Program-made: the position numbers and the translations under genes
In this document: piece after piece, positions 1 to 64,000 of the stretch
Numbering within the stretch: position 1 is the stretch's first letter
Layout: the number at the start of each line of letters is the position of its first letter
Notes under the pieces: model-generated
Seen by the model: the letters and a program-made list of their open reading frames with translations, nothing else
Told to the model about the DNA's origin: nothing
The model's database searches: none
Origin: Trichoplax adhaerens
Taxonomy: Eukaryota; Animalia; Placozoa
DNA: 64,000 bases
Reading direction: 5' to 3'
Assembly: GCF_000150275.1 (NCBI RefSeq)
Contig: NW_002060943.1
Span: forward strand, 6,750,299 to 6,814,298

Positions 1-165
1 TATTTGTACTGAATATTGTGTCAAATTATTGGTCGACTAAGATGAATGCTTGCCTATGCATTCAATCACCAATGTGACCATTCCTTCCATACTTGCACAT
101 GCAATCTTAGCCGTGTCAAAAAATTCCTTTCATCCATTCTCTAGTAATCAAGAATGCAAACCAAC

Positions 166-3100
166 ATGGATCCCAACAGCATTGTGGAATTGTTATCCAA
201 ATCACTCGACCCACAAGCGCATGAGGTTGTGGAGCGTGAACTTCGTACGGTGAGTTGCTTGTCAATCAAAGAGATCGTGGGCAAAATGGCGTCAATAGCC
301 TACAGGATAAATCAACTTCTCCAAAATGGAGAATTCCTACTAGCAACATCGCTCACTTTTCATCAATCTTGTTGATGACAGTTGAGTTGAGAAATGTTGA
401 AATGAGTAGATCCTGCTTGACATGGAGACATTAGATGCAATGTAGTCACTAAATGTAGAATAATCGACTGCATATCCATTAGCTACAACCAGTAGCCCAA
501 CACTCGTGACAGTGCCTTGATTCAAACATCGATCCATCGACCTTGATGTTCTTCAAGGGTGTATCATCATCGATAGGATGTTAAGGTCTAATAAAATATC
601 TTTCATTAGTAGCCAATCAAACTCTATCGTGAATGGAAAATTTCATCAAGAGCATTTCAATATTACTGTATAAAGTATCATTCAAACTAAATTTAGGCGG
701 TATATCCAGTATGGTAGAGGGACTGGTCCGTGAATCCAAATGGATTCTTTGCTGGCGCTAACACTGCATTTTTTTGCCTTCATTCCATACTAGAGTAGTC
801 TTGAATGGAAACTAAAATTTGTGCTATAGTTATATCACATCATGGCTATCTTGCATGTGCGTCCTGTAGATACTGGCTCAAGTTGCTATCCAAAGACTAG
901 TATCCGTCATCACGTCATTAGAATGGAGCTATCGCATCGGCCGCAATCAACAAATGGTACTCGGTAAATAGCAAGCGACTGTGCTTAGCAGTAATTCTCC
1001 TCTCCATCATACAATGGTAGAGGGCATACTCTTACAATTCTTGACCATCAAAGATGAATTCGTGATAGATAATTAATTAACGGTAGATTGTCCATGAAGA
1101 GAAAGAAATGTTTAACATTGGTTTCACATTTTTCGTTCCTATCTGCCAAGAACAACAACATTCAGAAATCCCAATATGGCCCAAGACTACAACTCGGAGG
1201 TGTTAGTGATGTACACGCTTTTACTGACAGTACATTGTGTAATTGTTCCGCATTGGACTGTACTTTCAATTCTAGTAATGTTAAAAGATAGATTGTTATT
1301 ATAGAGACACTATTATTTTAGAGGAGGACTATTTTTCATCCTATATTTGTTAAAGCGAGATTGAGCATTGTGAAACAGTGATACATCAGCTCAAAACTGT
1401 ATCGTCAATTGAATCCGTATTAAAATAACGAAGTAGAATTGGCTTGTGATTATCAAATTGCCACTGCTGAAAAAAAGAATGGCAGTACTGAATGATCTAC
1501 TGTGCTCAGGCTTTACGTCTAGTATATTCTTATGTTAATCACAATATCTTGGTATTTGAACCATATTGAAGAAAATCAACCTGAGATTCCATGATCGATT
1601 TTAGGACTACTAAATTGGCCCTATTTTTCGACCAGTCCCTTCTAAAATAGGCACAGTAGTTAGTTCTAGGATCGATGATATTATCACTTCGGACACCAGT
1701 CACTTGTTGATAGAACTATATACTATATAGTTTGTACAGTACCATGGACTGCGCTATTGAATACTCATTTATTTATTTTTAAAGTAATACCCTCCTTCCG
1801 CAAAACGTTACGATTGGATACAAGATTTTTAGGTATACTGGTAATATTAACAGGGGATTGAAGAGATAAACTGTCTATCAATAGGCAAGATATTCTTCAA
1901 CTTTGTTGTGTTTACAGCGGTGGGGGTAATGGATGATATCGATATCGGATAGCCATACGACAGGAAAGATAATTTTGTAATACTTTTACTAATGGAGGGA
2001 ATGAGTGAATGCCATTGGATAAATGCGTATTTGGAGGAAATGGCAACATTTTAATGCTCTGATCTACAACAATTATATTAATGTTAGTTAAAAGTATTTC
2101 ACCGACATGGAAAGGTTAAATTTATAGTTGGGAGTTATTATTTCCTGCATTAGGTGTATTGTATTAATATTGGTCAGTCCGATACTGAAAATAAATCTAT
2201 CAATATTTGAAATTTACTATGTAGTTACTATATATAATTGGATCATATTTTCCCATTCATACTGTAATTAAGTATAATGATGCTGCGCGATTTTGGTGTT
2301 TTGTCTTAACAGAACTTAAACCGACTGTGTGTATTGCTTATCCCATTCAATTATAAACATGCTATTCAGCTACCAATAGCCAATTGATAGTCCGTTTATA
2401 TTCGTTTCGTCGTATGCTGTGTATGCAAGCAATTAAACTGAATATTGAGTATACAACAATAGTTAATAAGATGTCGCACCTAATTTGTTATTATAGTTAG
2501 AACAGAGTCCTGGCTACCCGATATGTTTAATTCAGATCACTTGCCATCCGGAGATTCAGATGCCGATCAAGCAAGCAGGTATTATGCAATGTTATCATTA
2601 CAATAGACGCGCTATAGATGTAAAAAGCATAGACTACTAGAAATTACTTCTAGTAATTTTTGAACTTGTAAATAACTTTCAATGGCTAAGCAATTCAAAA
2701 TTTGATTGGCGTGATTTAAATTACTACTAAAGGAATACTTACAAAATTGTATCCCTACTATCACAGCAATTATTTATCTAAAAAATATGGTAATGCGTTC
2801 ATGGGAATTACGCAAAGACCTCGAAGATAAATTTGTTATAAACGATCAGGATAAAGAAAGTATTCGTAATAACATTGTAGAAGTTATCATCTCGGCACCT
2901 GATCTGCTTAGGTTAGATTTGAAATGTCTTTATTTTTGATATATTTTGATTGTATATAGATAGTCATTATTATCCTAGCGATAGAATTTAATATTCTAGG
3001 ATCTGCACATGCTAGTTGATCTTTTAACTTTAATACGAATTTGTGGACTATAATTCATAGTTCTAATGTTATCGTTGTCTGATACATGTGTATGTTAAAA

Positions 3101-6100
3101 AGTGTGTTGTTTATCTTTTGCAGAGTTCAATTGAATGAAATTTTGTTTACTATATTTAAATGGGACTATCCTGAACGATGGCCTGGTATTGCTGAGAAGC
3201 TAGTAGCTTACTTTTCATCTAATGAACAAAACATGTGGTTAGGATGCTTACACTGTGTGCACCAGTTGGTTAAAAAGTATGCATACAAGAAACCTGAAGA
3301 ACGTGGAGCTTTAAATATTGCTCTTGTTCGCTTATTACCTTTAATGCGGGATCGATGCTTGCTCCTGATGAACGACGAATCGTTACCTTCTGTTACTCTA
3401 CAAACCATGGTATTGAAAATATTCTATAGGATTATCGAGGTACGTTATCGATTTTGTTCTATTCTACGAACGCTGCTTAATTTTTTAACATTTCGAACTC
3501 TATATCCAATCTTTTTCTCTATTTTGTAGACTTGGTTACCATTACAATTAATTACGGAAAGAAATTTTCCTGCTTGGATGGAAGTTTTTCAGATCGTGCT
3601 AAATCGTGATGTTCCTCAAGTAAGATGCGCAATACGCTCAACTTTATGTCTAGCTATAACTATTGTCCCTTACATAATAAGTAAATATTCAAATGCAGGA
3701 TAAACTATAATGGTTGATTTATTTATAATTATAAATATAAGGCGACTTTAGAGCTTGATGAATATGATAGAGCTAATTCTATCTGGTGGAAGTGTAAAAA
3801 GTGGTGCATGAAAATTGTAGTTCGCATATATGAAAGGTAATTGAAGTTTGTATGTATTATTCTATATTGCCGATTTTTATTAGGGCTTTTAATTTATCAT
3901 AGGTATGGACAAGCAAGTTTAGTTCAAGATGACGAATATTCGGAATTTGCTAAATTTTACTCAAATAATTTCGCAGGTGATCTAATAACGCTTACTGACT
4001 GATTGATACATTGAATTTGATTAGAGTAAATATATATGTATTTTTGTATTACTAACTTGATCGATAATTTACTGTCTTCAGTACCTGTTGTTAAGATCGT
4101 ATTGATTTGGTTGGATAAGTGTAGACACAATGCATACGTCTCGAAGCCTGTTCTGCAACAGTTGTTGATGTACTTAAATTACAGGTACTATCAGTAGCCA
4201 AAAATTTCCTTTTTATCATGTTGTAATTAATACTTGTGGATTATTACTCTTCTTGAATAGCGTATCACATGCAAAGGCCTGGAAAGTTGTAAAACCTCAT
4301 TTCCAGGTATTGTTTCGATATTGGTTATAGTTTTGTCATCAAATTCAACTATAATTATGCTTCAGTGATTTAACGAAGTTTAAATCATCTTAGGATATCA
4401 TAAGGGATATAGCACTTCCCATCTTAAGCCACAGTGCGGACGATGACGGATTATGGGTAGAAGATCCTCAAGAATACATCCGGAGTAAATACGGTAATTG
4501 AGTGTCCTATGAGAATAAGCTATCCTGTTATTAACAATTACTTCAAAATTACTGAATGAGGCCATAGAAATAACCGATATCTTATGTTATTATGTCTTAA
4601 TATAGATGTTTTTGAGGACAATTTCTCTATCGCAAATACGGTAGCATCCATGCTAACAGCGGCATGCGGGAAACGTGGAGGTATACTAGATAGCCTAATG
4701 GCTTTCTGCTATAATATTTTGGTAACACCTGCGGACCAGCGCGATCCTAAAAAAACAGATGGTGCTCTACATATGATCGGTTGTCTTGCGGATATTTTAT
4801 TGAAGGTACTTGAAAACAGTGTTACACTGTTTATGTTTGCTTATCGTTTCGTAATCCTAAGATTTTTAAATTTTGACTTTTTATATTAGAAACCTAATTA
4901 TAAAGCACAACTGGAAGATATGATTGTTCTACACGTTCTTCCGGAAATTCAAAGTGGATTCGGTTATCTAAGAGCTCGGGTACTACATTACTGATATTAA
5001 GCTGTATATGTAAGCTAGTACTCACTTGGAGTATTTTCAATCTACTATATCATTAGGCGTGTTGGCTCTTGAAAGAAGTCAGTGAATTAAAATTTCGAAA
5101 CAGGAATAATCTTTCTTGTGAAATAGAATTAATACTAAAATGTATTACCGCCGACCCTGACTTACCTGTTAAAGTTGAAGCCGCTGTAACACTACAGCAT
5201 TTAATACGATTTCAAGGAAATGCAAGTAAGGCGTCTAGTCTAGGCTATGTTGCAGTATTGGTATATATTTTCTCTTAAAAATAGTAACCACTAAGTTTTA
5301 ATTCTTATCGCTTATAACTGGATTATTTTCTGTTTCAGTATCACCATTTTTGGAACCACATATTAAGCTTATAATTATCGGTAAGTTCCAGTAAGGCGTC
5401 AAATTCTTGATGTAATTGTAGATTAATTCTCTTTGATTTATTTAATGCCTTCTTTTACCACTAGAACTTGTAAAAATTTTACGAGAGACAGAAATAGAAG
5501 AACTGTCTGGTGTCATCGAAAGTGTTATCAGTACTTTTAGTTCCCATGTTATTGTCGTGGCTGTGGAAATTACCGAAAGTTTGGTTTGTATTTATAGTTT
5601 TCTATGAGGATTTGTTACGAGGCTTATTAACGTTGCAGTTGCTGTATCAAGTAGAAGTTTAATGTTGTAACTGACTTTACTTAAATACGACTTTCATCTA
5701 TAATAATATATAAGTGAGTTGTTACCGATAGATCTGCAATATAGTATACGCGATCAATTCGTTTCATAAAACATTTCGCAGATTTTATTTTCTTTTTGCT
5801 TCAATCCGTGATGATTTTCTGTCGATAATAAATATACAACCGATGTAAAATCGTTCTTCACTGAATTACCATTCAAGTTTTTTACTGGTATTTAAAATGG
5901 TAACTACTTCATGTCACAACAGGTTGGCACACTGATGCACCTTGTTGAATCGGAAGATATAGAAAATAGCAGCAGAGCCCTTATGGCAATGAGTGTTATC
6001 ACTACCATAGAAACAATTGCAGAAGTTATGGAAGAACACGTTGAAGTGAGTGTTGCTTAGTGTTCGATCAGTACAGCTTTTTATAGTAGATACTGATAGT

Positions 6101-8328
6101 ATAAAGGTAGATACATTGTAAAGCTTTCTGTCACTAATGTGTCTCGAATTTGAACTCAATTTTATTTAAAGATTATGAGTCAGATTGAAAAGATCATTAT
6201 GAGAGTGGTTGTTTATTTTTTGGAAAACTCTTTATTTGGTAAATGCTACAGAATTGAATGCCATTTTTTGCGAGTATATTTTAATGTCTTTAGCAGCCTG
6301 AATTTTAATTCACTATTCTTATGCATTTATATTAGAATTATATGAGGAAGTTCTTTCCTTGGTATTTTCATGTACTCATAAAAGAATTTCACCAGACATG
6401 TGGAATGTATACTTCGTAATTTACGAAGCTTTTAAACGAGACGCTTTCGATTATTTTACAGGTACGTAATCTACGTGCTGACTTTAGTACTTTACTGTAA
6501 CAAATAATGTTATATTCCGTGTTGGCTTAGATAATACTTTGTATACCACACAGATATTGTTCCGTGTCTCCATAATTTCATCACAGTTGATACTGAAGCC
6601 TTTTTATCTGAACAAAGACGTTTGGAAGTACTATTTGATATATGTAAAACGGTTCGTTTACTTGTAGCATAACATGATAATACGTAAACAATAGCACAAT
6701 CTAAGATTACTTTTATTATCATTACTCTAATTTGATTGACCATACAACAGGTCTTAGAGATAGATCAATCATATGAGGAGATGTACACCTACGCTGCCAA
6801 ACTTTTGGAGTTGACTATTTTGCAATGTCCTGGTCGCATCGATAATTACTTCCCACATTTTATACAAATTTGTTTAGAAAGGCTTAATAAACAGTTAAAA
6901 CTAACCGAGAGTAGGACCATGTGCTTGCAAGTGGTAAGTAATCATATTGAATTGTATTCTAATCAAATTTATGCTTATTCGTTTAACCACAAAAATTTTG
7001 TAGGTCGTCGCTTGCTTGTATAGGAATGTAGATTTAACGTTACACATCCTGGAGACACTTAAATTGTCGTCAGCGAATCCACCACTAACTCAGGGATTCA
7101 TGAAGCAGTGGATTTATGATATGGACTCTTTCTTAGGGTTACTTTTTTATTATTAACAGTCAATTCTATCTATGTAAAATGAGTTAGATTTTATTTATTT
7201 CGTTTTCATAACAGTTTACATGACCGAAAAGTATGTGTTTTGGGTCTAACAACAATCTTGAGTTTACCAAAAGAAAAACGACCGGCTGCGATAACATTCT
7301 TTAACTCGCAGTACATGCGATCTTTAATAATGCTTTTCCAAGGACTTGAAAGAGCGTATGCAAGTACGGATTTTTTACGTTATATTCTAAAATATTATTT
7401 TAAGTTTAACGGTAACAATGTCTAGAAAGTAACCGAAGTAAAACCCTTGAATCACTACTAATTGTGATACAATGACTAGGTCGTGCAGCTGATGATAGCG
7501 ATAGCGAAGAAGAGAGCGTAGAGGACAGCGATCAGGGTATACTCGTATAGCGATAAACTTTATTTAAGACAGAGCGGTAGCAATTGGCTAATTAGTAATT
7601 TTAGTTAACGTTTTACCGTAATTTATATAGTTCTCCTTCATTCGTTTCTTGCTCTAGAGGAGTTAGCGAGCGATGAAGACGAATATGACGAAAAAACGAT
7701 ATCTAACTTAGCCAAAAAGGTAAATATGTTTCAATACTGTTACCACGTAGAATATGGTAAATAATAATTATATTGACTTGTGGGTTCATGCACGACACAT
7801 TATGGTAGGGTGCTGCTGCCTTGGGTAGTTATGATGATATTAATGAAGCAACAGAAGAAACACAGTTAGAAGCGTATACGACCATAATTGATGATGAAGA
7901 CAGTGTCGATGAATATTGGGCATTTAAGGACTTATTAGCCAGTACGTTGTTGTAAATTGTTGATGTATGGTTAGATTATGATAAATAAGCTATAATATTG
8001 CTTTATAGATATTTCCACGGTGGAACCGGAATGGTACGAATCACTGATGCGTCCTTTGGATCCAACTCAACAAAAGTATTTTGAAAGTATCCTAGTTTTG
8101 GCTGAGCAGAGAAGAGCCGCCCAAGGTACACAAGTATATTCTGTATCATACATATATCGTATATGCAGTGGCTTACAACGTTTACATAGTGATTCTATTG
8201 TGTATGATATTGTAGCGCTTTTATTGATTTACTGGATGCTTTACTCTGTAGTTTCGAGGCGTATAAAAGAACAAGGTGGCTATAGCTTTGGGGCTCCATC
8301 GATTCCTACGGAATTCAGATTTGGTTAA
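166..8328 (+). CDS. IPO7: Importin-7 (importin-beta family), multi-exon; exon 1 166-249, exon 2 2497-2578, last exon 8252-8328
   Basis: Spliced exons read MDPNSIVELLSKSLDP.., IIYLKNMV, DYPERWPGIAEKL, YAYKKPEERG, WWKCKKW, EDPQEYIRSKY|DVFEDNFS, DPKKTDGALHMIG, GYLRAR|ACW, LPVKVEAAVTLQ, LHDRKVCVLGL, an acidic stretch and AEQRRAA..GGYSF..FRFG*. These are colinear with the importin-7/8 sequence as I recall it. Introns are GT-AG; intron 1 is ~2.25 kb. Confidence 0.95.
5803..5868 (+). ncRNA. Candidate intronic box C/D snoRNA in an IPO7 intron
   Basis: Box C GTGATGA at 5808-5814 and box D CTGA at 5861-5864, ending 58 nt before the 3' splice site (5922) of an unusually long (~340 nt) intron. CGTTCTTCA just 5' of box D is complementary to the conserved 5.8S rRNA motif UGAAGAACG. 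The terminal stem is weak. Confidence 0.3.
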
Positions 8329-10810
8329 CTTTTCCCTTTTAAGTTTTCATCCGGCATGTGTACTAAACTGATTAAAGTGATAGTCAGATGTTTGTAGTGT
8401 ACATTTGAAAAATTATAATTAAATTGATATGTCTTCGGTTGTTATGATTCTCTACTAATATCGCTGTGTTTTATATCATGTAACGTATTTAACGTACTAA
8501 TATGAATATGAGTTCAAAGATATGAACTCCCTGTTAACTTTATTCATTTCTAATGTAATGGATATATGCAGCATTCACTGATCTATGCACGCCATTAGGA
8601 AAGAAATTTAAACGTATGTTAAGAATGTATAAGATTATAATAGCGGTTTTGGTAGTGTATATTTACCTTATGACTTCAAAATTTGAAGAGTATCACAGCT
8701 TTTATTCTTTACGTAAAGTAGAAATTGAAAGTAGCCAATGCTACTTTCACATAGAATTTACGGAATTGGCTACGGTCGTTATGTAGTACAGTATCTATAA
8801 ATGGGCTTGGAAGATAATTCTTGAACTTGTTACAAAATTAAAAATTCAATTGGTCTACTTTACAAAATGTAGAAGGCAATAATTGGAGAATTCTCATTTT
8901 ACGTGAAATAATTATTTTCACTAAAATTAACCTTTGTTACTATGTAATATTTTGTAATAGATGCAGGCAATTTTATGCTCTAAATGTGTTGGTAGTGACT
9001 AGAAAAGAATAGATTAAAATCCGCATTGAATAAAGTTGATACACTATAAGATAATCTAGTAGATTATATCTAAAGTTATTTACTTCTGTTATTGCAGGCA
9101 GCACTTTCTTATCTATTCATCCACCACTTAGAAAATGCCCTTGTTACCAATAAGCAGACTTTTTAGCAAAACGAAATATCTATGATTATGTTAATTATTT
9201 CTTTCTTAGCGAGTTCGATCTGTAGCAATCTCGAATAAATAGAATGTCGTATAGTATCGTGAGACACTAATGTCGATGTTCCACAATATTAGCAAGCATT
9301 TGTTCGTGCAATAACGAATGATAGTGATTTAGATTAGAAAGATGTTTTAGTATTTTATTTCTCAGGGTTAAAAATCATATATCCTTAACGACGCACCTTC
9401 TAGTCACTTTATATAGAAGACTAAAACGTGATATTGCCTTCATGTAGTTGTATATCAGGAATGCTTGGCTGCTTCTCTTAGGAGGTTGATGTATTTGACG
9501 GGCACTCTTGGATTTTCTCTCAACTTTAAGACGAAAATGACACCTACACATTTACCTTGTACTACGATATCGATGTGGGTACTAGCTATCATTTATCAAA
9601 TTTAGATAGGTATATTTGTTGACTCGAAAAGTAATTAATATCCACTTAATATCAACCATTCAAATTAATACTGTACAATTATTACACTGAAAGATATTGC
9701 ATAGCGGGGCGTCAAGGCAGTTAGAGAAGCGTTTATAGCATATAGCAGTCATCACATCATACATGCAGTTCTTAAGCTACCTTTTATCATGCGTACAATG
9801 TATCATGCGATATACTGAACATTTTAAATTAGACTATACGGAAATTGTGACCGTGATAAAAATTGCAATTTGAAAATAATGAGAATTTTTTCCAAATTTG
9901 CTACATAGGATAAAGAATGAAACGATTGTTTATACGTACAAGGTCTAAGAACTAATATTCATTCTAATTAACTCAATAAAAAGCTGGCATTTATTACAAA
10001 TACCAGTAACGAAGTATTCTCTAGCTGTGATATAAACTTTACTAAATGGCATCTTAATGTGTTATTGCATATTGTATCACTCTACAGTTAGCACAATTCA
10101 TTTCTTGGACATAGCAAAGTAAAAGCGAAATTAATACGTTTTGATAATGCTCATCGAGAATCGTAAGGATAGAGTTTATTTATGTTGATAGTCTGTTAAA
10201 TCAATGCTATAGTCATTAACACACAGATTTGAATTACGTAACATCTGTTATATGACAATTTGTGCTACTCTTAACTAAGAAGTAGTGCAGGGCACGATAT
10301 GAATAAGTTATTTATATTTCAAACTATGTAAATTGTAAAGAATCACATTATACCTCGGCTAATTCAAGGAATTAGATAACGTTAATATTAAGTACAGAGT
10401 GAACTACCAATCTCAGACATTGAGCAATATTCATAGATACAGCTTATGGGAAGTATGACACATATCACAATCATAAACTGAACACGCGTATCCAGAGTAG
10501 TTTTACGACGATAGTTGTGCAACATTATCCATCTGTAATTATATAGGAACGGGAATTGTTAGCATCTAATAAAAATATAAGATTATGTGATCAATGAAGT
10601 GTTTATACAAGTAGAGTAGCTCAGAAAATGTACAGTACAGAGGCTTCTACTGTTGCCATGATTATACAACACGCTTTATACCCATGTTTTCAAAATTGGA
10701 GTTTAACTGGCGATCACATTTACTTGCCATAAGCAGCCAATGTTAATTTCTGCATGGTAACATGCTTTTACAAAGGCTCAGTTATTAGTAACGCAACACA
10801 AAAATTAGGA

Positions 10811-11060
10811 TATTGGAATATCAATACGTTTACAGGTCGACGCTCTCATCGACGAAAGACCATCTGTATATTAGTACCACTGTAATAATACGCGTCTCAT
10901 GAACAGTAAAACTTAGCATAAACAGTGGTAAGTTATATTAGAATATCAATACATATACGGGTCAACGTCTCATGGACAAAAAGTCATCTGCCATGTAGTA
11001 CCATGGAAATAATATGCGTTTCAATAACAGCGAAACTTGGAGTTCAATATAGGCGGTAGT
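10811..11060. repeat. Degenerate tandem duplication, ~125-bp period, two copies
   Basis: TATTGGAATATCAATAC..GGTCGACG..CATCTG..TAGTACCA..AATAATACGCGT..AACAG..AAACTT at 10811 recurs with substitutions from 10936. Confidence 0.8.
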
Positions 11061-11198
11061 AAGTAATTATACCTTCAAAACTTAAAGAGCGATAAAAAAG
11101 TAAATTTCGACAGTAGACCTTTACTTTCAGCCAGCTACAACGTCACAGTTGCAATTACAAAACAACTGCTACATAGAGATAAAATGCTTTTAAGGCTA

Positions 11199-13616
11199 TT
11201 AAGAAGAAGGATTTTTCTTTTTCCTTAAAGCTCGAATTAGGCGCATCAAACCTTTTTTATCTTGAGGCCACCTAAAATATTTAAACATTCTACATATCTT
11301 GGGTATATATTCAGGCAAACCGTTGTCCATTAACATAAAAATAAATTTCTTATTACGCATACCATGAGCGTAAATATCATTCGTCATAATAGTGTCGGCT
11401 AGTCGTAAAGCCCTAATGTGGGTTAGATTGTACTCAAACGGTGAAGACTCGGGAGCATCTGCCATGGGGACTTCCTCACCATCAAAGTCTCTATCACTCA
11501 AATAATTTTTATCAAAAACGAAGAATACCAAGTCCGCTTCTTCCATCTTGGATGCAATGAAAGCACAACAGTTTTCGGTATGAAATTCATCGGCCTTGTA
11601 AGGATCCATACAGCTCATACCGAATTCTTGACAAAGAGTCTTTGCAAGACTAGCTACATTTTCTTGATGTGTTTCACTGCGGTGGGAATAAATCATTAAC
11701 GACCGCGTTCCAGGTGGACGTCGAACTGATGGTAACATAGGGACTGTCGATAGTAAAATAATAATTTATAAGTTTACTGTGTTATCATCGCCATTACATT
11801 AATATTAGCACTACTACTACGCAATTTTTTTCAGATTTCATTGAAGAAAACAAATTCTAACTCTATTTTTTAAGGTGAATTTCAGCGTATAGTAGTTTAT
11901 ACTTTGCCGGGTGTTTAGTATGCATATCAGAAACAGAATCAGCATTTTGTAGCAATAAATTGGTAGTATTACACTGTCAATTAGTGCGGTACATTGATGA
12001 TACACAATTATTCATTATTCTAAGAATCCAATTTTACCTTGGACTGTTGGATACTGTACATTTTCCGTCTCGGACTGTTCGTAAAGAGGTTGTAATGGAA
12101 GGTGGCCATGGTAATGATGATTGCTAATATCTCGACTGGTGATAGGATTGCGTGCTGGTGCAGGTAAAGCGTACTCGCCGTTATGATCATTTCTAAGTTC
12201 TGTTCTGATATAAGAATGTCTGATATTTCCTTGATCAATGTAGAGTCCGTCTAGAGTTCGATCAAAAAGTAAAGCAATTATTATTACCTTCGCATCAACA
12301 GCCAGTCAGTATTAATATGCCAAGAGACATTCAACTTAACGCCTATTTGCTAATTTGGATTTATACTGCAATTCAGGTAAGAGATTTGAAATAATTTTAG
12401 TTTTAAATACACAAGTACAATCTCAAGGACTATTGGAATAGTGGCTGCATTATTGCTGTACTGGTGCGTTCAAGCCGTTTTACATTTATCCCCCCCCCCC
12501 TCCCCGATATCACAAAAAGAACAAAACACCGCCCTGTCCATACTGTACACTGTACAGTATAGTCGTATACAGGTACTGATGTATCTTTTGGCTAATACTA
12601 CGCGTATACTGTAGGTAGAAGCGTTATAACAAAATAACTAACATTCGTACTATCCTACAATGCGCATTAAATCACTACTTTAAAGTACTTTGAACTGTTA
12701 TTGAATACTTTGTGAACTTTATGATTAGGAACATTGTCATAACTGCTGTGGATCACTAACAGGGAATCTTATATAGACCACGGTGTGTTATCATCTTACT
12801 TCTCTCTATTCTATGTAGCGCTAATAAAATATTTAATAAAAGTTGAAAAATCCGATTCATTCAACTGGAGCAGATATCCAGTAGTTCATGGCTGATTTCT
12901 ACGCGTGTACAAGTATACACATCGCATCCAATGAATTGAAGATTCAATCACTTGCCCGTAACAGAAGCTATCGGCGCATCCATCCATTCATGATACTGTA
13001 ATCGTTCAATGACATGTTTCCAATGCCTTGGTGATTGTCAAGTAAATGACCAACCGTAGCATGATACTGGCCAAAAGCATACAGTATTGGTTATGAATAG
13101 TTACTACAGTAGTTTATTGAATCATCAACAATATCATACAATTAAAAGTGGTTGGGTGTGAGTTTGTTGATACGTTTCTACATTTCTCGATATTGAAGAA
13201 TAAAGGTAAAACGTCGCCATTCGACTACTATAAGATCGACACTAGCGTTACATACCCCTTAAACCATCTCTAACGATCAAGGCTAATTCTTGACGACCCA
13301 TTCTTTCCAATACAGAAATGAATTCTTGTACAGTAAAATCGGGAAAACGTGCGAAATGTTCATTGAGCATTTTCAAGGTTATCGATGGATGGCAGTTTGA
13401 CAATCCATGTATATCGCTCTCACTAAATTTCAGTATGGAAGCCAGGATTTTCCAATTCTTGGTTAGGCTTGATCCATTATCGATATCCAGTTGTTTAGCA
13501 ACCTCTTTCAAGATATCGAAAAATAAGTATCGCAAAGGAATTTTGGACGAATCGTAATTAGCGTGCGCAGGTTCGTTGGGTATCAAGTGCGACATGACGA
13601 GACTTGGGTTGGTCAT
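11199..13616 (-). CDS. DEATH-linker-SEFIR cytoplasmic adaptor A (Act1/CIKS-like SEFIR, MyD88-like architecture), ~372 aa; exons 13616-13256, 12250-12038, 11743-11199
   Basis: Exon 1 is a death domain (IPLRYL..KEVAKQLD..KNWKILASILKF..TLKMLNE..FTVQEFISVLERMGRQELA). Exon 2 is an open 213-nt linker flanked by phase-1 GT/AG sites. Exon 3 is a SEFIR domain (LMIYSHRSETHQENVASLAKTL..MDPY..MEEADLVFFVFDKNY..MRNKKFIFMLMD..EYIPK..KYFRWPQDKKGLMRLI), resembling the Act1 C-terminus. All junctions keep frame. Confidence 0.85.
12490..12505. repeat. C11-T-C4 homopolymer tract in intron 1 of DEATH-SEFIR A
   Basis: Read directly from the sequence. Confidence 0.9.
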
Positions 13617-13721
13617 CGTTGAATTTTTCAACCACGTCCAAACAACTACAGTGAAGACGCTTGTGAATTGGCTGCAATACAAAATTGAAACAGAAATGGA
13701 AGTTGCCTTCTAGCTACAGTT

Positions 13722-13745
13722 GTAGTAGTAGTAGTAGTAGTAGTA
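13722..13745. repeat. (GTA)8 microsatellite
   Basis: Read directly from the sequence. Confidence 0.95.
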
Positions 13746-14284
13746 TGAATGGATTACTGTCGTGTTGAGGAAGGGTTAACGGAATGAAAAATCAAGTAAA
13801 AAGACAGAGAAGTCTTTCAATGTTCATCGACACTGGCGGAATGGAAATTGTCAGGATTTTTTTCAAGGCCCAATGGCCGATTGATTTCTCCTTTCCTTAC
13901 AGTACACAATGTGTCTACAGTACACTGTGAAGTACATAATACTGTACAGTACTGTACTGTACGCTACTTCCGTGTTTAGGTCCATTACAGCGCCGGTACG
14001 GTACGGTATTGACGCCAGTCAAAAAGTATGCGGAAGTTGTCGCTTCAGTCTTTCCATTCAGACAGGCAGACAAGACAGCCGAAAGAAAGAAAGAAACAGG
14101 TTACAAACAAGATCGATGTCTGCTATACTCATAGTGTACACTATAGTGACTGTACACTGTCCAGTATCACTTAGTCAGGGTAAATGAGAAAACACAGAAG
14201 ATAAATAACCGTATCATACGGATGATACGGTACAGTACATTGTACAGTATTTTGTACAGTACATGTACTGTACTGTACACGACA

Positions 14285-14808
14285 GTACTGTAGTTAGTGA
14301 ATCGACGCAGTAAATACCAAACACGCAAGACCAATACTGTAAACTGTACTGTACTGTACTGTAGTTCGTGAATCGACGCAGTAAATCACAAACTCACAAG
14401 ACTAATACTGTAAACTGGATTATACGGCACTGCACTGATCATGCGCAAAGAATAAAAACATCTCCTTGAAGACCAATACTATAAACTGGATCATACTGCA
14501 CTGTACTGATCATGCGCAAAAAATAAAAACATCTCCTTTCGATGGCCGATTGGTCCGATACACAGAGTTAGTACTGTACTGTACGACACAGTACTGTACA
14601 GTACAGTACATACCAAACACGCAAGACCAATACAATACTGTAAACTGTATCATACAGTACTGTACTATACTGATCATGCGCAAAGAATAAAAACGTCTCC
14701 TTGAAGACCAATACTATAAACTGGATCATACTGCACTGTACTGATCGTGCGCAAAGAATAAAAACATCTCCTTTCGATGGCCGATTGGTCCGATACACAG
14801 ACTTAGTA
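14285..14808. repeat. Nested tandem repeat: ~70-bp units inside a ~235-bp higher-order duplication
   Basis: AAGACCAATACT(G/A)TAAACTGGATCATACTGCACTGTACTGATCATGCGCAAAGAATAAAAACATCTCCTT occurs about 4 times (~14398, 14469, 14623, 14704). GTGAATCGACGCAGTAAAT occurs twice at 71-bp spacing. 14473 aligns with 14708. Confidence 0.9.
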
Positions 14809-14891
14809 TCGTATCGCGTTTTCCTATCGAAAATACCAACCGGTCTGGGCTGTGAAATTAGACAGTAGTATTGAACAGTCCATTTTCCAAG

Positions 14892-16517
14892 ATGGCTTCA
14901 AGAAATCAAGGATTCGCCAATTATCCTGGCAGTCGTATTGGTAGCCACTTATTAAGAGATCATCCAATGCTTATTCATTTGTTAGCGCATGATCTAGATG
15001 CATACAATGTCGCTGTTAGTGATTGGCGCTCATTAGGAAGTCGGTTAGGACTGCCATTTGATGATATTATGTCCTACGAAAATTGCAAAAGTCCAACTAC
15101 TGCTATGCTAAGTGAATTATCGGTGCGATATTCTATAACTATTATTGATGTGGTGCGTGCCTGTCACGGAATTCATGCCAGCAAGGCTTTACGTACCTTA
15201 TGGGACTATGAGGAAGAATTACAAGGTAAGTGCTACCTCCAATATACTACATGATGTACAGTACAACCCTTTGGCCAAAAAAAAATACTTTCTATTATGA
15301 ATTATTATTATTATTTTCCAGCGTTCATTTGTCAAGTTCAGTTGAGTGAAATTTGTTGTTGATACAGAACGCGATACAATAGGACAGTATTACATGACAT
15401 TGTTGATAGGTTTATTTGCCTGATTGAATCGTTGGCTATTCCTTGTTCTTTCACACTGGTTAACATAATTTTCTCAAAGATTTCAAATTTTGCCCTTCCA
15501 TTTTATGAAATATCTCCGTTTACTCTACTTTTACTATTCATACGCGTATGTGTATTCATGACTCCACCATACCCTCTTCCTACCGTATCGGCGCCGTTGT
15601 CACGGACTGTATACTTTCATTGTATATACAGTAGCAATCACTTGGAGTCATTAAAACACTTACCCATGAATGACTGGAAAAGCAAGTGGAATGATCGTAC
15701 TTTCATTAGCAACAGTTTCGCCAATTTACATCAAACGTTATCAATCGGGCGTAGAAATTGTACAAGCGAGACACTGCAGTATATATCACTACTGTATATA
15801 CTAATGATACTCGGGGTTAATGAGGTTATAAAGGAAAAACGTCCAAGTAAAAATAGAGATAATTGCAGCTGCGACCTTCGTATTTCGCTATTTTGAATCA
15901 TACGGTACAAACAGTACAATCGACGGTGTGAATGGTGTGCTATAGTATTTGAATGTTCAACAACTGAAAAGGTTTATCTTTGTACTAATAAACGATTTCA
16001 TTTTGCAGAACCTGGCAAAACTATTATTATCATCGTTTATACGTATGACTGTGAATCGCCTGCACTTGGATTGAAAAACAATATTTGTCGCCAAACACAT
16101 GATCGTGTAGATGTTCGACCGTTGGTATACGATAACGGTTTTGCGCTTTATGACTCTAATCGAAGAATATGGGATATGGCTCAGACAATCATATTTATTT
16201 GTAGCGAAGAAAATCTCAAGCTTTACAGGGCTCATCACCCGTTGTATTACCTTTCTAAAATGCCTGCATCAAGCAATTCCGATTTACGTATACCTATGGA
16301 CAACGAAATGCACAGAAATAAAGGTCGTAATCCGCGTTTTTCTTTTGTACTTTGCAACGGAGTATGTCCGCAAGATTTTATGGAAGTTTTTGGTGTCAGG
16401 CACTATATCTTTTATTGGCAATCGGATACACTTATAAAAAACATTCATTCCATCGAAAACTATCAGGCCCCAGCAATAGGACCAATTGTGCAACCTAGAC
16501 AAATACAAGATTTCTAG
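14892..16517 (+). CDS. DEATH-SEFIR cytoplasmic adaptor B (linker-less, divergent SEFIR), ~280 aa; exons 14892-15225 and 16009-16517
   Basis: Exon 1 is a death domain (LIHLLAHDLD..DWRSLGSRLGLPFDDIMSYENCKSPTTAMLSEL..TIIDVVRAC) ending G|GTAAGT. Acceptor TTTTGCAG gives in-frame EPGKTIIIIVYTYD..AQTIIFICSEE..MDNEMHRNKGRNPRFSFVLC..HYIFYW..IENYQAPAIGP, a SEFIR-type pattern (NxRF strand, YxW, PxxGP tail). Confidence 0.75.
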
Positions 16518-18685
16518 GACTATCGGTCTCTTATTACTATCATAATATAAATATCAATTTATTTATGTGTTAACTAGATGTAAATTTCATGTGGGGTTTC
16601 TGCTAGTGTTGAATGATTCTATAGCGGATATGTGAAAACATGGGCTTGTGTTTATCAATAAATCAATCCATGATATATCCTGGAATAACATTAGCAGAGC
16701 TCATGCTAGCAATCAGGATTGAAGACAGTAGTCTTGTAGCTACTGTATATGTCTTATTTGGTTACGCTAAAGTATCTGTGTAAAATCTTTTCATGCTGGT
16801 CAATGATGGATTGATCATTTGATCACATATTCGCACGATCGTTATCGCCATTACGTCGAGATGGATGTGTAATCTTGAAACCTATATTTACTTTTACCAC
16901 TTTGAATGCAATTCTATCGCTATATCATGTAGTTGTGTTCAATGAAGGTATATAATATCTACGTATATGTATTGGTGTACTATATTGACCTATGTAATGA
17001 ATCACTAGCTACGATATACTTTGCGTTATTTCTCGCACTATCGTAGCACAAATTCGATCTAGAATAAAGTTGCTGCCATGAGGTGTAGTCAAAATTTGAG
17101 GGTGTTGTAAATCTTTTTCTATGGAATCATGCTAACTATATTCAGTTTCGTATTGTTGTATATATACATGTATACAGTAATGTGTTACAAAGGATTTCGC
17201 AAATGTTATCATGTTTCTTTGAAGCTATCCATAGTCTGTCTATACACTCGTATAATTAATTAATAACTATACGCATTCACTTGACTACATTTTGAATACC
17301 ACAAAGTGTTATTACTGAAGAAAGTTGAGTATTCGTAGTCTTGCATGGTCAGATTACAAGCGACCAGGGTCATGAGTGTAGACGTGAAGGCCATTCTTGG
17401 CTTAGCAATCTAAATGCAGTTTTTTTTGGGGGGGGGGGCTGTAGCTTTCTACACTCGTTGATTATTCAGCATTGGTTAACTTCAAGACGCTACAAAATAT
17501 CTCAATCATATAATGATATTATCATACAGAGTACTCTGTTATACACTGTACTGTGCTGTACAAGCCGGAGTAGTTGACCTAGTGTCCAGTATGCATAAAC
17601 GTATTTTATTTATTCCAGTATTTCTATTTGCTTTACCATGTTTCAACTGCATCAGAGACCAGTTGTTTCTAGTAATCCGCGATTGTATCCATCATAGGGA
17701 ATTACAGTCATATTTACTACTGCACTATTAGCAAATATTGTGCTGACTGCTGTAGTATCGTTGTAGTGCTTGGGTTTTACAACCCCTTCGGTTCGCAATC
17801 GTCTTACTCAAAATCCTTTCATCATCAACAATCATGAAATTACCTTATAAGTATAGCATAGTAGACTATTCTATTTCTTAATATGTGATGGAGGGTTCGA
17901 AGAATCAGCGTCTGCGGACTTCATAACCATTCACAGAAAATATGCAAGGGATTTTAATAAAGTTGATTACTTTATTGTAGATAGTAATGGAGGTACGATG
18001 CGGTAGTTACGGTAGATCAGCGTTGAAGCTGTCGTGAAGTAACGTGAGAAAGTACTCCTACTACGAGTAGTGCAACTGAACAACTCTGAGGCAGAAATCA
18101 TCAGTATTTATAGCATTAGAGAGAGAAAACATGCAGAGAACAGTATTGTAGAATTAGACTCATCATAGATCATAAACAGGCTATATAATAGTCAATAATT
18201 GTAGGAAATAGCAAAGACTGTAGGTGCTATAAATAACTGAACATGACAAGTTATATTTGAGCATCGTTGAAATAGACTGTAGAGGTATTATATTGGGAGC
18301 ATAACAAAATGTCTACTGTATATTTACGAACATGTCTAAAAACTACAGTGAAACTAAATACACTACATAATGCTACCATACGTCAATTACTACTGTTATT
18401 AGCCGAAACTACTATAATCGTTTATTAAATTGACTACTGTCCTAAACTATCAACGACTAGAAATGAGAAGTAATTTCTAGTAATATTTGTAGTAATCCAT
18501 AGGCGAACTGTACGGTGTCCAACTTGTGTAAAACATATGTCGTGAATTGAGTGGTCATTGGCTTTATAATGTAGACATTTTACTGCAGATTACCAGACAT
18601 TAGCCATTGGAGAAATCCGTCCCTTTTCCATCCCTTCGATTTTTATACTGTACCCTACCAATAACTATGACAGTCACTGCCAAGT

Positions 18686-18793
18686 CATACTGTACTGTAC
18701 GACCTGTGTTATTACGGTACTGTAACGTTCAGTACAGTGCTACAGTACAGCCTTACACTGTACTGTACACTGTACAGTGTACAGTACTGTACA
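18686..18793. repeat. TACTG/CAGTA pentamer array containing a perfect 28-bp palindrome, upstream of the ANKS1-like gene
   Basis: GTACTGTACACTGTACAGTGTACAGTAC at 18760-18787 equals its own reverse complement. Confidence 0.9.
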
Positions 18794-18930
18794 ATATTGA
18801 AAGTCCCTCTTTCCGTACCGTACCAAACCCAACGTTGAAGGCGTTGCCGATAACGTCCTGTTTGAGGTTGGTTAACAGTGCGTACTTTCCGGCTTAGAGC
18901 CTTGTCAAAAGTTCAAGTTAATGGTGGAAA

Positions 18931-21900
18931 ATGTTGTCGTTCAAAAATAAAAATACCAAGGATTCATTATTGAAAGCTGCTCGCGAAAATGATGTCAAAC
19001 GCTTTATCGAATTATTGGATAAGCGATCTTTGAGGTAAATTCCATCAATGATCTTCATCATTGTCCATTTCAAAACATCATGGATATTGTTGTATGGTAC
19101 TTGTATTACTATTTTGTCATTGAATGTGTCGCAGTTTTATGCCGCAGATACGACATCGCCTTTCCATTCAAATGACTTTTCAATTTATACATAGGAATCA
19201 ATCGTGATATTATTTGCTTTGAATAGATGATATTAGATTGGCAGAAAAGACATTGATTAACACTATAAATGGATTAATTAGTCGTGCGGTCGATCAATGG
19301 ATAGCAAAAATGATTCAAATGTTAATTTGATCTCAGGCTAGTGGTGACCAATCCCTACTGTACAGTAGAAGGACTAAATTACTGGGGTTGGTCAATACTG
19401 CCATGATGATAATCTTTTCTAATTTCTACTTACTCTATTTTACAGTACATTACTATCAGTATAGGCATAGCATATAATAGAAAATAGTTCAACTTTCTCC
19501 ATTACTTTCAATCGCATGAATTACTTGTTTTCGTTGAAAGACTGTATTGGACTACTGCTTATATCACATACGCTACATTGATTATCGGCTTAACCTTCAT
19601 AACGACAGCAACATAACGTATATATATATATATACATATATGTACTGTAAGTGATGGAAGGGAACTACAGGACACTGAACAACATAGTACTCTGCAATGC
19701 TTGGAAATAGCCCAATAAACAAGATGATCCTTTCTTCAGAAATTTCAATTCTACTTATTTCATATCTTTACCCTAATAAAATTCATCAATTTGCCTGCGG
19801 GGGTTGTGACGTGAACGTAGACTGTAAAGTATCAATCTAAACAGCACAATTGATTGAAGAACGAATGGATTTTACATTTTTTTTTATTTTATATTCATCA
19901 TTGGATGGTCGGGTTAGCTGCATGCCTGTAGTTATCTATTTTATTGCAGTTATTTTCTTGACTAAATTTGACCAAGTTTACTCTTTCTCTATCAACAATC
20001 AATATAGAGTAGCATGCATTACAAAGCAATAAATCATCATCTTATGACACTTGTTTTACGTCGTACGTTGAGCACAGCAGTGTTTTACTTCCGGCTTTAC
20101 GAATGGATCAGTTAGATATCGATAGAATACGGTATATCGTATGTATAAGTTAATTGTTGACTTCCCTTTAATCATAGCATCATAACTTTTCTGTTACAGT
20201 AAGGAAGAGCTACAAAAGTACTGGGGAATCAATGGCAATACACCTTTACATCAAGCTGTTATTGAAAATAATTGGTAAGACAATTTTCTTGGAATAGAAA
20301 AAGTTTTACTTTCAAATGTTACGTAACATTGTGTTAAGTTATCGCTGGTGAAATTTTCATGCGCATTAACATGAACTTACGAGTTTCTCTAAATGTTGTG
20401 ATACTCGTATTACTTGCAGTCAGTAATTAAGAGTATACCGAAATTGAATATTATTATAAAATGAGAATATCATGAAATTAAAGTCCTGAACTCTGGCTCC
20501 AGAAAGTACGGTATAATGAGTACTTTACGCGGCGACACTGTGTATATGTCGAGCGAAATGGAAACCATAGATCAACCAGTACTGTACACAGTTGTAGATG
20601 ATACCGAATTGTACTCCAGAGCTATAATCTACTAAAAATATATAAATCGTTTACGATAATATCATCGAATAAATTCAGCTTTCGGCTATTAATGATGAAG
20701 CATACTGCCGTTAATCTGCAACGATCCTTCCATTAAAAATCTTAGAGATTTTGTGTCTTACGCATTCAAATACGAATTATAATATAATAATCAGATAAAA
20801 CTCCCACGCTGCATTAATATACTATGCATGTATGTACAATACTGTACATTAATGTCCGATGCGCTAAAGGATTAAACAGTAAAGTGTTCTAATTTCAATA
20901 TTCTAATAATTCGTCGATCTTAAATTACTTCCAGTAAGCACTGAAATAGTTGTTGGGTAAAAACTCCTTGTAGATCAAACAACAGCAATAAACCTGCAAT
21001 TATATTACTTATTAGTTAATTACTGTACATTTCGTACTTTGTTTATTTAACGGTTACTGTATCTAAAAACGATACAGTAGTACACATACTGCTACTAGTA
21101 CGACTATCTTTAAAAGTTAATTAGTATCTTGCTAGATAGCACATCTTAGAAACTCGATCAATCTTCAATACAGTTTAACCTACAATATAGATATATTTAT
21201 TCTTAACAGTGTAGCTGTTGAAATATTGCTCGCTAAACATTTTGAAGTAACGAAAGAAAACTCACAAGGTAAATGCAACTAGTAACTAATACACTATGAT
21301 ACAAACTTTCATTGATAGCTATAGTAAATATATAATTGACTAGTTTGTGCGTGCATAAATTGTCCTTGTAAAGCTTCATTCAATAAAATATTTAAATTAC
21401 AAATAACATTGTTGGTTACTCTATTCATTAATGAATGATAAATGTTTGATAACAGTCATTGACTAAAGTAAGTGATGCCCGTAGTGGAAGCTACTCTGTT
21501 GCGGTGTTGTGCCCCGTTTATGCTTGTATTGAATCTACTAGTAATTAAAGTTAGAATGTTTTGCATTTCGTTGCGATATTAGTACAGCTGCAATGTACCA
21601 TGGTTATTAGGGGGAATTTCGTCATTTTAAATACATTTAATTGTACTGTGACTTATATTGCAATATAGGTTACTGTCCAATTCATTTGGCTGCACTATTT
21701 GGTCATGCTGAAGTTGCGGAAGCTGTAATCAAGGACGACCCATTACAAGTATCAGTGAAGGTAATGTTAGTTGTGTTATCTTGCAAGTTGCAACTGGATG
21801 TACCACAAAAATAAATCAGCGTAACCCTTACTTTAGAATCAGTAAGATTATATTATAGTGATCTTTAGGCTCAATATGAATACAGTGTAAATAGTATATT

Positions 21901-24900
21901 TACTTTAAAATTAGTTCATTGACAAGGTATTAAATTAAACTTTTGCTGATTATTTTAAATTAACAGTTGATTTTTACTACGATATCCTTTTAATCTAATC
22001 TATATTTTAACCATAATTTTGATTTATATCCTGCTGATATATTTTTACTTTATTAGACTCGTGACGGAAACTCTGCATTACACATTTGCATTCAAAGTCG
22101 GAAATATAAAATGATTAAGCTACTTACAAAAGTATGTTTCTTTACTCATAATATCTGTAGTATAAGTACAACCTGCCTACAATATGCTAACTGACCATGT
22201 TGTTGTTAACAATTTTAGTAAATGTTATTTAACTATTATCAATTATGGTCATCGCGAAATCTGTATGATTCAAACATTAAAAATGAAAATTAAGTCATCC
22301 AGTATCACTACAAAACCTTTGGCCGATTTAACATTTTGCCCAATATCTACGTTTATTATTAATTTCATGCATATATTAATCTACTAAACAGTACGATATA
22401 GATACCAGTATTCAAAATTCTACTGGAAAGACCGCTTTGGATATGGCGGCAGAAGCTGGCGATAAATTTGCTGTAAGATGAACCTTAAACATACGTATAA
22501 ATGTCGTTTACATGCCCTGGAATTTCTTATTGGAAGCAGTAAGCATAATAATAGGAACAAATTTTGTTAAAAAAAGGTTGAAGCTCTGTTGTCGTCTTTG
22601 CAAGAAGATGTTCTGCCTGCTTATTCTACGTCATTATTCTATGCTGCAAGCAATAATCAGTTAGCAATATTAGATATTCTCTTGAAAGCTAAATTGCATA
22701 TAAACTACAAGGTTTGTATTTGTAAAATTTTTATCAGTGTTTATCTAATTAATATAATCTATCAGAATAAGTAAATAACTTTTCATCTTTCTTATTTAGA
22801 CTCAAGAGGGAAGCTGTTTACATGCTGCTGTTAAAGCTGGCCACAAAGATGCTGTCAAACGAATACTTGAACAAGGTGATAGTCATAATAACTATGCTTT
22901 TGCTGTTCAAATACTAGAATTTGAAGATTATTTTTCACAATAGATGTTGATCTGGACGTGACTAATGCATCTGGTGAAACTGTTGAACAATGTTTGGCTG
23001 GACGAGAAAATATGGATGACATAATGGAAATGATTGCAGGTTCTAGTTTAACAATTATCTACTACTTGGACTGTAAAGTAAACAACTTCGACAGATTGAG
23101 TTCTCGATTAATTATTCTTTGTTACTTTATTTTTAAAAGATTATAGAAATCGTTCGAATCAGGATAACTCGTCCATAGACGAGCAGGAATCGCTGAGAAA
23201 AGATCAACAGTTTTTAAACGCTGATGCAATTTTTATGTCCCAAAATGTTGCAGCTAACTCGGCGAGTGTATTTGGTGCGAATGACCCATTTCAAAGTAGT
23301 ACATTCAATCCTAGAGATCCATTTAGTTCAGCAACTAACACCGAAGTATCTACTCTTTCTCATCAAGATCCATTTGCCTCGACCACCGTTCAGTCTAGTA
23401 ATCACTTTGATAACAATTTTCAGATTAACAGAAGTGATAGTTATAATCAGAGTAATTTTATGTTGCCAAATTACGAAAAATCAGTCACCACTTCGCCGGA
23501 AGAAAATTTTACTAACGATTTTAGCTCACTTACCGCAGTCACGTCTGTTGGTACCGCATCTCGTTATAGTAACTACGACAAAATTGTCTTATCTAATAAG
23601 AAACCAGACAATTTCGGCCTGAAAGTAGATACAACTGACTCTGGCAAAGGACAGTATAGTAAGGTAGATCCGATTAGTGGAGTTAACATCTCTCAAATTT
23701 TCAAAGCTTCGTCTGCAGCGATTGAGAAAGACGTCACCACGAAAGGTAATTCCAATAGCTCCGTATCATCATCCTCTCATAATTTAAGCCATTTTAATGA
23801 ACTAAGAATTGATAAAGTCGATCTCAGAGACAATATAACGGTGGCATCCGGGAATTACGATATGTTGCCTCCAAGAGCTGATGAATCCGATAGCAGTTCA
23901 TCTCATTTTTCCAATTTAAACATTGGCTCAAATTTTTCTCAAGTACCAAAAGGTTCAAATGGAGCTACGACTGCTAGTAAAGTTTCTGATTCGCAATCAA
24001 ATAATAATCTACTAATAGGAAAAGGTCAAGAATCTAATGTTGGAAACTCCAGCAGTCGCACTGACGCTACTCTTAATGCCGTTCGTAAGATGACTCAAGA
24101 AGAGAAAGAAATAGAATTATTGAGATTAATGAGTAAGCCACCACCACCAAAACCACCGAGAAGAAATATGACCAGTTTGAAAAGTTCTGAATCAAATTTA
24201 ACGAATCAAAATAAAAGTAATCGGCCTCCTCAATATCCTGCACCCACATTAAAACCGAAGATTCCATCGAGATCGATGGAAGGTCCAAAAATAACGGCAC
24301 CGTCAACAAGTGGAAGCTGGTCTACGGTACTATTGCTGCATAATTTTCGTTACCATTAATTAATTATGTTATCGTAATCTCTGAAATGATACTTATTAAC
24401 GGCTATATTATGAAAATTATTAACCGCTATTAACAAATAAGTTAATTTATCACTAGATTCAAGAAAATATGGATAACACGATCGATTTTATTAATTTCGA
24501 AATTGCCTCGATAAAGAATCAAAGTATGAATGATCGTAAGCTGGACAGTATATACGGCAAATGTAGTTTATAAAGTTAATGTTAAGTATTATGATGTAGA
24601 TATTTTGGTATTAAATTGTTTGATGTATATAGATATGAAACCCAGCGAAAATATCCCTCAAAGTGTACTTACTTGGCTTCAATCAATTGGATACCCCCAA
24701 TATCAACAAAATTTTATCAAGCATGGATTTGATGATATCCAATACTTGGTTAGTAACACATAAATGAGAACGGACGTGTTATGCAGCTTTAATTAAAACT
24801 GTATTTTAGCCTAGATTATAAACATGATTTCTTATGTACGCGTACGTAGGGTGGAAAAATTTTGACGGACCGTGAATTGCTTCAAATTGGCATTGAGGAC

Positions 24901-25387
24901 GAAAATCATCGAAGGTATCAAACCAATAGAATTCAGTTACTCATTTATTGGTATTGTATGCGTTTTAATGATAGTAACGATATGTTTATATATATTATAT
25001 ACTACGGTAGATTTCTATTGAGGGAGATTGACAAACTTCCAGTTGCCCATAAACTAACGCAAATAACTAAATCGAATTCATTAATGGAATGGCTTGAAAC
25101 AATTAATCTGGAAAGTTACCTATCACGTTTTCAACAGCATGGATTTCTCACTATTAAGGATGTAGTCGATGTTAACGATTTTAACCTTACCCAAGTAAGT
25201 ATCAGTATGTATGGTCTAATGTTTTAATTCAAATTGCTCAAATAAAAGCGAGTATGAAATTTTTATGTAATTGCTTGAATAATAGATTTTGGATATTGCC
25301 TCCATTGGCCATCGTCGGAGAATGTTGTTATCGTTAGAGCAATTTAAAAGAAAGCCTAGTTTACCTGATGCAAATTTAATGCATTAA
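18931..25387 (+). CDS. Ankyrin repeat and tandem SAM domain protein, ANKS1/Odin-like, lacking the C-terminal PTB
   Basis: N-terminus SLLKAARENDVKRFIELL; ankyrin exons GNTPLHQAV, GYCPIHLAALFGH, GNSALHICI, GKTALDMAA, GSCLHAAVKAGH; long S/N-rich exon; SAM1 SVLTWLQSIGYPQYQQNFIKHGFDDIQYL..LLQIGIEDENHRR; SAM2 SLMEWLETINLESY..GHRRRMLLSL; stop TAA at 25385-25387. Confidence 0.85.
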
Positions 25388-26825
25388 TTTTAAACTCTTA
25401 ATTAATGAGTAATGGCATAGGGTTCATTGTTATGTATAGAATATCAGTTATCAAGATTGTGCTTCTTTCAGTTTTGTTGGCTTTGGACCTTTCGTATTTA
25501 TCTTTCGCTGCTTTTTCAACCCCTTTAATGACTGTTTAATTTAACTGTCAAGTACTGTAGTTTGTAAGATTTTATGTTAAATTTTCTATTAATACGCAAA
25601 TTATATCTGAATATTACATTTTTAACTGGTACTTGAGTGTAAAATAGTCTTTTATACCGTCCTTTTATACTAATGAGCTGTATTACAGTTATACTTTTGA
25701 CTCTCATCTTCCACTAGCTATAAATTCTGTCACTCGTACCACATATTATTATACAGCATAGCCGCAAAGGCATATCTTTGAATTGACGTATAATTCATTA
25801 TCTAATCAAAATATCTCAATAAGCAGCTAATTACTAAACTAAATGACTTATTTTTGTTTGACTCAAGTTACACGTTTCATAGATGTATTCTATAGGCACG
25901 GTGTATTTTCAATTGTAGTAACATAAACTTAAAACAAGAGAGTCACTCTTAACTTATTTGACAAATTTATGTTGTTAAATGGCTTCGTTGGTGTTAATTA
26001 TCTTACATTACATTTTACGAAACGAATGCAGATGTTGAGGTCGCTGCAGAATGAGTAAAAAAGTTATGGTAATTACCGAAATGACAATAATTATAACTTA
26101 GGATTGCAATACTAAAAGCTACCAATGTACTGTATATATTTTGTTGTATATGTACGTATAAACCATGCCGACCACGAAATTTTGGCAAGGATCAAAAACT
26201 TGACATGCTTTATCTATCGCATTTTTGTAACATTTTCTGACTGGTAGCCTTTCGTTAAATAAATGAAAGTGATTTGTCGAATAAAGTATATGCAGTATTG
26301 GACAACTACATTGTAGTATTTATAATGAATCCGCGTATAATTAAGTGCCGGCTTAGAAAAGGAGGTTATAAATATATATTGTAGATCAAGATATCCAAGC
26401 TTCTTTGTACAATCGGTCAGTCGTAGACTGATTAAACGTTAGCTTACAACTACAGGTGTCTGTTTACATTAATCAGGAATGTCTGGCTTACAGTACCTTC
26501 ATAATAGTGACAATTAATACGACAAAAGTATCAGCTAGAGAACCTGTAATTATCCAGTTAGTTAAGTTGAAATAAAATTAAATTACGAAAACATTAGAGC
26601 AGTGTCATTGGGTAAATAATTTATACGCCCGTTATAGGGGCTACTAAAAGAAAAACGTCAATTCACGTTTGCAAAGTATCATACAACAATGAGTGAGAAA
26701 CAAGTATACAAGTATCATAGTACCTACACATTCAAAGTTAGTGGAAACACAGTATCTCAAATAAAATATTTCTATTACAGAGAGAACATAACCTTTTTAA
26801 AACTAGATAGCATAGAAATAAAATA

Positions 26826-28195
26826 TCAACGACTACTCCAGTGTAACGGATTTTTTCGAGTAATAGAATGAGGTATCAATCCTTTAGATTTCATTTTTCT
26901 AATAGCTTCCCGTAAATGCTTTGGTTGAATAGGACCGGAATCGTTCCATTTCTCTTTAATATCTAAAGCTATAATACAATGTTTAGAATAGAATAATTAT
27001 TGCATTTGAAGAGGTTCAACGTACTATCTGCTAAGAATTTTGATACGACGATTTACTTCTAATCTTTAATTGAAACCTATCATGCGACTGTGACATAATT
27101 TGGTAGCGTTGTTCTAGCAATAATAAATACTAAAATGCCAACGAGGTAATCAGTCTATAATTAGACTGTTTCATAGTATTCGCTTTTACTGTATTTTCAC
27201 ACCTGACTGAATATGACTTTCTATAAAGAGAAGATAATTAAAAGATCACGCCAATTTTACTAACTTATGAATACGCAGAAGTTGTAAGCCTAATCTGCGA
27301 AACTGACTAAAGACTAAAATCATGTACGAATTTTGGAAAGATATCGGTAGTCATACTGTACCACTCTCTCTTGGTTATTATTTTATACTGATTTAACTTG
27401 ATACTATCAGCAATTGTATTTTAAGTTATCGCTAACTGTCGTAATTATTGAAAACACTAGCTGCTGCAAACTTGATATACTCACTGACCAAGTTCAACAG
27501 ATTCCCCAACGAAGACTTTAGCTATGCCCGACATAGCAATGACGACATTTTGTGGTACAGAAGCTCCAGAGCCGGCAACATTTTGAATTAATCTTTTAAC
27601 TATAGATTTAGGGAAGGCTGCACGCCGATACATTTCGTAGCGATTATGTTGTTCTTCAGTAAACGATGCCACCAATAACCTAGGAGAGAAGAAGAAATGA
27701 AGAAAAAATCCATCATCTTGTAACATCATTAGAGTAGAGTACTGTACTTCGAAACAAGCAGACAAACATTCTGAATCAGTCCTGACTATATCCATGATAG
27801 AAAGTAGTCATGCAATGTCATATAGTTTGACTGTAACTGGCCATAAGTAATATTTCAACGTTTGTATAGTACAATGTTACAATGTCATTTATTATAACAA
27901 ATACGAACTGCATTCGCTCCGTTTCCTCATCGATATTTCGCCTTTCCCAATGGTCGTTATTATTAGCGCTCGTTGTAATTTCATTTGCTTTCTTGGGTAT
28001 AGTTAATGGCTTAGCGAAGTTATAATCATCTCCAGTTTCCTCTACTTTATCCCTTTTGATCTTCTTGGAGTCTGGTTGAAGTGTGTCATCGCCATGTGAT
28101 GCAGGACCTTGAGTAGAGCTATCATCTCTTGATCGCTTGGCTGATCGCTGTTGTCCTTCCTGCTCATCATTTTGCATCTTTAGTTGGTCCTCCAT
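26826..28195 (-). CDS. TAF11: TFIID subunit TAF11, 3 coding exons
   Basis: MQ|[54 protein letters not shown]|[30 protein letters not shown] matches the TAF11 histone fold; acidic low-complexity N-terminus. Confidence 0.95.
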
Positions 28196-28584
28196 CGTTG
28201 ATTGTGGTCAATCTTGGTACAGATTTAGAGTACAGTATAGTACTCAAGACTATTTTGGTAGGCTATTTTTTGCAATAAATTCTTGAAAGACCAGATTAAC
28301 TCACTCACCATGCCAAAATATCCTTCAATTTAATCCATGTCCAAGATCGCTGCTGTTGAATGATTTTCCAGCCGGAAAGAACGTTGCAGTTCTCGTCCAC
28401 CCAAGTTTCTGTTGTGGTTTTCGATGGGCCAACGCTTGAAGTTTCCAAGCTTACCTTTGGGGTACTGGCTGTACTGCAGTACTGAATCATGACTGAAAGC
28501 ATCTGCCCGCGTCCTGTATTGCTCATACAATCGTATTCGCTATAGACTATTATTGTCTAGTCCAGTAAAGTTGTCCATGACACT

Positions 28585-29030
28585 CTACAGTGTACAGTAC
28601 TGTATAAAACGGTGGCCAGAAGTCTTCTGTACTGTACTGTAGAGTTAAAGTCAAGAGTACTGTACTGTACTGCACAGTATGGCCAAATGCTCAGTAATGT
28701 GACTGTACTGTACTGTACAGCGGGATTCAACGGTGTAGGCTAAATCAAGCCCAAAGTAGATAAAATCTCATATGTAGATGTAGCCCAATAGCTAAGAAAT
28801 AGAAATCTAGCTTTCATTTCTATCCATTGATTCTAATTTTCACGTCAAATCTGTAAATAGTCTGAAATTGCTACGGTACTAAAATGAAAATTTCTTACAG
28901 TACGCACAATTCCCCACACCAGTACAGTGTACTGTACTGTACAGTAGTAAGTCTACAGTACAGTCTGTACGATACTTCATACTGTGCATTGTAGCATTCT
29001 GTACTGTAAACGATTTGATGCCATACAGTA
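28585..29030. promoter_or_regulatory. TACTG/CAGTA arrays upstream of TAF11, probable promoter region
   Basis: Dense TACTGTACTGT and ACAGTAC runs at 28585-28720 and 28921-29030, 5' of the minus-strand TAF11. Confidence 0.45.
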
Positions 29031-29799
29031 TCATAGCAAGTGCGCAGCAACCTCTTAAACGCGTACCTATACCTAAGCGCAATGGTGCGAGATGAATTTG
29101 TCGAGTAGCTGGTCCTAAATGATCTTCAAGATATTCGTTAGTATAATGCGATATTGATCTCAATATGTCAAATGAGATGGACAACTAGTGTTGTTCGAGC
29201 CATAAAAATGATTCAGTGCAGGAGTAATTCATCAATTTCAATCATTTGCTGATGACTAAAAGCTTCAATCGACTATTAATCACCGTCATGCAGATCTTGA
29301 TGATCAAAGTCATATCTTTCCAAACAGTATTTTCGATTGCATAGGAAAGGATAGAAATGGAGATCATCATTGCATAACATTCGAATATTATTTCCTACAT
29401 TGTTCGACTTCAGGCTTGGTTCATAACTTCTAGGATAAGCCATCGTCCATTCCATTTATCTTATCCCCGAATCATATTAGCATATGGATCATAAATTGAC
29501 CTAAAATGATTCCATTCCAGCTATTTGATAAAATTCAGTTTTGCGATATACAAGTCTACTGTGCTGTGTATATGTATATGTATATACAAGTAATCATTGC
29601 TATCGCATCCTTCAAGTCCTAACAGCAAATTAATATTATTTTGGTCAAGTTCTGTATGCATATACTTATTCAAAGCTCGGCCTATTACGATCCCTATTAA
29701 AGTAATTGCAGATGGCCGTGTCCATATTGTGCTAAACATGACATAACAACTGTCATGTCGATTTGAAAGATAAAAATTATTACGAGAAGCATGGCTTTT

Positions 29800-29819
29800 G
29801 GGGGGGGGGGGGGGTGGGG
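29800..29819. repeat. G15-T-G4 tract (G-quadruplex capable); a similar G11 lies at 17428-17438
   Basis: Read directly from the sequence. Confidence 0.85.
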
Positions 29820-31106
29820 AGCTGATAGTATCTCCAACTTATTGCATGAGAACTACAACTTCTTGTAAAAACCACTGCACCCCATGAATTAGTCCTTATA
29901 ACAAATATCAATCTTAAAATATAACGAACGATTCAAACTATTTTCGTAAAATCTCATAATCTTAATCTTTAGTTACTTTGCACTACAATTGCATGTAACG
30001 ACAAAATCTAACTTCGAGGGATTATGATGTTATTATAACGGTTACTTCAATGGATATCAGACGCTGTACCTTGTCACTGATTGCATAGACGTTGATAAAG
30101 AATGAAGAAATTTATCACTCCCAGCGATCTAGAGCTGTTTACACATACAATGGACTTGTCATTATTTCGCTATCAAATCTAAATTCCCTTGCGCTGCCCG
30201 TAGTAAATTTATTTGTTGATTGAATGAATATTCGTAGTGCATTCCGCGCTTTAGACAACAGATTGTACTATAATCAGGCTATCATAGGAAGGAGACATCA
30301 AGTCTAGTAGCACTATTGTAATCTATCGCGCTTTAAGCTTCTCTGAGCGTTACTACTGTAGAATCACAGTACTATATTGATAATCCATAGTAGCCAAGGG
30401 CAAAATCATTCTTTGAAAATTATGGTTCTTCTTTAACTGAAACAGTCATTAACTTGTTTCAATCTCAATCTGTCACCATTTCCTTATTATTATCGTAGTG
30501 CTTTTTGAACAGAATCATTTTAAAATTTCTTGACTTTTAAAATGAGTAATCTAGGCTAGGAGTTTAACTGTAAATATTATAATTTCAGTAGTTTTTTCCG
30601 ACGTAGTAGGATTGCTTCGTCAAGTTAACTTTGATTTCATGTATCAAGTCTTCGTATTTTTTACGGCACAGGAGAATAGACACAGATTGATATATTTTAA
30701 CTAGATATTAGTGATACTTTCTGAATTATCTTTCATAAACCTTTGGCTTTACATTCAATTTAATCGCATACGTGGACAATATACTTAGATATAATCAAAG
30801 TACTGTATGTTAGGAAAATAAGAATTCCTAAATATTGAGCCTGTAAATAGGCTATCTTAATGTTAACTTCTTAGCTAAAGCGTTAGCATTATAAATTGTT
30901 ACAGAAATTTAAATCCGCCAATATTGTAACCAATTGCGATACTTTATAATACTGTATTCATAATTGCATAGCTCCATCGCTTTAGTATACATGAAAGTAA
31001 ATCTAAATACAGCCCAAAGTCCAAAGACAGAAATATATTCACTTGAGTCATATCTCCTCGACCCTTTATAGGTTTGATCCTCTCTGACGTTCATCTACTT
31101 ACTTCA

Positions 31107-31667
31107 NANNNNNNNNNNNNNNNNNNNNNNNNNNNNNNNNNNNNNNNNNNNNNNNNNNNNNNNNNNNNNNNNNNNNNNNNNNNNNNNNNNNNNNNNNNNN
31201 NNNNNNNNNNNNNNNNNNNNNNNNNNNNNNNNNNNNNNNNNNNNNNNNNNNNNNNNNNNNNNNNNNNNNNNNNNNNNNNNNNNNNNNNNNNNNNNNNNNN
31301 NNNNNNNNNNNNNNNNNNNNNNNNNNNNNNNNNNNNNNNNNNNNNNNNNNNNNNNNNNNNNNNNNNNNNNNNNNNNNNNNNNNNNNNNNNNNNNNNNNNN
31401 NNNNNNNNNNNNNNNNNNNNNNNNNNNNNNNNNNNNNNNNNNNNNNNNNNNNNNNNNNNNNNNNNNNNNNNNNNNNNNNNNNNNNNNNNNNNNNNNNNNN
31501 NNNNNNNNNNNNNNNNNNNNNNNNNNNNNNNNNNNNNNNNNNNNNNNNNNNNNNNNNNNNNNNNNNNNNNNNNNNNNNNNNNNNNNNNNNNNNNNNNNNN
31601 NNNNNNNNNNNNNNNNNNNNNNNNNNNNNNNNNNNNNNNNNNNNNNNNNNNNNNNNNNNNNNNNNNN
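31107..31667. other. Assembly gap (N run)
   Basis: About 560 N bases. Confidence 1.
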
Positions 31668-32283
31668 TCTTAAAATTTATTTTAATCATATCACGTTTTT
31701 CACGTCTAGTAAGACAAGCTTACGTCAACGGATATTCTCATTTTAGTAATCATGTATGACTTATGTAATATTCATATCAGTTCTTGGTATACAACGATAA
31801 AAATATTAATTTTGCATATTCTAACTTATTAGCTAAGTAACAAAAGAATGCATGTTTTGTTGTCGTTGACAAATGATGAATATCCCGTCGGGCAAAATAA
31901 GCATCATAAAATATAATTGCTATATACGTATAATCTTATTTCTTTTTATTCATTGAACAATTTATTTGTATAGCTTTAATAATCCCCTTTACTCAATGTA
32001 CAAAAATAATTAGTTTCATAGTATCCATTCGAAATAAAACTTACTTCAAGCAAGCAATGACCGAAGTTAATAAAGATTTTAAGAAAGTAAACATACCCGT
32101 ATTTTAGTGGAAAGTACTACTGAAGGAATGATCTATCATCTTTGATAATAAGTTAAATTACATGTTGTTCGTAACAATCCTCAGTGATAACCTTACATTT
32201 TGAATCGAAATCAAATCTTACACAATATTCCACCTAGTGCAAGATCGCTTGAAAGACCAACATTAAAGACGACATTAACTGCG

Positions 32284-35200
32284 ATGGAAAAGATTAATCA
32301 TCTGTGGGATTACGATGCTGATAGGAAGAGTTTGTTTTACTTTTTTGTCATTTTCCTTGTCATCCAATCCTGTTTTTACTCACAAGTAGAAACTTCGGTT
32401 AGTGTCGTATACTCTTTTTTTATAACACATATGCTAAATATTTTCAATGGCAGCTTCTATTCAACATATCGGATGAATTAAACAAGTTTAAATCACTTTT
32501 GCGCTAAGATTGATTTTAGCCAATAATTCATCACGCTATTTTAATATCTCAAACTAATTTGTTCATTTTTCAAAGATTTTCCACAGTAACCATAACTTTT
32601 AGTAGTCCTATTTTTATTTTCAAAGTTAATGAATTTATCTTGTCATTTCGTGCACCTAACACAATTGCATTGTACGTTTGTTAATATTATACACAGCACT
32701 TCATAATTTCAATCATATCAACCTTGAGTATTTTCGTTAGTATATCATGGCTAGACTTTATATGGTTATAAAGTTATCTGTATTTCAGTGAAATTAAAAA
32801 TTTCCATCTTCTTTATGATTTTACATAGATTAACTTAGCTTTAGCAATGATTGAAGCCTTCCTTTATCATGAATGATAACGCATATGCATATAATTAGAA
32901 CGATTTATCTTTGTCTCATGACTTTGATTCTAGAATTAAAATTAGATTTCACTTTGAATAACGTTACAAGTGAAGTTTATTCACTCATAGATCACACAAT
33001 ATTTTATTATAAGCCCATTTAATCAGTTGTTGACTTACTATATTTGAATATATTATCCCTTCTAAATATTTTTATTTGGAAAAAATGACGTATGTATTCG
33101 GCTAATTGGAAGCTATTAGAATATGAAGTATAACTAATCTCTGTAATAATACCCTCGAAATTTCTTAATCAATTCGCTAATCGATTAAGAATCTGATCTG
33201 AATGGAGATATGATAAATAAAATAGATAGGTTGGATAAACAGTACAATAGCAGAAGGTTATTTTTGATATCTTTTTAGAATTTAATGTAAAGTTAATATA
33301 TTTCATATATTGCAGTTTCTGTTTAATCCTAATCTTAAGCAGTAATTCTTTAAGAAACGTTTACGAGAACCAACCTTTAAGTTTTAATTATTATTGGTTT
33401 CCCTGCTTTTACAGTCAACCATCGATATCTAATTCTTTACTTAAATCTGAAGCAATCAAAATATTGTAGTCGATATCTTAATTATTTAAATAAGAATGTA
33501 ACAAATCATTAACGTCTATGCTAACAGTAAACAAACTTACAGGGATAACCTCTTAATTAAATTCAAATATTCTATACCATATGTGTTGGTATATAATGCT
33601 ACCAAAAATGTTTATGACAAACAGGATATATAAAGGAATAGAAAGGATTTATTTTATCTATGTATAGTGTATAACGCTGACACTAAAAAACTTAGCTAAC
33701 ACTAAATAAGTACCTGAAAGATACAGTAGCATCTCATAAGTAACAGAAATTTGTGCTATAAAATTAAAAATATTTTTCCATTCATGCTAGTAAAGACTGA
33801 ACGCTATATTATTGTTCATTCTTAATTCTATGCGCAACCAAATAGCGATATGGTTATAAATATACAACAAACAGAATATGAATTTGAAATCAATAATATG
33901 AAAATATCTGTTTTATGGAAAGAATTAGAATGGATTACTTTACCGCCTTAGCTATATTTTGATGTTTTAGTTGTATGATAAATCTGATAGCACTAAATCA
34001 ATATAAAGAAGTTGAAAAAGATAAGTTTTAGGAATCAGCTTGTAAAAATGATTCACAGCTCATCGTGCCATCGATAACGCCAACTACTATCAGGATGTAG
34101 TGGAATCATTTTCTTCGATTGCCAAATTCCTTAGTTAAATTATTAATGTTTTATCAAACGTATAGGAGATAAAAATATCTACTGTTGACTTTCTTCTGCA
34201 ATTATAATTTGCTCTCCAATTCGACACACATATAGATGCATATGGTAATTTAATTTCATTGACAGACTAATCTTCATTATACAGATATTGCTTTTATGGA
34301 ACAAATGACCTTTCTAACAATTAATTAGTAGGAAATTAAATTGCCTATAGAGCTTCATTTACGTACAATATATAGACATTCATACAGTAGATATCCTGAA
34401 ATTGAAAAATGATTTACTTTATCATAAAATTGATTACACCATAGATTCAAGATCAGGCTTCAGAGGAAAATACCCATGAAGGTAAGTTCATTGAATTAAA
34501 GTAAGAGCCGTTGGCATTATAACTAATACCAATTTTCCTGTATCGGTTATTGTCTAAATTACGTCTAATTAAAAATAGAAAAACATAATCATGTGATAGT
34601 TTACAATATCATCAATACATATGTGAAACAAAGATCAACACATTACCTTCTTTACAAGTCAATAAACTAATCAATCGTTTAATGCCGATAAATATCTCAA
34701 TAAACGATGCAAAAATATTATCAATCATACTGTTCACGAATTAATTAGCTAATTAATAAATCGTACAATCTTTTAATATAATTCTATCAAACTTTGCAAC
34801 TTTAGACGATCACTCTTCAATTCGCTATCAATGTCAAGAAGGATGGATTTTAATTTTCGATAAATGTTATATGATTATTCGAAGACGGGTAACAGTTTTT
34901 ACAGCAATGTATTGGTGTGCTAGATACAATGCACATCTACCTACAATTAGTTCCGATGCTGTCCTAGACGGCTTAATTGCTACTTTCAATTCAAGTGTAA
35001 CACAATATTGGATTAACTTGTTTAAGACATCTAATGACACTAGTATTCATTGGAAATGGCGAAGGAATCCTGAGTCAGATTATTTTCGATGGGCGGTAGG
35101 TCAGCCTCAGCGAACTAAATATAGCAGGCATTGTTGCATTTTCAATGGTTTGCTTAATCCATCCGGTTTTGATGACGTAAACTGCTATACTAGTGCCAGC

Positions 35201-38200
35201 TATCTATGCCAAAAAGGTCGATAATGATTAATAAATAAGTCCTCATTTTAGTGCCGAAGATTCAAATATCCTAATAAAAGGAAATTTTTGGATTAAATTA
35301 CTAAACGATTATATATTATACAAACAAATTCAGAACCATTTTATATTTTATTTTCAGATCCGTTAAAAGTCGGTTACATTTCTGATGATTCTGTCTCTAC
35401 TCTTGTGCCAGAACATCACAATTCCAAAGGTTAGGACAGATCAGAGCTTAATTTGAAAAATATTTTCATTTCTTGTAATGATAAATTGCAGTATTTCTAA
35501 AGAATATCATGAATATCATGATATCTCATCTTGCTATATCCTACAGCTTTTTAGAATTACTTACTTAGTAAGCATTCATATTACTATAGATGCATCGATT
35601 ATATTAATTATTTAATAGAAAAACTTTACTATACAGTAAGTATCAGTCACGATAATCATAATGTAAATTGAAAAATACTTCTTGCTATTTAACTTTATCT
35701 GTAATTAGTTACCGTACACAATTACGCATTTGAAATTATTGCATATTCAGCACATGCTGATCAATAATGCCTCCGAAAGTATCAGTTATTTCATAATTTA
35801 TTTCTTCACCTGCTTAATGAAAAATACGCATAATATGATAATAACTTACTATTATAGATTTGTATGGGCCTGTAAATTAACAAATTATTGACAAAAAATT
35901 TACAGGTAGCCTAATTTCAATGAATAGCTCTTTTACATCATTCATTAATACCGATGATTCGTACTTTATAGAATAGAAAATAAAATTTACCATCGTTAAA
36001 TAGATATGTAAAAGTTGCATTTTATGTATTTACTATTATTAATTATGGGTATCTTAATAGTATTCTAACTTACTAAGTAAGTATCGAATATTACCGTGTT
36101 ACAATTCTCCTTTGTAATTAGAAAACTGGTCTTAAACACAATCTTCACTCGTACTCATATTCCCAACTAACTTAGGGACCTATCGTAGTTGAACTAACTC
36201 TCAACTACACAAATAAGCTACTATTGAGTAATAGGTTTAAATACTTCACTTTATTTACGTTAATTTTAGTCGTAAAATGCACTAAAGAAAAACGTAAGAA
36301 TACTCTTAGCAATAATAGTCAAGTGATCCTGCAAGTGACTAAATGGAACTGAGCAGCTAAGCCAGTGCTTGGCTTTTTATAGTATCGGCCTACGCCGATG
36401 GAGCACTTGTGAATATTCTTGGCATAACGAATTACACTGTATAGTATAATACCGCCATGAATAAATAGTAAAAGGATCTCAAAATTATGTTGCTATTATG
36501 GTAACTATCTGATCTGCATATGTTGATACTATGAGCAATAGTAAGTTCATTGATGTACCATATCTATCTAGCAATGCTTAGTAAAGCAACGTTATTTATA
36601 TGTTGAACAAGCTCAAGCAAAATTTTGTTGTAATAGCAATAATATTCAATTTTTGTAATTTTTTACTTTCCGATGCGTGCAATCACTTTTCTGCAGAAAT
36701 TTGATGCGCGCATAATACGGAAGGCTATTTTTCGAGGACACTATACGTACGTACAAACAAATTATCAGTAAAGTATTTTATAAGATTTAAGTAAGACCGC
36801 ATTATACCTTATCCATCTAGTCATTTCTAGCCAACAGCTAGCTACATTCTTCGCTGAATTAATAGATTAAAGGATTATTCAATCACCATCCATGCTGGTA
36901 ACAAGGTTTATAAAATTGAACAATTTACGCTTTCTTGATTTTAAGCTGAAAATGTTTTAAATTTTCAATTACTACTGTCATAAGTAAAGTATTGGAAACC
37001 TTAATATATACGATCATTGCTATACTATTGAAAGAGCTTTACAAAGACAATAGCATACCTTAATCTCTTTATTGGCCAAATTTTTATCTATATCTTCATC
37101 TATTTATCAATCAACTATAATTTTATACCATAATATCATTCTGTCGCCATCTAATCATCTAGTTTAAGGCACATCTTAACCTACTCTAATAATGTTACTC
37201 AACTTTATAGGTAGCAACGGCAATTCTTATCCTAGTGTATCCATTGTATCCTCACTTTCAGCTGATTTGGTTGGTCGTTTGTTACGATTGATTTTCTTTA
37301 CTTAAATCGAGCATTAGATCACAAATTGAATTGATTAAGATTACCTATCGTCTTAATCTAGTCCTAATGTATATTAATAGTTTTTCCTTTTGTATCTTAA
37401 TTCGATGTTCAACTAGCTAAAAGATTAAATAAGTTCAATTAACTTATATTTCAAAAATTATTAAAAATTAGATGTTACAGGATCCAATCATCATCCAAAT
37501 GAATATTTTTTCCGGGCAACTGGTGCCGATTGATGGAGATTTTAGAAGTAGTACAATTTTGAACAACTTGAATTTTATTGCTAATTCTGAAGGCTCAAGA
37601 TTAGTATATACTACTTCCTCCGATTACTCACTATATGCGATGCAATCAACAAGCTTAAGTTTTACATCATTTACCGATTACATTGAAGATAGCATCAGCC
37701 AGCATATTAGCAGTTTTAAAGTGGGCAAGACAACTTCAGTGGTGCTCAGCCAAAGTTCTTATGCAATTAATGATCCGCTAGATAGTTCTTTAACTACAGA
37801 CGTATACGAACAGAAAAAAGTTTTCGCTAAGGAAACGATTAAGGTTAGCGCCTCAAAAACCGTCAAATTTTCAGACAGCACCTATCCATCAAATCTGTAT
37901 TTATATGATGAGACTTTAGCAGTATCTCAAAAAAATAGTCCTCCTGTAACAAGTTCTATGTCTTGGATCTATTCAACAATGGCTAGTGCGTCCTTGCGGT
38001 GTTCTGATTTATTTTATAAATATCTTGTTACTTCTATTGGCGACCAAAAACGATCAGAGGTATTAGTATATGCTCAAACTAGCAACTTTATATCTGAAAT
38101 AGCAAAAAAATCCTATTTTAATAATTCATCTACGACAAAAATAAACGAAAAAGCATCAGATGCAGTTTATGATGAAAGTACATTGCTATTCGATTTAAAT

Positions 38201-41200
38201 TATCTCTCGGAAGATACTTCACCAAGTCTAGATCTTATGAATGATGAAATATTGCCGAGTCCAATCTACCAAGATTATCATACATCATCGAAAGGAATTG
38301 ATAGTGATGATTTTGGATTATCGTTACCCTATACAAATAAAGTCGATGCTCTTATCTTTCAAAATGAAGATAACGTGGAGTTTACTCAAAATTCGACTGC
38401 TAATACTGACATCAACTCTTCGTTGTCAGAACAATTTACGGATGAGCAAATAATGGAGGCTGGTATGAAAATTTAGAATTTAACTGCGAATTAAGATAAT
38501 ATGATTTCTTTTTTCTGTAATATTTAAACAAGCACTAATCAAAATTTTACAGTTATTGAATTTGCTGCTAGTATGCCTGAATTTAAGAACTATGAATTTC
38601 TTGAGGTAATAATTTACTTTTAGTTTAACGCAAGAATTACTAACCAATATGATCAATCATTCCCAAATTTACAGTAAATAGAGAGTTTTAATGTTATCCA
38701 GGATAGGAGCACGAGCACGTAGGGCTTTTTACTTGCTCTATTTCTATCACTTTTACTCCAATTGTTCATAATTAATCAATGTGCTAATGAATACTAGAAG
38801 CATTAAATATCATACTGTTCTTTAAAATAGCTAAAATCAGACACAAGCATTCAGAGCTATCGATTTTGTAGCAATCAAAAATTTATTTATTCTTGCGATA
38901 TCTTCAAATTATTGTCTATTGTTTCTGTCATATCTACGTTCGATACCTGATGCTTTTAAAAGTCCGACTATCAATATTTACTACAACTGGAAGAAAAAAG
39001 CCAGCAATTAGCACTACAATTAAGGGAAATAGAAGCAGCAATAGATACTGTGTATATGAATAAAACGAATCTATTGGGTAAGTCATATAAAGCATCCTTC
39101 CAATGAAAATAACGCAGTATCCAGCTACATATCTATATGCATAGTAGAAAGATCACAATCAATGTTAGCTCATCGTATTTATGATTTGCATTTAAAAACT
39201 TTTGCTATCATATTTCGTATGACTACCAATCATTAGCAATATTATGAATTTTCAGTCTAACAATAATAGTGCTCTATCGTAGATTACGAAAGATTTGCTT
39301 TTATTTTTATTTGCCTTCGCTAAAATAACCTTTATACCAATAAAAAGCTGTAAAGGTCGTTGCAAAGAAATATCGTGACATGAAAAACTGGACCATTTTA
39401 AGATTGAATCTTTCGGGAAATGATTCAATCCTCATTGAAATACCAAAAGAACCGATTCAGACGAAATCGGAAGGTTGAATATGAGAAAATTTATTTCTTG
39501 ATATAGAGCGATACGGCTATAGAACGACAACTCTATAAAATTATAATAAAGTTTAATGTGACCTCCAATTATGTTTAATCAAATTGCGTATATCAATAAA
39601 ACTTGATCAACTGATTACGTAACAATTACTCCGTTCCATGCTAATTTTCCAGTTTATATATTTTTATGTATCTCTTTTTATTTTTAAAAGATGACTATGT
39701 CATTATTATTGCTTGGGCAATGGATATGCGTAATACTTCATTAAGAAAAAGTTTCAGGTATTATTAAGTAACTTAATTACGCCATCCTATAATGGAAAAT
39801 GGATTTATTCTGCGATAGATTGAGCTATTGTAATTGAATGCTGCCAGATTTAATATCATATTGTTCTCGATAGAAAGTATATCCATTAGATTCATTTATA
39901 AAACGGTCAAAGTAGAGTTAGATCTCTTCTATTTTGAGATATTGGTCTCTTCGTTGAATTACTCGTTCATTCTTTCATCCTACTGATTATTATTGCTAAA
40001 GTATAATAAATCGTATGAGTGAATCATGTGATGTATTGCATTTATTATAATCCATTAAAATTAACTTTCAGTATTTAAATTTGTATTACAGTTGATATCC
40101 AATTTTTTGATGCAGTAAAATTTATAAAAATTTATGTTCTTTGTTGTTAACCAAGGATTAAAGTAGCTAATGGTTTTTGCAAAAATTTTTGTAATATAAC
40201 AGAATGAGACGTGAACAAGTTAACGTTGGAGATTTGATAGCGTCATGTATAGTATATCCAAGCAAGGACTATACGCATGATTTTTACATGAAACCAGTAT
40301 CTGTAACATTTCGAGGAGTCGAGGTAAGAAATGATAATCCAAATCACTTTATAAAATACTTTAAGATATAAGCTTATGAATAAGCTAATCAATATTTACA
40401 TTCTCATATCAGCGATTAAATTTTGCAGTAGTATTATTTCAATGTTAGTAAGATTGAATATTTTAATCGATTACAGATTCCATCAAATCACGTCAGTAGC
40501 TGTGGCTTCTTGACCCCATCGTATGTATATTTACGCGTATGCTTTGGTGATTTTTAAGATTATCGTATGAGTATTTTATAAGCGGCTTACGATAATATTT
40601 TAGTCGATGAACCCCATTGAATATTATTTAAGTTATTTTTATTATGTTAATATTTATAAAACGATGATTAGATCAGCTTGGAATTAGCGCTCATGCTTTA
40701 TAGTTTGTTAATTACTAAAGGACATAATTTTAATTGTTATTATAGAGGCAATTGGTCAATTGAAGGGCTACGAACAGCACATCTCAATTCTACTCATATA
40801 ATCTGCTTAAGTAATCATTTAACAAGCTTTGCTATCCTATTTCAACAGTCTGATGTTATCGTAAGGCTTTTCAATCAATTATTAAATTTAAACTTCTATT
40901 AAATAATAATATTTGGCAGTACACTAAGAATAATTATAGAATCTCATGCATGCTATGTCCCGATTTATAGATTCCTAATCAGCATGATCATATCTTAACC
41001 ATCATAACCTATGTTGGCACGATAGTCTCGTTATTTTGTCTAGGATTAACTATTGCAACCTACACCTGCATCAGGTAATGCCAAGAATTGAAACGATATT
41101 AATCTAAGGAGACTAGATATTTTTACGCCACTTTAGTAAACTTTATTCAATTTGTTTATTGTGCCTTTTATACTTACCGTAACTTTATTTTCACTATTTC

Positions 41201-43875
41201 AATTATCATATTGAGTTATAAAAGGTATTTGTTAAATACTTAGTAACTATAGAAGCACTGAAAGCTAGTACGCATAGTATTTCACCTTAAACCAACATGA
41301 TGCGAATCCGGTCATTTAATTAAATTATAACAGACTAACTATGCTCATTATTTGATTAATCCAGACGCTTTCATAGCCTCAAAGGATTTGGACATGCGAA
41401 TTTATCACTTAGCATTTTAATATCTAACATCACCTTTATAGCTGGCATAGATTCTTATGATGATAAGGTAGGAGTAGAGTAGAGACAATATCACCGTAAA
41501 TTCAAGGAACGACGGTGAATAATATTTCTTTAATAGGAATAGATATTTATTTGATAATAGTATTAACCAAAATATTAACCTCCATCATCAACATACAGTA
41601 AGATCCAATAAAATGATATCATAAACCTGAATAACTTTCGTATTGAAATTAGATATCTTGTAGTGTGATTTCGGTCATACTGCACTATCTGTTTTTGACA
41701 ACTTTCTGCTGGATGTTGGTAGAAGCGTTAATTCTCTATCGTAAGACATTAGAACTATCCAATGTTTTTCCATCAACAGCTAAGAGATACTACTTCCTGG
41801 TTGGATGGGGTAACTAAATTTATAGCATTTAATGCAGCACTTAAAATATTTGATCTTCAATATTAGGTCAAAATGTACGCTAGAATTTACGACATGATGT
41901 TGTTTAAGAATACTTTGAGTTGTCGAAATTTAAAATATTGACATACTTCTGCATAGGATCACCAATGGTTGTAGTAATTATTTCTTTCATTGTAAACTCT
42001 AAAGCTTATGGAAAGCAAAGGCGGTAAGCAGTTTAAGAAAATTTCAACTAATTTTGAAAATATTTTTAATTAATTTAAAAGCAATGATAGACAACTCCTT
42101 TCGCCCAGCTTATGACAAAATCAGTAGCTCTTGTCGCTAATTAATATTTTGTTCTGCCATTCGAATGCTATTCTAAAATTATAACAGTTGTTGGATGGCT
42201 AATGTCGATGGATTTATTTGGTCATTTATTGGACCTCTGCTTGTGGTATTGTCAGTATGTATTCCTGTTTAGCCAAAATATTGGCAACTCAAACAACAGT
42301 TAATAAGCATACGCTAACGTAATTGTTAGTTACTGTAAGCAATCTTACAATTTAATTTAATATGCAGTCATGCTCAAATAAGTAATTTCAAAATATTAAA
42401 TCTTTTGAAAGCAAAATAGTCATTGGACAATTTATCTCAATAAATGTCAAATCAAGATTACGCTCGTAAACATTTTATTTTCGCTTACTTATTACTTGAT
42501 CAGATTAATGTCGTAATTTTGGTTCGTGTTATGAAAGCCCTTCTAAGCCTTCAACTGGTAATTAGACAATCAGAAATTCAAAAAGTGAAGTTAGTCCTAG
42601 CATTATTTTTGTATTTGTATTGTGATATCTTATACTGTAACTTTATAGCAGCCAGCTCTGTTAATCTAATAATTCTCTAGTTTATTGGTGTTTCAATATT
42701 ATTAAAGGTAGAGGTGCACTATTAACTATTCCACGTATATTTTAGGACAACTATTAAAGCGATTATCTCGCTACTACCTATTTTGGGGTTAACTTGGTAC
42801 TTTGGAGTTGCATTCTATTGGACAGGCTCAGTAGTATTTGCCTACTGCTTTGTCATTTTTCATAGCTTCCAGGTAATCGATTATCATTATCCATATAAGA
42901 CATTTTCGATTTAGTAGATGCTGTCTATGGCAGACAGGATATTATACACGATGTTTAAAGTTCAGATTCGTTTATGTGACTGTATTATCTTGCCTTATAT
43001 GATAGCAGGCTTACTAAGAGTGATTAACAAGTTACAAGCCTCAGATCTAACTGTGTAATATGTGCAAAACTGTATATTTAAAGCACAGTTTGGTGTACGG
43101 ATTCGGCTAGTACCATATTAAAGATGTAGTTTATGCACTTAAAATAAATTTCCAAAATACTATTTTGAGAAGCAATATAGTTTTTTCACAAGGAAATGAT
43201 CTTACATCTTCTATTTACAAAATTTCTAGGTATTTAGAAATTAATAGAAACATTGAAACATTTACTATTTTGACTATTTTAGGGTGTGTTCATGATGTAT
43301 GTGCTTTGCCTGAGTAGTAAAGAAGTAAGTACATCAACTAGAAGTGATTGTATTGACTACATAAGCACAGAAAGAGTTACATGGCAATAAAAGCTAATAA
43401 TAAAGCTTGTAAAGTAAAGTATTTGTCTTTTGTTAGCTGCAAAGGTACTTTCAACAGTATTAGATAAGTAAGATATTGATACTTTTAGATTTATGATACG
43501 ATACCAGAACGTAAAGTTTACTTTTTATGATTTCTATTCTTATAGATGGTACTAATTTCTATTATAATTTGTCTAGTGGACGATTTTCGGCAGTAACGTA
43601 AATCATTTTGACATAGATCAGTTAGCGATTTTTTGTAAGATTTAAATACGTAGAAAGTTATCCTTACAATAAGTTCCATTCATAAGTCTCCAATGGAATT
43701 TATTTGCATAATTTTTCGACGTTGAATTATGGAATAAGGTTTAAATTAATTCTTTCATATATTTACCGGCTATATATATTAGATTCGCCTATATTATCTC
43801 AAAAAATTTAACAACATATTCTCCGTGGACAATACTCGAATTCATTCCGCATCTTTTGTAAGACCATCATTTTAA
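32284..43875 (+). CDS. Adhesion GPCR: signal peptide, C-type lectin domain, S/T-rich stalk, GAIN/GPS, family-B-type 7TM
   Basis: Hydrophobic leader (SLFYFFVIFLVIQSCFYS, 32284-32397) splices in frame via 34445-34481 to a CTLD exon (CQEGWILIFDKCY..WCARYNAHLPTI..YWINL..WAVGQP..C..FDDVNC..YLCQ). Ser/Thr-rich exon at ~37.5-38.5 kb. GPS GNWSIEG..CLSNHLTSFAILF at 40747-40860. TMs: ILTIITYVGTIVSLFCL, HANLSLS, LHYLFLTTFCWMLVEA, VGWGSP, CWM..FIWSFIGP, LLPILGLTW, FHSFQG. Stop at 43873-43875. Confidence 0.9.
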
Positions 43876-46442
43876 GATATGAATTTTTAAAGTTTAGACT
43901 TTTATTTTTAATGTGATGATTACTTAAAATCTAGTTCTACCCAGTGCTAATCTTCATCAATGAGTAGCCCTACCATTCGAAAATAAATAAATAGCTACAA
44001 CAAATAAGCTTGATTAGTAATCAAAAGAATTGGACTCGTAGATCTTCTACTTCTATAGATAAAGATAGATTCGTAACCTTTCAAATTATTCCTTACTTTT
44101 TTTTGTCGAATTAATAAACTTTTCGTTTACAATAGTATTTACCGGATTGATGCGAGCTGATTATTTCTAAATTTGACCTTATATTTTTAACAGGTCCATA
44201 AAAGAAATATCAATGTATCTAAAATGATGAGAAGAAATAACATGGTGGCGCAACAATCATCTAGCTAGATAAATTAATGATGTTAATATTATCATACTTT
44301 TTGTAATTAAACTAAAATAATATATGTCTAATTCATTCAATTTATAAGCTATTTAATCTCTATAGTAAGTACTTTGACTTATATAACATTGTAAGAATTA
44401 ATAGACTAATGCTCTATAAAAGATGATACTAGAATTTTTAACAAATGCTTCGAATGGACATTTTTAATTATATTCGTATTTACTACTTATTTTCCATAAA
44501 GAATTAAGATTTAAATTTTGCTATCTACCGGTGCTGTAATCGGTTCTCCATCGTAAGTCATTCCAGTAAAAGTTTTTAACTTTAATATTATAGATGTTGA
44601 GCTATCGTTGACGTTAACTTGCTCTTAAACAGCATGTGTCTATGAAGGGATTGAATATCTATATATATAGATCAATACTGTGATCCTATGATTCCTACAA
44701 TATATTTGCTGTATTTTTGTGCAGGCAATCATAAATGGTGGAAAGTATGGTTTTTATTTCAGAGTATCGGCTAGAAGCAACAGATAGACCATGTGAGACT
44801 GGTTAGCAAGTCGATTCCATAAGTAGTACTTTTACGCATTTGATAAAGTTGCAATGGAAATTTTACAAAGCGAAAATGATTGAATTTAGATCATTAAACT
44901 AGACTTAACATTGCCATTAATATAAGTAAGCGGTAATACACTATTACATCATCTATTTCATTGCGTATGATTTATTAATAAATCAGAAAATTTAGGGTTA
45001 TTTGACTTTTGGCCCGTACTGTACCGGAGCATAATTGAATTTTTAATATGGAGGTCATACATTTCACCTTGAAAAAATACTGGGTTAACCACGCTACACT
45101 CCATTGAAGGGAAAGGAATATCAAAGACAAATTGGAGCCATATTTTATAGTATTGATGACATTATATACGCATTAATTAAAAGGTAACACCATCTGTATA
45201 ACATTTCGAGTGGTTCACGGATATCACAGGGGGCAAGCAGCACTTTGTACATGCTTTAGGTAGTGGATACTGATTTAAATAATAATTTTTCCTTGTATTA
45301 TATTAAAGGTTAAGATATTATAATTACTGATACAAGGGAAGCATTAGCATACTTTCTTTCGTTAGCTTACAGCGCTTGGATATTGTTGTTGTAAAGATAG
45401 GCGTAGCTAATGTTACTTTATGGTATACTGCATTAACGATCGCTGTCAATTTCATGGCAGTTTATTAAATGAACCAATACATTAAAGTATAACTGATGAT
45501 ATAATAACTTTTGCTGCACATCATTTGGACGATAATTTTGCAGCTAAAATTTTTTAATGTACAGTACAGTCCAATATCGCAATACAGATGTTTAATAAGC
45601 AAAAATATTAGTTTTTGAACAACGTAAATTTACTTTTGGACAACAGCATCAGTAATCTTTCTAATAATTATATATATTATATATGACTTGGTGACCTTTC
45701 ATGTTTGTTCAGGCCTGATTCGATATAATATTCATGCTTAAAAGACATGAACATCTAGTCTAAAAAGTATCCTACGACCTAAGAAAGGACAAAGAACATC
45801 ATTTAAACGAATATTATATAATTAATATTAAATAGATTAGTTTGAAATTAAATAGATTAGTTTGAGATAGTTTACATCGTTCCGAAGCTTCCTAAGATTC
45901 TAAATAAGATGCCAAATCATTTAATCCAAATGTGATTGTAGTGTATTTAGAATATACTGTAACTATATTCTACCCTTAAATATAGACATGTTGTATTGCT
46001 CTTATATTTAGACAGATCTACAGTCCGCTTACTCTACATTCATATATAGACTACTGTATTTAGTTATTACGGTACTCGCTGTTTTCTACAATCATCTGCT
46101 ATTTTGTAACCTGTTATGGCATATGTTGTATCTAATTCCACAATCCTATTCTCTGCATGTGCTCTATCTTCAAAACTATAAATACCGGCGATTTCTACCT
46201 CAGAGTTCATTAGCCTCTCAGTTAGTCTTCTAGTTAGTCTTTCACAGTCTAATACTTCTACTCGTTACTCACGACAGCTTGCATCCTAATCTACATAACT
46301 ACCTCACTGTACTTCACATTACTAACCTACAATAAGCATAATTTTTATAACCCCTTTGTTGTAATAATTGTAAATGGCGACTAAATCTCAATCCTCTGAG
46401 ATATTGAACGCTCCATCACAGTGATAAATAAACTTTTTTCAG

Positions 46443-46685
46443 CTGCCATAGAAAGAAGTGGATAAAGTGCAAGTGAAAAGGCCTTTCTGGCACCTTAGGA
46501 AGGCTTCTAAATTAATCTAACAGTAATTTATATCATTCTGAAGCCTCTTACAGTGCGAGATAAAGATGGCAGATTATTTAATGCAGGTCTGATAAATATA
46601 ATTTTTATTCTAACTACCATGGAAAGAGGTGGAAAAATACAAGTGAAAAGCCTTACCGATTTCCTAGGAAGACTATACTAAGTTT
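46443..46685. repeat. Degenerate ~70-bp direct repeat pair in the long non-coding region
   Basis: CTGCCATAGAAAGAAGTGGATAAAGTGCAAGTGAAAAGGCCTT..TAGGAAG at 46443 versus CTACCATGGAAAGAGGTGGAAAAATACAAGTGAAAAGCCTT..TAGGAAG at 46614. Confidence 0.7.
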
Positions 46686-49600
46686 AGTTTAACTGCCTAA
46701 CCTAAAATAAGGTAATAAAAGTTGAGATCCGATTTACAACAAAAATTTAACAACACCCTGCTATGATATGCCTCTAGTACGAAGATAAATTAACTAGCAT
46801 GCAAATAGAAATCAATACACAGACATTTTTATTTCAATCATTCATTCTGGTTTTAACTGAATTTATTAAAATTAGAGCAAAAGATCAGAGTGTTATCTGG
46901 AAATGCCTAATAATATCTTATAAAATTAAGAAGCCTTTGGCAGTGAACGAAAGTTTTCCGTTGTAGGTTTAGTTGTGACGATAATTGACAGATGATTAGC
47001 AGATCTTTCACTATTCATCCGGAAAGTACCCAGCTACCAAGTCAATGTAAACATTGATTTATTACCCTTGATTAAAACAATTTTCTATCATAATAACAAA
47101 GACTAGCTAACATCCGATAACCAATCAACCAATTATATCAATCTATTGAGCAATATTAATATAAGTTTAACTCATACACCCAGAAGCCTCCTTGTGATAC
47201 GATGAATAAATAATTGCGCTAAACCGTAGACAATATATGTGTACTAAAGAAGTAACCTAAATTAAACTACTGTATTATCGTCCTCTGAGGCTATCATAAC
47301 CTGATTTTCTTTTATCAATACTCCAATGATTACCAACTACCAATTCTATAATACTATGCTAGCTAGCTGCTAGTACCTATGGCAGAAGTTGCAGTTACTG
47401 TGTAATGGTGTATAATGCTGGATATTAGTCTTTTATTGCTAGAAATAAGGAAAGCGATTGCATCAAAATGCCATCTGGCAGTTAATACGTGATATGATGT
47501 GTTAGGTAGTTGTGTAAAAGAAAAGATTATTTTAGTTGATGACAAATTAGAATCGAGTTTAGATTGAGGATAAGGACAGATATAAAAGTGATTTTAACTC
47601 ATTGCAGCCGTACAACATAGATTATAAAGTGTTGAAAGCCAGTAATGCAAAATAGATTACTTGAAAGTGAATACTTATGGATGCGGTAGAGGTGAAAGAT
47701 ATGGAATATTTCTTCTGTTTATAATATAGCAAGGTTAGGCGTCAAGTTTCAGTACTACAGTGCATGATCACTTTTAATTTAGTAGGCATAAGTTGTTGCT
47801 GCCATCGTCAACATCGGTCATTATAATGTCACTTAAGAGTTAAAACAAATTCAAATATTAGAAATTATCGATAGAAGCTTAATGTAAAATGTCTATAATA
47901 ATTTATTCCAGCAAAGCCTTCACATCATGGAACAGACAATAGCTGATGATGAAAGACGCCTGTCAGCTCGATTATTGTTGATATTAATTGAATAATGCGA
48001 GTTATTATTAGTCATGATATAATTTCATTGGATGATGTAGACTCAGAATGGATCAAATCGTGCCCAATGCATACATTAATATTATTATGATGATGATTAG
48101 GCCTTGATTGCCATCAATTTATTCAATGACGGCCTTCTTAGTCTGGTTGCTTAGATGTATTCATCGGCGGTACTTGCACAATAATGATTATGATAATAGT
48201 TAACTATCGCTATTATTTGCCTTGAGTTATTTCAAATAGGATGAATATCTTCCTATACAAATAGAATAAAAAAGAAATTATCTATCAGCATTTATTATTA
48301 TCACATGATTATTCTGTGGAGAAAGAAGTGGACATTAATGAATACTGCTACATTATTGGTATGCGCCTGTTGCCAACTATCCATAATATATTATTTCCAT
48401 CTAAATCTATCATAATTTGTGTACCATTAGCAAAAAATACAATTCATATGACGTCCATCTCCATCCTCTGATCCTTATTAAAATCTAGAACATGAAAGAG
48501 ACTAGATTTAATTGTTATAAGAAATTGAATAAATTTTTATCTTTTATTAATATCGTGGATTGTTAAAGTGTAGAAGACATTTCCCCTTCTTTCTCTATTA
48601 TTAAATATTTCTTGGACATTAAAGCTACAAATTATCCAAATAACTGTAAAAAATTATTGTAGATACTGTAACTAATGCTATAATTGCATCCAATCAATTT
48701 TATTTATAACTTGATCACGTAAACGTCAAGATCAACGAGTTAGAACATTGTATTGAACTATTGATTAAACTGGATTAAGGGCTCAATCATAAAGAGTATT
48801 CTATCCATGGATGCCGAAGTGAGCAGAGTGGTCTAACTATTGATGATTAGTTTTATCCATTTTTTCGTGCCTATTTAATATCGGATGAATAAGTTAAGGG
48901 CGAAAAGAATTCATTTTACCTGGTTTAGGTAAGAGTAAAGCTGAAAAATTGATTTCATTAGCAGATACAAATGTTGTTGCTGTTAACAATGACAATTGAC
49001 AAGGACTTTACTAAGTTATAGCTAGTAGGCAAATGACAATGATTACAGTAATGTCTTACTACGATTTGGCGCTTCTTTCAATATTATCCTACAGATCGCA
49101 TAGATAATCTTTCAACAGTGCAATCTTCGTTGAAGTAGTTCTCTTGCCTTCTATCGAATAATTCATTCGAGGTTGTGCCACTACGTCGATACCTCCTTAC
49201 TTACATAGCAATATAACTAACTAGGAGATTTTATTGTATCATCTTAAACTTTTTCAACAGAATCTTTACCGCCTATTTACTCTTCTATCGTTGCCTAGAT
49301 AAACTTTGTATGTAATTAGTCAAATTGATGTAATTTATACATGTGCCAATTTTCTACTTTTTTATCACAGTAACAAAGTAGTTTTTCATTTGACCATCAA
49401 TTAACTTCTTCAAGGGAAAGTAATTGAGTTTCTCCCGGCTGCTAACATTCTAATTTTTCTACTTAGCGTTCTATTATAATTATAATTATTAGCCTATGAT
49501 AATCCTAGTACTTAGCAATAAATTATGTTGCTTAAGACCGCGATCATAATTGAATTTTTTCAAATTTCCCAACCCGAAAGCAAATGGCACTCAATTAGAA

Positions 49601-51602
49601 ACTTCTGTAATCTATTTCCTTTCCTATGTATCATGAAATCAAGGTTGATTGAATGATAACTATGCTTTAAAATCTTCTGTTAGTTTCATTCCTCTCGTTT
49701 ATCGATACGAGCAACATCGAAACTCTATCTTTATGAGCAATATTAAAAACGAGCAGATTGGAGTTATGGGTCAAAATACGTCTTAACAATAAATATTGCA
49801 TCATATCACTTGAAATGAAGTATTATACTGTATTCTATCATCTCAAATTACAAAAAATATACTTTTTCCTTCTTAGACTTATGTCGCAACAGTTTAAATT
49901 AAAATAGATTCCTATCGTATGTTCGATTAATACCTGGAAAGAAAACACGAAATAAAATAACAAAGACAACAGTAAAATCATACATTAATAAAATGTATAC
50001 AATGTGACTCAGCATAACCTTGCTATTATAACGATTCAATTTTATGGATAACATAAACTGAAGTAACAATAACTGAAGTAAATAAGATCAGTAATGGAAT
50101 AATACTTCGACTTTATGCAATGACTTAATAACAGATATAATAAAGGTCGATTAGAACGTAAAAAAATGGGCTAAACGATCATAAATAGTCTAAGGCCACT
50201 TTCAGCAAGATATTTTTTTACGATCAATGTCTTACTATAGCTTGAATTGGACTTATCAACTCTGTCAAGTACATAATTTGTGTTTAAGATGAATTCTAGA
50301 TCGATGAAAACAAATACTGCAGTACACGAAAGTGGTTTATTGGCCGATATTATTTTTCTTTGTACATGCTTATGAACTCATTCTCTATATAATCTTAAAC
50401 TTTAAAAGTTGACCGCAACAACGACATCATAATTTATGCCTACTGGATTAGCGATGGCTATCTTAATCAACAGGAAGAACTGTAGGCATTCTTACTTTTA
50501 AGATTTAGCAATCTCAAAACAACACCGGTCCTTTTGATAAAGACCGGCCGTCTATTTGATCAAGTATTTCGTACTATAGGTAGCCATAGACTACGAGAAG
50601 GAGTCTATGCTATGCATTGCCTTAAAATTTGTACTAATTACAATTATTAGAAGGGAAAATCAACTCTGTTGTAAGATGTTATGCAATCGGACTTTGTCAA
50701 TGTTATTGACAAAGACCATAGTTAAAAATATCGCTTTAGATTTACGACAATATGCAACTTAATTATACGGGAATACTAGCACAATGGCGTACCATGATGG
50801 TTAATGTTCGATTAAAAATGTTTAGTAAAAATGTTTTAATCTTCTCAATTTGACAATATCGATAAAATCAATATAAAACAGTCTATTGCTTCATATCGTG
50901 ATTTAAATGATATTGCTTAATAATCAAATAGTAGTATCTCCATAACATGAGATGTTATCCTATCCACGATATTATTATTTTTATTTCTGAGACTGCAGTA
51001 ATCTGCAAACCATCTCTTTTGATTTCATATAATATTGTAATTCTCATGACAAAATGAACAACTTACAATCGTTGCGATAATGTGTAACCAAATAGGCGAT
51101 GTATCCAATTTGTTTTATCTCTTTGATTAATGTTGATATTTCCATGAAAGAAAGATTCATGTTCAAGAATTTATTAATGGATAAAATTGTCTAGTGTGCT
51201 AGCAAAATTTGAATTATGATGTTAATATGGTTGTATCTATTCCATCCATAGGCTTGATAACCGTGAAATTCGGCGCTAAAATGCAGCAAAATGCAGCAAC
51301 ATAAGGACGATAGCAATATAAAGTTGATTAATTAAACAGGTCTAGTGTGATAGTGATATATCGAGAACTATCGGCTAGATTAATTTCTTTACGAATTGTA
51401 ATCGCAGATTTTACCACCATCTCGATATTGCTACAAAGGATAATTTGGCTATTTCTTGTACAAATTTTTATTGAATTTATTCTCTCGATGGTCTGGGCTT
51501 AATTTAGTGTTGAATTTAATGTATCGTTCCATTTGATACTATACCAGATTATTTGGTGGATAAAAAGATTGTAAATATCTCAATTTCCTAGTCTATACCG
51601 AT

Positions 51603-53760
51603 ATGCTGAAATCATTAAAGAAAAGTGTCCGATTGTCACTCAGTGATTCTAACAGTTATGAAAAGAAGGAAAAGAAAGAGCCTACAAAGTCGGCATCATT
51701 TTCCTTGCGCAACCTAGAGCTAACGGTTAAGTATATGGGCTATTTGCCAGTATCCGATGCTCGCTCGCTGCAAACGTTAAAACAAGCCATTCGATTTGTT
51801 GTTCAACAAAGGATACGTAGAACTCACTCACGATTTGAAATGAGAAATTTCCAAGTTATTATTTATGATTTAGAAAGTGAAGACACAATTCTTGATATCC
51901 CAATACAGAAAGTAGCGTTATGTGGTAAAGAATTTGTCAAGGGTTTCGAAAAATGTTTTGCAGTCAATGTTACTACCGATGATTCTCATGTTTGCCATGT
52001 CATGCAAGCAGCAACGACCTATGAAGTAAATGCTGATATTGAATATTTTTGGGGAATTACTCATCAATACGATAGCACTTTATGCTTCCGTTTATTTTAG
52101 TGATGTTTTAGTAAATTTCCCTTTATTTTAATTGATATGCATAAAATTGATCTCCCTTGATTGACCGCTAATTAGAAACGAATTTATTGATTATAAGTTT
52201 AACTTTTATCCCATGACTTATTTATCTTGAAAGGCGGAAAAGTTTTTGGTTAAAATTGCTGAAGCATTTGAAGCCCTAGGAAAAATGGCTAAAAAGTCCA
52301 AGCAACGAAAATCAACGATTCCTACTCAAGCTGCGCCAACATCGAAATCAACACCGGTAGGTTTTGTTAACGGTAGCCATTTTTTTACTATCTTAATGAA
52401 ATGCAAGAATCATTTTTTGAACCTTAGTGCAGGATTATTGATGTATAAAGACATTTGAACTCTTTTTCTTTACCTATTTTAACGAATTTCCAAATTATGG
52501 CTTTACTATTTAAAGGCATCTGATGAAATGGCTCGTTCTGATAATGGCAGCCAGCAACGATCTCGATATAGCAGCAATTTTCTTAATGTCGATAACCCTA
52601 ACACCTTGTCAACAGGGATCTCGAGGGATAGTCATGATGGTTTATCGAACTCGATGGAAACACGACAATTACCACCCATTCCAAAGAATTTCAACTACGA
52701 TAATGCAGAAGTTAGTCAATCTCATCACGCTAATGAGAGCCATGGACTACAAATTCGACCGCTACCACCAGTACCAGATGTAGCGAGAAATTCGTCAGGC
52801 CATGATGATGAAGATGTAGCGAATAGAGAAACTCTATATGCTAGTTTAAAGAATACCGTGAAAAAGGATGAAGTAGAAGATCCTTATAGTACAATTAAAA
52901 ATAAACTCGGTGAAGAAAATCCATATAGTACAGTTAAAAATAAACGTGTTGACGAAAATCCTTATAGTTCGGTTAAAAACAAATCAAACGAAGAAAATCC
53001 CTATAGTACGGTTAAAGATAAATTAAATGAGGAAGACCCTTATAGTTCTATAAAAGACATTCGTAAGGCTAAACTTAAATTAGCCCTAAGTCAACCAGGA
53101 CAAGAAAATATAACTACCCAAGGGACACCTCAGTATCAAACAGAAGATGAAGAAGATCCTTATAGTACTGTTCGTACTAAAACCAATAGTGATAATAGTA
53201 AATCCGATGTGGTCATTCAGGTTCGTAGCCCAGCCGGAAATCTTGAGGTATCTGCACATGCAAATGATTCGACTAGAGGTAATCCGGCTAAGCAAGTGGA
53301 TGAGCAAACAGGCGAAAATAAGAGCGGCGCAGTTATGGCCGAGTTTAAAGCTAGCATTACTCCAGATCTATACGAAGCCAGAAAGTCATATCAAAGTAGA
53401 CGTAGTATTGCAAATCAATGGACTAGTTATAATGTCTCCGAAGTATTTGAAGAAGTGGGCGGCGACGAGCAAAATGATGTAAAATCCAATAAAAAATTTT
53501 ATGATCCTACCGATATTTATGTTAATCTCCATAAATATAGAATGCAAAATCAAAATAAATCCAGTTCTTCCCGTCAATATAATGATGTTACTAACAAAAT
53601 CGATGATAAAGGGGATAGCGAAAAAGTCCATCAACAAAGTGCGACTAAGACTAATGACAGCCAAGTCGATGGAAATTTATCGGTTAACCAACATAAATTT
53701 TATCAAAGTATTAAAGATGTTCAGAGTACTTATCAGAAACTTAAAAGTAAAATAAAGTAA
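51603..53760 (+). CDS. PTB-domain phosphotyrosine scaffold with SH3-ligand motifs and tandem YS(T/S)(V/I) repeats; exons 51603-52025, 52234-52356, 52516-53756/53760
   Basis: PTB/PID pattern LTVKYMGYLPVSD..IPIQKVALCG..KCFAVNV..HVCHVMQA..AEKFLVKIAEAFE with phase-0 junctions in frame, then a disordered tail with RQLPPIP, RPLPPVP, TLYASL, six E(D/N)PYS(T/S)(V/I) and IYVNL. An acceptor at 51591 implies a further upstream exon, so the true start is uncertain. Confidence 0.8.
52873..53067 (+). repeat. Coding tandem repeat, 39-bp / 13-aa unit x5, with a sixth copy at ~53149
   Basis: VEDPYSTIKNKLG / EENPYSTVKNKRV / DENPYSSVKNKSN / EENPYSTVKDKLN / EEDPYSSIKDIRK, plus EEDPYSTVRT. Confidence 0.95.
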
Positions 53761-53987
53761 GTTTAGAACTCAGCCATTCATTTTTTGTAGATCTATACCG
53801 CTACGTCTGCAGTTATTTCTAATCGATGTTATTTCATTGCAGTTCCTTAGCAGAGCTAAAAATTTGCTTTGAGATTCTTTTTGCTTAATTTATCATTTTA
53901 TTGTTTTTGGGGGATATTATTTCAATTTTAATCATGTCGACGAACTTACACTGATGGAATAACGTACTCAATGGATGCCGAAAATCG

Positions 53988-56900
53988 ATGTGTAGATCGA
54001 ACTTAGTCAAGCAACATAATCAACAGCCAACCCAATTAGATACAAGAGAGGCAGTTCGCCGTGTTGTTAGTGAAATATATAAATATGATTACAGGTTTGT
54101 TCTATATTTTAAAATTTAGCAAAGTGAGCTAGTTTGTATGGTATTGTTTTAATTTACCGTACTCAAGATGTTATGGTTATGTGATTATTAAACGATATAC
54201 AATTTGCTGCCGATCGATTCAGGCTAGATAATTCTGAAAAATTAAAAGAAATTATTGATGAAACATCGATCAGCGTTGATTCTATCGATCCTGAAACTGG
54301 CTACAGCTTGCTGCATCATTCAGTATCAAGTGAAAGTTTATCTTCGATCAATTTTTTCCTGGAAAGGTTAAGATCTATCTAGAATTATTAACGATAAACC
54401 TGTAGTAAAGCTAAATCTTGAGGGAATGAGCGCATAATTATGTTAAACTACGCATACATTACGTCCTGCTGTAGCGCATATTAATGATTAATCCGGATAG
54501 TTAATAAGAATTTTAACTTAAATGGCAAACATACGGCACCATAAATACCCCTTGCTGGACCTTACTCCTTCACTAAACGAAAGTAATCTATCTAAACGCT
54601 ACTTCCAACAGTTGGTAAAGCTACTCTATATAAGGTCGACCTTTGATAGACCAATTATCGCTAGATCATCATGATGCTTATAGACTCCAATTGATATTAG
54701 CATAAGCAAAATATATCTATATAACTTCGGAGTTAATTCTAGTGTAAATAACGCAAATTTTTATTACAGCCGTAGTAAATTTCTACGTAAGAGCTGGAAA
54801 ATAGCAATCGAGTATCGTCATTACATATTTCACTGTATATATCGCTGATTAATTAAGTTATCGTACTTGTAAATCGACCGTAATTGAATCTCAGGAAAAA
54901 TATTATGGAATCCTTTTCTTTCTCATATGCTGTATTAACGTTAATTCTATTCCAATACAGGGGCGCTAACGTCAATGTTCAAAATAGAGACAAGAGGACA
55001 CCACTTCATGTCGGTGTAACTACCGGCAATTTTTCAATTGTCAAACGTTTACTTTGCCACGGAGCCGATGTTACTATTAAAGATACGCACGGGTAAGAAC
55101 TATCCACAATATTATAATTGAAACATCGAATAAATTAACAGACTACACTGTTTTGTGGATTGTATTTTCATAATTTAACAGTAAAAATTATCCCTTAGAT
55201 CAACTAATGTAGAGTAGAGGTAACGTAACAATATCTACCACTTCTAGTTCTAATTATGAATACCAAACAGTTTAGTTGCTCAGCCCAATGATTTTTCGCG
55301 CGATAGGAGTTGTTGCTGGAATTAACGCTTTCATACCATTATTATTACTGAGAAATTTTAACCTCATTGCCAATAGGCGTACAGCATTACATCTGGTTAT
55401 GGGTCTGCAATTAGATCGTAAAATGATGTTACTACTTGTCGAATATGGAGCAAGAATCAGCGAGGCCGATTCCAGTAGTACAAGACCTGTCGATATTGAG
55501 CCGGTTAGTTGTTCTTGCCAATCCGATTTTTCAATCGTAGTTTATAGTTGTAAGCAATACCTTTGAACAACTAATTGCTTTGATATCATATTTAAAATCT
55601 AATTCTAGGAGCTACGAGTTATCCAACGAGAAATGATCCTAAAATGCAACGATGAATTATGCACAATTGATGTTGGAGCAATATTTAGAATTCGCTCTAG
55701 AGTTAATTCTAAAAGTTCGGTAGGATCAGGAACAGGTTCCATAAAAAGTATAGAAAGTCGATCGAATTTTTCTATAACAAATGAAGAAGTAAGACTTAAA
55801 TTAGGTGGCATTGAAGAAAATTCAAATGATAATCCTGATAATTTACTAGCGGTTCCTAATAAGCAACAAAGTGATATACCGGGGAGTGATGAGGAAAATG
55901 TTAACTATGACATCGAATTTGGTGATGGGTCGGATAAATTGACTAATTTTCCGAATGTTCTTGATGCTGCTTTACATGATAGCTTTGATGATCAAAGTGA
56001 AATTCTTAGTGACGAAAGTAATACTTTAAAGGACTCTTTAAAAAGTGAATTTATAAAAGCTACTAATGAAATAACTGAATCTAGTACGACTGTAAATAAA
56101 GAGACTACCAACGTTAAATTGGCGCCTGCTAATACCGAACTTCAAGCATCACATCAGAGCGGAGGCAATAGTAGGAGACAAATCACTAAAGAAAATTCTT
56201 CTTTTTCTGATAATAATAAGGACGACTTGGTACCAGTTTACCAAGGAGAAAATTTGATGAGTGATGACAATATCAACGACAATGAGTTTAGCAGTGATTT
56301 GGACGCTTGGGGTGGCGTATTTTCCGAAATGGATGCTTGGGATGATGTCTTTGTGGAAGAAAATTCCAATTTATCATGTAATAGGCAAGGGAATAACGAT
56401 CTGCCTGACACTTCTTCACTAAAGCTTTCAATAGGTCACTCATTCGATCAAAAGCCACTATCACGAGAAGATATTATCAAGAATAAGATTAGTAATGTAG
56501 AGCTTATTCAAACGTTAAAGATTGAAAACAGCTATCTCGAAGGGCCAAATAATAAAGCTGTGCTTCCCGATGATCCAGCAGAATTAGAAGATTTTGACAG
56601 TAAAGAAATATTTGGGCAAGAAGAAAAAGCCGCTAAAAATCTTCGAAGTTTAGCAATTCTTTCCAAGAATCCAGAATGTCATACTATAATATTATCCTTA
56701 CTCTTCGCTCCAAACAGTATCTTGCAGAAGAATAACCCGAAAAGTTCACCAAGAACTTTATCTGTTCAGTTGACAGCTTTAGCACACACGGAATCTTCTG
56801 TAAAATCTCTTCCCCGTTATTTGGCTTCGTTTATATTTACACTGTGTAAAGTAAGTAAATATGAAAATTATAATATATTTTAAATTTTTAATCGACAGAC

Positions 56901-59900
56901 ATTGGTTCTCACAGTATTTTAATTACTTCTAAGCTTAAGTCGACATGTAAAAGCAGATTATGTTAATAAAATTCTTAAATGTCTATATAATCTATCCAGT
57001 TAGATTAATATTTTTCCCTCTTTATTTCTTGATCAGTCCGATGGTATTAATAGTCAAAAGAAATCTATCAATAGCGGAATTGTTAATTTGCTGTCTGATT
57101 TATTGGATTCTAAAGCTGATCTGATCAAAGTAAGTACGCTTAAACAGATAAGAACTTATATGAAAATACCTTGCATACTGCTAGCGATTTGTCAATTTAA
57201 TTGACGAGATATCTCACTCCTAACAATTTATGGGGTAAAGTAGTCAAATAAACGTAAAGAATTAAGCCTTATCTATAGATAGTATTTAAACGATTTGTAC
57301 GGTAGATAAAATTATGAAATATCAACCTATGCTTTTCTAACTTTATTTAAATCTATTTTAGAAAATAAGCTAATAATACTATTTGCATCATTGATATATA
57401 GCGTTATGGAATATTAATCTATGTCTTTGTGAACTTCCTTTAATCCATTTTAGAAAATAAGTTTATCGTTGATATGGGAATTACTCCATATCGACAGCGA
57501 TCGGGAATTTTGTACAGTCCTATCGCATTTCCACGTTGATCCTATGCTTGATTTAGTCGCTCAATGTGAAGCTGAGCAAGATATGCGAGCTGATGAATTT
57601 GATCCTAATGCAATAGATGATATGTATAGACAATATGTATTGAATAGCCATAACCTGAAAGATAAGTAAGTAATAAAATTGAGCAACTCCTTATATTAAA
57701 CTGAATATTCCTATCCTTATTATTTTTTTTTATTATTGATTAGCTAAAAACCGGCAATTTAAATCCGGTTTATTTATAAAAGTGGTAATAGACATATACT
57801 TATGGCTCATACTTATTTTCTCTTTACTATAGTGAAATAATAAGTATGGCCAGCAAAGTTCTTGCTCGGACTAGTATTTATTCCAAAATTAGAAGGAGCT
57901 TAAGCCAAGCTAAAGCTATTGCACTGTTATGTACAACTCATGCACTCCTTCCTCCTACTGAATCTTATCTTTTGGGTTGTACTGTTGCTAATATTGCTAT
58001 GGATGCAGATAACCATGCCGTACTGGAAGAATATAATATTTCATACGCACTCAGGGTAAAATAATTAGTATTATCAGCCATTGCTTATTTTCGATCCTAC
58101 TTAGCATAGTACGGTTAATGGGCTAAGTTGCTATTTAGATCTTAATTTCACTTGCTTTTGAACTAAAATTGATGCCTTTGACTATTTTTGAATAGCCGTT
58201 GCTTTCATCAAAGGATCCTTTCATGCAATATCATGCCGCTCGCTGTTTAGTCTACATGGGCTATTATGATTTACATATCTATCTCTTTAGCCAAGATTAT
58301 GATGAAATGTTGGGCGACGTAATATACGCCAACGATAATCAATCTGAGCACGACTATATCAGGTAAAAACTGTATGACCTAATTCACTTTCTTGCGATCC
58401 CCTGAGCGAAGCTTAATGAAAGACCTTTATCATAAAAAGAAATAGAATTGTACCTGAATTTACCAGTGTACTTATACTGATTATTTAATTACAGGGGCAC
58501 GACTTTAGAACGAATTGTTGAAATATTAACTGGAAATTCATCGGTTTTATGGGGTGGCTCATCGCTGACACGAAATTCGTCCGGTGATTTACGAGAGAAT
58601 AGTGATGAAAAACATTCGACTGTTCTCGCAAGTGAACAAATATTAGAGTTTATCTTGACCATGTTTTCAACGTTTGTTAGCGCTGAAATATTGATGAATT
58701 TATTACTGCATCGGTAAGAGAAAGATACTGATGTCTTGCGTTAAAACTGATTTCATTGTTTATCCCTTAAAGAACATTAGATCTTTATGTATTTGATTAC
58801 ACGAGCGCTCTTGATTATAACTTATTCGTTATTTTTGCAGATTTCGTCATCCATCTGCATCTCGAATATTTGGATGGAAGATTAAATCTAGTTCATCACC
58901 CATCGATAGTGAAAATCCCATGGAAATGTATTCGCCATTACCTTTAGTTCACGTTTATTTAATGAGAGTATGGGAAATGTGGTTGGAAAACTTTTCTGAT
59001 GATTTCGTTACCAATTACGGCTTAGCGGTATGGAATTTATATTGATACGTTAACCTAATGAGCCAAGTAATTTTTGATCTTTCCTAATAATTAGATTTCC
59101 TTGAGTAAACTTATTCCATCTATGAGACTTGCCGGTGGTCCTTATCGACCGGCTGCAGCGAGATTGGAAGAACTCTTAGGCAAAATAAAGGTAAAACATA
59201 AAATTAAAATTTTGAATTTTGTTTTTATTAATCTAAGATTAATGATATTAAAATACTGATTGGCATGAAACTAACGTTTCAAACTTAAAGCGACTGTCAC
59301 TTATTGCAACTTTTTATTTCAGACCCGAAAATTATCTGACTCTAACCTTGAGGGAACAGGTTCCTTTGAAGCGATCCATAATAAACTATATGAACAGGTT
59401 AAAATTTATATCCAGTGCGCTGTTATTCTTATAATAGATTGCAAGTTTGCTTGCAATGTTCATTTAAATGAGTAGATAAATTAGTGAATACTTTAAATAT
59501 TTCTTTTGTCATTTACCTTCACTATTTTAGATATTAATATTATGCATGATTTCTATATAATAGTGTAAGTTTGATATTATCGGTGGAACGCAACCTTGCT
59601 CTATCGAAGAAGCTGCAAAACTCGCTAGCATTCAGCTTTATATTGAGGTATGATCTTCGATAGATGTTTATCGAATCTGTCATCATGGCTTTCATCCAGT
59701 TTATTTAATTAATGATAAAATCACTTAAATTGTTGTTATATGGACTTAATTAGGATATCACCGGTGTTATAGAAGAAAATCATGACAATAACTATTCATT
59801 ACACTTCCTAAAGCCAAAGAAACAAATTTTAATCAATAATCCTGACCAGGATTTGGTTGTTAGCAGGTTGAAATTGAAATAAATACTTTCAGATAACATC

Positions 59901-62900
59901 GTAGGATAAATACCGTAGTTATTATGATGATAAATATGTCACAATATCCCAATACTTCTGAAATTAATTTGTGTTCATTTCTATAGTGTGCGATATAATA
60001 TTTGTAATTCAATATTTAATATGCATTACTATTTAATTCGCTGGTAACATGAATTTGATATTATCTCTTAATTATAGAGCATCTAGTAGCCGAATAAAGT
60101 ATTGCTTGCCTAACGTCTTTGCAAAATCAAAATTGGCAACTAAAATGTAGGTCAAGAATTCATAAGCTGAGGATACGTAAATGTATTATAAGTTAGAATT
60201 ATCGTTCAAAACCAATACGTACTATAAATAATGACGCAGTTAGTGTACTTAATATCATTCTTCGCATCATAAAAAATTCCCTCTAGTGATATTGAAACAC
60301 TTTTTTTTGGTTAGGGTCAAAGAACTGCACGAAGATTTATGTCTAGATAATCCATCAGAGCGAAACGCGAAGCATTCTTACATCGATTATTGCCAATCGT
60401 TAACAACGTATGGTTGCTGCGTCTTTAATTTAGAGGTACTGCCACCCTAACATACGCAAAATACATCACTGCATTCTATAAAAATCTGACATCTTGTATA
60501 TCTTAACTTCTGATAATATCCAGGAAGTGATTGTTGTCGCCAATAGTAAGCACAAACGTCCCAAAGCAGAATACGAGAAACGATTGCTATGTATACATCC
60601 AAAACATGTCATTATGATTGATGCTAAAACAAAGGTAAGATCATTTACATTCTCTTATTAGCAATGGCTTTAATTGCTCTACAGGTAGATAATAACAATC
60701 ATTCTATCGCAATCTGATGTCTGGCCGTGACTTGCTGCGACATGGATAGTAGTTACGAAAAAAATATTATCAACTAGATTTAAATGGTGACTAATTTATC
60801 TGAAACTGTAATTTTCTATATCCAAAATTAGGAAAAGATCTCGTATAATAGCTTTCAAACACTAAAACGTTGGGAACCAGGACATTTTGGCCATGTGGTT
60901 ACGATGCAGTTGACTTTTACGAATAAAGCACATACCTTCCTTCTGGAGGATGAACAGTATGTAATTTCAAATCCTAATAATAATTACAGTGAAAAATGAA
61001 TTGATTCCATGCAGCATTTAGATTACTTTGTTTATATTCATGATTTCTGTTTGTATTTGAATAGGCAATGGCAGGAATTAGATCTGCTATTTTGGGCATG
61101 TATTGAAGAATTAGACTGGCAGGTAAGATTGCTGCATTGGTGATATACGTTAGTAAAGGAGAATAATCGTATATTATGATTATTATAATTATTGGTTATA
61201 CTTTAACTAGTTTAAATTGTTGTTCTCATAGCGAATCTCAAAGATGAGTAAAACTCCCTGGAGTAAACTAGCTGAGGAAACTCAGACTTGGGGTCGAGCG
61301 GCAGCGGCAGCACATGCTAGAACGATTACTGTTCAGGCTGCAGCAAGATTGAGTAGTTCTACGGCTACCGAAGAAGATCTTGAAAATTATCATAGTGTAG
61401 CAGAGTTAAAAGCAAAAACCGTCAGCCACGGTGGTAGTTTGTCTTCTTTAGGATCAGGAAGTGTAACTCTTCGTCGAAGTAGTACTGCCAAACAGTCTTC
61501 TAATGGAAGTTCTTATTCAAGCGGCAAGGACGTTGATGAACGGCTAAGATCAGTTCCAATGCGAAGAAGATCACATCAAAATAATGGTAATGTTCAATAG
61601 ATTAAAGGGATAAATAATTACGTCATAAACGAACTTAGAGGCTACTATATCGATCATTTTTATGGTATATCATCAGCTACTTTTCTTGCTTTTCATATTT
61701 ATTTCAGCCTGCCATATTGTAACTTAAACTTTTTTCATATCTACATTAATAATACCTTTATATACTAATTATGTACGCGTATGTAATTTTTGTATTTGAA
61801 TTTGGTCATGATGTCTAATACGTTAAGACATACGGCAATAATGCAACTGTTTCTGTCGATGATTGTTTGTACCTGTATAAATAAATTAATTTGATTCGTA
61901 TTCATGTTTGCATGGTAATATCGTAACTCAAAATATAGAAGGACGTGGATCGCCCATGAAACCTCCATCAGATACTCCAAAGTGGCGCATGAGGCAAGTG
62001 TGGGCACTTAGTCAGCCGCCAGCAATTAAGAAGCAAGTTTCTCGCGACTCTGTGAACTCTGATGCCTCATTAGATGAAAGCTGGGTTTATGTGGAAAGGC
62101 GATCATCATCATCTGGGGAGTCTACACAGACCCCAGCTACCGGTACTTCTTTATTAGATGACCAATCCAATACATGGTATCGTCGCAATCATCCGTCATC
62201 ACCAGATTCAAGAAGTAAAAGAAATCAGACCGTGCGAACTTCGCCTAGGCTAGCTCAAAGAGATCGTCATCAATCCAATACCATTCCTCGTGAAGATAGT
62301 AATACTTCGCTCAATCTCTCTCTAGCTGAGAATAAAAATACCAACGACGATTACCGTAAATCGTCCTTCGTTACAAGTTCACCAACCGATTCTTTTATCG
62401 ATGTTAGCACCATAGTAGATGAAGCTTACGCTAATGATACTTCTAAAGGAAGGAGTATTAGTCGTGCATCAACATCAAGCAGCATCGCGGAAAGTTTAAC
62501 TACAAATGAGACAAAGAAATTACCAAGAAATTCTACTTTTGGTAGTCTAGAAAGCGAATTAGGTTATAGTAATAGTAATAAATCAACTGAGAGCAGCCTC
62601 TCAAGAAGGGATATGGTTAAACCGGCTGGCGTTAAATCAATTGAAAGTTATGGAATTGTAGTGGATTTCCCAAAATGTCCTTGCCCACCAGATCCGGACT
62701 TGCCAGAATTGGACCTAGAAAGTATAACGTAAGTAAAGAAGATTTTGTACTGTACCTCTTAATACTTCATCGCCATCCTGCTAATCGCCTAAACTACTTA
62801 CTGTACGGAAATAGACGTATACTTATTCAATTTCTTTTAATAATTTAATCGTATTGTAGAAATATCGATCTTTTACGTTATCCTAGAGAACTGGCAAAGC

Positions 62901-64000
62901 AAATAACCTTGATCGATCACCGTAAGCTATTTAGATTAATAACGGACAACAAATGAATTTTTATATATTCTTATAATTAATAAATTCTAATATACAGTAA
63001 AATTGAATTTAAGATAAAAGCTATTTCAGTATAAAGTTTGATAGGACACTACTGCGTTAATAAGCACGTTGCATTCGTCTTTACTTCACTAGAATTTTTT
63101 ATTTCAAGTTAAGATAGGCTTAATTACATATGACTCTTGGTAATTGTTGTAATGCTATTACAGATTTATTCCGTCAAGTCACTGTTAGTGAGTGTCATAA
63201 AAAATTTTCAAGTGTGTCGAAAAAGAAAAGACATTTTGATGAGAATAATCCTATCCAGGGATTTGCTGAAAGATTTAATAAGGTATGCGACTATAAAGGC
63301 ACTTTAAAACATTTTCAAGGCCTAATCATGGCAACTTTACCTTGATACTAAGCATGAAAGAATTATTTCTCTGTCTTCAATGACAAATTGGACTACTTTT
63401 ATTTTCAGTTAATTAAATTATGCTGGCTACAGACTTTATTTTATTCAAGTTTAATCGACATAAGAATATTCTGCTTCTTTGATATTTTAGTTAAGTCAGT
63501 GGGTAACTGCTTCTGTATTAATGGAAAAGGATATCGAAGTTAGAGCGCATATACTTTGCCAATTTATATTAACGGCCAAGGTAACTAAACTATTAACGTA
63601 GCCTCATTACAAATACAGTAAATATATAGTATACCCTACCATGCACAATACAGAGTTTACTGATAGATATCCACTCTATGGCTTGGATGCTACAATAATC
63701 TCAAAGTTACATCATCTTATATTCATAAAATTTATTTGTAGCATTGCTTGCAATTCGCAAATTACAATGCGGTTATGGCAATTGTTGTTGCCGGACTTGG
63801 AAGCAGTCCAATTCGCCGATTAGAAAAAACGAAAGCGGTATTTAAAAATGTTTTATCTCATCTCTTATTAGATAAATCTTAAATATTAGTTTTAATGCTG
63901 TAGTACCGTAAATTAATTTCTGACTTTAAAATAACAGCAAAACCATACAGATTACGCTACTATTTCTAGATGTAGAAAAGAAGATTCATTTCGATTTTCT
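53988..64000 (+). CDS. Large RasGEF: ankyrin repeats, acidic linker, ARM-like repeats, REM, FERM F2-F3 (talin-like), Ser-rich linker, CDC25 domain; 3' end beyond the window
   Basis: ANK: TGYSLLHHS, GANVNVQNRDKRTPLH, GRTALHL. ARM-like: LLSSKDPFMQYHAARCLVYMG. REM: IRGTTLERIVEIL..FILTMFSTFVSAEILMNLLLHRF..MRVWEMWLENFSDDF. FERM F2: LYEQCKFDIIGGTQPCSIEEAAKLASIQLYIE..AKHLYIDYCQSLTTYG. F3: RLLCIHPKHVIMIDAKTKE..LKRW. CDC25: PRELAKQITLIDHDLFRQV..FAERFNKLSQWVTASVL..RAHILCQFILTAKHCLQFANYNAVMAIVVAGLGSSPIRRLEKT. Confidence 0.88.

Follow-up and report, generated by a model that had tools for sequence, protein, structure and literature searches.

What kind of protein contains an exon in which a short acidic tyrosine motif is repeated in tandem downstream of two proline-rich motifs, and which partners might read these tyrosines? 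The question is raised by a locus of Trichoplax adhaerens that lies in a stretch of 64,000 nucleotides (contig NW_002060943.1, positions 6,750,299 to 6,814,298), which we analyzed as a whole and call the window. A preliminary description of the locus had proposed a PTB scaffold that docks Src, is phosphorylated by it and recruits Csk, SHP2 and Grb2. We find that the tyrosine-repeat exon is internal to one large spliced Trichoplax gene with a product of ~2,450 aa, and that it likely provides a Src-phosphorylated SH2-docking cassette on a RasGEF, with Csk as a candidate reader.

The T. adhaerens annotation divides the locus among TRIADDRAFT_52031, TRIADDRAFT_52032 and TRIADDRAFT_52033, the first of which matches the linker exon at 100%. 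The protein RDD42180 of Trichoplax sp. H2 (2,450 aa), annotated independently, represents the same gene model and differs from T. adhaerens at 11 of 2,332 aa. We examined 7 of 21 sequencing runs, one of which (X17) scarcely covers the locus. RNA contigs splice the exon at both ends in all four RNA-type contig runs, so that its transcription, on which the preliminary description had made its reading depend, is borne out; a DNA-like run spans 50799-56663 unbroken, with no splice joints. As the RNA contigs splice from 53756 to 53996 (GT..AG, 4/4 runs), the stop at 53758 is intronic, and a protein ending at 53760 was rejected. The linker exon is thus transcribed and internal. The gene model is free of stops for 2,332 aa, as far as the window end; 17 of its 28 coding junctions were displayed directly and the remaining 11 follow from GT-AG signals and reading frame. 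It agrees with 9/9 depth bins within 2 nt, and its exons from after 56850 to 61586 total 2,308 nt, which is the remainder of a 6,218-nt RNA contig. At the 5' end, loose ends matching the non-coding exon are found in 4/4 runs, and exon 2, which encodes most of the PTB, has a start codon common to TRIADDRAFT_52031 and RDD42180. The gene extends beyond the window end, with a loose end after 63837 in 3/4 runs.

Table 1. Coordinates of gene features, predicted domains and linker motifs in the window
Feature	Position	Strand	Evidence or remark
5' non-coding exon	48555..48928	+	RNA contig 48555-48929; joint 48925>51249 GT..AG, cut +3
Exon 2	51252..52025	+	5' UTR with four short uORFs, start codon 51603, first 141 aa
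PTB, Dab/Numb class, aa ~36-162	51708..52296	+	interrupted by intron 52026-52233
Exon 4, predicted disordered linker, aa 183-596	52516..53756	+	both ends spliced in 4/4 runs
RQLPPIP, class I SH3-ligand pattern	52663..52683	+	identical in P0099 and P0100
RPLPPVP, class I SH3-ligand pattern	52756..52776	+	identical in P0099 and P0100
ETLYASL (Y290)	52828..52848	+	YxxL kept in both orthologous exons
Five tandem 13-aa units E-(D/N)-P-Y-S-(T/S)-(V/I)-K	52873..53067	+	Y306, Y319, Y332, Y345, Y358
Sixth, distal copy EEDPYSTV (Y398)	53149..53172	+	kept in both orthologous exons
Strongly conserved block, aa 461-536	53350..53577	+	59/75 aligned positions identical to P0099
DIYVNL (Y517), Grb2-type pYxN	53512..53529	+	identical in P0099
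Ankyrin repeats, aa ~640-760, three exons	54223..55503	+	Pfam Ank_2 5.5e-21
Acidic low-complexity exon, continuing into ARM-like helices	55609..56850	+	spliced gene model
ARM/HEAT-like helical region, aa ~1096-1385	56605..58362	+	weak Arm E 0.21 (P0002)
REM (RasGEF N-terminal) domain	58495..59190	+	Pfam RasGEF_N E 8e-6 (P0002), 3e-7 (P0004)
FERM F2-F3 lobes, talin/kindlin-like	59323..61122	+	Pfam FERM_M 4e-13; IRS-type weak
CDC25 (RasGEF) domain, N-terminal part	62860..63837	+	Pfam RasGEF 2.7e-56 (P0002); splice joints

The product combines, in this order, a Dab/Numb-class PTB, the tyrosine linker, ankyrins, ARM-like helices, REM, talin-like FERM F2-F3 lobes and CDC25. Of the PTB scaffold first proposed, the PTB therefore stands and the stand-alone, non-catalytic scaffold does not, as the transcript runs on to Ank, REM, FERM and CDC25. 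The PTB finds no Pfam match when this sequence is used alone; it matches Numb at E 5e-5 (phmmer), and a seven-row family profile of it matches ARH (2e-12), Numb, ANKS1B and GULP. Its AF2 model (pLDDT 91) is superposed by Foldseek on the PTBs of APPL1, Numb, ARH and Dab, and the ESM Atlas returns PTB clusters for the protein N-terminus (score 0.90). All matches listed, 30 PDB entries by sequence and 32 by fold, are Dab-like (ARH, Numb, ANKS1B, GULP, APPL1, Dab, Fe65, X11, CCM2 and EPS8) and none is a Shc, IRS or Dok PTB, which gives the family placement that had been called for: Dab/Numb class, not Dok/Shc/IRS. PTBs of the Dab class bind NPxY without requiring phosphate. A Forkhead identity, indicated by a weak match only (E 0.07), was rejected.

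Further downstream, aa 791-1095 have no match in any family member. The ARM-like region matches across the family, with Arm at 1e-6 and 2e-5 in two orthologues. REM scores 31.1 bits on P0004 (cut-off 28.3) and 26.4 on full-length P0002; the REM-like region ends at ~1576 and FERM_M begins at 1595. Talin-2/talin-1 are the best solved structures for the F2-F3 lobes (E 8e-8), and F0/F1 lobes were not found with Pfam and PDB searches, so that the FERM domain is incomplete. The CDC25 domain reaches 190.7 bits against a Pfam cut-off of 23.1 (P0002), the exons within the window match as well, and the hairpin motif VPYFGIYLKDLTF..DGNP is conserved. Its best structures are Cdc25, RasGRF1 and RalGPS1, then RasGRP1, Epac2 and SOS, with no Ras, Rap or Ral subfamily standing out. 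The protein is a predicted Ras/Rap exchange factor and a multidomain RasGEF.

Within the linker exon all motif positions are as first described, from RQLPPIP at 52663 to DIYVNL at 53512. The linker, array included, is predicted to be disordered (AF2 mean pLDDT 46, from a shallow, 3-row alignment), with three short helices in its conserved C-terminal part, where the block of aa 461-536 holds two low-confidence helices and the YVN site; the ESM Atlas gives no usable match for the array. RxLPPxP is the class I Src-family SH3 consensus, and both copies that had been assigned to it are invariant in 3/3 versions of the exon; the Crk/Grb2-type pattern PxxPx[KR] has 0 matches. The tandem block has a TRF period of 39 nt (4.4 copies), and the core of the sixth copy (EDPYSTV, 53152) is followed by R, not K. 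The six window copies have I, V, V, V, I and V at +3, showing no alternation, and a YSSV is present at Y332. The Y290 site reads ETPYASL in the H2 protein and in 5/6 runs covering it; ETLYASL is therefore best taken as a degenerate (zeroth) copy of the array. Its supposed likeness to ITIM/ITSM motifs had to be given up, since Y290 fits neither [SIVL]xYxx[IVL] nor TxYxx[VI]. The EPIYA-like character of the array holds in that it is tandem and copy-variable, and fails for the strict motif (EP[IL]Y[AG], 0 matches in 2,332 aa).

When the exon was shuffled 20,000 times at constant composition, the loose pattern acid-x-x-Y-[AS]-x-[VIL] occurred at most 2 times (7 observed) and two RxLPPxP motifs (2 observed) were never reached, while the YxN count is at chance level (>=2 in 11,420 shuffles, 57%). 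As tandem copies are not independent, this shows only that the array is a repeat, and conservation is the stronger test. Two exon-sized ORFs, P0099 and P0100, are orthologous to the linker exon (53% and 41% identical) and appear to come from other placozoans that are close relatives. Both retain the two RxLPPxP motifs exactly, the upstream YxxL, the tandem block and the distal copy; P0099 also retains YDPTDIYVNLHKYR, and P0100 stops short of that site. Tyrosines, whose loss in orthologues would have spoken against the preliminary description, are conserved (15/17 against P0099), and copy number varies among relatives, with 5 copies in P0099, 10 in P0100 and 6 in the window. Motif positions are identical at 49/56 (P0099) and 50/60 (P0100) sites, compared with 148/289 and 57/149 elsewhere, a comparison that is partly circular as the motifs were defined from these same sequences. 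E, P, Y, S and V/I are kept in 21/21 copies, which also follows from the definition of the search pattern. The residue at -2 of the Y290 counterpart is Asp in both orthologous exons. At +3, P0099 and P0100 show a strict V/I alternation, which may be mere duplication of a two-unit block.

These data bear on the most trivial explanation of the array, a neutral minisatellite growth in a disordered linker with an incidental likeness to signaling motifs. Such growth would be in keeping with the 39-nt period, with a copy number of 5-10 and with the lack of the array in all other family members scanned. On the other hand, the cores are fixed while the flanks drift: among codon pairs of the six window copies we count 18 synonymous and 25 non-synonymous differences of 105 in the cores (only D/N, T/S and V/I), and 8 synonymous and 57 non-synonymous differences of 90 in the flanks. 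Moreover, motifs that are not repeated (both PxxP, the distal copy, YVN) likewise stay invariant at an overall identity of 41-53%, and 3/3 SNPs inside the tandem block are silent. Neutral expansion is thus already unlikely, and we regard it as very improbable. No array indels, and hence no copy-number differences within Trichoplax, were seen in the 6 runs covering the array, from contigs that may drop rare variants or collapse repeats.

How old is the cassette? The family was traced with HMMER, which returned 82 matches from 1.84 billion representatives. Of the 18 that were looked up, 7 name an organism (Nematostella, Desmophyllum, Sycon, Oscarella, Ephydatia, Salpingoeca urceolata and Capsaspora), and the lack of bilaterians among these suggests, short of proof, that the family was lost in bilaterians. 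The core domain order is common to Nematostella, three sponges, a choanoflagellate and Capsaspora; choanoflagellate-type members have an additional DEP domain, no PTB was recognised in the Capsaspora member and no CDC25 was found in the Sycon sequence. Weak Ank_KRIT1 and KRIT1 FERM_C matches occur in orthologues. A FastTree tree, which has long branches and serves as a rough check only, follows species groups roughly. Among 7,986 candidates no homologue of the ARM-REM-FERM region turned up in a word-based search, which reflects an insensitive method rather than absence, given the clear orthologues of the HMMER scan. In the literature outside subscription papers we found no description of a PTB-Ank-ARM-REM-FERM F2/F3-CDC25 architecture, and a holozoan RasGEF family reaching from Capsaspora to Nematostella is apparently undescribed. 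The CDC25-domain phylogeny of van Dam et al. 2009 may list it already as an unnamed class.

The linker itself has no match in 12 other family members (9 of them near full length), and neither the array nor RxLPPxP occurs in any of 10 scanned family sequences of cnidarian, sponge, choanoflagellate-type and filasterean origin. Because of this absence we consider the cassette a lineage-specific addition; orthologues keep PTB and FERM without any array. Among 109 compared proteins only the two Trichoplax versions, P0099 and P0100 contain it. The cassette is thus conserved, copy-variable and lineage-restricted, found only in Trichoplax and two close relatives among the sequences compared. The locus had been thought to bear on how Csk control of Src arose in early animals. 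Csk control is of pre-metazoan origin, and a cassette that is lineage-specific and absent from 10/10 non-placozoan family sequences therefore cannot show how this control arose; an ancestral animal Csk scaffold was rejected on these grounds.

Which proteins might then phosphorylate and read the array? Sites were scored with the human matrices of PMC11136658 (Supplementary Tables 2 and 5), from which we took 11 of the 76 SH2 domains and 1 of the 93 kinases, imputing those +3 values that were cut off. The background consisted of 1,170 Tyr sites of homologues and not of a phosphoproteome, which inflates the percentiles. With the human SRC kinase matrix all 8 flagged tyrosines lie at the 98.3-99.7th percentile, whereas the other 11 of the 19 tyrosines of the exon reach 79.7 or less; the 15/15 orthologue copies score 89.9-99.7. 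Phosphorylation of the flagged sites by Src, as originally proposed, is thus also predicted here (8/8 at the 98th percentile or above). Pro at -1 is neutral for SRC kinase (1.11) and favoured by SRC SH2 (2.84); the flanking Lys is unfavourable for c-Src. For the Grb2-type site the matrices are favourable, as Y517 is at the 99th percentile for Src kinase and the 99.1th for Grb2 SH2, is the only good Grb2 site and is conserved; the chance-level YxN count and its location in a low-confidence predicted helix speak against it. The proposed recruitment of SHP2 did not hold up, its N-SH2 (PTPN11_N) scoring poorly at the 54-88th percentile.

For Csk the picture is mixed. Its human SH2 matrix prefers Ser at +1 (4.9) and Val at +3 (5.1), and the -1 residue of the array is not the preferred Ile (4.3). 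Copies with +3 Val (12/21) reach the 97.4-99.7th percentile and those with +3 Ile (9/21) 88.5-95.2, D-P-Y-S-x-I copies lying at 88.5-91. However, by the human matrices SHC1 and SH2D1A score 99-100 on all six window copies and RASA1_C at least 95.5 on 21/21 copies, and, among the 11 of 76 SH2 domains scored, SHC1, SH2D1A, RASA1_C, NCK1, ABL1 and FYN score YST[V/I] as high as Csk. Of the suggested Csk recruitment we therefore keep that the +3 Val copies are good Csk sites by matrix, and drop that Csk is singled out: the array does not appear to be selective for Csk over the other SH2 domains scored. The same phospho-array may accordingly serve other readers (Shc, Nck, Src/Fyn/Abl SH2 or p120 RasGAP), Csk being incidental, and the cassette would then amplify or time GEF output in the fashion of C3G. 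The SHC1, NCK1, RASA1_C, ABL1 and FYN matrices, which rate YST[V/I] copies at least as high as Csk, favor this, as do reports that many SH2 domains are bound in vitro by PAG and by EPIYA-type peptides, and that phosphorylation by Src together with the binding of an adaptor activates C3G (PMC9896810). Against it, the four YSKV copies of the orthologues are weak for Src/Fyn/Abl SH2 (55-74) and SHC1 (87), still reach 97 for Csk and Nck, and also keep RasGAP; moreover, PAG is reported to bind only Csk and Fyn reproducibly in cells. We hold an array with Csk merely incidental to be possible, if rather unlikely. Csk is present in all animal phyla according to a review, which is the basis for expecting it in Trichoplax.

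A second alternative dispenses with phosphate altogether: the motifs may act unphosphorylated, as sorting or endocytic motifs of the YxxPhi/NPY/DPY type or as autoinhibitory ligands of the PTB or FERM F3. The Dab/Numb/ARH class to which our PTB belongs is typical of endocytic adaptors. A site optimised for a kinase would not usually have the invariant Pro-Tyr, and a structure of the Numb PTB in complex with a Gly-Pro-pTyr peptide is reported to have been solved. Yet NPxY/F is absent from the 2,332-aa model, so that an NPxY ligand array was rejected; orthologues retain PTB and FERM without the array; and acidic residues at -3/-2, Ser at +1, V/I at +3 and two adjacent class I SH3 ligands fit use by Src and SH2 domains. 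We consider unphosphorylated function improbable. A complex prediction of PTB, FERM and array scored 0.00 and was counted neither for nor against any reading.

What is observed, i.e. one transcript, its domain order, two conserved RxLPPxP motifs, a conserved E-(D/N)-P-Y-S-x-(V/I) core, and 5, 6 or 10 copies, would be compatible with the following mechanism. From what is known of these families, the Dab-class PTB and the talin-like F3 lobe could localise the protein to receptor tails of the unphosphorylated NPxY type, possibly of the integrin or lipoprotein-receptor type, where a Src-family kinase's SH3 domain would bind RxLPPxP, opening the kinase, which may then phosphorylate the neighbouring array processively. 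Judging by the human matrices, copies with +3 Ile would suit Src-family SH2 domains (feed-forward) and those with +3 Val would suit Csk (shut-off), with Nck, RasGAP and Shc as alternatives, while Y517 would suit Grb2. The net outcome might be that Ras/Rap is activated in a self-limiting pulse at sites of adhesion or at receptors, as if the functions of Cbp/PAG and C3G were joined in a single chain. Docking of phospho-Tyr binders by the array seems to us quite probable; given such docking, the chances that Csk is a main reader appear about even, and Csk would be the single likeliest negative reader. For the full reading, a Src-family docking and phosphorylation cassette that recruits SH2 proteins with Csk as a main reader, mixed occupancy counted, we estimate a probability of roughly 0.45.

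Beyond correcting a three-way split annotation to one gene, our data expose a PTB-Ank-ARM-REM-FERM F2/F3-CDC25 RasGEF architecture from Capsaspora to Nematostella, and the placozoan cassette offers a clean natural experiment on the origin and copy-number change of phosphotyrosine docking arrays in a disordered linker. In Trichoplax, an animal reported to be without Gab/DOS docking proteins (PMC2747914), it is also a concrete, testable candidate for the element that recruits Csk or further SH2 proteins. A more far-reaching idea, which we regard as doubtful, is that an ancient holozoan GEF targets itself via PTB and F3 to integrin or lipoprotein-receptor tails, and that the copy-tunable placozoan cassette docks Src and recruits Csk. 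If true, one chain would stand for integrin-talin, Cas-Crk-C3G-Rap1 and Cbp-Csk of vertebrates.

Among the closest known systems are the uncharacterised orthologues of the protein: Nematostella LOC5521422, the Oscarella, Sycon, Ephydatia and Salpingoeca urceolata proteins and Capsaspora CAOG_03360 match it segment by segment in the same domain order, but none has the PxxP/Tyr cassette. In its proposed action the Trichoplax GEF resembles C3G/SOS fused to a docking tail of the Cbp/PAG or Cas kind, but by the features tested it falls outside the Dok/Shc, EPIYA, PAG, Cas and KRIT1 families (further background in PMC3561454, PMC4030455, PMC4342544, PMC13192696, PMC10065799, PMC2213442 and PMC8662651). 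It shares ankyrin repeats and FERM with KRIT1, and its F2-F3 lobes are closest to talin; unlike these, it has no NPxY/F, F0/F1 or talin rod and carries a GEF domain. Like CagA, Pragmin and p140Cap with their EPIYA motifs, the array has Glu at -3, a small residue at +1 and tandem copies of variable number, but its Pro is at -1 and not -2, Ile/Leu is missing at -1 and +1 is Ser. Repeated tyrosines in a disordered segment that are phosphorylated by Src and bind SH2 domains are also known for the p130Cas/BCAR1 substrate domain and for RM2 of Monosiga RTKB2 (PMC5043372, PMC3584944). The Cas repeats are YxxP for Crk and the RM2 units, of ~80 aa, sit on a receptor kinase, whereas the Trichoplax units are 12-13-aa YSx[VI] on a GEF; a Cas-type YxxP array was rejected (0 YxxP in the linker). 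Cbp/PAG1 resembles the linker in its disordered multi-tyrosine tail, proline-rich SH3 sites and YSSV, the Csk site of Cbp, and binds Csk and a Src-family kinase together (PMC3492796). PAG, however, spans the membrane as a palmitoylated adaptor and has one Csk site, and the Trichoplax protein is a multidomain GEF with a tandem array; we speak of resemblance here, not of homology. C3G/RAPGEF1 and SOS, finally, have the REM and CDC25 module and a disordered region with SH3 ligands in common with the Trichoplax GEF, which differs in that its ligands are class I RxLPPxP rather than PxxPx[KR], in its tandem Tyr array, and in bringing a PTB, ankyrin repeats, an ARM-like region and FERM F2-F3 lobes of its own, FERM being inserted between REM and CDC25. 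C3G is under control of Src phosphorylation (PMC9896810), and a similar control is likely for the Trichoplax GEF.

Outside its tyrosine array, the linker exon of the RasGEF gene contains two blocks in which conservation is well above that of the remaining linker: 59 of 75 positions in 53350-53577 and 26 of 30 positions in 53668-53756 are the same as in P0099, an orthologous exon-sized ORF. Both blocks are predicted to be helical and are rich in kept tyrosines that have poor Src scores; FYQSIKDV is similar to the YSSIKDI of the array.

In the annotation of T. adhaerens, gene models end at 57454-57668 and at 61232-61600, and both ends are read-throughs into introns, with an in-frame stop immediately past the GT donor in each case, i.e. 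the same trap as the intronic stop at 53758.

Elsewhere in the window (see table), two genes of the Death-domain plus SEFIR type lie head-to-head at 11199-16517 and possibly encode innate-immunity adaptors; for the SEFIR-looking ORF on the plus strand, Pfam gave no relevant match. At 23112-25227, a low-complexity exon with PPPPKPPRR and further PxxP motifs is followed by SAM-domain exons (E 1e-8); these may encode an ANKS1- or SASH-like adaptor.

Further features of the window and of the RasGEF 5' end
Feature	Position	Strand	Remark
Importin-like exon	3083-3529		Xpo1 E 6e-4
SEFIR domain	11199-11765	minus	E 3e-7
Death domain	13248-13709	minus	E 2e-8
Tandem array, 71-bp unit	14285-14773		separates the two Death/SEFIR genes
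Death domain	14862-15254	plus	E 5.5e-4
SEFIR-looking ORF	15897-16517	plus	no relevant Pfam match
Assembly gap	~31100-31680		about 570 N
C-type lectin exon	34760-35224		E 1e-11
Long 5' UTR of RasGEF gene	51252-51602		four short upstream ORFs (4-14 aa)

In the choanoflagellate-type members of the RasGEF family (P0014, P0022, P0031 and P0033) a DEP domain is found between PTB and ankyrins, where it occupies the position that the tyrosine linker holds in the placozoan protein.

Follow-up and report, generated by a model that had tools for sequence, protein, structure and literature searches.

The 64,000-nucleotide stretch of Trichoplax adhaerens DNA analyzed here (the window) ends inside a forward-strand gene that runs from window position 53988 to window-equivalent position 64752, with 752 nt lying beyond the window edge (64000) and the stop codon at window-equivalent 64750-64752. 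In a hand-made splice model this gene, referred to below as the RasGEF gene, comprises 30 exons and about 1839 codons. The stop codon of the upstream gene ends at 53760, and the next gene downstream is PDCD10 (CCM3). With a probability of roughly 0.7, the locus is read as a single multidomain exchange-factor gene of the CDC25 family, in which ankyrin repeats (ANK), an unclassified region, a REM domain, a FERM module that lacks F1 and is nearest to talin, a conserved linker and a CDC25 domain follow one another. The features are as follows.

53988..54094, + strand: putative first coding exon, from the first ATG (53988, putative start) of open segment 53955-54116
54223-54366, 54961-55092, 55377-55503, + strand: three ankyrin-repeat exons (Pfam Ank/Ank_4/Ank_2)
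55609..56850, + strand: large 414-codon exon; acidic, rich in Ser and helical toward its C-terminus; no Pfam match
57037-57129, 57454-57665, 57833-58055, 58214-58362, + strand: unclassified region, four exons with canonical splice sites and consistent phase
58495-58713, 58841-59027, 59095-59190, + strand: REM, three exons (Pfam RasGEF_N on the first)
59323-59397, 59564-59647, 59754-59866, 60078-60146, 60315-60435, + strand: FERM F2 lobe, five exons (Pfam FERM_M)
60524-60634, 60832-60956, 61065-61122, + strand: probable FERM F3 lobe, three exons directly after F2
61232-61586, 61939-62728, + strand: Ser-rich linker, two exons lying in open segments 122 and 280 codons long
62860-62921, 63164-63282, 63491-63580, 63742-63837, + strand: CDC25 exons within the window (Pfam RasGEF)
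64029-64088, 64283-64346, 64468-64616 (window-equivalent), + strand: CDC25 exons past the window (Pfam RasGEF profile 130-152, 154-181)

The gene model was built from genomic sequence alone, and splice sites were picked to preserve the reading frame. Profile and similarity searches were made exon by exon, with concatenated coordinates used only for length and stop count. All introns (29 of 29) are GT..AG with consistent phases, many junctions show strong splice consensus (AAAGTAAGT, CAGGTAAGA), and the 1839 codons contain no internal stop; since the splice sites were picked to preserve the frame, the open frame is no independent proof. At the 5' end, splicing from the donor at 54095 to 54223 keeps the frame, and the start codon at 53988 is a putative one. 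Six-frame family searches of the whole genome landed on the same places as the exon-wise Pfam matches. Apart from the ARM-like region, the domain order that the initial annotation had proposed was recovered as colinear + strand exons in one open frame.

Ankyrin repeats had been placed at about 54.2-55.5 kb, and Pfam matches at 54884-55093 bear this out (Ank E 2.2e-10, Ank_4 1.1e-9, Ank_2 1.9e-7); 54185-54379 matched Ank_4 at E 0.16. Joined through GT..AG introns, the three ANK exons yield three repeats in an unbroken row. The large exon that follows sits in a 424-codon stop-free stretch (the genome is about 33% G+C) and ends at the strong donor AAAGTAAGT at 56851. The unclassified region before REM is about 330 residues long. 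An ARM-like region had been suggested for 56.56-58.36 kb and did not hold up: the exons from 56560 to 58363 gave no match to Arm, HEAT or any further Pfam family, even with E values as high as 1 allowed.

RasGEF_N was matched at 58481-58714 (profile 3-49, E 7e-3, 16.9 bits), in one exon and under the whole-protein cut-off of 28.3. In the second REM exon, a hydrophobic stretch, W..W...DF, was taken by eye as the usual REM motif; it had no Pfam match, and a PDB sequence search with the REM exon returned only a spurious WD40 repeat. The REM domain expected at about 58.3-59.2 kb is retained on this single sub-cut-off match together with the by-eye reading of its second half.

Pfam RasGEF was matched by successive + strand exons, six in all, from 63124 to 64616 (profile 12-52, 49-81, 79-112, 130-152 and 154-181); two of them, scoring 29.5 and 26.2 bits, individually exceed the cut-off of 23.1 bits. 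The C-terminal CDC25 domain, which had been recognized from about 62.86 kb onward, extends beyond the window and is complete, with profile 12-181 covered. In PDB searches the last CDC25 exon matched RasGRF1 (E 1.8e-7), yeast Cdc25 (5.5e-6), SOS (2e-3) and also RGL2; the other CDC25 exons gave weak matches or none. No clear nearest paralogue emerged when the CDC25 exons were ranked against the genome's ten further RasGEF loci (summed exon scores 34-57 bits). Judged from these weak, exon-sized matches, a GTPase of Ras/R-Ras type would be the leading candidate target at somewhat below an even chance, Rap would come next as a weaker candidate, and Ral or another GTPase would be distinctly less likely than either.

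To our knowledge, REM is found only together with a CDC25 domain in one protein. With REM upstream and CDC25 downstream on the same strand, the FERM exons between them therefore belong inside an exchange-factor gene, and the ANK, REM, FERM and CDC25 exons are probably parts of one gene. It is very improbable that the model has wrong joins or runs two or more genes together, as would be the case if an ANK/helical gene, a separate FERM fragment and a gene for REM-CDC25 had been merged: such an error could arise from a model that rests on genomic sequence and frame-guided splice choices, with a long intron at 54367-54960 and a 5' end set by the model only, but the FERM exons are flanked by REM and CDC25, F2 begins without a start codon and without an F1 lobe, and the compatible GT..AG junctions, many of strong consensus, and the stop-free frame also speak against it.

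None of the 12 FERM_N matches in the genome falls in the RasGEF gene, and the distance from the REM motif to the first F2 helix is only about 57 codons in two short exons. This agrees with the initial annotation, in which F1 was missing and REM ran directly into F2. That annotation had also named the lack of any FERM hit as grounds against its reading; FERM_M was matched in two exons, on 59564-59647 (profile 20-46, E 3e-3) and on 60316-60435 (profile 78-112, E 9e-5; 6e-5 on the open segment, where the 23.8 bits are exactly the cut-off). A PDB sequence search with the F2 exons gave no match. Matches of the 40-aa F2 exon in the ESM Atlas were integrase fragments and were discarded as meaningless.

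The three exons after F2 form a probable F3 lobe. They matched no Pfam family (IRS, FERM_C, PH) and no PDB chain, genome-wide searches for the IRS and FERM_C families gave no match in the RasGEF gene, and own-genome searches with two of the exons returned only self-matches and no paralogue. When the first F3 exon, a query too short for relatives under about 60% identity, was run with HMMER against all libraries, only a spurious repeat protein came up, which was rejected. Compared with the first F3 exon of the genome's talin, the first F3 exon is identical at 9 of 18 positions (single-comparison E 9e-5), and the position and phase of the F2/F3 intron are common to the RasGEF gene, talin and a myosin-VII-like gene. 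The second F3 exon has only a T-[LI]-[KR]-R-W stretch in common with talin, at an equal distance from KTK, and its BLASTP alignment with talin is out of register. The talin-like F3 proposed earlier is probable; its likeness to talin lies in the first exon and, in the second, in this short stretch, and no profile or PDB match went with it.

For comparison, 16 FERM-hit loci were fetched from the same genome, the talin gene being locus L004 (C1414:8984000-8990000). Among these loci, talin and the RasGEF gene are reciprocal best matches over three colinear exons, two in F2 and one in F3. Reciprocal E values with talin were 0.033 and 0.0069 for F2b (59564-59647) and 5e-4 and 7e-5 for F2e (60315-60435), and pairwise E values against talin exons were 3e-8 and 9e-5 (the latter for the first F3 exon). 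The first F3 exon ranked 3-4 of 3489 in one direction and 1 of 515 window pieces in the reverse. The second-best F2 match was locus L012, a FERM-PDZ gene. By these exon comparisons, the FERM part is closest to talin among the FERM genes of the genome.

The likeness to the talin head F2-F3 includes the retained RLL.I...V...D.KTK stretch and R-W pair, and two introns share position and phase with talin, the one that follows the first F2 helix and the one between F2 and F3. Intron positions within F2-F3 are partly common to talin and the myosin-VII-like gene; several differ from those of talin. The RasGEF gene further differs from talin in that no F0, F1, rod with vinculin-binding sites or I/LWEQ was present in the open segments scanned, and in that its F2-F3 module sits within an exchange factor. 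The loop before the RLL strand of its F3 is longer than talin's and rich in Lys/Arg, and the IRS/PTB-type profile, which matches the talin, kindlin and myosin FERM genes of the genome, does not match this F3.

The Ser-rich linker reported earlier was found as two exons (61232-62728) with a length of about 380 residues. The second of these is 71% identical to a 255-aa ORF (P0002) on a contig from a public run, with long invariant blocks of Ser/Arg, and on account of this identity the exon is taken to be coding. The contig is probably from another placozoan; a metagenome scan with the linker alignment found no relative, and the exon-sized queries brought up no orthologue of this architecture from another organism. 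The chance that the architecture is no ancient family but a placozoan-only domain shuffle, in which a talin F2-F3 piece was taken up by an ordinary RasGEF gene, is put at somewhat below even. Consistent with it, the linker ORF is the sole relative found and the FERM-RasGEF architecture was not described in the literature searched, where nothing relevant on CDC25-domain phylogeny with Trichoplax was found either. Against it, similarity to the talin of this genome is low, at 43-50% over short stretches, and with several introns placed differently, any capture of talin F2-F3 must have been old.

The combination of ANK, REM, FERM F2-F3 and CDC25 is not known to us from any characterized exchange factor. 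Epac and PDZ-GEF (RapGEF2-6) have an RA domain between REM and CDC25; its fold, like that of FERM F1, is ubiquitin-like. They resemble the RasGEF gene in having a targeting or regulatory module at this place, whereas the insert described here is F2-F3 without the ubiquitin-like lobe. The scanned open segments of the RasGEF gene gave no Pfam match to cNMP-binding, DEP, PDZ or RA domains, and no Epac chain was among the PDB matches of the CDC25 exons tried. FARP1/FARP2 also join FERM to a small-GTPase exchange factor, but they have a full N-terminal F1-F3 and a DH-PH unit for Rho GTPases, as opposed to an internal F1-less FERM and a REM-CDC25 unit for Ras-family GTPases. RasGRF1, yeast Cdc25 and SOS, which scored best in the PDB search with the last CDC25 exon, likewise have REM before CDC25; the RasGEF gene lacks their DH-PH, histone fold and IQ, and its N-terminus and insert differ.

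KRIT1 (CCM1), a protein of the Rap1 pathway, has ankyrin repeats with a full FERM directly after them and has neither REM nor CDC25. Compared by description only, it shares with the RasGEF gene the presence of ANK and FERM in one protein and differs in that the two are about 1000 codons apart here and REM and CDC25 are present. A KRIT1-like origin of ANK and FERM, prompted by the PDCD10 neighbor, was considered and no support was found (no KRIT1 locus was identified, and the second-best F2 match is a FERM-PDZ gene).

In the mechanism proposed for the single-gene reading, the CDC25 domain, steadied by REM, would free GDP from a Ras-family GTPase, and F2-F3 would bring the enzyme to the plasma membrane via acidic lipids and/or NPxY-type cytoplasmic tails. 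The ankyrin and N-terminal regions may recruit further partners, and phosphorylation of the conserved Ser-rich linker would be a likely switch. In talin F3, an R-W pair in strand beta5 touches integrin tails, and because this pair is retained here, we infer that F2-F3 may link integrin or receptor tails to Ras/Rap activation.

It is rather unlikely that the architecture is right and F2-F3 serves as a PIP2 anchor or as an autoinhibitory clamp on REM-CDC25, freed by linker phosphorylation, in place of binding tails. Such a role would fit an F3 that, unlike those of the talin, kindlin and myosin FERM genes, has no IRS or PTB profile match, and the Lys/Arg-rich loop resembles the membrane-facing loop of talin F3, with the invariant Ser/Arg blocks of the linker adjoining. 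The integrin-contacting R-W pair at the same spacing from KTK argues the other way. Quite unlikely is the broadest form of the tail-binding proposal, in which the gene would represent an unrecognized ancient family of animal GEFs with an F1-less talin-type F2-F3 between REM and CDC25, binding NPxY tails (e.g. of integrin beta) and activating Ras/Rap on site, that predates the vertebrate adaptor routes and was lost in vertebrates.

Under the preferred reading of one exchange-factor gene, FERM F2-F3 would be usable without F1, at the place where Epac and PDZ-GEF have the RA domain. If placozoan-only, the gene would be a further instance in which early-animal RasGEFs shuffled domains, and its interest would be modest. 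In the animals studied, Ras/Rap activators reach receptors via adaptors such as Grb2 or Crk or via second messengers; Trichoplax has integrins, talin and kindlin, and few cell types. A CDC25 GEF with a talin-like tail or membrane module of its own would, if true, mean a shorter wiring from adhesion and receptors to Ras/Rap.

The window edge cuts the exchange-factor gene, and the interval C1414:6813299-6823298 (L002), which covers the gene end, was therefore taken in addition; subtracting 63000 from a window coordinate gives the L002 coordinate, and the window itself is C1414:6750299-6814298. Stop-free segments of the + strand were listed and each was scanned singly against Pfam. Frame-keeping GT..AG introns were then listed for every pair of neighbouring coding segments, and doubtful stretches were read in three frames. 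The genome searched comprised 105.6 Mb in 1414 contigs; its genes are intron-rich, and its G+C content is ~33%. The resulting gene model, with 30 exons, starts at an ATG (53988) and ends at a stop codon (window-equivalent 64750-64752); its coding sequence is 5520 nt long (1839 codons, no internal stops), and all 29 introns have GT..AG borders. Strong splice sites are numerous (e.g., AAAGTAAGT at 56851 and 57130, CAGGTAAGA at 61123), and three acceptors are ambiguous (exon 6, at 57003 or 57036; exon 9, at 58195 or 58213; and the last exon). Given that splice sites were picked to keep the frame, the open frame is supportive of the model but no independent proof of it.

Pfam matches along the gene were as follows.

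Domain matches along the exchange-factor gene (Pfam)
54884-55093, +, Ank, E 2e-10
58481-58714, +, RasGEF_N (REM), profile 3-49, E 7e-3
59564-59647, +, FERM_M, profile 20-46, E 3e-3
60253-60447, +, FERM_M, profile 77-112, E 6e-5, 23.8 bits (at the cut-off)
63124-63342, +, RasGEF, profile 12-52
63491-63598, +, RasGEF, profile 49-81
63742-63879, +, RasGEF, profile 79-112
L002:1283-1345, +, RasGEF, past the window, profile 130-152
L002:1470-1616, +, RasGEF, past the window, profile 154-181, E 9e-6

The matches run in the same order as the profile positions and in the domain order proposed in the initial annotation, which is far more than chance would give. Six-frame searches for domain families across the complete genome returned matches at the same sites. 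That annotation was thus largely right, and the FERM_M exon at 59564-59647 is an addition to the frames it had read. Once joined, the three ANK exons form three contiguous repeats. The region at 56.56-58.36 kb, which had been described as ARM-like, matches nothing in Pfam and is therefore called unclassified here.

The FERM exons (59.3-61.1 kb) are flanked on a single strand by REM upstream (58.5-59.2 kb) and CDC25 downstream (62.9-64.6 kb). To our knowledge, REM occurs only together with a CDC25 domain within one protein, which places the FERM exons within the gene of the exchange factor. Right after the last REM exon, F2 opens in phase 0, without a start codon. The exchange-factor gene is real. 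Upstream lies a gene (window 51564-53760, +) whose last exon of 410 codons holds roughly six copies of an acidic motif containing Pro-Tyr-Ser; its stop codon ends at 53760, with the ATG of the exchange factor 227 nt further on, and its supposed PTB exon (51564-52097) had no Pfam match. Between the exchange-factor gene and the next gene downstream, a repetitive block (L002:3447-4458, window-equivalent ~66.4-67.5 kb) carries long, mutually similar repetitive open frames in all three + strand frames. That next gene, PDCD10 (CCM3), is also on the + strand (L002:7135-8983, window-equivalent ~70.1-72.0 kb; Pfam PDCD10_N E 1.3e-7, PDC10_C E 3e-5). The neighbourhood is curious because KRIT1 (CCM1), a partner in the CCM complex, is an ANK and FERM-containing Rap1 effector; the adjacency may well be chance.

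The reported absence of an F1 lobe held: none of the 12 FERM_N matches of the genome falls in this gene. The REM motif is separated from the first F2 helix by only ~57 codons (59095-59190 plus the beginning of 59323-59397), which leaves no room for a lobe of ~85 residues. The F2 lobe is certainly present. An F3 lobe is probable, in a form like that of talin, kindlin, and myosin, conserved Trp included; the F3 exons matched neither Pfam (IRS, FERM_C, PH) nor PDB chains.

In order to place the module among the FERM genes of the genome, the eight F2-F3 exons were compared by phmmer --max and Smith-Waterman with 3489 open pieces from 16 loci matching FERM_M, FERM_C or IRS. These loci include a FERM-PDZ gene (L012) and the following.

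FERM loci used for comparison
L004, C1414:8984000-8990000, talin (pieces with talin F2-F3 sequence and rod-like helices)
L005, C1383:88500-95500, kindlin
L003, C1385:339500-345500, MyTH4-FERM myosin
L006, C1403:1358500-1368499, MyTH4-FERM myosin

Among the 3489 pieces, talin was the best match of two F2 exons (E 0.033 and 5e-4), and its homologous exon ranked third to fourth for the first F3 exon. In the reverse search, against 515 open pieces from window 53-65 kb, all three talin exons matched best at the corresponding exchange-factor exon (E 0.0069, 7e-5, and 0.24). Pairwise BLASTP with talin gave 12/28 identities for the last F2 exon (E 3e-8) and 9/18 for the first F3 exon (E 9e-5). The close parallel to talin F3 claimed earlier is accordingly borne out in the first half of the lobe and weak in the second, where the BLASTP alignment is out of register; in register, T-[LI]-[KR]-R-W alone is common to both, and the Trp lies 14 residues past KTK in each. 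On these alignments, talin is the nearest FERM in the genome. The introns after the first F2 helix and at the F2/F3 border share position and phase in the exchange factor, talin, and a myosin-VII-like gene, and so look old. After KTK, the intron position coincides with that of the myosin-VII-like gene and is one codon off that of talin; the remaining F2-F3 introns differ.

The Ser-rich linker exon (61939-62728) has a relative in P0002, a 255-aa ORF on a contig (5652 nt) from a public sequencing run (71% identity, 92% coverage), which ends as the linker exon does and most likely comes from another placozoan. Between variable stretches lie invariant blocks of 10-20 residues with a high content of Ser, Arg, and acidic amino acids. 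This relative shows the linker to be constrained coding sequence; the pattern suggests docking or phosphorylation motifs rather than free drift.

The protein belongs to the CDC25 exchange-factor family. PDB matches of the last CDC25 exon were to RasGRF1 (2ije, E 1.8e-7), yeast Cdc25, RGL2, SOS, and RasGRP, with no Epac chain among them, and another CDC25 exon gave weak matches to yeast Cdc25 and RasGRP2. None of the ten further RasGEF loci in the genome stood out as a paralogue (sums of 34-57 bits). Beside one of the other RasGEF loci, a ~190-nt unit is repeated in tandem at least four times (L027:1748-2602, -; C1413 ~5071.2-5072.1 kb), with near-identical open frames in two minus-strand frames.

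Judged by the open segments scanned, the protein is no talin, as it is without F0, F1, rod, and I/LWEQ; it is neither Epac nor PDZ-GEF, lacking a cNMP or RA domain, and no FARP, lacking DH-PH. Its layout nonetheless resembles that of Epac and PDZ-GEF, where an RA domain sits between REM and CDC25; FARP, in which a GEF is joined to a FERM, is parallel in idea. No account of a FERM-RasGEF architecture turned up in full-text literature searches.

The layout comprises ankyrin repeats at the N-terminus, REM and CDC25 as the catalytic unit, a FERM module without F1 set inside that unit, and a Ser-rich linker that is conserved. In talin, integrin tails are contacted by an R-W pair; the exchange factor retains this pair, which points to NPxY-type tails as possible targets of F2-F3. 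The leading alternative on mechanism casts F2-F3 as a lipid anchor or an autoinhibitory clamp instead. If F2-F3 acts in targeting, by analogy with the talin head, it would recruit the enzyme to NPxY-type tails and/or acidic lipids of the membrane, where CDC25, by analogy with SOS/RasGRF catalysis, would open the pocket in which a Ras-family GTPase binds its nucleotide, with the linker as a plausible phosphorylation switch.
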